Assembly: GCA_024679065.1 (NCBI GenBank)
Contig: JAGIQG010000040.1
Coordinates: forward strand, 9,362,001 to 9,426,000
Length of the DNA: 64,000 bases
Direction: 5' to 3'
DNA from: Sphyrna mokarran
Taxonomy: Eukaryota
The position numbers were made by a program, and so were the translations under genes. Of this stretch, positions 1 to 64,000 are shown piece after piece (positions within the stretch are counted from its first letter, which is position 1; the number at the start of each line of letters is the position of its first letter). The notes under the pieces are model-generated. The model saw nothing but the letters and a program-made list of their open reading frames with translations. It searched no databases and was not told where the DNA came from.

Positions 1-395
1 TGTGTGAGTGAGTGAGTGAGTGAGTGAGAGGAGAGAAAGAGAGGTACGCTTGTGCAAGAAGAGTTCTGAGAGAGTGTGCGTGAATAAATGTGAGACAACA
101 GTGTTCGTGACAGAGTGTGCGAAAGCGTGAGGCTGTGTTAATGTCTGTGCGTTTGCTGTAAGAAAGAATGTGTGTGGGAGTGTGCGTGTGAATGCTTTTG
201 TGTATGAGGGTATGACAGAGTGATTGAAAGAGCGAGAGTTCGCCTCTATTTGTATTTGAAAGAGTGTGTGCAAACCGAGAGAGAAAGAGAATGTGTATTG
301 TGTGAGAGAGATCATATCAGAGAGAAAGTAAGTGTGCGTATGTATCTGTGAGAGAATGCGAGACTGTGTATATGTGTAAGTCTCCGTCTGGCCGA
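1..395. repeat. GT/GA-rich low-complexity tract in cluster A J-C intron
   Basis: (TGAG)n and GT/GA runs; ends TGTGTAAGTCTC..TCTGGC like 50021-50040. Confidence 0.9.
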
Positions 396-3379
396 TTCAG
401 TGTGGAAAAGCACACTCGCCACACATACTCACACTTTCACATAGTATGTGGGAGTGACAAATGAGCACAATATGACTGCGGGGCAAGGGTTGGAAAAACA
501 TGTCAATCGTTCAGAAGTCAGAATTGAATAATTCCCTCTTCCCTCAAAGGCCGAAATTTGTAAAAACTCAAAAAATTTGGCACAATCCAGGGCAAAGTCA
601 TCCACAAGATTACCCGCCCCCTCATTCACCCTATTCGCTCTCTCCATCACTAACAAGCAGTGTGTATTATATACAACATGCACTGCAGCAACTCACCGAG
701 GCTCCATAGAATACACTGACCAAAGCCGCTGCCTTTACTGCCTAACAGGACCAACGCAGCAGCCACATATAAATGCTATCACCTGCGAGATCCTCTCCAA
801 AACACACACCAACCTAACTGGAAACAATACCTCAATTCATTCATAGTCGTTGGAACTTCTTGCCAAACAACACGACGGATGCCTGCAGCATATGGACTGC
901 AGTCGTTTAAGGATGCTTCATATCAGCACTTTCTGAAGGAATAATTAGGGAAGATTACATATTCTGGCCGAGAAGTGACTCTAAAATACCTTTAGAAGAT
1001 TAAAAATAAGATGCAAATGAACTTAACCCTTCAACTGTCATACTAAACAGCTCAGGCTTTGCTGTAGTACGGAGCACAATATAGAAAATCTCACTTTGCA
1101 TTTGCTCATCGAACATTCCTAAGGCCGGTACATCATTGCTTAAAAATCACCCAATTCTCTCTCTACAGTCTGACGGTTCTGCTCTCTCTGATGGTCATAA
1201 TATTCTTTAAGGACCTCATTTCTGAGATGCCGAGAGAAACATCAGGTCAAACTGTCACATTCGTCAGAGATACAAATGTATTGAAGAAATAAATCAAATT
1301 TCTTTCCCTGTAATTCAGGAGAAGGGACCAGAAGATTTACAGTCAGGCAGATTCTTGGTCCGAACATTATGTGCACAGAAACAGAACAGACACAAACGGC
1401 GCAACAGTCGAGTTCCCAGCAGGTTAATCTGTTCAATTTCATTTCGATTGTTAGATTTTCATTGATCAATGATCAAGTTACAACAACAAATATCAATAAC
1501 CTATTTTAAATTAAATTGATATCTAAATTAAACTGATATTCAAAACTCCATCCAACTTTTAATAATTTCTCTCTATCTGTGTCACTTCTCGAAAACCAAG
1601 TAAATTATAACTTCGCTGAAAATGAGCAAGCACAAATAACAGATTCAGGACAAAGCAGAGATGCAGTGACACAGTAACAGTTCAATATCCCTGACAGAGG
1701 TACAGTGACACAGTAACAGTTAATGTTAATAGTGTGAAAAGCACAACAGAACGATTAAAAGGGGATTGCTGCTAAATTATTAATATAGAATAATTTTAGG
1801 TGAATGTGGAGTTATATTAATAATTGCTTGATTTATATTAATTTAACTACTGAACTTGTTAATGAGAAGTCTGTGATTGCAGCAAAGACCAAGTGTCCGA
1901 ATGAGCGTTGTAAGTCATGATTTACTTGAATTTGCATGCATTAGTTAAAATTTATATTAAAAACTAACTTTTTATATTTATATCTACATAAAATCTAACT
2001 TTTAGTTTTATTTTCCAAACCTGCTTGTTTTCTCTCCACAAGGATTTTCGAACTCAAAGATTGTTTGCTTTCAACAGAAAATATCTAAGCTCTCAGTGAC
2101 ACCGAATTTAAAGAACACAGAAATATGCCGTAAAGCCAAACCATTTCACAAATTTTAAACATTCATAGTGATGGAAAGACAGAATCTCCGCAGCAGAAAC
2201 AGAACAAAACACATCAATGAGGGAATGAATCCGTTTCATGGAAAAGCAGCTCAATTATCCATTTAATAGGATCAAAATTAACATTGCAAAAAAAGAAAAT
2301 ATCAATATCGAATCTAGCAAACCAGCTCTGAAACAATTATTAAACTAAACAGAAATCTGAAATAATAGCACTGCAAGGAGGTGGAATATGCCCAACAAAT
2401 TAGTATAACAACTTATTGCATTTTATTCATATTGGGTCATATTTCAAACATATTTAAATATTTGGATGGTAAAACTTCTAGCCACCAAATGCCACCGAAA
2501 TTAAATATTGCAGATACCTCAAATTCTGAATGCAGTGACAAAATATGTTCTGAACGAGTGGTGTAAACCGTTATCACTTAAGATATTTTAAAAAAATATA
2601 CAAATACAGTAAAATCTGCCTGTTTCCTGCCTGCAGTCATGCGTCAAGCAGTTGCAAACCCGCAAAATGTTTCTATTTAATCACAAAGCGTGTAACAGCT
2701 CAGTGCCACAGAGTTTAAACAATGCAGAAACACCAAATTAATTCACAAATTTTACATATTTAAAGTCACCCAGATTCGTAATCTTCTCACCAGAAAAAAA
2801 TGCATCACTGAGAGATTCAACCCCACTTCATACAGCAGCAGCACAATTCTGCAAATGCATCATTTACAGAAACGTTGAAGATAAATTCAAACCAATTTGC
2901 CCATCACCAAAGTCATTAATGTTTACAATAACCAGAAAATATTGCATAGCAGCGCCAGCATTGTGAATGAGTGGAACATTTTTATTGGATAAATGTAGAA
3001 ATTTTAGAACTTTAAAATATTGCGTTAGATTTTAAGCACTTGTGCAGTAGATAGTACAAACCGCAGCCACTAGATGTCGCCGAGATTAAACATTCTGGAA
3101 AAGCTGAATTGTTTAACAGACGTTCCACTTTTAAAGTCACCCAGCCACACAGTAACATCAACAGACAACTTGGGATTGAATCCCTCAGCAGCACCTATTG
3201 TCAAGAAACAGCAGAATTCTAAAACCCGTTTGAGCAGAATCACAGGAAACGTTGTTAGAATTCTCAATAGAGAATCCACCAAACCCATATTTAAGTAAAT
3301 GAATAGATGATTAATATAGATAAAAATATAAAACAAAGGCACATGTAAACCAGTTACTCAGTAAGTGCATGGTTCTTAC

Positions 3380-3427
3380 CTGCAGTCACCGTCACCATGG
3401 TTCCTTGTCCCCAGTAGCCAAAGGAAT
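3380..3427 (-). CDS. IGHJ: IgH cluster A JH (SFGYWGQGTMVTVTA)
   Basis: WGxG motif, donor G|GTAAG after 3380. Confidence 0.96.
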
Positions 3428-3466
3428 CACAGTGTCACATTCTGTAGGCTGTGCCATACAATAACC
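3428..3466 (-). other. JH 23-RSS, cluster A
   Basis: + strand CACAGTG (3428-3434), 23 bp, ACAATAACC (3458-3466). Confidence 0.95.
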
Positions 3467-3790
3467 GTCTCTGCAAAAAATAGACAAAAAATGACCATTA
3501 TTTTAACTATTCACAAACCAGGGGAAAGGCAAAGTCAATAGATGTTCATTAAATTATAATTGGGTGTCCGAACACCATTCGCCATTCATAAATGACCCTA
3601 ATGTTTTGTATTTCATAATTACACATGATAATGTTATTGAAAACACCAACTGACAAATGAGTGATAATCAATATTTTCCATGATCATTCTTGTCATGTGG
3701 TCAGTACTAGATGTAAACAATATTGTACCGTGATTAAAGTTGGGATTTAGAAGTAATATTGATCCAACCTCACTTAATTGGTGCTGAGGG

Positions 3791-3858
3791 TTTTTTTGTT
3801 TTGACAGTAACTGCTGTGCCATCCAATGATCACAGTGAGACAGAGCATGACAAATACT
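3791..3858 (-). other. D2 segment (coding 3819-3830, ATCATTGGATGG) flanked by two 12-RSSs
   Basis: + strand: TTTTTTTGT-12-TGCTGTG [D] CACAGTG-12-ACAAATACT. Confidence 0.9.
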
Positions 3859-4170
3859 GAGGCAGACTGTTAATTGTAAAATGCAGACAGTTTATTTCAC
3901 TGCAATTTCAAAAGCTTGTTTCCATCTCGTTTCAGAATGAGCCAATGAGATACTTCGATTTTTATTGGTCATCATATTGATAAAGGGAGTGAAAAACTTT
4001 TGCACTCTCTGTACACACTCAGCATGGAAATCAATAACAATAAAGTGGAAGCATTTTATATCTTAAAAAAACACACAATGCTGCTTCTACCTATTATTTT
4101 GTTGAACCCTCATTTAGTTTGGCATTCGGCAGTGGCATTGGTGACACATTTAAGCAAAGTCCTTCTCTGA

Positions 4171-4254
4171 GGTTTTTGCATGAGGATGTCGATTTACTAA
4201 GCATTGTGACCCCTCCACTGTAGTATCACAGTGATACAGGCCCGCACAAAAAAC
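4171..4254 (-). other. D1 segment (coding 4209-4226, ATACTACAGTGGAGGGGT) with V-side 12-RSS and D2-side 22-RSS
   Basis: + strand: GGTTTTTGC-22-CATTGTG [D] CACAGTG-12-ACAAAAAAC; shark IgM D1 configuration. Confidence 0.93.
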
Positions 4255-4603
4255 TGCACTCACTATGTACAGTACTGTCGCTCAATATTCACTTCAAATG
4301 GACCATTGATTTTGCTCTAATTTAAAATGTAGACAACTATTTATAAGAAAAAATCTGACAGAAATGGTAAAACGGGTAATATATTCAGTGCTGTACTTGT
4401 CGAAACTACAACAAATATAAAGTCAGTGAAAAGTTCACTCCATTAATATCGGTAAGTTTGTTAAATTTAACTGTTAAATGCTTTCTTTGTTACTTTTTTA
4501 AAAAAAGACTATGATTTGGTTCTGACCACTGTCGTTAACATTATATTTAAAACAGGTATTTACCTTCAGGTTATGATAGAATTTGCTGAATCCCCTCTCG
4601 ACC

Positions 4604-4642
4604 TGTTCTTGTTCGGGTCCAGCCCTGGTTCCTGTCGCTGTG
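4604..4642 (-). other. VH 23-RSS (CACAGCG-23-ACAAGAACA)
   Basis: Heptamer 4642-4636, 23-bp spacer, nonamer 4612-4604, directly after CARD. Confidence 0.93.
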
Positions 4643-4947
4643 GTCTCTTGCACAGTAATAGATGGCGGTGTCTTCGGTCTTCAGCCTTGTCATTTCCAAA
4701 GAGAAGATGTTATTTGAAGTGTCTCTGGACGCAGTAAATCGATTCTTAATTCCTGGGGCGTAGTGGTTGCTGAACGGACTTAGATAGTTAACCAGCCACT
4801 CCAGCCCCTGTCCAGGAACCTGCCGGATCCAGTACATCCAGTAACTGCCAAGGTTAAAGCCGCTGGCTTTACAGGTCAGTGTCAGGGAGCCTCTGGGACG
4901 CGCGGTCTCTGCCTTTGGCTGAGTCAACACAACCTCCGACTGGACAC
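4643..4947 (-). CDS. IGHV: IgH cluster A VH exon, intact and unrearranged
   Basis: Acceptor CAG|GTGTCCAG; [11 protein letters not shown]...LTCKASGF...[12 protein letters not shown]...RFTASRD...[11 protein letters not shown]; both Cys and Trp present, no stops. Confidence 0.97.
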
Positions 4948-5078
4948 CTGTAAAAATATATATCAAAAACCCTGAGGATTAATCCCGATGAAATGATTGT
5001 TGTTCCTGAAACATTTTAGCGATAGACAAACAGAGAGACAGTGACAGTGAGAGATTTGGACAATAAAATGCTACTCAC

Positions 5079-5124
5079 CAGATAAGAAACTCAACAACAG
5101 ACTGAGAGAAATCACCGACCTCAT
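5079..5124 (-). CDS. IGHV: IgH cluster A leader exon (MRSVISLSLLLSFLS/G)
   Basis: ATG at 5124-5122, hydrophobic signal peptide, phase-1 donor G|GTGAG after 5079; 46 bp, same size as cluster B leader. Confidence 0.95.
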
Positions 5125-5212
5125 TTTCTGGTAAATTAGTGGAAATGGTTGTGTCAGGAACTCAGTGAAAAAACCAGCTCCCGGACTGTTGGATTCGGGT
5201 CCCAGTGAGCGG

Positions 5213-5222
5213 TATTTAAATA
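5213..5222 (-). promoter_or_regulatory. TATA-like box of cluster A VH promoter
   Basis: TATTTAAATA ~90 bp upstream of leader ATG; no adjacent ATGCAAAT octamer seen. Confidence 0.65.
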
Positions 5223-7584
5223 CCCGGCAGAAGGGGGCGGCTTTCCAGGCGCCGCCTGTTGATTCCCTGCTGGAGGCGGCGCCTGGATCCACATCCCACC
5301 TTCCCCACCCCAACAGAATGGACTCCAAGATTTACAATAGGTTAATACTGAAATTGTCGAGTTAGATGTATCGAAATATTTATTTGGCTGAATCGATTCA
5401 TTGCAGTATCTCCATTATTTCTCATAATGATATTTCAATTTGTCATTTTTGTCATTTTTTAAACTAATTGCATTATAAATATGGTGCTTTTCTTACCACG
5501 CCCGTGATAAGCAGACAAACCTAAAAATGATGAAATTACATTTTCAGAAAATAAAGGGGCCATCAGTCTGTTTTGCAATAATTTTGTCATGTTACAATAA
5601 TGAAGCATAATTTATCAGTCCAAAAATGTGCGGGATAGTTGATTGGCCATGATAAATTGCCCCTTTAATGTCAGGAGGCTTAGCAAAGTCAATATGTGGG
5701 GTTACCGGGATAGAGCAGGACATGCTTGGGATTATTGTCGCTGCAGGCTCGATGGGCCAAATCTCCTCCTTCTGATTGTAGGGATTCTGCGATAAGAGGA
5801 ATTGTTATCAATTTCTGTAACAATGCAATGGATAAACAAAAACATTCTACTTACAGTGTGGATGGCTATCACTGTACATTTTGGGTTTGAAGATAACATG
5901 AGTTTCCTCACATTATACAGTGTTTGCTGACATTTCTCAAAATGCCCCTGCTCTGTGTAAATTATGGGTAAAAAAAAAAAATCCTGTTTGACATGTAAAC
6001 AGTGAGCTGACAGAGAAACAGAAAATTGACTTCGAAATTGACAGAGAATTTAATGAGTCAGAACGGACACCGAAATCAATAATGTTCCCCTTCAGCACCT
6101 AAATCAGCTCATTTAATTGGCTACCGGCTATATAACAATCACTGGTATTGGAAACACAGGATATCAGGGATTTTTTGGCACATTAACATTATTATAAGAA
6201 TAAATGTTTTATCTTCCTTTCAACCAGGTTACGAACTGATCAACTATCCACTCATTGACAGCTATGAGAGGGTTTGTTAAAGAATGGAAATCAGGTTATA
6301 CTATAAGTGAATATAGAGCTAATCAGATACAAGAGACGCTGTTGTTTAAATGATGTGCAGAACTTTCAGAGTATTCCAGCAATCTCCGGTTTCAGGGCAG
6401 TTTTATGACTTTTCTTTATTTTTGCGATTACACTGGTCTCATTAGTCTGGGAGATTGTGACCATCAACATCTCTCTCTTTCACACTTCGTAAAGCGGTTC
6501 AAGAAACAGGTTTTAGTTATTGGAATGACATCGAAATGAAATAGCATCTGGTCAGTTTATTGTTTTCCGATATAATTAATCACATAATTTACAGGGCAAT
6601 AAAAGAAAAAAAACATTAGAATCTTAACGATTTAAAATGTGTCTTTATTGTGCGAATGAAACCATTATTGTTTAAATGGTTGATTTCCATTTTGTTCACT
6701 CAGGTTCACGCTCAGCTGACCCATACTATATTTAGCAGCAATCCAGGCTGCTGCCAAATGCTCAAAATTATTGACAGGAAGCATCTGGCGGGTGTGTTCA
6801 GTAAATCAAAGGTGGATTTCCTCAGCACTGACCGCTTGGCTCCAAGCCAACATCAAACACTTCACATTGTCAGTGAGACCTATTTGTAAAGAAATCTACC
6901 CAGCAACAGTACTGGAGGCATGCTAATTCTTTACATTGTTCAATATGATAGTTTCCAATCTCTCAGGAAAGAAACGTCAGGCAGCTTCTCTGGCACACTG
7001 TTAGCAATAATGGTGATTTTCCCAACACATCGGGATATTGCGGTGGATGGATCGAAATAATTACAGGCAGATTGTGAGAGGTGACTCAGACAGAGGATAC
7101 ATTTTGTAAAACATGAACTTCTTTGTTTGTGTTTTTTTTCCCCTTTATCCTTCCATGGGATATTTGAGTTGGTGGAAAGTTTTGCCTGTCCTAAATTTCT
7201 TTGAACTGGCTCGCTTTCTTGGCGACTTCTGAAGATGTTAAAGAGTCAGTCATTTTGCTGTCCATCTGGAGTCACATTCTTGTGAGACCCGGTAGCAATG
7301 GCAGATTTCCTCCACTGGGAAATCAGAGAGGTTCCTATGGTCGCCTTTAGTATCTATTCCACATTTATTAATTGAATTCAAATTTCACCATCTCCAATGG
7401 CCCGATTTAAATCCCTGTCCTCACATCATTGCCCCGAGCCTCTGGTTCACTGGGTCTAATAATTTTATATTACGTCACCATCTATACCAACAACGAAACA
7501 CGATTTTTGATGCAGGAATGAATGACTGTTGAATGAATTATAGTTGGATAAATCAATTAATTGTAATGCGTTGGGGTGAGTTAC

Positions 7585-8270
7585 AGGTCAAAGAGTTCTC
7601 GATGTACATATTCATATCTCCTTGAAAAACAGGTACATAGAGGGTGAAGAAAGCATTCGACATGCTTGATTTAACTGGTCAGAACACTGAATACAGGATT
7701 TGGAGCGTCTTGGTGAAGTTGTACAAGACATTGCTAAGACCACGCTTGGAATATTATGTGTAATTCTGATCACACTATTATTAAACTAGAAAGAGTGCAG
7801 AAAAGATTTACTAGGATGCGACTGGGACGTGATGGTTTGGATTTTAACGGGAGGTTAAATAGAATGGGACTCTTTTTTTATCTCTCTGGAGCATAGGAGG
7901 CTGAGGGGTAACCGTAGAGAGGTCTATAAAATAATGAGGGGTATAGACAAAATGGATAGTCAATACTTCTTCCCAAAATTAGGGGACTCTAAACTCGAGG
8001 GCATAGGTTTAAGATGAGAGGGGAGAAATGCAAAATTATTTCACACAGCGGGTGGTGAGTGTCTGGAACAAGCTGCCAGAGGTAGTAGTAGAGGCAGGTA
8101 CATTTGTACTTTTTTAGAAAGCATTTAGTTACATGCGTACGAGGGGTATAGAGGGATACGTGCCAAATACGCTCAATTGGGAGTAGCTCATAAGTTTAAA
8201 AAAGGGACGCATGGACAAGTTGCGCCAAAGGGCCTGTTTCCATGCTGTAAAACTCTATGAATCTATGACT
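7585..8270 (+). mobile_element. CR1 LINE 3' fragment
   Basis: Decayed LYKTL.RP.LEY and FTQRVV motifs; 3' end GGGCCTGTTTCCATGCTGTA...CTATGA. Confidence 0.8.
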
Positions 8271-11200
8271 CGATAAATGACAGCTGGATGCCTGAATATA
8301 TTGATTGAGGAATCAGTGAATTGATTGATGAATGCATTGATAGATGGTACTTGAAAGATGTTGTTCTACATTGCCATATTTGTGCTTGACTAGTTCATAT
8401 ATTGAATGAGCTCCTTTATTCCCTGTTGCATTCAGCCTAATACAGTCAATCTGTCCAGAGTTTGTGGGTGAAATCCATCCCGGGTTTATCAGGAGTTAGC
8501 AAAGTGATCCTCACAAAAAGAAAAACGAGGTTTTCCTGCGGCTCTGACTGGGTCATTTCTCTACTGATGCTGAATCTTCATATCCAAGATAGAAAGAAGG
8601 AGCATGATTCGGCTGAGGCGGGAGAATTGTAATATTTGAAACATGTGGCTCTTTCACATGCAACAAATTACTCAACATGCCCTCACCCAAATATGCAAAG
8701 ATATCTGTCTGCAAAATAAATAATGCGGCAACAGAAATGTTGTGAGACTCACTGGACAATTACAAGTGTTTCATTACTTCCCAAAACTGTGCAGTAATGA
8801 ATAGTGATTTAAAGATTCAGTAACTTCACATGAGGTAAGAGTGGTTACATTTATATCATCATTTTGAAAATCATTACACACTCCAGCTATGTATCAGGAC
8901 TTTCTGTGTAATGATGAGGTGATTACTTGTTAATGAAACGCAGAGGCTGCTGTGTAACTGTTCATTATCCTCGGCCTAAACTAATTCTATTCCCCATTGA
9001 ATTCTGGGACATGTTTTATTCCTTGGTGGCAAAAAAGGCCAATAAAATGTCAATAAATGTTAATATCAATAAATTACACGAAGCAAAGTTCAGTTACTAT
9101 TGTATAGAATTAAACACTGAAAAGAAACAGAAAATCTCAGCAGGTCTACAGCATCTGTGGAGGCAGATTACAGCCAACATTTCGAATCTGGAGAATGCTT
9201 GGGTAGAGTATTGCTGATGCGATGGAGTGATCATCATTGTTTCTAACAAGGTGCCAGAGAAATTGAATATCTTTTCTGTGAGAAAGGAATAGTTAATATA
9301 GCTACTGTTTAATTCTATACACTATTTCGAGACACACACAATTTGTGTCAATTCATATACGATCCCAGATATCATGATCAACTTTTCTATCCTAACTAAT
9401 CTAATCAAAGCCTCAATCACTAACAGTATCTGAAAAAAAAAATCTTCCTAATCCCTATCAAGCCTCTTTATGTCCCAATTTCATCACCCACTTCAATTCC
9501 CTCTAAACGATAAAGGGTCATCCTGACCCGAAACTTTGGGTATATTCTCTCTCATGATGTGAAGATGCTATTAAATTAATTTTACTATCAAATCAGTTGG
9601 TTGGACTCAAATCTGGTGTTGTCAGACTTCTTATTCTATTCTCTCTCCACAGATGCTCTCAGACGTGTTGAGATTTTACATCATTTATAGTGTTTTTGTT
9701 TCAGTTTCCAGAATCGGCAATATTTTGCTTTAACAAAGTGCTGCATATAATTGATGAAATTATTGTTTATCTTTATGGATTGATGATAATTGGTGAATTG
9801 GAACAGTCTCGGCTGGAAATTCCCCTATAAAACATTAATAAACCTCTTTTGGACAGATATTGAACATGTATTACTGTATTTTGCTGTCGCTGGGTCGGAA
9901 TGCAGAAGCACCCTCCCTAACAGCACTGTGGATGTACCTGCATTTCAGGTTTTGCAGCAGTTCATGAAGCTGGCTCACTCCCAGCTTACCGAATGCAGTT
10001 AGCAATGGGGAATAAATGGTGCCCACAGCAGCATTGCCCACCTTCCATAAATCAATTTTAGATGTACTAATCTGTATGAATGGATGGGAAATGGCGACTG
10101 AAATTATTAAATAGCGAATGGATGGTAATTGTTGAAGATAATTACTATCTTTCTGAACATTTACGAATTCTCCTTATCTGCTGGAAGATTTAAAGTTTTA
10201 AGTCTACTATTAATGACACAAGCATGCTTATACTAACACTGCAATGAAGTTCCTATGGTAACACACTAATTGCTACATTCCTGCGTCTGTTAGGGTAAAC
10301 TGAGAGAAAAATTATTCTGGCCAGTGTACATAACACATGTTTCTTTTTCGGGAGGAACTGGAGCACCCAGAGGAAATCATGTCTAAGCTTTGTTTTTTGT
10401 ACCCGCTTAATATTAGGGGATTATATGTGAGGTACAGTCCTTGTTTATATTATAATTTCTAAGTTATAGCTACACCGAGTCAAGCTTCTGCTGATCAGAC
10501 AAGAGACTATATCACAATTCTTACTGTCGTAGAACAGAGGAAAATGTATAAAATATCCCAAGATAATAGAATCTTCAAGACATTTTTTACAGTAATAGCT
10601 CCCTCACGAATTCTAATTCTTTGCACTGCATTCCTTCTAACTCTGGCTGAGAGAATACATTGAACAACGTTGAATTCAGGTTGTGGAATGAAGAAGATGA
10701 ACTATCGTGAAGAGACAAGACATAGAACCAGACAGGAGAAAGGCAAAGAGAGAAAGAGATGAAAAACAGAGAATGCCTACGAACATATTTGCTGTGTTAT
10801 TATATTTCGGAATCAAAGGGATTCTTTCCTAATTCTGAACATAGATATTGTCATGATGATTTTCCTCATATAATTGAAGAACAAATAATGTAGAAAAAAC
10901 TATCATTACTGGAATCTGTTGAACGATATGCATGGTTGTCTGTGCTGCATTGGTGGGGAAACACTTGTTGTGATTTTGTCAGTCAACAATCTAATCTGAG
11001 ATTTCTATTTCTGTATTTATTTACATAAACACCTCACTGTTTACAATGAAATGTTCATGACAACAAAACCAGATAAACCGTTTCTTATTCGTCAGTTTCA
11101 ACTAAAAATAGCTGTTTATTTTAAGAATATTATCAGTTGGTTCAACATGAATAGAAAACCTTTTTAACATACATTACAGCCGATGTCATTTAATTAAATG

Positions 11201-12029
11201 AATAAATATATTCTATTTAAGAAGTTATTCTGAAAATTCTGATGTCTTAATAAATAAAGTATCTGTGATCGGGCTGGTATTCCACTGAATGTTAATTCGA
11301 TCTATGGTATAATTTCGTTCAATTAGACAAGTTAAATCAAAGAAAAATGACGTATGAAATATTCTTGTCACAAATAGTAAACAGACTCACATGAGGGAAG
11401 AATATATATGAAAAAATCCAGAGTGTTTTTCACTAAGAGAAATAATAGAAAATTCCAGAGATACTCTGACAGCGAGGCAGTAACAGTGAAATCCATTGTC
11501 ATGTCTCTGCAATCCAAGAGGTGAAATTGCATTTGATCATCTGTAACAGAAAAGAAACAATTTCATTGTAAATCAGTTTTCTTTACTTCTGCATTCCTTC
11601 ACAAGAGAATGAGCATAAACAGATGGCATTACACTATCAGGATTAAGACGTCAGTCTGATTTGCAATAATTCTTTGTCTTTAACACATTACAGCAAAAAT
11701 ATGATTCATTAGAGCAATTGATTCTTATTCTGACACGATGGCAATGATTAATAGGAATCCTTTTAAAATTCCATCAATTCCTACAATGACATCGAGAAAC
11801 ATATGAGGCAGAAAGTCTTACAGAATTGTAATCATGCATGAACTGCACTATCAGAATAGCTGAAAGCTGAGTTTCTTTTTCCTTGGAACTGAACCGTTTA
11901 TGGGAGATTTAGTACAACAGTTCAAAGCTTTAAAAGGGAATGTTTTACTTATTAAGAAAAAGAAATATTATCCACTGACAAACGGGTCAGTATACAGAAG
12001 ACACTGCTTTATTAATTATGAATTAACTG

Positions 12030-12720
12030 AACCATCCCTCTGATTATATTACAGCAGTCCATATTTCTATTTATGTTGTACCAGACTCAATATTTAAGTA
12101 TACGACAGTAGAGGCTATCTGGGGTGTTATTAGTGTACTTGTCCAATTCTCTCTCTCTGTCTCTCTTTCTCCTCTCTCAGTCAACATCGCATTCATCTTC
12201 TCTGATTTACAACATTAGATCATGTTTTGTTACTATTGCATTAGGCTATGATTCCGTGGAAAATATCGTTGACCATTTTTTTCCAGAGTAGGACAATATA
12301 CATGCCTATATTTCACTAAACACTGAGTGCAGATTTATCTCCTTCAGTTATTACTGCATTTTACCATGTTAATACTTCATCTTGTGCAGGAGTTGTCTCA
12401 GTTCTGACTGTACGAGACCATGTATCTTTTTCTTTCTTTCAGCACTGTATCTGTGTATACCACACAATTGAAGCTTAATTTATTAATGCAGTGAACGTTT
12501 TTTTCTATATGATCTACAATTAACCCTGTCTCAGTTATTACTGTACTTGACAATATTCAATACAATAACACATTTGGTGCAGTCTTGTACAGTAATACAC
12601 TAGGCTATGTCTCTTTATATGCTGCGTTTATTTCATTTGAATCATTATTGCAATAGACCTTGAATCTGTTCACACTAAATTATGCGCCACTTCATTTATT
12701 AATACATGAAAATATGCAAT
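12030..12720 (-). repeat. Degenerate array of the same ~29-bp unit, inverted
   Basis: e.g. ACCCTGTCTCAGTTATTACTGTAC (12523-12546) is the reverse complement of the unit. Confidence 0.55.
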
Positions 12721-13129
12721 GATAAATGCTACAAATCATCATTTCTGAGCTGTTGTTGGTTAGTCAAGAGTACACTTACATTACATGAGATTCCATCTCG
12801 GATACTCTTGTGCTAGGCTCTATGAACGCATCCCTGCTTTACTCTGAATCCTCATAATTTCAATAATAGTTTTTCTATAAAATGCGTCTGGTGGGTAGAA
12901 TGAAATAAAGAGGAGTGAGAAGAATATATGTATATTAACTTAAAAATCAATATAATTATGTAGATGAAAGGAGTTCATTAGTTAGTGTTACTAACTAAAA
13001 GGTGTCGCATATCATACCTAATTGCTCTCATATTGAGTGTAACATTTTTTTGAAAACTTGGGATGAATCTTGTAACATGTTCTGGCTCAAAGGACATTGA
13101 GGAACGGATTAAACTTATGCCACGTTGCT

Positions 13130-13320
13130 TTAAGGGACAATTCAGCATGGCCACTCTAATTAACCTTTATACCTTTGAACTGTAGGAAGAAAGTGATAAA
13201 CCTGGAGGAAACCCACGCACACACGGGTGAATATGCACACATCACACAGACAGTTACCCAAGGCCGTAATGGAACCTGTGTCAGTAATTGTGTGAGGTAC
13301 CAGTGCTAATCACTGTGTAA
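13130..13320 (-). mobile_element. tRNA-derived SINE (HE1/V-SINE-like)
   Basis: GGAGGAAACCCACGCACACACGGG core with A/B-box-like head. Confidence 0.75.
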
Positions 13321-13920
13321 ATAACTGCAGTTGCGTTTAAGTATGCTATGGGTAACTTATTCAGTATTCAGTTACACATTCTATGTCTCAGTCAATACCC
13401 AAAGTTAATGAATTGCCCTGAATCCTCCTGAATGTGATGTACAGCTGGCCATTCTGCTGCCAAGGCAATGCAGCTTTCAAATGACTCTCTTTCTCTGTCT
13501 CAGACTGCAACTAAATTACATAACTTCTGTTTGCTCTGTCAGTATTCATTAATTACATACAGGTACATCGGAGCCGAGCTGGCGACAAATTGACGGATTG
13601 GGGGGGTAGTTTTTTTTCGTTGTTTAAGGCATCTTGTGACTGAAAAGATGAAGTAAAAAGTCTCATCAGAGGAAAATTCAGTGCCGGAAACAGGCCAGTT
13701 CACTCACATCATCTCTCTCTCCTCTATTTCTGTCACACAACACATAAAACACTGAAAGTTTCTACTTTAGAACATTTCCGAAGGAAACAAAAAAAAGTTT
13801 TAATTTTCCCTCTTTTCTATCAGTGATAATCTTCAGTCCATCTTTCCTTCAATCAATTTACATAACCCCAAATATGATTATTTTCTTGATACATTAAAAT
13901 GGGAATGGAGGTGAATGTAA

Positions 13921-14201
13921 TGCTGAGACCGGCAGCAATCTGTGTGACTGTTCTTCGTGCTTTCAGAGTGAGTTCACCCTCACAGGCAGGAAGATTGTTC
14001 ACGGTGATAGCAACAAACTGGCCCCGGTTGGTTTATTCTCAGGTAACACAACTTCCTGTTTCAAACCGCACATCTCACTTCTGAGCAGAAAATAAATCCA
14101 GAGACCACAATGTGGTGAGAACATCTGTCAGTGCGGCCTATATCTGTCCACAGAGTCAGGGCAGAGTCACACAGATCACATTGCGGTGACATTTACAGAT
14201 G
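13921..14201. promoter_or_regulatory. Conserved non-coding block upstream of VH A, candidate enhancer
   Basis: High similarity to 63250-63545; Ets/IRF TTCCTGTTTC, four Runx-type sites, two E-boxes. Confidence 0.5.
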
Positions 14202-14339
14202 AGTGTGTTGTGATCTGCGTCCCACCCATGTCCTCCCCTCTGCCCTCTCCTCGTTAGCCCCATATACTTACCGTGGCTAATCCACATACTCTAATGATAA
14301 CAACATAAAATTTTGAATGGCCAATCCAACTAATACTAT

Positions 14340-15380
14340 GTGTTGTAATATAAACGAGAGACGGGTTTTGTGCAGTAATGCAGAGACAAAGCGGAAAGCA
14401 CCAGATATCGATACAGCAGCTGTACTAATATGAATGCAGACTGGATCCAGTTCAGTCATTACTGAGAGAGTGTATACATTATATTACGAACCAGCGTGGT
14501 GTTTTCTCATATAAACAGAGACATGCCATTCTCAGTTTTGACAAAAACACTGTCTATTCTAATATATGCAGAGACAATATGTGCTGTAATTTAAACTGAA
14601 TCTGGTTCCAGCGCATCAGCGCTATCAGAAAATAGAGACCATGATCTGGTGTGATATAAACAGAGATGTGGCCCACTGAAGTAAAAAGTGTGACAATGCA
14701 GAATAAATCATTAATTGATAAAGGATAGTGTGTGACAGAAACAGAGATATGGTTTGGCGCATTAAAGAAGGAGAGAGCATCCAGCGCAATAAAATTGTCA
14801 CCGAGTGTAATTTTGTATGATTCTGGGCATTGTATAATATAATATAAACTGAGACAAAGCCGATGCAGTCATTTCATACCAAATCTTTACATTGATATAA
14901 TCTTTGACAGGGGCAATTGCAGCAATAAATAAATCATTAAATAGAATAATAATTAAATACAGGATATTATTCGGTATAATAGGGAGGTGCACTAGTACAA
15001 CATTGATTGAGATATTGTCAATGTTTCTTTATACGTGACAGATTTCAGCAATGTAATAACTGAGACACAGTCTTGTGTAATGCAAACAGTAACATGTCCT
15101 AGTGCATTATCAGGAGAGACAGGGTCTAGTGAAGTAACAACGGAGATATGGAGTTTCATGTCATTAGACAAGAATTAATTCCGTGCTGTCATAACTACCA
15201 GAATGAATGGTGTAATGTCAAATGAGGCTTGTTGCGGTATAGTAACAACAGGGATTTTGCTGGGTACAGAATCAACTGAGAACTATTGTCATATTATCAG
15301 AAATATGATTTCGTGTCACGTTTAGAATGAAGACAGATTGAGCCTATTACACAAATAACTGAGATGATCATCTCTATCAT
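14340..15380 (+). repeat. Degenerate ~29-bp tandem array
   Basis: Recurrent AACTGAGACAGGGTCTAGTG(C/A)AGTAA(T/C)A-like units. Confidence 0.6.
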
Positions 15381-17639
15381 GTAGTGTTAAAAAAGCACTG
15401 TTTCACTGCTATCTCCTGGGCTAGCTTTGCTATTGCCGGTGTTGCGAAATGCAGAGTTCAGTTACCATTTCTTATTCTTTTGTGGGCCGTATATCCAATT
15501 GATAACGCCAGCATATATTGACAATGGATAATACACTAAACTATTTCCAACTATGATCGAGTTATCTTATGAGAAAAGGATGGCAACGTCAGGTTTGTGC
15601 TCATGAGAGTTTAGAAGAGTACAGGCAAATTGAGTGAAACCTTCAAAAACCTAAGGGGTGCTAACAGTGTGGGTGTTGAGCAGAGGTTTCCTCTTGATCA
15701 GTGTTGTGGCTTTATTGGATGTGTCTCTGAGTGCAGATATCTTAGGTCTTGGTTCAGGGCCTATTTCCAATGCTATACTATCCACGGGAGGGCGCTCTCT
15801 GATCACTTACCGAATGCCATACCCTCTTTTTGCAGAAAATGACTATTTGCCAATACGAAAATGGGCAGAGAAAATAAATCCCATCATTCAAATTGCATTT
15901 TCACCGTTCTTTTGATTCAACCTTTAACTTTAATACATTTATTTAACTCCAATATCCTCATTCTGAAATAGACAACATTAAACTGCAAGCATGACTGACA
16001 AGCAAAAGAATGCGAGTCACTGGAGTCATCACTCGTAATTTCAATCAAGAAGTAATGCCAGGTCCTCTTCGTTCACTTGCTACACGCAATCATTCCCTGA
16101 CGCGCATCAAACCCAGGCCGCGATGGTGAGAGGACTGATTCCAAACAGATGGACCGTTCGGGAAGATAATGATGGAAAACTTAGCCCGCCTTTCCGCTTC
16201 AGAATTTTAAAAACAAAACACAAGGAATGTTTGTTGGACAACAATCATATCCAGAAAGAACATGAGTGACTCCTTCAGCCAATGAAACACTTATTGTTGT
16301 TACCTGGGAACAAGAAACCGACAGTGAGGTCAAATAGTCCCACAGGCTTTTCATTTGTATCTTTCAATTTTCAAAACCAAGCAACCTCGTCATTGTTGAT
16401 ACTATGAAACTTACGAAGTAACACAAAATAAATATTCGTGTCTTGAAACTATCTGCTTTCCACCTCAGCATTTTGTAGATTTAAAAGCACCATTCTTTAA
16501 AAGTTTAAGCAATTCATTCTACTGATCACTACCGACTTGCCGTGTATTTTACATGGTGATAAAACCTGTACTTGGAATGTAAACAGCAGATAGTAGACAT
16601 TCTCTGCTGATTTGGCAGCATTGTGGACACATAAAGTTCTAAATACTTCCATTCTTTCGCTTTCCTGAATTATAGTGATTATTGCGTTTGCAGAATGGCA
16701 AAATATTTTCAAAGCACTTGACTCACTTCAGCTTGTTTTTGTTAAATGTTAAGGCATTGCATAATCTCATAATGTAGGACTTTTACAGGCCGCCATGTCT
16801 TGAATCTTATCATATAACTGAAGTTATAGATAAATTGACAAAAATTGGGCAAATGTTATTTTCTGAATCTTATGCTCGATCAATGAATGTACCACATGGC
16901 TAAGGTTTTCAGCCGAATTGGAATTCGATTAAACAAGGTTCTAAATTGCAATTAGACGGCACAGTTTGATCTGAGCAGAATTTCTATAATTTGAGGGTTA
17001 ACGTGTAGGATAGGCTCCTTGATTCGGAATGGGGTCGTACATGATCGAAATCTACTGCTTGAAAGTTCCTACATTGTAATTCGTGGTAACTTGTGAACTG
17101 AATATGGATCCAACAAAGTATTAATTTGTTCTTCACCAATTATTAGGAAAAATGCGCTCAGTAAAATTGCTACTGTCCTATTGATACATTTCTTCTTTCA
17201 TTGTCTCACTCAGGGTGCAGTTGATGTAGGTTAGATGCATTAGCCATGGTAAATGTGTGAAGGGTAAGTGGCTTAGGATGGCGAAAAGTGTGTTCAGTGC
17301 AGACTAAAATCACCTCCATCTTGACTGAACGATTCTATGATATTCCCAATGATATTAAGATAGGTGTGGCTCGGACTGAGAAAACTGATCCACCTTGGCC
17401 CAAAGACAAGACATTACAGGTACTATAAATGTCATTTCACAACTGAAAGTTTCGTAAAACTGAGGGACGTGGAGTGTGCTTCAGGTCGCAGGTCTTTATC
17501 AGGAAAAATCCAGTCATTTATTTATTTTATAGCAGTGCAGAGTCAGGTAAAAGATAAAGAAGAGGAATAAACAACAAATGGTCTTATGATAGAAGGGAAG
17601 GCTGGAATTATTATTTGCTAAAGGGAATGATGCTAATAG

Positions 17640-19400
17640 ACAATACGAAATCTCACTGGTTAAAGTCCAACAATTTATTTGGTATCACAAATATTTGGAG
17701 CAAGGCTCCTTCCTCAGATGAATGGAGAGCTGACATTACAAACACACAGACGCAATTGCAAGAAAGTAGTTGGAATTTAAGTCTTTACAGGTAATTAAGT
17801 GTTTACAGATACAGTGTAGTGGGGGAGAATCACAGGTGAAAGTAATATGAATTGTCTCAAGACAAGATAATTAGCGGGATTTTGCAAGTCCAGGCCAAAT
17901 TTTGGGGCTTTTCAGGCCATTCTCATGCAGGACTCGGTTATCAGTTCCTGCTCGGCGATTATGCATGTCATGTGTCTTGAAGGCCACTTTGTAGAACGCT
18001 GACCCAAAGATCGGAGGCTGAGTGCTCTTGACTGCTAACGCTTTCTCCGACCGGAATTGCATCCTCAGAAGTCAAACACGGGACATGACCGACAGATTAT
18101 CCATCGTTGTCTAGTACTTCCGTGGAGCAGAATAAAATTAAAAAAAACATGAGATCTTCTTTGGAGCCTTCAACATGCCATTGATGCCTCCCCACTACTT
18201 GCTTTCAGACAACAGCACAATCTCAAACAGACGGTCGTTTGCAGCAAACTACCCAGCCTTAAAGAGAACAGCTACGTCGTTTCCACACAACGCTGCCACA
18301 TCGACCTCTGCAGGATGTTCCGGATCATCGACATGGATACCACCACAACAAGTGAGGACACTACCCACCAGGTACACGATATATACTCGTGTGACTCGGC
18401 CAACGTTCTCTATCTCATACACAATAAGAAGTCTCACAACACCAGATTCAAAATCAAAAGGTTTATTTGGGAGCAAAAGCCACATTTGTGCTGCCAAATA
18501 AACCTATTGGGCTTTAACCTTATGTTAAAAGACTTCTTACTGTGCTTACCCCATTGCAACGTCGGCATCTCCACATCATATCTCATACACTGCAGAAAAG
18601 AATGTCATGAGGTGTGGTACATTGGTGGAACCATGCAGACGCTATGACAACGTATGAATGACAATCACCAGGCAGAAGTGTTCCCTTCCGGGGGTACAGG
18701 TCAGGAGTCAAGGGCATTCATCTCAAAGAGGAGAGGATCTTCAAGAATATCATCCACATCGACACAAGCAACAAGTTCCTACGATGCAAGAAAGCAGACA
18801 AGTTCCCAGTAGGACTATTGTTCACGAACCCACTCAACTCGAACTTCAACACAGATTACGCTGAGAGACTTTGCCGTTGCACCTCTCTCACACTGCTCAA
18901 GCACCTTGTGCACCAGCTCTACAGTTGACAACACAACCTGAAAACTATGATACAATCCATATTCTGAATTTGCACTTGGAATACAGCAGGCCAGGAACGA
19001 GACATCACCAAGCAGATATAACAACCGGACTACATCATGAACAACAAGAACAGGTAACTTGAGAAACTCGATATCCTCAACAGCACCAACAAAGCCTCCC
19101 CCACTACCACAGCAGAAATCAGTAACTCTGTAGGGAAGTCCATTGTTAACTTGTCGGACTACATCATTCAACCAATCGAAATCAAGGATGTCAGTCAAGG
19201 GCTCAATTTCTGTACCATCACCAAAATGGACCCCATTGATGTTGTGGCAGACATAAATGGAAGCACCAGATGAATGACACTCTGACATTTCTTCAACAAA
19301 CCCCATGCTGCCAACAGCCAACCCAATGGCACAACAAAATTAATTCAGCTGATGAAGGAGAAGCACTTGACTCCAAGTAAAACTGTTGGACTTTAAATTT
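17640..19400 (+). mobile_element. Penelope-like retroelement remnant with inverted 5' copy
   Basis: GIY-YIG remnant YSCDSANVLYLIHC...WYIGGTMQTL*QRMN (18380-18660), PLE N-terminal SIVNLSD...GLNFC (~19140-19215), inverted copy of 3' part at 17640-18110. Confidence 0.85.
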
Positions 19401-19420
19401 GTTTTGCAATCAAGTACCAA

Positions 19421-19672
19421 ATGGCTGATTCCATCGTTTAGCAATCCCACATCTGATTGGCTGAGGTGGTCGTTTAGCCATCTAGTCCCTGACAGGCCGA
19501 GGCAGTCATTTAGTGATCTACCCTTTGATTCGCTGAGGTTATCATTTAGTGATCCCCGCTCTGATTGGCAGTCGTTAGAAATTTTGTCTTTGATTGCCTG
19601 AGATGGTCAGTTATTGACCCAGTCTCTTATTGGCTGGGGAAGTCAGTTAATCATTCCAGGCTTATTGGTTGT
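19421..19672. repeat. Degenerate ~36-bp minisatellite (~7 copies) rich in ATTGG/CCAAT
   Basis: Unit like TGATTGGCTGAGGTGGTCGTTTAGCCATCTAGTCCC. Confidence 0.75.
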
Positions 19673-19674
19673 CA

Positions 19675-20585
19675 CTACATTTTCTTTATTAATTTATTCA
19701 TTAAATTAATAACTGATGTCACCGGATATTTCACCACGATGCTGATCTGCTCCCTGAATTTGGATTGAGTAACCACGTAAATAAATGTATTTGTGCAGCA
19801 ATTTAAATCCCGCAGCATAAATCCGACTGTTCGAAATGTATATTCAGGAATAGTGAGGTAAAATAATCCTCTCACATCTGCATAGAAAAATTTTACAACA
19901 TAAACCGGCCAGAGCAGAATGAAAGCTCCGGATATGCTGAAGAGTAAAATCATTGACTTCCTTCTGCTGTCCATTTCGGGGTCCCTGCGATTATCTCCCT
20001 TATTCTGAGCCTTCAGTCCTTTCCGCACTCGACTAGTCACTAAAATGTGACTGATTGTTAGGGCATTAATCAACAGGATTAAACTGAATGGGAGCAGTGG
20101 GGTTAAAACCTGATTAAACCAGTTAAAGCCAATCCATCCAGGATCAGTCCAAGTGCTTGACTTGGCATTACAGCCCCACTTGGCATTGTCAATTATCAGT
20201 TGAGGTTCATATATAAAGTAGAAGGGAATGTTTTTCGCAAAGAGCAGGATGCCAGTTGTTGCCAGAACCACAGCTGCAGTTTTCCCAGTGCAATATTTAA
20301 TTTTCATTTTTTGGCAGCGAATAGCCACAAATCGATCAAAGGAGAAAGTGACAGTGAACCAGACAGAGCAGTCTGCAGATGCAGTCTCCAGGACAGCTTT
20401 AACCCGACATACACATGTGAGGGACAGGAAATTCAGGGGGAAATAATAATTATTTATGTAGTTGAGAATGGGGTTTATGATGATGAACAGTAGATCCACC
20501 ACTGCCATGGCCACCAGGTAGCGAGTGGTGCAGGTGGAGAGGCCACACTTTCCCCGACTCAGGATCACAATTCCCAGTAAATTAA
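19675..20585 (-). CDS. GPR139-like class A GPCR exon 2 (spliced protein 325 aa)
   Basis: Acceptor AACAG|TT; VNLLGIVIL (TM1), YLVAMAVVDL (TM2), FSFDRFVAI (DRY-like), PLLPF (TM5), FILLWP (TM6), LNCCTNTFIY (TM7), SKFRE (helix 8); no stops. Confidence 0.92.
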
Positions 20586-21409
20586 CTGTTAGAAAAACAA
20601 GAAATAAGAACCTAAAAATTAGTGAGTGCATTTTCTACATGTCTGAACTGAAAGAAAGGGAATTTTTCAACATCAATCCAATGGGCAGGATTTCCTGATG
20701 TGGCGTTGTTTTGGAGGAGTTCAGTTAGAGATTAACATTGCAGGCTGAAAAGTCGTCAGTGTAACACTGCAGGTTAAACGGGACTGGGGGTCAAGAAACT
20801 GTGAATTAGACATCTCTCAATTTGATGGAGGAAATCTGCAAATTCTGATTATATTAATATTGTTGAGAGTTTGGATTTCTTATTTGATCCGTTTTACAGG
20901 ATAAACTGGGGCTGGACAAGTTTCCTAATAAGACCTGAAACGCACAGAAATATGCCAGCGATTGGCAGTGTAATCTGCCATCCCTTCCTGGACTCAATTA
21001 TAAAAGGCCACACTAGATTGAACTTCTTTCTGCACTGGTCACCTGATGGATTTTGATGTAACTTCAGGATTACTTATCCCTTTTTCAAATCTCTTCCTCA
21101 TTCTATCTTTTTATTCTAACTTTTCTATTTCTAGTTTCCAGATTCCTTGTTCTTTTTGTCTCTCTTTCCTTTCCCTCTCTCTGTCTCTGCATTTCCCCCG
21201 CTTTTTCACTAATCTGACCCTTGTCATCCTCTTTCTCTCCATTTGCCATTTTGTTCCCCAATCTCAGATTTCTCTCCCATTCACTCTCTTTCCATTTTTA
21301 ACACCTATTCTAACTTTCTCCCAGTATTTATAAATCTTTCTTCAAATATTTCTCTCTCACTCTCCTCATATCTATTCTGGCTCTCTCCAACATCTCACTT
21401 TCTTGCTGT

Positions 21410-22600
21410 TTAACAAAGAATTATATAAAAACAGCAGCAGAAGGAAAAAATGTGGGCTTTCGAGCCTGCTCTGTCATATATCACAACCATGGCTGATCGT
21501 CCAACTCAATAACCTAATGTTGCTTTCTTCCAATAACATATGTTCCCACTCACCCCGAGTGCAATATGTAGTCGCACTTTCAATACACTCCATATTTTTA
21601 CACCAACTTCCGGCGGTAATGAATTTCACAACCTCACCATTCTTTGGCTCCCCATCCCTATCTGGAAAACTCTACCCAGTATCCTGAGACTGTTATCTCT
21701 GGTTCTGGACACATCCTCCATTAGGAACATCTGTTCTCACCCTATTAGAATTTTATGAGTCGGGTATGAGATCTCTCTCATTCATCTGAACTCCAGCGAA
21801 AACAATCCTAGTCTATTTAACTTCTCACACCTTAGTTCCACAATCTCTGGAATCAACATAGAGAGCCTGCACTCCCTTGAGAGCAAAGACATCCTTCCTC
21901 CGAGGAGACAACAATTGCACACAATATCCTAGGAGTGGTCTCACCAAGTTCCTGTATAATTGTAAGACACATTCCTGCTCCTGTACTCGAAACTTCTTGC
22001 CGTGAAGGCCCACATACAATTTGCTTTCTGTACTGTTTGAGGATCCTGCATTCTTATGTTCAGTGACTGGTGCACATGGACGTCCAGGATCTATTGCATA
22101 CTCCTCTCTCTTCCAATTTACAGTCATTCAAGTAGTAATCTTTCTTATTGTTTTGTTTCCAAAGTAAATAACCTCACATTTATCCAAACTATACTGCATC
22201 TGTCATTGAGTTAAAAACTCCACCAACCTATCCAGATCATGCCGATAGATCTCTGCATCCTCGTCACAGTTCTGTATCCCAGCCAAGTTGGTGCAAACTG
22301 CAAAATTTGAAACCTTACATTTTGTTCACTCGTCAAATCATTAATAGGTGTTGTGAATAGCTAGAGCCTCAGCACCGATCCCTGTAGCACGACACTACCT
22401 ACTGCCTATCAATTTATAAAGGACCAAATAAATTCCTAATCTTTTTTTCATCATTGTCAGCTAGTTTTTTTTTAAACATCTCAATACTCCTCTCGCAATC
22501 CCACATGCTTTAATCGTGCTAAATAATCTCACATACGGGATTTTGGCAAACACTTTCTGAAAGTCCAAATATATCATTTTGACTGGCTCCCTCTTGTCAA
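21410..22600 (-). mobile_element. Degraded CR1/L2-type LINE 3' fragment
   Basis: VLQLYRNLVRPLLGYCVQ RT C-terminal motif in ORF 21825-22127. Confidence 0.75.
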
Positions 22601-22683
22601 TTCTCGTCACAATATTTTAAAGATGTTTCTCTCCATCTCTCTCTATCTGTGTCCAGCATTTCTCTCTCTCGCGCGCGTGTGTA

Positions 22684-25423
22684 TAGAACATAGAACATAG
22701 AACATAGAACATTACAGCACAGAACAGGCCCTTCGGCCTTCGATGTTGCGCCGACCAATATGAAAAGCAATGCCCCTCCAAACTAAACCATTCCCTTCTC
22801 TTCCATATACTTATCAACTAATCTCTTAAATGCCACCAAACTTGGCGCATCTACAACTGCTGCAGGCAGGGCATTCCACTCCCGAACCACCCTTTGGGTA
22901 AAGAACCTACCTCTGATATCCGTCCTATACTATCACCCCTTAATTTAAAGCTGTGTCCCCTCGTGCTAGCTTTCTCCATCCTAGGAAAAAGGCTATCACT
23001 GTCCACCCTATCTAAACCTCTAATCATCTTATATGTTTCGATTAGGTCCCTCTTAGCCGCCTCCTTTCTAACGAAAACAACCTCAAATCCCTCAGCCTCT
23101 CTTCATAAGACCTGCCCTCCATACCAGGCAACATCCTGGTAAACCTCCTCTGTACCCTCTCCAATGCCTCCACATCTTTCTTATAATGTGGGGACCAAGA
23201 ACTGCACACAATACTCCAAGTGCGGCCGCACTAGAGTTTTGTACAGTTGCAACATGACGTTGTGGCTCCGAAATTCAATCCCTCTACCAATAAAAGCCAA
23301 GACTCCATATGCCTTCCTAACAACCTTCTCGACCTTACTGCCTACTTTCAGGGATCTATGCACATACACACCAAGATCCCTCTGTTCATCTAGACTACTA
23401 AGAATCCTACCATTTGCCCTATACTCTACACATTTATTATTTCTGCCATAGTGCATTACCTCACACTTTTCCACATTAAACTCCATTTGCCACCTCTCGG
23501 CCCAGCTCTGCAACATGTCCAAGTCCCTCTGCAAACTATAACACCCCTCTTCACTATCTACCACTCCACCGACTTTAGTGTCATCTGCAAATTTACTAAT
23601 CCATCCTTCAATACCCTCATCCAGATCTTTTATAAAAATTACAAACAGCAGGGGCCCCAAAACAGACCCCTGAGGTACACCACTTGTCACCGAACTCCAC
23701 GATGAATATCTCCCATCAACCACCACCCCCTGTCTTCTATCTGCTAGCCAATTCCTAACCCAATTAGCTAAATCACCCTCTATCCCATACATCTGCATTT
23801 TCTGCAGAAGTCTCCCATGGGCCACCTTATCAAACGCCTTACTAAAGTCCATATATACCACATCAACCGCCTTACCCCCATCCACCTCTTTGGTCACTTT
23901 TTCAAAAAACTCAATAAGGTTAGTAAGGCACGACCTACCCTTCACAAACCATGCTGACTATCCCCAATCAATTCATTTCTCTCTAAATAACTATAAATCC
24001 TATCCCTAATAATTCTCTCCAATACCTTGCCCACAACAGAAGTAAGACTCACTGGCCTATAATTCCCTGGCAGGTCTCTCTTCCCCTTCTTGAACAATGG
24101 GACCACATTCGCTATCCTCCAGTCCTCCGGAACCACACCCGTAACCAACGACGACCTGAAGATCAGAGCCAGAGGCTCTGCAATCTCCTCACTTGCCTCC
24201 CAGAGAATCCTAGGGTAAATCCCGTCCGGCCCAGGGGACTTATCCAACTTCAAACCCTCGAGAATATCTAGCACATCCTCCCTATCTACTTCGATACCTT
24301 CCATTTTGCTACCCTGTACCTCAGTGTTCTCCATAACTACATTTACATCACCCTGCGTGAATACCGAAGAGAAATATTTATTCAGTACCTCTCCAATCTC
24401 CTCAGGCTCCACGCACAACTTCCCACTGCTGTATATGACTGGCCCTAATCTTGCCCTAACCAATCTTCTATTCTTAACATATCTAAAGAAAGCTTTAGGA
24501 TTCTCCTTAATCCTATCAGCCAAAGTCTTCTCGTGTCCTCTCTTCGCTCTCCTCAATTCACTCTTTAGCTCACTCCTGGCTAATCTATAGCTATCCATTG
24601 CACTAACGGAGCCTTCAAGCCTCATCCTGACATAAGACTCCTTTTTCCTTTTAACCAGCAAATCAACTTTTTTCGTACACCAAGGTTCTCTTACGCGACC
24701 ATTTCCTCCTTGCCTGACAGGGACATACTTATCAAGGACTCGCAGCAGCTGCTCCTTGAATAAGCACCACATTCCAGATGTTCCCAGTCCCTGTATTTTC
24801 CTAGTCCAATCTATGCACCCTAATTCTCTCCTGATGGCCTCATAATTACCCTTCCCCCAGCTATAACTACTGCCCCCAGCTTCATGCCTATCCCTATCCA
24901 TCACTAATGTGAACGTAACCGAATTGTGGTCACTATCACCAAAATGTTCACCAACTTCAAAGCCTAACACCTGGTCTGGCTCATTGCCCAGCACCAAATC
25001 CAATGTAGCCTCACCTCTAGTTGGCCTATCTACATACTGAGTCAAAAAACCTTCCTGCACACTTTGTACGAAAACTGACCCCTCTAACGAACTAGAGCTA
25101 TAGCTATTCCAATCAATATTAGTAAAGTTAAAGTCCCCCATAACAATTACCCTATTACTTTCACTCCTGACCAGAATTGACTTGGCAATCCTTTCCTCTA
25201 CCTCTCTAGAACTTTTAGGAGGTCTATAAAAGACTCCCAACAGGGTGTCTTTTTTTCTCCTTTTTTCTCCTTTCCTGTTTCTAATCTCAGCCCATACTAC
25301 CTCAACAGACAAGTCCTCATCAAACTTCTTCTCTGTCACTGTGATACAGTCTTTGACTAATAATGCCACTCCTCCCCCCCTTCTACCTCCTTCTCTACTC
25401 CGACTAAAGCATTTATCCCCCAT
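22684..25423 (-). mobile_element. CR1-clade LINE, 5'-truncated, near-intact ORF2 (APE endonuclease + RT), in the GPCR intron
   Basis: ORFs 23942-25423 (MGDFN, SDH, KSPGPDG, NYRPVSLTS) and 23181-23945 (DFSKAFD, GVPQGSVLGP, KFADD); frameshifts at ~23943 and ~23190; (AGAACAT)n tail at 22684-22712. Confidence 0.95.
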
Positions 25424-25689
25424 TCCTGTTTATCTCCCCAACATCTCTCCTTCTCTCCTTCTCTCTCTCTCATATATATTCTCCCCGTTCCTGTTTATCT
25501 CTCCAACATCTCTCTTTCTCTCTCTCTCTCTTTCTCTCTCTAGTATTATATGAGTAATTTTTAAGCACAGCAGAATGCCATGGGAAACAATGTAACGGGA
25601 CAACGGAGAGGCATTTCATTTCAACAGCCTTACGACTGCTATAATCCCAATCTAGCCACTGAATTCCACATGTATTCCGAATTACAAAG

Positions 25690-26370
25690 AACAATGAACA
25701 AAGAACAACTCAGCACGGGAAACAGGCCCTTCGGCCCAACGAGCCCGCGCCGCCGTCCTAACGTCTTAATGACATATAGAGACCAATATAGGGACAATTT
25801 GTTACCCAATCAGCCTAAGAGCACATTTTTGGGATGTGGGATGAAACCGGAGCACCCGGAGAAAACCCACGCAACCACGGGGAGAACGCGCAAACTCCCG
25901 CAGACACAGGCCCAAATCCATGTGTCTGCACAGCAACAGCGATAGTCTCTGAGCTATCATGTTGCCCATCTGATGGTCCAGTTTAAGCATACACTAACGA
26001 CGTGAAGCACTAGGCTACTCCTGAAGTAACATCCAGGAGCAGCCCTCACACGACCTGTCGAATGCATGCACCTTGTTGGTCAACAAGGTGGACGGAACAG
26101 CCTGTGGAAACAATTAAAGTATTTAAACAGTCCTCCTATATCCCTCTATCTGCAGACCGCTCATGTGGCTGTCCAAGAGACCCTTAAACAACCCTAGCAT
26201 GCCTGCTCCCACCACCTTACTCGGTAGTGCATTCCACACCCCCACTACCCTTTGTGTGAAAAACTGCCCTCTAATATTAGTCTTATGCATAGCCCCCCTC
26301 ACCCTAAGACCGTGACCCCTCGTTCTATCCGAATCTAATGCTGGAAAAAGCTTACCTCCCCTCAGTGATA
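25690..26370 (-). mobile_element. LINE 3' end with SINE-like segment in its 3' UTR
   Basis: RTRGH...FFTQRVVGVWNALP* followed by GAGTTTGCGCGTTCTCCCCG body and CR1-type tail; same family as 61211-62275. Confidence 0.8.
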
Positions 26371-27239
26371 GAAACACAGAAACAACCATGTTGAAAGTGG
26401 AACATACTGTGCCTATTCCTTTGGTACTTTCTTTAAAAAAAAGGTTTACTGTGCTTATTAATGTATTAAGCAGTTTATTTATTTATACATTGATTGATGT
26501 ATGTGAATCAGTAAAATCAGAGGGCTGTTGCTGATGCTTTTCTGCAGAGACTGGAAACTGGGAATAACCTCAACCTCCAGACTCCAGGTACTATGTCTTT
26601 TCACAGGCCCTCACAGCAATTTGATTTGTGGTTATTGGCAAAGTCATCAGGAATATGGCATCGCTCCTTTAAACACAATGCATGAGAGATAGGGAAAGTT
26701 GCAGAGACATGGGCAGCAGGAAATATGTAGAACGAGGGTCGAATTACACTGGTGGGCGGTTTGGTGCGGAGGTAAGAACATCCACCTTTTCAATTAAGGT
26801 AACAGTTTCAGAAGGAGAAGAAACAAGGATATAGTGAAACGGAGACAGGTGGAAACAGAAGATCAAAACAGATGGTGATGCAGGAAGAGGATTTGAGAAA
26901 GAGAAACAAGATTCGAAGGTTTCAGGGTATAGTGACTGGATACAGTTCCAATCGTACCCTCTCAGATAGTCTGAATTTGTGGAGAAAAGTCCTGGGAGGG
27001 TGATTTTAAAAAGTGCTAGAAAGAAATCCCAAACTGAAAGAAGGAGTTGAGTAGCTTCTGGATACTGAGAGCGGGGCAGGGGATGGACAGGGTGGAGGAG
27101 GACTAACATTTTCATTCAGTTTCAAAAGATTCTGTTTCAGGTTCTCTATCTTTTTCCTTTTCAAATTTCTGCCCGATTTGAAGAAATTGAGGAAAGTGGA
27201 GAGTAAGTGAGAATGAGGACACTAAAGACAGAGAGGTAT

Positions 27240-28380
27240 AGAATGATAGAATCATACAGCACGTAAGCTCTTCGGCCAATTGTGCCTGAGTCTGCACGTG
27301 ATAAACAGTTGAAATTTTATCTAACCTCATGTCCCACACCTGGCCCATAGCACTGAAATGCCAAGTGCTCATCGAAATTATTTTTGAAGTATACGAAGCA
27401 ACTGGTTTCTACCAGCCTCATGTGCAGTGCATTTCAGACCGTCACCACCTGCTGGATTAAAAACGTTTTCCCTCACAATCGCCTCCTCTCCCCACCCAAA
27501 CATTCTTATCTTCATCTAGAAACCTTCTACCTTGTGACTGACCATTTAATTAAGGAGAACAACCGTTTCTTCTCTACTCCATCCACCTCTCTCCTAACCG
27601 TGTACAACACGATCAGCTTGCACCTCAGTTGTTCTGCTCCAAAGAAATCAAACCAAGCCTATCCAAGCACTTTTCATAACATTGATGTTCCAGACCAGAC
27701 AGCATCCTGATGATTTTCCTCTGCACCTCTCCAAAAAAATAGCGACCAGACTTCCACATGACTCTCTAGTTGTGGCCTCACTAATGTTCTATAAAACAAC
27801 AACATGTAATCCTCTTTGTAATCTGTGTCTCGAATGTGATCTGTCTCACCGCCCTACTCACATGCCCTTCTGCTGCCAGAAGTCTGTGGGCAACCAGCTC
27901 AAAGTCCCTTTGTTCCGCCGAGCTTTCTCGTATCCTACATTGAGTACTTCATTGTCAAATCATTCTTTCATAAGTTTATCATCTCACATCTTTCAGAATA
28001 AATACCATCTGCCACTTGCCTGCACATTCGTATATTCCGTCTATATCTTTTTTGCAAGCATTACACGCTCATTAATACATTATTAGGCACCCTTCCATTG
28101 TTGGTGTTATCAGCAAAATTAGTTATAGCCTCGACACATCATCAATGTGTCACTTGCATTAATTATGAATAATCGGGGCGCAACACAGATCCTTCTTGTA
28201 CGCCACTGGACACTGGTTTGCAGTCACTAAAATACCTTTCTATCATCATCCTCTGCTTCGACAATTGAGCCAGTTTTGAATCAATCTTATCAAATTACCC
28301 TTTATCCTATGTGAATTAGCCTTCTTTAAAAGTTCCCCCATGTGAAACCTTGCAATGCTTTACTGAAATCCTTACAAACC
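27240..28380 (-). mobile_element. Degraded CR1 LINE fragment
   Basis: Similar to RT/3' parts of other CR1 copies in the window. Confidence 0.65.
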
Positions 28381-28940
28381 TGGTATTTTCTTCTGGCATC
28401 TTTCTGAAAATACACCCTGGCCTCCAATGCAACGCTGAGCACACTTGAACAAAGAATTAATTCGTGGATTATAAGCACATGGATATATAATGTCATAACT
28501 AGATGATACTTAGATCAGATATTCCATTCTGCTGAAATAATCACAAACAGTCCAGATCGACACTGACAAATAGACCATGTAATATATATTCATTGGTGTC
28601 GGATATTCCACTTTGGTTAGTGATCCACATGTAGAGTTTGGATTTATTCTTACTCCTATAAAAATCAGAGAAATCAACTTCACTGAAATCCGATCTCTCA
28701 ATATACGCAATAATATTGAATACAATTATTTCACTGATCATTGAGCCTGTGAGATTATTCTGTTATTGACAATAATTAAAATAATAGAGATAATACAAGA
28801 AATTTGATTTAAATGAATTTCATCATTCATCTGGTGTGTGTGTAGCACTGTGCATCAGATCAGCAGAGATATTTTCAGTTCAAAATCAGAAAGTTTTTCA
28901 AACACAGATTGAAACGATTTGACCGGTTATAGTCACTTAC

Positions 28941-29007
28941 CAGGAACACCAATAATGGCAATGATTGGGTAGATTATTTTCGCAGCTTTCTCAACTGGAT
29001 ACAACAT
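28941..29007 (-). CDS. GPR139-like GPCR exon 1 (MLYPVEKAAKIIYPIIAIIGVP)
   Basis: ATG at 29007, first half of TM1, donor CCTG|GTAAGT in phase with exon 2; TATAAA at 29096-29091. Confidence 0.88.
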
Positions 29008-29439
29008 TCTCAATGTGCAGTAATGAATCCCTTCGTGCTGCTCAGTCTCTCTGTCTTAATCTGTGAGCTATATATTCCCAAAGCCTTTAATTTATACATT
29101 CTAGAATCAGCTGAGGAACATTGAGGGAGAACAAAGGTGAGAAGTTATTTTTTAACACATGAACAAACAGATTGCAACATTGAGTTCAGTGATGAAAACA
29201 TTTATTTTTCAATGGAATGACGGCTTTCAAAACACTGGATTCTGTTGATCACATTTATCATCCAATAGTAAATGGAAAGACACTGCCCACTCAAACAATC
29301 CCATCTCTCGGTCTCAGTTTGTTACAGTGATATCTGGACTGTGACCATTCAGTAACTAAGTTCCAACAGTTACCGCGTCTCTCTGTGTGTGATGTTTAAC
29401 TGGATATTCATTTCAGTGACTTAAGTGGATTAGGGATTT

Positions 29440-29722
29440 CGATAATTCCAAAATTCTGCTTATCAACACGATGGGGCATAGCTTTAAATTGAGGGGTGAA
29501 AATTATAGGACGGATGTCAGAGATAGGTTCTTTACTCAGAGGGTAGTAAGGACGTGGAATGTCCTGCCTGCAGCAGTTGTGGACTCGCCAACTTTACAAG
29601 CATTCAAATGGTCATTGGATAGACATATGTATCATATTGGAATGGTTTAAGTTAGAGGGTCATTAGATTGGTTCCACGGGTCACCGAAGGGCCTGTACTG
29701 GCCGCAGTGTTCTATGTTCTAT
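29440..29722 (+). mobile_element. CR1 3' terminal fragment
   Basis: FFTQRVV.TWN motif, tail GGGCCTGTACTG...TTCTATGTTCTA. Confidence 0.75.
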
Positions 29723-30719
29723 AATAATCTGGAAATACTAACGTGCAAAGAGAATTATTTTACCCCTAAAACAAAAACAGCTACTGAAACTGAGAAATCA
29801 TTTAGAAAATGGGATATCACAAAAAAGTCAGACACTGCAACACACACAATCACATCATCTCATAGTAAAAAAAAATAACTGTGACAAGTAATGCACAGGC
29901 TCCAGCTTATATTTGTCCCACATCTGATTCACAACCTTATCCTGGGAGAGAATCGGGTGAGGATAATGAATGGATAGGAGTGAGAGAAGAAGACTCTAAG
30001 AGATGAAAGTGAAGAAGAGGAAAATAGAAAGAAATATACAGAGGGAGGGAGTCTGGGAGAGGTTATGAGGAAGCAGATAATGTGATAGGAATCGTGTTTA
30101 TGTAAGCAACTTAAACACGTGAGAATTCAGCTCCATCTTAAAAGAATCGGTGCAGTGCTCACTTTAAATAATTGAGCTGACGTATTGAGTCCTGTTCTGG
30201 GATACACACTTTATACATGATATGAAGACGTTGGTGAGAGAAATGGAGGAGAGGGTCTAACAGGAAATGGCAACTGGAATGAGAGAGAGGAAGAGACATT
30301 GACTAAGAGAGTGATGGCTGAAAACGGAGGAAGATGTCAACGAATACAGAGTTAGTGAATAAGACAGAGGCGCAATTTAAATCAAAGGTTTGACTATCCA
30401 CTCAGGGATTGAGAGTGAGAGACAAAGGGGTGAGTTGAGGAAGGAACATTGATGGAATGAGAGAAAGAGAAAGTGGAGGCGAGGGGTAGAGAGATGAGGC
30501 GAATGAAGCAGATACCAGATAATGGAGAGAGAGAGCTGGAGCAAACGGAAAGAGAGAGAAACAGAGTGAGTGAGGAGAGTTGGGCCAATGGAGGACGAAC
30601 GATATGAGGAAGGAGGGATTGGGCCATAGAGGGAGAGATGAGTGAGAGAGAGAATAGACTGAAAAATGACATGGTGATAGATGAATTTGGGAAAGGGTGT
30701 GTAGATAGTTTGAGTCATG

Positions 30720-31480
30720 TTGAGATCAAACAAGATAAGATATTGGGATTCTAGGAAACGTACAACAAATGGCTGAACCGTTAAGAGAATTGAAGGGCAG
30801 AGGGATCTGGTTGTACAGGTACACAGGTCACTGAATGTGGCAACGCGGAGGGAGAAGATAATCAAGAAAACAGAAGGCATGCTTGCCTTCATCGGCCGCG
30901 AGATTGAGTTTAAAAAACTGGCCACTCATGTTGCAACTTCACAGGACTTTAGTTGGTTTGCACGGGGAATGTAGTGTCCCATTCTCGTAGCCACACTACC
31001 AAAAAGATGTGGAGGTTTTGAAGAGGATACAAAAGAGATTTACCAGAATGTTGCCTGGCATGGTGGGCATTAGCTATGAGGAGAAGTGGGAGATATTTTA
31101 TTTGTTCTTAACAGAATGACGGTGGTTGAGGGTTGACCTAATAGAAATCAAGACGATTACGAGTGGCATGGACAGATTGGATAGAAGAAGCTTTTCCCTC
31201 GATGCAAGAGTCAATTACTAGGGACATAGGTTTAAGATGTGGGGGCAAGGTGCAAAGGAGGCAAGCTTTTTTTTTCACAGAAGGTGGTGGGTGCTTGGAA
31301 TTATCTGCTGGGGGAGGTTTTAGAAGCAGAAACGATAGTGAGTTAAAGGGGGCGTTTTGATAATACATGAATAGGATGGGAATAAAGGAATCTAGACCCC
31401 GGAAGGGTAGGGTACTTTACTTCAGCCAGGCAGCACAGTCGGTGCAGACTTGGAGGGACCAAGGGCCTGCACCTGTGCTA
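30720..31480 (+). mobile_element. CR1 LINE 3' fragment
   Basis: Decayed RT C-terminal coding similarity, same family as 43330-44105. Confidence 0.75.
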
Positions 31481-31666
31481 TAATTTTCTCTTTTTGTCTT
31501 TCTTCTTTGTTGGGACGATGGAGGAGTTTTGAAGCAATTGAGTTAGAAAAGTTGTACAGAATGGAGAAAATCACCGAGAGAGGGAGAGATAGAGTCAGGG
31601 AGGGGGAGATAGGGTGAATGAGTGATAGGCGAGTGAATTGGGGAGAAACGGGGGATGAAACAGAAA

Positions 31667-31972
31667 GGCACAGTGACACTGTGGTTAACTATTGTCTCAC
31701 AGCGCCAAGGCCCCAGGTTCAAATCCGGCATCAGGTCACTTTCGGTGTGGAGTTTGCACGTGTTCTCCGTGTCTGTATGGGTTTCCTCCGGATGTTCTGG
31801 TTTCCTCCCATAGTCCAACAATGTGCAGCTAGGTTGATTAGCTACGCTGAATTGTTCACTATTGTCAGCGGAACTCGCAGAGTAAAATATGTGGGATTGT
31901 GGGAATAGAATGGGTGGGAATGTGGTCGAAGGAATGACCTCGTGCCGTACTGTAGGGTCATACGATTCTATA
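31667..31972 (+). mobile_element. tRNA-derived SINE (HE1/V-SINE-like)
   Basis: A box GGCACAGTG..., B box GGTTCAAATCC, TGTGGAGTTTGCACG core, LINE-like tail. Confidence 0.85.
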
Positions 31973-31979
31973 AAACGCA

Positions 31980-32900
31980 GAGGGATGGAGGGATAGATGT
32001 GGCAAATGAGGAAAACAAAGAGCAAGCGGTTGGAGAGACGGACCGAACAAGGAAGAGAAGGAATGAACGATGGAAAGATGCTATAGGAAGGTTTGCTGCA
32101 AAGGATGAATGATGAAGAGATGGAGCAAATGAAGGAGACTTAGGGGAATGAGGGAAAAATGACAGGGATCGAAGCGAGGAAGGGAAAGACAGAGTGAATG
32201 TGGGAGAGCCCGGACAAATGAGAGCGAGACGGGGCAAAGGAGGGAGGGATGCGGTGAGGTAGGCAGAGACATAATGGAGTCGGGAGAGACTGAGAGACGG
32301 AGGGAGAGATGGTGCAAAGAAGCGAGGGATGGGGAGAGGGTTGAGGCAGACCTTGACAGGATGAGAGAGTCATTTGCCAGTGAGGGAGAGATGCGTTGAG
32401 GGAGGGAGTAACAGGATAAGGGCAAACAGGAAAAGAGAACTATGGACAGTGCGAATGAGGGAAAAACTGGACATGATAAGAAAAATGGAGTGACTGCGGT
32501 ACAAAGTGGGGCACAGGAGGGTGAGGGAGGAACATTGCAAATGAGGGAGAGACAAGTTTTCAAAGGGACAGACCGGGTGAATAAGCAGTGATGAGATAAT
32601 GAATGGAGCAAACGTAGGAGAGACGGGACAATGAAGCAAGCTTCATGGGTGCTGAGTAAGAAAGTTTATAAGGAATGGAAAAATTCGATAAGAAAGTGAG
32701 AGACAGGACGACGAAGGAGAGACAGTGAGGGAGAATGCTTGCAGGTTTAGGAGGAAGAGAGGGGCGAACGAGGAGAGTGCAGGTTTGGCAGGGAGAAAGC
32801 GTTTAAGAGATAGATAGGGGGAGGGGGAATGAGACAAATAGGGGAAGGACAGTGTGAGCTATTGAGGGAATGACAGAGCAAAATTGGGTGAGTTTGGGCG
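31980..32900. repeat. GA-rich polypurine low-complexity region (also ~29940-30700)
   Basis: Strong purine strand bias; gives spurious Leu/Ser/Pro ORFs on the - strand. Confidence 0.8.
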
Positions 32901-32919
32901 AATGAGTGTGAGCCAAAGA

Positions 32920-35520
32920 ATATAGAACAAAGTGCAAAGAACAGGAAAGGAATAGGTCCTTCTATCCTCTATGTCTATGGCGATCACGATACCGACCCAA
33001 ACTAAAACCATAGGAACTTACAGAGTTCATTTCGTCCATTCCAATCCTATTCATGCATTTATTTAATTGCCCCTTAGATATTTCTATCGTACGTGCCCCC
33101 TTCACTAACTTAGGTACCGCGTTCCAGACATTCAGCATCCTCTGTGCAAAACACTTATCTTCAATATCTCCTCCAAACGCTTCCCCACATACATAAAATT
33201 TTGACCATTAGTACTTGACTTCTCTATGCTAGGGAAGAGCATCTGACTATCCACTCTGTCCATGCCACTATAATGACCTGTACCACGTCATCCCCTCAAC
33301 CTCCATCGTTCCAGTGAGAAAAAACTGTTTTTAACCAACTTCACCTCATAGCTAATACTCACCAGATCAGGGAACATTCTGGTAAACATCTTTTATATCC
33401 TTTTTCAGTCATTCATATCCTTGTGGTTATGTGTCGACTAGAATTGTACACAACATTCTAAATAATGCCTAACTAAGGTTATGCATAGCTGGAGCATAGC
33501 CTGCCATTTTTATACTGAAAGCCCCGACTGATGAAGCCAGGCATGCCATATGCTTTTTTGACCACTGATTGGTGGGCATGTACGCACATATATCTCTACT
33601 AGTCAATACTCTTAAGGGTTCGACCATTTAATTATAAATACTAAATGCATTAGATCTTCAAAAATGTATTATCTCAGGCTTGTCCGGATTAAACTCCTTC
33701 GTCCTTTTCTCCGTCCAAGTGCCCAACTAGTCAATACCTTGCCGCACTCACTGACAGTTCACTTCACTGTCCGCAACTCCACCAAGTTTTGTGTCACCTG
33801 TGATATTGGACCAGCTACATTTTCCTCCAAATCATTGATATAAGAACAACACATGTGGCAGAAATGATCCCTGTAGAATACCGCTAATCGATTCAGAAAA
33901 ACACCTCTCTACTTCTACGCTCTGACTGCGATGGCCAAGCCAGTACTCTGTCCAGCTCGCCAGCTCTCCTCTGATTCCGTGTGATTTCACCTTTTGCCCA
34001 CTCTATCACGAGGTCATTGTCAAAGGCTTTACTAAAGTCCATTAATACAACATCTATTGTCTTGCTCTCATCTATCATCTTCGTTAATTTGTTGAAACAT
34101 TCGATTAAGTTAGCGAGGCACAATTCCATCCTACCCCTCACATCGCCTTCACAAAATAGTGCTGTTTATCACTAATTGGACCATTTGTTTCCAGATGTGA
34201 ACCAATCCTTTCCCGAAAATTTCTTTCTGGTAATATCTCTACCACTGACAGAAGGCATTCAAACCTACAATTTCCTGGTGATCCCGCTGACCCTTTTAAA
34301 GAAATGGGACAACATTAGCTATCCTCCAGTCCTCTGGGTCTTCACCTGTAACCAATGATGATTCACAAATCTCTATCGAGGCCCCAGCAATTTCTGCCCT
34401 TGCCTCGCTCAGTGTTATGGGGTGGATCCCATCAGTTCCGAGGGAATTACCTACTTTTTTTTTAGGTTTGCCCTAAGCCTTCTCCTTTTTGATATCGACA
34501 TGACCCAGAACGTTTACATACTCTACCCTAATCTTCTCATCCAACCAGTCCTTCCTTTGGTTTATAGCGAGGCAAGGTATTCATTTAGTATTTCGTCCAT
34601 TTCTTCTGGTGTCATGCATAGATTCCCTTCACTATCCTTGAGTACACCAAACTTCCCCTAGCTACTTTCTTGCTCGTTACATACAAATAAAATGCCTTAG
34701 GATTTCCCTTAATCATATTTATTAAGGATCTTCATGCTCTCTTTCAGCCCTCCTAAATCTTTCCTGAAGTCCTTTCCTATGTTCTAAATATTCTTCACGG
34801 CCTTTATCTGTCCTAAGCATTTTAGACCTTATGAATGCCTCATTTTTATTTTTAACAAAGCTCATAACATCGTTATCCGGGTTTCCCGATACATGCCACA
34901 CATATTCTTCATCCTCACAGGTACATACTGGTCCTGAATTCCAATCAACTGACATTTGAAATTTTCCCACATATCAGCCATTGATTTATCCCCAATCTAC
35001 ACTCCCAGATCGTGCCTACCGTAGTTGTAGTTAGTCTTCCCCAAGTTTAATACCTTTTCCTGAGGAATACTCTCGCCCAAATCCACAAGCGCCTTAATAC
35101 TTATTGAAGTATGACTATTGTTCACAACATGCGCTATTACTAAGATTTCAATCAATTGGCCAGGCTCACTTCCAAATACCAGGTCTAATATGGCTCCTTC
35201 TCGAGTTTGGCTATTTACAAAATGTGTCAAGCCGCTGAACGCCCCTTGCAAGTTCTGTCCCACCCACTCTTCTCGCTGTAAGTGAGGCCCAGTCAACAGA
35301 GGGAAAGTTAAAATCGCCCACCACAGCTACGCTGTTGTCTTTGCATCTTTCCAAAATCTGTCTGGATATCTGTTCCTCTATCTCCTGTTGACTGATGGGA
35401 AGCTAGTATAAAACCTCAATATTGTGACTGTTCCCTTCATATTCGTGAGCTCTACCCACATAGGCTCGCTGCCTGAAACCATCCCGATCGCCAATCAATC
35501 CAGACTGACATCCTAGCACA
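32920..35520 (-). mobile_element. Old fragmented CR1 LINE
   Basis: ORF pieces CLANLIE...MDFSKAFD (33893-34141) and TREGAILDLVF (34997-35296). Confidence 0.85.
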
Positions 35521-36814
35521 AGGTTGTATGTTCTTTTCTCCTATCCTTCTCCATTTTCCTTTACTCTGTAGTTGTTTGTGAACAATTAAATCTTCAAAAT
35601 GTTCCAGTTTGGATAAAAGGTCTGCTACCTGAAACATCCACACTATTTCTCTTTATTGTTGCTTTTTGACCTGCTGGGTGTTTCCAATATTTTCTGTTTT
35701 GACCTGGAATTTACAGCAGCTGTGGTATCTTGTTTTTGGCTCGAGATGGATCAGTTTCATCTGACTGAAAACTATCTGTTCAAACAGATAAACACATGAG
35801 GTTTGAAGTAATGAGGCAGCATATGTCACAACATTTGACATTGAATGAAGCAAAATGAGAATTGATCATTTCATAAAATATTATTAACACAATATATATT
35901 TCATTGTCGTGGCCAGTATTTGCTTGACATCCTTAATTCTCTTGAACTGAATGTTTTGCTGAGCCATTCAATAGCCCAGTTTACAGTCAATCACATTGCC
36001 GTGGATCTGGGCTCTTGTGCATGATAGATTTGGTAAAAATGGCAGGTTTCAATTTGTAGGGGACCGGAATTTTTCACGGCAATCAGAATAAAAATCTTCA
36101 TTTGTGAGTCCAGCTTTCACTTCAGTTTCAGCTCCAGGCTGTGGGGGATTTGAAACTGTGTCCCTGGGCCTCGGGATTCATACTCTCTGATTTTACCATA
36201 ATGTCATTACACTCTCGGATAAAGGCACATTGAAACAAACATTCCAACCAATGCGCCGTGGAAATCAGTGTCAGACACTGAGAGTATAGAGTAATGAACG
36301 AAACATTCCTTGCTCTCATTCAAATGCAGAAAAATGTAATGATCCCTCAACGGGTCATTCCCAATCTGGAGTGGGAGGAATAGGGAACTGTTCAGTCCCT
36401 GAATTTTTATCAGAACTGGAAACAAGTTACAGTTAATTAAAATCACAGAAGAAAAGGTTTGTGATCATGTGGAAGGCGGGGCACATTAAATAACAACGTA
36501 ATGATGAAAGGGGAAAGTGGTGGGAATTGGAGAAGTTAAGAAATTAAAGTGAGTAATTATGTATTTGTCATCTGTTTATGCTCTGCTTGAAATGTTTTAC
36601 TCTGTTGACCACTTCACTTCTCTCCCACACTGAACAACTTCAACGCGAAAACAGAAAATTTTGAAAAATCTCCGCCGTTCTGACGGCAGCTTCGGTGAGA
36701 GAGCAGAGTTAACGTTCCGGGTCGGGTCTATGCTCTTTCTGCAGAGACTGACAGACATGCTGAGATTTTCCAACGTTTTCTGTTTTTGTTTCAGATGTTG
36801 GAATCCACAGTTTT

Positions 36815-37330
36815 ATCTAGGGCCGGGTAGAGGTGCTCTACTGATTAGTCGCATCAGTGCGTAGGTACAGGGATAGGGCTGGAGGAATGTGTTTTGGTGA
36901 TTAGTTGAATCAATATGTCAAGGGATGGTAGTAGGGTCTGAGTGAAAGTGTTCTTTAGTTTGTGAGGTCAGTATGTCAGAGTACAGGAATGGGGACTGGG
37001 GAAAATGATCTCTGTATTATTGGGGTCAGCATGTCACAGTACAAGGATAGGACCAGGATAAAGGTACTCCAAAGATTAGTGGAGACAGTCTATCAGGGTA
37101 CAAGGATAGAGCGCGGGGAAAGTCTGTTTGTCTGTTGACTAGTGGGGTTAATATGTCAAGGTACAGGGATAGGGTCTGGGTAAATGTGTTCTTTTGTTCA
37201 GTGGGATCAATATGTCAGACAACGGGAATCGGGCCTGGATCTGTTAATTAGTTAAATTAGTTAGCTAGTTAAAGTGCTCTGTTAATTAGTGTGGTCCTTA
37301 TGTCAGGGGACAAGGATAGGGCTTGGGGAT
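36815..37330. repeat. Degenerate ~59-bp minisatellite (~8 copies)
   Basis: Recurrent TATGTCA..GTACA(A/G)GGATAGGG..TGGG. Confidence 0.85.
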
Positions 37331-38609
37331 ACGAGTGGATAGATTTCTGATAGACAAGGGAGTTAAGGGTTATGGGAAGAAAGCGGGATTCACCTCAGAT
37401 CAGCCATAATCTATTTTAATGGCGGGGCAGACTCGGGCTAGATGGCCTACTCCTGCTCCTATTTGTTATGTTCTTATGTTCTTATGAAACTGATCTGTTG
37501 TTTTCATATGTGTCCATGTTTTTGTGGATGTATCTGGGTGCCTGAGTATGTGTATTCAGGCAAGATTATTCTTTCATTATGCAAAATCATTGACTAACAG
37601 GAACCTGCAGCGAACATTGGAGCTTAGTCATTGTCGCATTATGCGTCAACGTGGGTAAAACACTGCAGTGCATTTAACCATTCTACTCTCAATGTTGAAA
37701 ATGTTTTAAAGGAGAATGTTTTATTGACAATGTCAACATCGAGACTGAGTTGCCTACCAATGCTGTTGTTGAGGAACATTAGGCAATAATTCCGTAGATG
37801 CCTATTCAAATATTTGGTTGCATTGAATTGGATTGCAATCACCGATGTCTAATTATGTTAGGTATGAAGATAAGTATCCGGCATATATTCACTGAGAGTG
37901 AGGCAATATCCCAAAGCTGAAATCCTAGTGAAGCTGAAACGACCTCTGGGGGATTATTTTCTAATTGTGTGCCTCAATCTTCCATTGTGGTGTGGGAGAT
38001 CCTTATACTTGGATAGTGTTCCTCGTGCTTTGGGGAAGAGAACGATATTTTACTCTGAGAGATTTGGTTTGAAGCATAGATTGGAAAAAAGGATATCCAT
38101 TTTGCCTGATGAGGAAAAGAGTTTCACAAAGTGCTAATTTATTCATTTTTAAATCATGGTTTATTTTTTTTTAAATCAGAGAACATTTTACAGAAACATT
38201 TTTTTAAGTTCACAGAAGAGAACGTAACGATTTATTTTCACATTGAGAACAGAGCACGTGTGCTCTAAGCTGCCCAATATATGAGCAACTGTAACAGGTA
38301 CGAAAAAGAGAAAGCAGGAGCTCAACATAAAGAAAAGGAAACAATTCTGTACAATGAGTACGAGAAGATAATTATTTATACATGAAATTTAGGGGAAACT
38401 ACGAGATATATTTATTTTACAATGTTTATCTCCATAAATTTCAGACTGAAAAGCAGAATTACTGGACACGGCCATTTGAGTTAAAAATACTGAAAGATAA
38501 ACTGAGAGATTTTTACTGTTAGAGTGAGCAAGACAGATAATATTTTTGTGCCATGCAGATACCTTAATAATCAGCTGTGGGAAATCTACAGCGTCCAAAA
38601 TTCAATCGA

Positions 38610-38618
38610 TTATTTGAT
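38610..38618 (-). CDS. IGHM: IgM TM2 exon (IK*), cytoplasmic tail KIK
   Basis: CTCTGTTTTACAG|ATC AAA TAA, 137 bp downstream of the TM1 donor. Confidence 0.85.
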   Translation of the reverse strand: MK

Positions 38619-38755
38619 CTGTAAAACAGAGGTAAAATAATGAAGTGCATGTCTATGATCTGGGACCTTATTAGATTTTTTAATTAACAAATCATTTAGA
38701 AGCTTTTCAAACAGCTTCTGTCTGTTTGAAGTGTGAGTAAATTGAATATTCTCAC

Positions 38756-38883
38756 CTTCATCAGAGTGACACCAGCACTGTAAGACATGCTCAGGAAGAA
38801 CAGGACGATGAATGTGGAAGCAGTTGTCCAAATGTTGTTGTTATCATCCTCATTGTCTTCAATCCAGATGCGATCTTTGGTAT
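38756..38883 (-). CDS. IGHM: IgM transmembrane exon TM1
   Basis: (D)[42 protein letters not shown] with CART motif; donor AAG|GTGAG; expected acceptor reads AT, in-frame AG at 38876-38875. Confidence 0.9.
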
Positions 38884-51505: not shown

Positions 51506-52534
51506 GTTCTATTCTGTAGAGAGTTACTGTCATTTCCTGATACTATTGTTCTGAAACTCTCCTCAAGCTCAGCTCACTTACATTCAATTAAGCTCTAACA
51601 CTCAAAGTTCTTCAATAGAATTACTTCATTCAAATGAATGCGTTTAGTTCAGAAATCTTGTTCAGATCAATTAATGTGCTTCATTTTACCAGATAAAGTG
51701 AAAACTTGATTTCATTATCGGACTTGGGAATTCACAACTACTTAGTTCGATGTTGATTCCGTTTAACACAATGATCAAATCCATATTCCTTCATGCAAAT
51801 GTTCCTGTCTCTGCTGCTCTAGAGGTACAGGATTGGTTTGATATAAAATGAAAATCCCTCTACATTGTTCCGTCATGTATGCCTGCAGGAGGGCTTAATT
51901 CAGTTTAGTTAGAAATGCAACGTCTACAAGACACAATCAGAAACTTGGAATGCTGTGGTGATTAACTCAATCCGCTTCCCCAAAAGATTTTGATGCCTGC
52001 AAAGCATGTCTGTGGTTCGATAATTTCCACTTTGTTAATCAGTGAAATGAGGGAAAATCAAAGAAATTCGTTACCGTCCAGGACAGAGGAACCCACAGAC
52101 TAGCCCCCTTTCACCATATAGAACCTTCATCCCCTCCACCAGGACTCACATGGCGGCACTGTATAACATATACAAAATATACTGCAGCAACTTGCCGGAA
52201 CTCCTTCTACAATGTTTCCCACACCCACAATTTTCGTCACCTAGAAGTACAGGTGCATCAGATATTGAGAGCAGCACCAGCTGCAAGTTCCTCTCCAAGC
52301 CACTGACAATTCAGGCTTGTAAATGGAGCACTGTTGCTTCGGGGCCGCTTAATCAAAATCCTGGAATTCCCCTCCGTAAAATTATGAGTGTTCCCATATC
52401 ACGTGAACTGCAGCAGTTTAACGAGGCGACATAAAAGCATTTTTAAAGAGATAATTACATATAGACAACAAGCGCTAGCCAGCCCTGTAAAATTCCATGA
52501 TTGTGTTCAAATATGCCAGATTATTAAACTCTAC

Positions 52535-52850
52535 TGACAGCAAGGTGGTGCAGTGGTTATCACTGCAGACTCACAACGCCAGGCCCTCGGATTTGTTTGT
52601 CAGATCTGATTGCCGCTTGGGTGACTGTCTGTGTGGAGTACACATGTTCTGCCTGTGTCTGCCTGAGTTTCCCCCTGCTGCTCCCGTTTCCTCCCACAGT
52701 CCAAAAGACATGTTGGTTAGGTGCATTGGCCATGCTAAATTTTCCCTCTGTGTATCCAATCAAGAACTGGAAAATTGTCACTAGGGGCTTTTCACAGTGA
52801 CTCCTTTACAATGTTTATTTAAATCTACCTGTGACACTAATAAATAAACA
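52535..52850 (+). mobile_element. tRNA-derived SINE
   Basis: GGTGGTGCAGTGGTTA head, TGTGTGGAG core, GTGACACTAATAAA tail. Confidence 0.8.
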
Positions 52851-55666
52851 TTGCCCTATTAAGTACAGCAAGAACTGCTAAAGGAAGGATTGAAATAGAA
52901 CAAACCGCCCATCGTACTCCCAAATTCAATATTCCCAAGACCGATACATCACTGATCAAAAATAATCAAATCTACTTCTACAGTCTGAAATTTCTGAATT
53001 GTCCTTTCTGTCTGTCACACTCTGGGTTAGGAATCTCATTTCTGGAGCGCCTGGTCAAACCTCAAATCACACTTTCACATTCCTCACAGAAGCAAATTAA
53101 TCAATTTTCATTCCCTGAAATACAGAATTAGAAACAGAAAGTTCAAAGCCAGTGAGGAGGGTGACCACACGCACAGGAACAGGACACAAACGATGCAACA
53201 ACCAAGCTCCGAGCAGATAGATCTGTTTAATCTGCTAATATCTTTCAAACCGTTTGATTCTAATTGGTCAAAGGTTAACTTACAATAAAAAAAATCGATA
53301 ACCTCTTTGAATATAAGCTGATATTCGTTACTAAACTCCAGTTGGAATAACAGCTATTTCTCGTTGTCCATATAAGATCTCGAAACTGGGGCAATGCAGT
53401 TAGGCTGAAATGGAGCAAATCAAATCTAATAGATTCTTATTGCGTAGATGACCGTAACGAATACGCAGTGATAGGGTAATAATTAAACAAATCAGGGAAT
53501 GTTCACGTTGAAACAGGATTACCCACTGATTTGGTCCAGTTCTATCATTAAATATTTTCAAAAAAATAATCAACCCAAAACAGCCTATTGAGCTGAGCAC
53601 AGCGAAGTAAATAAAATTTGTTTTCTAAGTTTATTTCAGGCATACTGAAATTCGTATTGTTTTGATATTTTGTGCACGTGTGTACAATTCAATTATGGGA
53701 ACTCATTTATATTGAATTATGTGACAAGTTATTATTAATTATCTGTTAGTTTCGCAGTTAGTCGCTTTTTACGCAGTTATAAAAATAATTAAAGTAATTA
53801 GGTTTCAAAAATCCAAACCTTCTTCCCACTGAACAATGTGAAATAATTTGTGTCTAATTAAAATAGCTGAACAATTCAATACTATTAAGCGATAGATACG
53901 GGAATGGAAACATTCAGACATGCATAAAACTTTTACTAAACGTCGGGCATATTTGAATGTTTTGCTTTTTTGAACTTTTACACCACATGTCCCGATTTAA
54001 CTCACAAAAATGCGTATTTTTGAGCGCATTGCTAAAAAATAAAGTCAATATTTTGAACATTGTATATAATATAAAATTGTCAGCAATTTCTCATGAGTAC
54101 AAGTGTTCATTAGAGTTAATAACACTGACTAACTTGTATATAATTAATTATACTGTGCTATTGAACAAGATTCATTCTAATGACTAAAATCTGATGAGAA
54201 CAACTTATTCACATTGCCTGCGGCACTTAAACATGATGAACAAACAGAATCTATATTTTACTTTTCAATATGATTTTTAATATGAATAAAGCATAAGCTA
54301 AGATATAAGCTGTTTTTCTATCCCCGTCATCGTTTCCATTTATAATACTCTCTCGTGCACAGTTACACGAGAAAGGATATTATTATTAAATGCAAAGTTA
54401 ATATTAACCTTTTGCATTTGAATCAATCTTTTTTTGAATTTCAAGCTTCCTCTTTTCACTCTCTCGTGATATGCATTCTGAAAATTCCTACAAAGCAAAT
54501 AAAATCACCTGAACAATCTCTTGACGACCAACGATTTCCATCATTTAGAACATTTCTGAAGATCAGAAATGTGAATGTTCCAATTACATCAAGTTGATAC
54601 TAATAGTACCGGTAGTATATCAAATTAGTCTTGAACGTCACGTGTTTTATTCACATTGCGCCGTATATTAAACATTTTACGCATTAATATTTGAAGTGGG
54701 TGGTAACACTGCCGCCATCGCATGGCACGGAAGTGAAACATTGCAAAACGCCAAGCACGTTGTGAACGAGCGTCGTAAACCGTGGCTTCATTTAATCATT
54801 GAAAGTTTATAAATGCACCAAGAGCTGTTTGCTATCTACAACCGTGATTCAAGCAATTTCAAACGCGTATTTTTTGTAAGAATCAGAAAATCTGTAACCG
54901 TTCAGTGGCACCTGAATTAAACAATGCAGAAAGTCCAAGCCGTTCCAGAAATTCTTACATATTCGTTTTCATTCAAACTCGCAATCTCTTCATCCAAAAA
55001 AAACCAAATTATATCATTTAGAAGCAGTTCAATTCTATAATTGATTTCCAGCAAAATCAAATGCAACATTGCAAGGAAATCTCAATCTAGAATCTACCAA
55101 ATCCACCTGCTAACAAGTGAATGGATAGTTTAGCAACACATAAACAACAGCTTTATGGATAAACGGGACAGGTATAATACATTAAGATAGAAAGCTTAGT
55201 ATATTTTGTTAACATTGGGTTAGGTTACATACAATTATACTGTTAATGGTACAACCTGCAGCCATCAGATGACACCAGATTAAACCTCGTAAAAATGCCA
55301 AACGTTTTTCGACACTTGAAAAAACTGGTGACTTAGTTGTATTGTCACTGGCTAGTAATATAGAGATCCAGGGAAAGATCTGGAACCCGAAGATTGAAAC
55401 AGATGGAGGTTGAACAATAAATAAAACAATAATAAAACAATAAAAATCTTGATTTATCTCACATCCCTTAGGAGATTGTTTTCTAAATCACCGACACAAC
55501 ATGCTGAGCGTATAAACACCAAATTACAAAAAAAAATTTCCATAACCTCGTTTCAGCAGAATCACATTGTTAAAATTTCTCAGTCCACTTTACAGTTAAA
55601 ACAGAGAGAAAAAAAATGAACAAAAACATAAATGAAGCCATTACCGAATTAATGTATTTGTCTTAC

Positions 55667-55714
55667 CTGCAGTCACCACCACCATGGTCCCTTTTCCCCA
55701 GTAGCCGAATGAAT
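55667..55714 (-). CDS. IGHJ: IgH cluster B JH (SFGYWGKGTMVVVTA)
   Basis: WGxG motif, donor G|GTAAG; 48 bp like cluster A JH. Confidence 0.95.
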
Positions 55715-55753
55715 CACAGTGTTACAATATCTGTGCTAGGTCATACAATAACT
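55715..55753 (-). other. JH 23-RSS, cluster B
   Basis: + strand CACAGTG-23-ACAATAACT. Confidence 0.94.
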
Positions 55754-56062
55754 GTACCTGCACAGAATAAAAAATTACTTTAACTATTTACAAAATCTGC
55801 CAAAGCAAAGTCAACTTGAATTTTCATATTATTGCAGTTATCATATTATTCCTTATTCATAATTGACCCAAATATTTAAGATTGCATAGAAGAACACGTC
55901 AGCATGTTACGGTAAACTGAATTACTGATAACTGAATTACTATGAAAGATCATCCATGTATAATTATTTGAACAGTCCTGGACAATAATAAACCTGCTCT
56001 GCGAATAGAGTTGGATTATAAAAATGAACACACATCCAATCTCAGTCAGTTACTGCTGAACA

Positions 56063-56090
56063 GCTTTTTGTATTGAGACTAATTGCCGTG
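56063..56090 (-). other. Residual D2-type 12-RSS (CACGGCA-12-ACAAAAAGC) after the joined VDD
   Basis: Heptamer 56090-56084, spacer 56083-56072, nonamer 56071-56063; distance to J-RSS (~310 bp) matches the D2-J distance in cluster A (~325 bp). Confidence 0.9.
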
Positions 56091-56420
56091 ATACCCGGTA
56101 ATCACTGCCACTGCTGTGTCTTGCACAGTAATAGTTGGCGGTGTCTTCAAACTTCAGATTCTTAATTATCAAATCGAAGAAGTTGTTTGACGTGTCTTTG
56201 GAAGCAGTAAGTCGGCTCTGAAGTGTTGGAGTGTACCGGTTATCCGATGGAGAATAGTAGTGAACCAACCACTCTAGTCCCTGTCCAGGAACCTGTTTGA
56301 TCCAGTGCATGACGTAAAGACCAAGGTCGAAGCCACTGGTTTTACAGGTCAGTCTCAAAGAGCCACCAGAATGCCCGGTCTCTGCCTTCGGCTAAGTTAA
56401 AATAACCTCCGACTGGATAC
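56091..56420 (-). pseudogene. IGHV: IgH cluster B VH, pre-joined V-D-D, with nonsense codon in FR1
   Basis: [30 protein letters not shown]...WIKQ...[14 protein letters not shown]; TAG at 56394-56392 where cluster A has CAG; no 23-RSS after CAR. Confidence 0.92.
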
Positions 56421-56547
56421 CTGTATTTTTTTTTAAAAGAGGATTAATCCTGATGAAACGATTGCTGACTCTGGAATCTTTTAGAGATAGGCTAACACTG
56501 AGACAGTAACAATGAGAGACTTAGGCAATAATAAAAAAAACACTCAC

Positions 56548-56593
56548 CGCATAAGAAACTCAGCAACAAACTGAGAGAAATCGCCGAGATCAT
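56548..56593 (-). CDS. IGHV: IgH cluster B leader exon (MISAISLSLLLSFLC/G)
   Basis: ATG 56593-56591, donor G|GTGAG, homologous to cluster A leader. Confidence 0.93.
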
Positions 56594-59500
56594 CTTTCTG
56601 GTCAGTTGGATGAAAAGGTTGTATCAGGAACTCAGTGAACAAATCAGCTCCCGGACTGTTGGACTCTGGTCCTGATGAATGGCATAAATACCCAGCAGAA
56701 GGTTGGGGGGGGCGGTGCGGGGGGGTGGTGGTGGTGGAGGAATACTCTATCGCCGTTAGTGATCCATTGGTGGAGGGGCAACTAGAGGCCCCACCTTCCA
56801 CAGGCCATCAGACTGGACTCTGAGATTTACAATAGGTTAATATTAAAATTGACATTTTCTCGGTATCCAATATTTGTTAGACTGGAGTTAAAGCCTGCAT
56901 TATTTCTCATGGGACTATTGCAGCTCATCACTGCTTCATTAAAAAAAAATCCATTGTAAATATGGTCCATTTATGTGCAAAGGCAAAAAGGATTAAATTA
57001 CATTTCCAGGGAATAAAGGGACCACTATCTATTTTGCAACAATTCCAGGTCTCTGTCACATTATACTCTCATTTAAGACTAAAGCTTAATTGATCAAATG
57101 AATTATTGTTGATTTCTGTAAATCAGTGCGTAGATTTAATAGAAAGAAAATCTATTTACAATGTGGATGGCTTGTAGTTTGGGCTTGTAGTTAATAAGAA
57201 TTTCCTCGTATTATTAAGTGTGTCCTGAGATTTCTCAAAAAGCCGCTGAGCAGAAGCCATCCCTGCGAAAATTAACAATATCAGTAAGCAGCCTGCTTGA
57301 TAATCAGTGAGTTGACAGAGAAACATAATATTGACATCAACTGCTGGCAGTAAAGCTAATGAATCAGAGGGGATATGGTGATCAGTAAACTTCTCCTTCA
57401 GCATCCAAATCATTGCAGCTCATATTATTGGCACCGGTTGTGGAACAGTTACTGGTATGGGGAACACAGGATATCAGACTTCGTGACATATCACACAATA
57501 TTACAAGAAAAATGGTTTATCTTCCATTGAATCAGATTATAACTAATAATTCATCCACTCACTGGCAGCTGTGAGACGGACTGGTAAATCATAGAAATCA
57601 GATGTACAAGAGATCACAGATATAAGGGACGCTGCCGTTTAACTGAGATGTGTTCAGAATATTCCAGAAACCCCTGCTGTCCAAGGCAGTTTTATGATTT
57701 TTTTTCAATTTTATTTATTTACTTACTTATTGCCATTTTGCTCATCCCATTTGGTTTGGTGGATTGGGATCATCAGCATCTATCTCTCATATTTCATGAC
57801 GTTGTTCACAAACAGGCTTTACTTATTGAAATGGCATTTAATTCAACGTTTTAAAAATTAAATGCCATTCTATCATCCTACTATTTCCTCAACTATTTAA
57901 TCATATTATAAATACGGTATTCATTGAAAGTACGTACTTAAAATGAATAAAATGCTATAACTGTATGATAATTAAACATTTATTGTTCAAATGATCTTTG
58001 TTTCCCATTCATCTTCAAGCTAATTTGTTCCGCACAGTATTTGAGAGCAATTCAACCTGCTGCCAAATGCCCAAAGTTATTTACTGGAAGCATCTGGAGG
58101 TACTGCTCAGTAAATCAATGATCTGTTTCCTCGGTATTGACTGCTTGGCTGCAGGTCAACTTCAAATTAATCACATTGTCAATGGAGTCTATTTAGAACC
58201 AAATCTGCTCAGCAATAGTACTGGTGGGAATTTATCTTTTCAAAGTTGTTAACTCTATGAGTTTTCCCTCTTCTCAGGGAAGGAATATTACTCAGCTTCA
58301 CTGACACCCTATTAGCAACAATGATACTTTCTGCAACACATCAGTTCATTGTGACGAATGGATAGAAAGAAACACAGGCAGTCTGTGAGAGATGGCTCAG
58401 AGAGAGGATACACAACAATGCATATTACAGAAACACACGTATATTTGTGTTTTCTTTCCCTTCAGTCTTCCATGGGATGTGGAACTCACTGTCGGCACCA
58501 ACGTCCGTTTCCTGTGCTGAACTGATATTAAACTGAGTGCTTTGCTGGGGCTTCTCAGAAGATGTTGAACAGTCAGATACATTGCTGTCAATCTGGAACC
58601 ACGATCTAGTGAGATCAGGTAGGGATGGCAGATTTCCTTCACTGGTTGTAATTATTAAGTGAATGCAAATTCCACCAGCTTTCCTGGTCGGATATATATC
58701 TGCGTCCTCATAACACTGGCCTGGCCCTCTGTAACACTGATCAATGATATCATTATAAGGCCATGTCCCCAAAGTGAAAGGGATGATTGTGTTGATGCAA
58801 CAATAAATGCTAGTTGGAAGCCTGCATATCTTGATTGAGGAATCGGTTAATGGATTGATCGGTGTATCGATGGTGGGCCTGAAACATGCTGTTCTGCATT
58901 CTCATATTCCTTTTGTCGACTTTGTTCTTTGAAACAGTTTCTTTTGTCAGTCTATTTCTTTCAATCCTTCCAAATATTCCGGATGAATTTAATCCCTATA
59001 TTACCGGGGACTAGCAAAGCGAACCACAGTAACAGAAGAAGAGGGCTTTCTTGTGGTACTGGTGGTTATTTTCTATACTGATGGTAAATCTTCATATCCA
59101 AGTTAGAGAGCAAAAACATGATTAAGTTGAGGAGGGACTATTGTAGAATTGGAACACGCAATCTTTTCAAGCGCAACAAATCACTAAATAAATCCTCACT
59201 CAAATTGGAGAAGGAACGGGGTTAAAAAATATCAATGTGGCAACATAAAAAATGTGGCACTCACTGGACAGTTACAGGGGTTAAATCGCTGTCCAAAAGA
59301 GCGTAGTAATGATTTGGGATCATATGATTAATCAGTTCACGTTAGGTACAAGTGGTTTCATTTACGCAATCACCATTAAAATGATCATAATTCGAGTTAT
59401 ATATCAGGAGTTTCTGTGTGATGATGAGGTGATTACTTGTCAATAAAGCGTAGAGGCTGCTGGGTAGCTGCTTCTAATTCTCGGTCTGATTTAATTCCAT

Positions 59501-59849
59501 TCCCCACTGAATTCGGGGCAGATTTGATTCCGTGCTGTCAGAAAGGTCAGTGTGAATACTGTACAACTTAATCGCACTAAGTCATACTGAATAAGTTGCA
59601 TTTACATTTCTTATAAAATAAAATGCTGAAAATAATTGGTGAAATAATGACTTTGCTTTGTGAATTGATGACGGTTAGTACAAACGGTTTTTTGTACTTA
59701 ATGATTTATGATTATTGGTAACGTTCGAGCAACAGGATTGTCAGGCAGTAAGTATCACCAACAAGGAAACCATGGTCTCTTGACATTGGATGGCAGTACA
59801 ATCGCTGGATTCCCAGTTATAAGCATGCTGGGGATGAGCACTGTCCAAC

Positions 59850-60600
59850 CACCGATGTGCACCAATTATATAAATGCTCCGGCTTGATATCGGGTCATAT
59901 GCTAGGAATCTTTCGGCGAGTAACTCATTTCCTGTCTTTTCCTCGAAACGTGTCCAACATCTACAAGACACAAATCAGGAGTGCCATGGGATTATCGCTG
60001 CTTCGCTGGATGAGTGCAACTGAAATATCATTCAAGAAGGTTACTACCATTTAGGGCAAGCCAACCTGCTTGATTGGCAAAAGAGTTGTTAGCACGCACT
60101 CCATCCATATTCATTCAACAGGAGAAGCATAGTGTAACTTCTATGTGATGCACTTTAGAAACTCACCAAAGACGCTTAGGTAACGTAATCCATCCGAGTG
60201 ATAGTTGCCATTTAGAAGGACAACAGTAATGTTTACCGAGGAACATCACCATCCCGAGATTTTCCAGCAAGTCACTAATAACCCTGACTTGGAAATATAT
60301 CATCATTCCTTCACTGCCGCTGTGAATACTTTCCCTAACATCATTGTGGGTGTACCTACACATCAGGGACTGCAGCGGTTCAAGAAGGTAGCTGGTGGGT
60401 ACATGATTAGAGAGAGTCCGAGTAAGAATAGAACTTTCATTTAGTTTATTTAGGGTATCCTGATCAGCTTGCAGGACCGAAGGAACTGTTACTGTGCTGT
60501 ACTCTTCATTGTTCTTTGTTCTCATCAAGGGCACTTAGTGATAAGCAATAAATACTGGCCTAGCTACTGATACCTGCAACCTGGAGATTAATGTTGCAAT
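59850..60600 (+). mobile_element. Degraded non-LTR retrotransposon 3' part; related pieces at ~640-960, 9880-10050, 52050-52480
   Basis: IYKTQIRSAM motif and shared CTGCAGCGGTTCAAGAAGG...AATAAATACTGGCC tail. Confidence 0.6.
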
Positions 60601-61210
60601 ATATTCATCTTCATGGATGCTAATGGTGAATAATAATTTAAAAAATTGTAAATGATGAAAACAATTGTTATCTTTCTTAGTATTTATGATCTTTTCTGTT
60701 GGCAAATTGGATCGGTTCCACAGGAGATGCATGATTCAAAAATATCACACTGTTTGAAAACAAAACAGACACTTTAAATTCATCATCTGCTTGCAACTGG
60801 ATTATCTGACGTGCATTGCAATGTCTGTGTTGGAATATTTTCTCTGTACAACATTTATTTTGTACGTTTTTACCTTACTTTTGTCAATCCACATCAAACT
60901 CTAAAACTCTACCAAATCAGATAATATCTCTTCGCTTAGTCAGTTTCAATTATCGTACATACGCAGGCACCCAGGACCCGGGCCTGGCAGCTGCGAGGAA
61001 TCAATTTTCAATTTTTGGCTTAAGACGCCTTGTGACTGAAAAGCTGAATCATAAAAATCTCAGAAGAAAATTAATGCCAGATTCAGGCCACTGACCTCTG
61101 ACCCTAGATGTCAGCTGATCCTCACCGCAGATTACTGGAAGTTTCAAATTGTTGCAAATTCTATCACATGCCAGAGTAAACTAAGCAGTCAAACAAAATG
61201 TTATATTCAT

Positions 61211-62275
61211 GTGCAGGTTCACAAGTCTCTGAAGGTGTCCTCACAGGTGGAGAAGGTGATAAAGAAGGCGTATAGTATGTTAGCTTTCATAGAAAAGGGT
61301 ATAGAATACAAGAGTAGGAGTTTGATGTTGCAGTTGTATACAACTTTGGTTAGGCCTCACGTGGAATACTGCGCCCAGTTCTGGTCTCCGTACTATCGGA
61401 AGGATGTGGAGTCCTTGGAGAGAGAGCAGAGGAGGTTTACCAGGATGCTGCCTGGTATGGAAGGACTGTCCTATGAGGAACGATTAGATAGACTGGGGTT
61501 GTTTTCCCTTGAAAGACGTCGGCTTAGAGGGGATCTCATAGAGGTGTATAAGATTAAAAGGGGTATAGATAGAGTAAATGGAGGTAAACTTTTTCCACCT
61601 TTAGAAATGGATAGGACGAGAGGTCATGGCCATAGGGTGAGGGGGGCTATGTATAGGACGAATATTAGAGGGCAGTTTTTCAAACAAAGGGTAGTGGGGG
61701 TGTGGAATGCACTGCCGAGTAAGGTGGTGGGAGCAGGCACGCTGGGGCTGTTTAAGGGTCTCTTGGACAGCCACATGAGCGGTATGCAGATAGAGGGATA
61801 TATTAGGACTGTTTAACTACGGCTTTTTTCCACAGGTAATTCGGTCCATAATTTGAGCACGCATTCGGCAGGTGGTGCGGGTACAGCTCTTGGATGTTGA
61901 TTCATGGGTTGCCTGGTACCTCATGTCGTATATGAGTGCTTTATGTGGACCATCTGAAGGGCACCATGACAGCTCAGAGACTATCGATGTGGCTGTGCAG
62001 ACACTTGGAATTGGGCCGGTGTCTGCGGGAGTTTGCGCGTTCTCCCCGTGGTTGCGTGGGTTTTCTCCGGGCACTCTGGTTTCCTCCCACAACCCAAAAA
62101 TTCGCCCTTAGGCTGATTGGGCAACAAATTGTCCCTATAGTGAGAGTCTTCCATATTAGGAATAACCTAAATCTATAATAGGATAATGGAATTGCTACTA
62201 TATAGTTATGACGGCGGCGCGGGCTCGTTGGGCCGAAGGGCCTGTTTCCCGTGCTGTGTTGCTCATAAATCATAA
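61211..62275 (+). mobile_element. CR1-type LINE 3' end (201-aa RT C-terminus) with SINE-like 3' UTR
   Basis: [44 protein letters not shown]. Confidence 0.9.
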
Positions 62276-62854
62276 ATCTCCTCTGTTTAAAAAAAAACTT
62301 GTGGGTTCGGATGCTCTCTTTTAGATGCCACTTTTCTGCACGTAAAGTTCCTTTTCAAAAACTGAGATGAATTCATTGGATAAAAGACAATCAGATCTGA
62401 CTTCTGATTCCAAGCAAGTTCTTATTAACAGTTTAGCAACTGAAGAATATCTCAATCCTGACCTCAAGGAAAGTTTACACTTAATTTTTAAAATACAATT
62501 TTGAAATCCACAAATTTAAAATATTACAATAAGCTATGTATCATACACGTGGCAGAGAAAAGTACACAAAGGACTGATGTACAAGGCTTTACAAGATTTT
62601 CTTCACTATGCAGCTGCTCTTATAGTGCACTTCACTTGCTAAATGTTATGATGTTCTGTTAAAGCATACGCACATGCACAATACAAAATAATGTATCCAC
62701 TCATTTAACTCTCCTCGATTTCTCTCACAGAGCAGCGAACACACTTGAAAGTTTGTATTTTAGAATTATATTCTGTGGGCAAAATTACATCTTGAATTTT
62801 CATTCTTTTCTCCAAGTGATAATCGTCAGTCATTTCCGCCCTAATTAATGGCAT

Positions 62855-63185
62855 CACTGCAGCACAGTGTTTAGCATTGCTTCTTCACAGCTCCAAGGAC
62901 ACGGATTCGATCTCCTGCTCGGGTCTCTCTCTGTGTGGAGTTTGCACGTGCCTCCCTTGTCTGCGTGCGTTTCCTTCGGGTGCTCCGTTTTTCTCCCACA
63001 GACGTGCGGGTTTTGTTGATTGAACTTGCTAAAATTGCTCCTCCCTGTCCTGAGATGCGTATGTTAGAGGCATTAACGTATAAATATGTAAGGATATGGG
63101 AATTACGCCTGGGTGGGATTGTGTTCAGTGCAGACTCTATGGGCCAAATGGCCTGTTTCGACACTATAGTGTTTCTATGATTCTA
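62855..63185 (+). mobile_element. tRNA-derived SINE
   Basis: GATTCGATCTCC B-box-like, TGTGTGGAGTTTGCACG core, TTCTATGATTCTA tail. Confidence 0.82.
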
Positions 63186-63249
63186 ATATCGTTAATCCAC
63201 ATGTTATAAGTTATTTTATTCCTTAAAATTGAAACAGCGTTGCATGAAA

Positions 63250-63545
63250 TACTGAGACCAGCAGCAATCTGTGTGACTGTTCTTGATGCTTTCAGAGCGA
63301 ATTCACCCTCGCAGGCAGGAAGACTGTTCATGATGATAACATCAAACTGGCCCGGGTGATTTTATTGTCAGGTAATACAACTTTCTGTTTCTCTGTTGTC
63401 GGTTCCAAACCGCACATCTCACTTCTGAGCCGAAAATAAATCTGGAGACGGCAATCTGGCAAGAACAAATGTCAATGCGGCCTACATCTGTCCACAGAGT
63501 GAAGGCAGAGTCACACAGATCACGTTGTGGTGACATTTACAAATG
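63250..63545. promoter_or_regulatory. Paralogous conserved block upstream of VH B
   Basis: Colinear with 13921-14201; Ets and paired Runx sites altered. Confidence 0.45.
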
Positions 63546-63654
63546 AACTTGAGCTCTGTTTACATTTTCCATTCCAGATATTAACTGGACAGTCATTGGA
63601 TCTGTCACTCAGCTCACCGGGGTTCCATTAAGGCAGGAAATAATAGCTTGTTAC

Positions 63655-64000
63655 ATAAGATCATAACATTATAAGAACGAGGAGTCGGAATAGGCCATCT
63701 GCCCCTTGAACGTATTGTGGCGTTCAACATGATCATGGCCGATCTCTTCATGGACTCAGCTCCACTTACCCGCCTGCACAGCATAACTCTTAATTTCTTT
63801 ACTATTCGGAAGTGTACCTATCCTTGTCTTGAAAACATAATGAGGTAGCATCAACTGCTTCACTGGACAGGGAATTCCACAGATTCATAACCCGTTGGGT
63901 GAAGAAATTCCTTTTTCAACTCAATCCTAAAACCGATGTCCCTTATTTTGAGGCTATGCCACTTAGTTCCAGTTTCACCTGTCAATGGAAGCAGCTTCCC
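63655..64000 (-). mobile_element. CR1/L2-type LINE 3' end, truncated by window edge
   Basis: ACATAAGA tail and GGAATTCCACAGATTCA motif shared with other LINE tails. Confidence 0.7.

Follow-up and report, generated by a model that had tools for sequence, protein, structure and literature searches.

The window analysed here is a 64,000-nucleotide stretch of Sphyrna mokarran contig JAGIQG010000040.1 (assembly GCA_024679065.1, positions 9,362,001 to 9,426,000), hereafter contig C994, and it carries a receptor gene between two IgM clusters, all three in the same orientation on the minus strand. The receptor is modeled with two exons. Exon 1 (29007-28941, 67 bp) opens with an ATG at 29007 and would encode a short N-terminus and most of TM1; exon 2 (20585-19675, 911 bp) runs from the end of TM1 to the C-terminus and the stop codon at 19677-19675. 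The 8,355-bp phase 1 intron between them (28940-20586) has GT-AG ends, a GTAAGT donor, and a pyrimidine tract before the AG, and it contains a high-copy repeat (22690..25430, minus strand), recognized by reverse-transcriptase-type ORFs and copy depth, which we take to be LINE-like. A sequence match to a TATAAA box lies at 29096-29091. Joined in phase 1, the exons predict a 325-residue protein in which the only stop is the terminal one, with DRF at position 106 and NTFIY at position 288. The preliminary description of this DNA had proposed the same predicted splicing and the same TATA box, exons, 8.36-kb intron, protein, and motifs, and our coordinates match. A block comprising the promoter and exon 1, with its ATG and open frame, recurs in 7/7 of the closest paralogues retrieved, as does the TATAAA (7/7), which argues that the gene model did not arise by chance. 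The exon 1-exon 2 joint was absent among the 15 listed of 605 joints in the contigs of three runs over 19300-39200; relatives of the exons and flanks were present in these contigs. An Ig-receptor fusion was rejected as a candidate: Cmu4 and exon 2 both have phase 1 junctions, but such a splice loses most of TM1. An Ig C1 domain was found in none of 27 longer public receptor models.

On one side of the receptor lies IgM cluster A, of which the leader, VH, two D segments, and JH (3370..5124, minus strand) fall within the window and Cmu lies to the left of it. Its leader ATG, at 5124, is 14,551 bp from the receptor stop. On the other side is IgM cluster B, with membrane exons at 38610..38830 (TM2 at 38618-38610, TM1 ending at 38756), Cmu1-Cmu4 and the secretory tail at 42068..46700, and VH and JH at 55660..56593, all on the minus strand. 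TM2 of cluster B is 9.5 kb from the receptor TATA box and 9.6 kb from its ATG, so that the earlier placement of a co-oriented receptor 9.6 kb from this exon and 14.5 kb from VH A agrees with the coordinates. The IgM of the window and a Triakis scyllium record share 94% identity, and cluster A has the same VH-D-D-JH-Cmu anatomy and RSS layout as the shark miniloci described in the portion of PMC2435157 available to us. Cluster B carries an in-frame TAG in FR1 of its VH, at 56394, and we found neither a valid RSS at its VH nor, in the VH-JH interval, a D-type RSS heptamer; it therefore appears unable to rearrange and, judged from its sequence, is likely a pseudo-cluster. The identity between the Cmu exons of A and B is uneven, at 96.7% for Cmu4 and 78% for Cmu1, and the exons look homogenized. 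Neighboring IgM clusters here can be separated by no more than about 30-50 kb, measured from one Cmu4 to the next, and receptor genes occupy the space between them, in contrast to the nurse shark, where the same portion of PMC2435157 puts IgH loci 120 kb or more from one another and mentions no genes between them.

The predicted protein matches Pfam 7tm_1 with 63 bits against a cutoff of 30.5, its sole Pfam match at E<=0.01. A structure model of exon 2 (pLDDT 85) predicts a 7TM bundle with helix 8, and fold searches with this model give Z of about 19-20 against peptide receptors. Across 48 aligned rows, N1.50, D2.50, the C3.25/ECL2 cysteines, D-R3.50, P5.50, W6.48, N7.49, and Y7.53 are nearly invariant, while P6.50 and P7.50 are mostly missing. 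Taken together, sequence and predicted fold place the receptor in class A (rhodopsin-like) of the GPCRs. An odorant receptor was rejected, as there is no Pfam 7tm_4 or OR-type match at E<=0.01 and the motifs (DRF, NTFIY) differ.

Its relationship to GPR139 is distant. GPR139 is the top sequence match among solved structures, but at 32.3 bits it stands 1.5 bits above the mu-opioid receptor; in fold searches it ranks 10 in one and is not among the 50 matches listed in another, a result without preference. Identity to the solved GPR139 is about 20%; the part of PMC7318219 accessible to us reports 70% between human and zebrafish GPR139, and a two-exon gene. Among the agonist-pocket residues given there (E3.32, F3.33, H5.43, W6.48, R6.51, and N7.38), two of six, E3.32 and W6.48, are kept in the shark receptor, and the other four read off the alignment as T, N, Y, and F. 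The low identity and the four changed pocket residues rule out a GPR139 orthologue, so that "GPR139-like", the term of the preliminary description, reflects how databases label a distant relative and carries no orthology. The two do have features in common: the TM7 proline is missing in both, E3.32 and W6.48 are common to both, and GPR139/GPR142 also have two coding exons, a comparison of exon number alone. GPR139 is, however, a single-copy gene, as opposed to about a thousand copies in the shark family. The top Atlas clusters are named GPR139/GPR142 and the next are Srw/FMRFamide-type receptors; the accessible portion of PMC8557429 describes GPR139/142 as sister to the latter. GPR139 and GPR142 are orphan class A receptors with Trp, Phe, and peptide agonists, again according to the available part of PMC7318219, and by analogy with these distant relatives one might guess at small aromatic or peptide ligands for the shark receptor.

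The family to which this receptor belongs is large. One diagnostic family motif is found at no fewer than 976 loci in this shark genome (control, 2), and a search of public proteins returned 1,784 matches at E<=1e-10, the best 120 of which show 59-76% identity over 95-100% of the query and, where named, come from sharks and rays. These numbers bear out the earlier statement that such genes are much expanded in sharks. The elasmobranch proteins called "probable G-protein coupled receptor 139" in NCBI/UniRef belong to the same family, and their name is an automatic label. Family loci lie mostly in arrays without IgH, including a pure receptor array on contig C1548 that accounts for 113 of the 133 rows of one search; on C994, of 134 listed receptor loci, 47 have a Cmu4 at a distance of 50 kb or less. 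Also on C994 are numerous zinc-finger genes of the C2H2 type and receptor arrays distant from IgM. Among the matches scored, a 9-copy subclade including the window receptor occurs on C994 only.

Selection on the receptor, which the preliminary description had proposed to measure by dN/dS, is purifying (0.20-0.37 against four full-length close paralogues). As far as tested, this constraint is family-wide and not peculiar to the IgM-linked copies. Entropy is 1.46 bits in the outer TM halves versus 0.77 in the inner halves (48 rows), a pattern indicating, at the level of sequence, a conserved G-protein face and a hypervariable pocket. The window receptor is an ordinary member of this family. Large sensory GPCR repertoires of vertebrates include the odorant receptors, TAARs, V1R/T2R, and MRGPRs. 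As in the shark family, these are organized in tandem arrays that evolve by birth and death with pseudogenes, and they combine near-single-exon coding with a conserved G-protein face and a variable pocket.

On C994, 21/26 IgM clusters are followed downstream by a family member at 5-25 kb, an interval picked after the data were seen, against 7-9 with one upstream and 6-11 in four nulls. The mapping proposed at the outset yields a 3' enrichment on the window's contig. Two later finds, one of them a 147-bp remnant, raise the count of C994 clusters with a 3' receptor to 23/26. The idea, raised as a condition in the preliminary description, that a receptor accompanies each minilocus goes too far: none was found 3' of the remaining three C994 clusters, nor on contig C1082 in 221.5 kb spanning the 3' flanks of six of its eight IgM clusters (0/6), and these clusters look intact and nest inside the C994 Cmu tree. 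Under the excision null, in which IgM cassettes are removed and breakpoints placed at random and which was the most stringent that we could construct, the observed 17/18 stands against 0.645 (p 0.004), and 11/12 with duplicates collapsed (p 0.04); since the enrichment survives this null, neutral insertion is not a full account of it. Overall, receptors are about twice as dense near IgM as elsewhere (one every 46 kb as against one every 88 kb). Receptor-positive 10-kb bins number 5/40 among spaced C994 bins and 37/125 near IgM (p 0.037), a comparison to which we give little weight because the presence of receptors was in part the reason for selecting the IgM regions. We regard the Ig link of the receptor family as partly real. 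That two multigene families simply occupy one repeat-rich chromosome, with inconsequential co-duplication, seems highly improbable to us: the merely twofold density and the presence on C994 of zinc-finger genes and of receptor arrays far from IgM would fit, but the enrichment exceeds all four nulls, and IgM and receptors were directly duplicated as blocks; these duplications, above all the one described below, largely refute it.

The window itself records such an event. A segmental duplication of ~70 kb, comprising receptor G3, IgM A, and the window receptor, covers 1..37435 of the window and has its copy at C994:10.167-10.239 Mb. Homology stops at 37435, 1.2 kb before TM2 of IgM B; the newest duplication of the window receptor took IgM A with it and not IgM B. 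The flank of IgM B from 670 to 7,760 bp past TM1 gave no alignment to that of A. Continuous homology from TM to receptor is confined to subsets of clusters (A-type, 89-97%; 8920/9130/9201, 92-95%), and in most cluster pairs 3' homology ends 0.7-2.2 kb past TM1. The 5' homology often extends several kb to >10 kb, and of the C994 clusters, the 10 for which 30 kb could be inspected have no receptor <15 kb from VH. The 3' neighbors fall into at least four deep clades, with up to 55% protein divergence against at most 17% DNA divergence in Cmu, and 13 are convergent and 8 co-oriented. The earlier idea of co-amplification therefore holds in part: several blocks of IgM and receptor were duplicated together, but not as one module. 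The proposed congruence of trees did not emerge either, as Cmu distances do not correlate with those of the receptors (Mantel rho -0.07, p 0.75, 15 pairs; -0.09 with 12 collapsed), and clusters 8888482 and 10107760 differ by 7.1% in Cmu and by 54% in their receptors.

Homogenization of Cmu exons could hide real congruence, and it is central to the proposal that an ancestral unit of IgM and receptors of several clades was amplified whole, followed by differential receptor loss and by Cmu gene conversion that erased congruence, with no functional link. The uneven Cmu divergence and the strong 3' bias favor this proposal, as does cluster 3495886, in which a convergent gene of clade II lies at 2.9 kb (as in 8920/9130/9201) and a co-oriented gene of clade I farther out (as in A and B), its flank pieces matching those module types at 68-79%. 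We nevertheless consider it unlikely, in that for most cluster pairs flank homology extends no farther than about 2 kb from TM1, neighbors of clades III and IV misfit one ordered unit, and the C1082 clusters are receptor-free in the flanks seen despite their nested position.

The preliminary description had also suggested that the receptor shares Ig regulatory elements. For the proximal promoter (29010..29480, minus strand) this does not hold: it is 72-77% identical to that of paralogues on contigs without IgM, and 33/40 promoter matches scored lie off C994, which makes it family-generic. A scan of five promoters for B-cell motifs, with three of the five anchors a few bases off, found no octamer and no common motif pattern. 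The generic promoter bears on the possibility that 3' receptors are kept by selection through IgH regulation, either by B-cell activation from the 3' enhancer of an active minilocus or as silent boundaries. The 3' bias over 5', the enrichment left after the excision null, the intactness of most linked copies (28/34 C994 rows full length and stop-free), and the independent rearrangement of shark miniloci, few of which are activated per cell according to the accessible part of PMC2435157, are all consistent with it. Set against the generic promoter, the variable clade, distance, and orientation of the neighbors, the intact-looking C1082 clusters without a receptor neighbor, the likely pseudo-cluster upstream of the window receptor, and a purifying selection that is family-wide as far as tested, however, we find it doubtful. 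An extension of it, in which 1,000-1,500 pocket-variable GPCRs exist and an active minilocus turns on, through its enhancer, those lying 3' of IgM, so that every B-cell clone would acquire a stochastic ligand sensor linked to its heavy-chain locus, is a long shot.

The account that we favor, and think probable, is that IgM cassettes multiplied by segmental duplication within older receptor arrays, carrying neighbors along in some copies, with no fixed Ig-receptor module; this is likely why the window receptor lies between two IgM miniloci. The duplicated IgM unit would have a long conserved 5' flank and terminate some 2 kb beyond the membrane exon, and because the neighborhood is receptor-dense, its 3' edge would usually meet a receptor gene, with the particular receptor varying by lineage. 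Cassettes and receptors may thus hitchhike by segmental duplication in a common neighborhood. With its conserved intracellular face and variable pocket, the receptor itself would serve as a sensor that signals through G proteins, one of a repertoire diversified for ligands; it would be driven by the family's own promoter and is probably not linked to B cells.

The literature that we searched, largely the main texts of open-access papers, contained no paper on this shark family, labeled GPR139 in databases, and no earlier description of receptors interleaved with IgM or IgH clusters; supplements of genome papers may record the expansion. The finding that receptor genes fill the intervals separating shark IgM miniloci, with a 3' bias, bears on how the miniloci multiplied and on their independence. 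Cartilaginous fishes are described as relatively GPCR-poor in the part of PMC8455134 available to us; by contrast, this shark has no fewer than 976 loci of a single class A family whose pocket is variable, a number comparable in scale to the odorant repertoire of a mammal. The family may represent a new sensory or innate-sensing system.

Every element of the receptor gene model in the preliminary description was recovered exactly on the minus strand of the window (G000:C994:9,362,001-9,426,000): a TATAAA box at window 29096-29091, a 67-bp exon 1 that starts with the ATG at window 29007, an 8,355-bp GT-AG intron, and a 911-bp exon 2 that ends at window 19675. The two exons join in phase 1 to give a 325-aa open reading frame with no internal stops, which carries DRF at residue 106 and NTFIY at residue 288. 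Exon 2 scores 63 bits against Pfam 7tm_1, and its predicted structure (pLDDT 85) is a class A bundle that includes helix 8. The receptor and both flanking IgM clusters, IgM A to its left and IgM B to its right, lie on one strand as described; the IgM B TM2 exon is 9.6 kb upstream of the receptor ATG, and the VH A leader is 14.55 kb past the receptor stop. A Triakis scyllium record shares 94% identity with the IgM sequence of the window.

The gene had been called GPR139-like, which holds for the public label but less well for descent from GPR139 itself. The best 120 of 1,784 public relatives share 59-76% identity with the receptor protein and, where named, are shark and ray proteins, nearly all labelled "probable GPR139". 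The tie to true GPR139 is nevertheless weak: its best score in a sequence search was 32.3 bits, versus 30.8 for the mu-opioid receptor, it ranked tenth at ∼20% identity in a fold search with the receptor model, and it was absent among the 50 entries of a second structural ranking. An alignment read against the agonist pocket, as given in PMC7318219, matches two of the six published residues. The Atlas neighbours, taken with excerpts of PMC8557429, would fit a distant place within the GPR139/142-FMRFamide-receptor group. Consulted passages of PMC6504862 place the GPR210A/B orphans under GPR139/142 and make no mention of sharks. Across the family, the usual TM6 and TM7 prolines are mostly absent and several intracellular cysteines are kept; receptor residues 36, 41, 113, 121, 250, and 289 are the positions concerned for the two features together, with position 250 aligned to the TM6 proline of GPR139.

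The statement that such genes are much expanded in sharks is borne out by these public relatives and by motif counts. A 20-base family motif occurs 976 times in the genome versus 2 for its control, and a 17-base motif 419 times versus 1, both counts including pseudogenes; extrapolating from the 27 of 40 C994 copies that carry the 20-base motif, the 976 would correspond to some 1,450 loci. Loose candidates from protein searches of the genome number 2,439-2,525. Among 34 aligned C994 copies, 28 are full-length and stop-free. Contig C1548 holds a pure tandem array of ∼113 copies at 103.61-105.05 Mb (113 of the 133 rows listed in one protein search), nearly all on one strand at ∼1 per 13 kb and far from IgH; three close relatives of these copies lie on C994 at 6.31-6.33 Mb. 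We computed dN/dS, as had been proposed, and found purifying selection, with values of 0.20-0.37 for the receptor against four full-length close paralogues; two truncated copies give 0.52 and 0.77, and the within-clade values are 0.23 for the receptor's own clade and 0.25 for another. In an alignment of 48 rows, made up of C994 copies and close relatives on other contigs, variability is much higher in the outer helix halves than in the inner ones (1.46 versus 0.77 bits), and many different residues occur at the pocket positions of TM3, TM5, TM6, and TM7. D2.50, D-R3.50, N7.49, and Y7.53 are invariant. Such variation typifies a ligand-diversified repertoire of receptors, a function that we infer. 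Exon 2 (window 19675-20585) matches neighbouring paralogues at 97-99% identity where it starts and at 83-89% near its end, which suggests patchy gene conversion.

IgM-type Cmu4 matches number 26 on C994, eight on C1082, and two on small contigs. Six protein searches merged with fetched DNA gave at least 134 family loci on C994, ranging over 2.6-12.3 Mb, with 47 within 50 kb of a Cmu4. A family member is found 5-25 kb 3′ of Cmu4 at 21 of the 26 C994 clusters, compared with 7 or 9 for equal 5′ windows. The expected 3′ count is 6.4 under a circular-shift null and 10-11 under local jitter, where 0 of 1,500-3,000 trials reached 21; the counts are 16 of 17 versus 11.5 expected in fully fetched regions (19 of 3,000 trials) and 12 of 17 versus 5.9 with near-duplicates collapsed (2 of 1,500), all with p-values that are optimistic because the window was picked post hoc, the clusters are related, and one of the 21 nearest matches is a fragment. 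The enrichment near Ig clusters exceeds all four of these nulls. A receptor beside each IgH minilocus, as had been entertained, is not what we find. Further 3′ flanks yielded a partial gene at cluster 9,964,257 and a 147-bp remnant at cluster 9,452,856 (C994 coordinates), no family member was found for three C994 clusters after these additions, and none was present in 221.5 of 436 kb of C1082, spanning the 3′ flanks of six of its eight clusters. The association is real on C994 and is not universal. Distant Ig constant-domain matches at C994:0.61-0.70, 6.89-6.98, and 7.56 Mb are likely IgW/IgNAR, and those at C772:7.94-8.99 Mb likely light-chain clusters; no listed receptor lies within 25 kb 3′ of either group, a potential control set once annotation is complete. 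Orphan IgM-like membrane exons with no Cmu4 nearby occur at C994:4,080,401, 9,251,809, and 10,119,173.

IgM and receptor did not co-amplify as one module, which had been suggested should each minilocus carry such a gene. In a receptor tree of 52 rows (18 of 21 outside loci retained after a length filter), the 3′ neighbours of IgM fall in at least four deep, well-supported clades; 13 neighbours are convergent with IgM and eight co-oriented, and congruence with Cmu is lacking, as distances are uncorrelated over 15 pairs (rho -0.07, p 0.75). Relatives close to clades I and IV (72-84%) sit on C960 and further IgM-free contigs; clades II and III lie for the most part on C994, at sites distant from IgM as well. 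For the 470-bp receptor promoter, 33 of 40 scored matches are paralogues off C994.

IgM and receptor were duplicated together in subsets of clusters. In three A-type clusters, identity is 89-97% over the stretch that starts at TM1 and takes in the receptor promoter; in three others it is 92-95% and extends across a convergent receptor. The latest copying of the receptor gene took in a ∼70-kb block of another receptor, IgM A, and the receptor (pieces 94.5-99.8% identical), with an edge at window 37435, short of IgM B. A tandem repeat with a ∼52-bp unit adjoins the left edge of this duplication (C994:9,324,045-9,327,000). The first third of exon 2 is missing from two copies 97% identical to the receptor gene, L008 (C994:9,084,369) and L009 (C994:10,260,201). 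Both have an A-like VH downstream and are remnants truncated at the edges of duplications. Three clusters, the other two at C994:9,063,709 and 10,205,813, share VH A (window 4630-4950) at 100% identity along 321 bp; the IgM loci there are therefore very recent copies or converted, and the 99%+ block may be an assembly duplicate. Between B and A, receptor units align at 70-81%, and no alignment is obtained for the interval between TM2 and the flank upstream of the receptor. Cmu divergence is 14.4% for B-A versus 14.2-17.3% for B and other clusters, A not being nearest to B. IgM B, the cluster 5′ of the receptor, is a probable pseudo-cluster: in its VH-JH part (window 55660-56593) the VH has an in-frame TAG and a broken RSS, and no D RSS was found ahead of JH; its Cmu exons have open frames, and its Cmu is the most divergent among 22 compared.

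Homology of most IgM cluster pairs stops 0.7-2.2 kb past TM1 and is often far longer 5′ of VH; among clusters with 30 kb of this side covered, the 15 kb nearest to VH are free of receptors. On the simplest reading, the duplicated unit would have been an IgM cassette whose 5′ flank was long and whose 3′ flank was short; it would have spread by segmental duplication in a receptor-rich region, where it would have met, and sometimes carried along, whichever receptor stood past its 3′ edge. This C994 region is also home to many C2H2 zinc-finger genes. Single-exon forms are abundant in C994 2.1-11.0 Mb samples, at 4.19-4.20 and 9.28-9.32 Mb, and at C1082:342-382 kb, and C2H2 genes stand in the receptors' place 3′ of cluster 4,180,225 and some C1082 clusters. 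Under the strictest null, in which IgM cassettes were excised and breakpoints then drawn at random (0.645 expected per side), the observed counts are 17 of 18 (p 0.004) and, collapsed, 11 of 12 (p 0.04). This residual 3′ excess could reflect differential loss from an ancestral unit that held several receptors, or selection for a regulatory role. Interleaving of receptors with IgM, real and 3′-biased, most likely arose as a side effect of segmental duplication that involved both; the original observation holds, and its interpretation holds for the 3′ association, not for a single module or universality.

Our literature search found no paper on this receptor family in sharks, where supplementary gene-family tables may show expansion, and none on receptors between IgH clusters. 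According to the cited papers, GPCRs are relatively few in cartilaginous fishes (PMC8455134), and shark miniloci rearrange independently and in nurse shark are separated by 120 kb or more (PMC2435157). The public models P0147 and P0148 (ray, catshark), in which family fragments are fused to VSIG10L2-like and NLR-like gene models, are probably annotation chimaeras and hint at other immune neighbours. The receptor gene is intact and ordinary for its family, a very large and apparently undescribed one of elasmobranchs, and the weight of the finding lies mainly in the size of this family and in the part of the 3′ bias that exceeds the strictest null.
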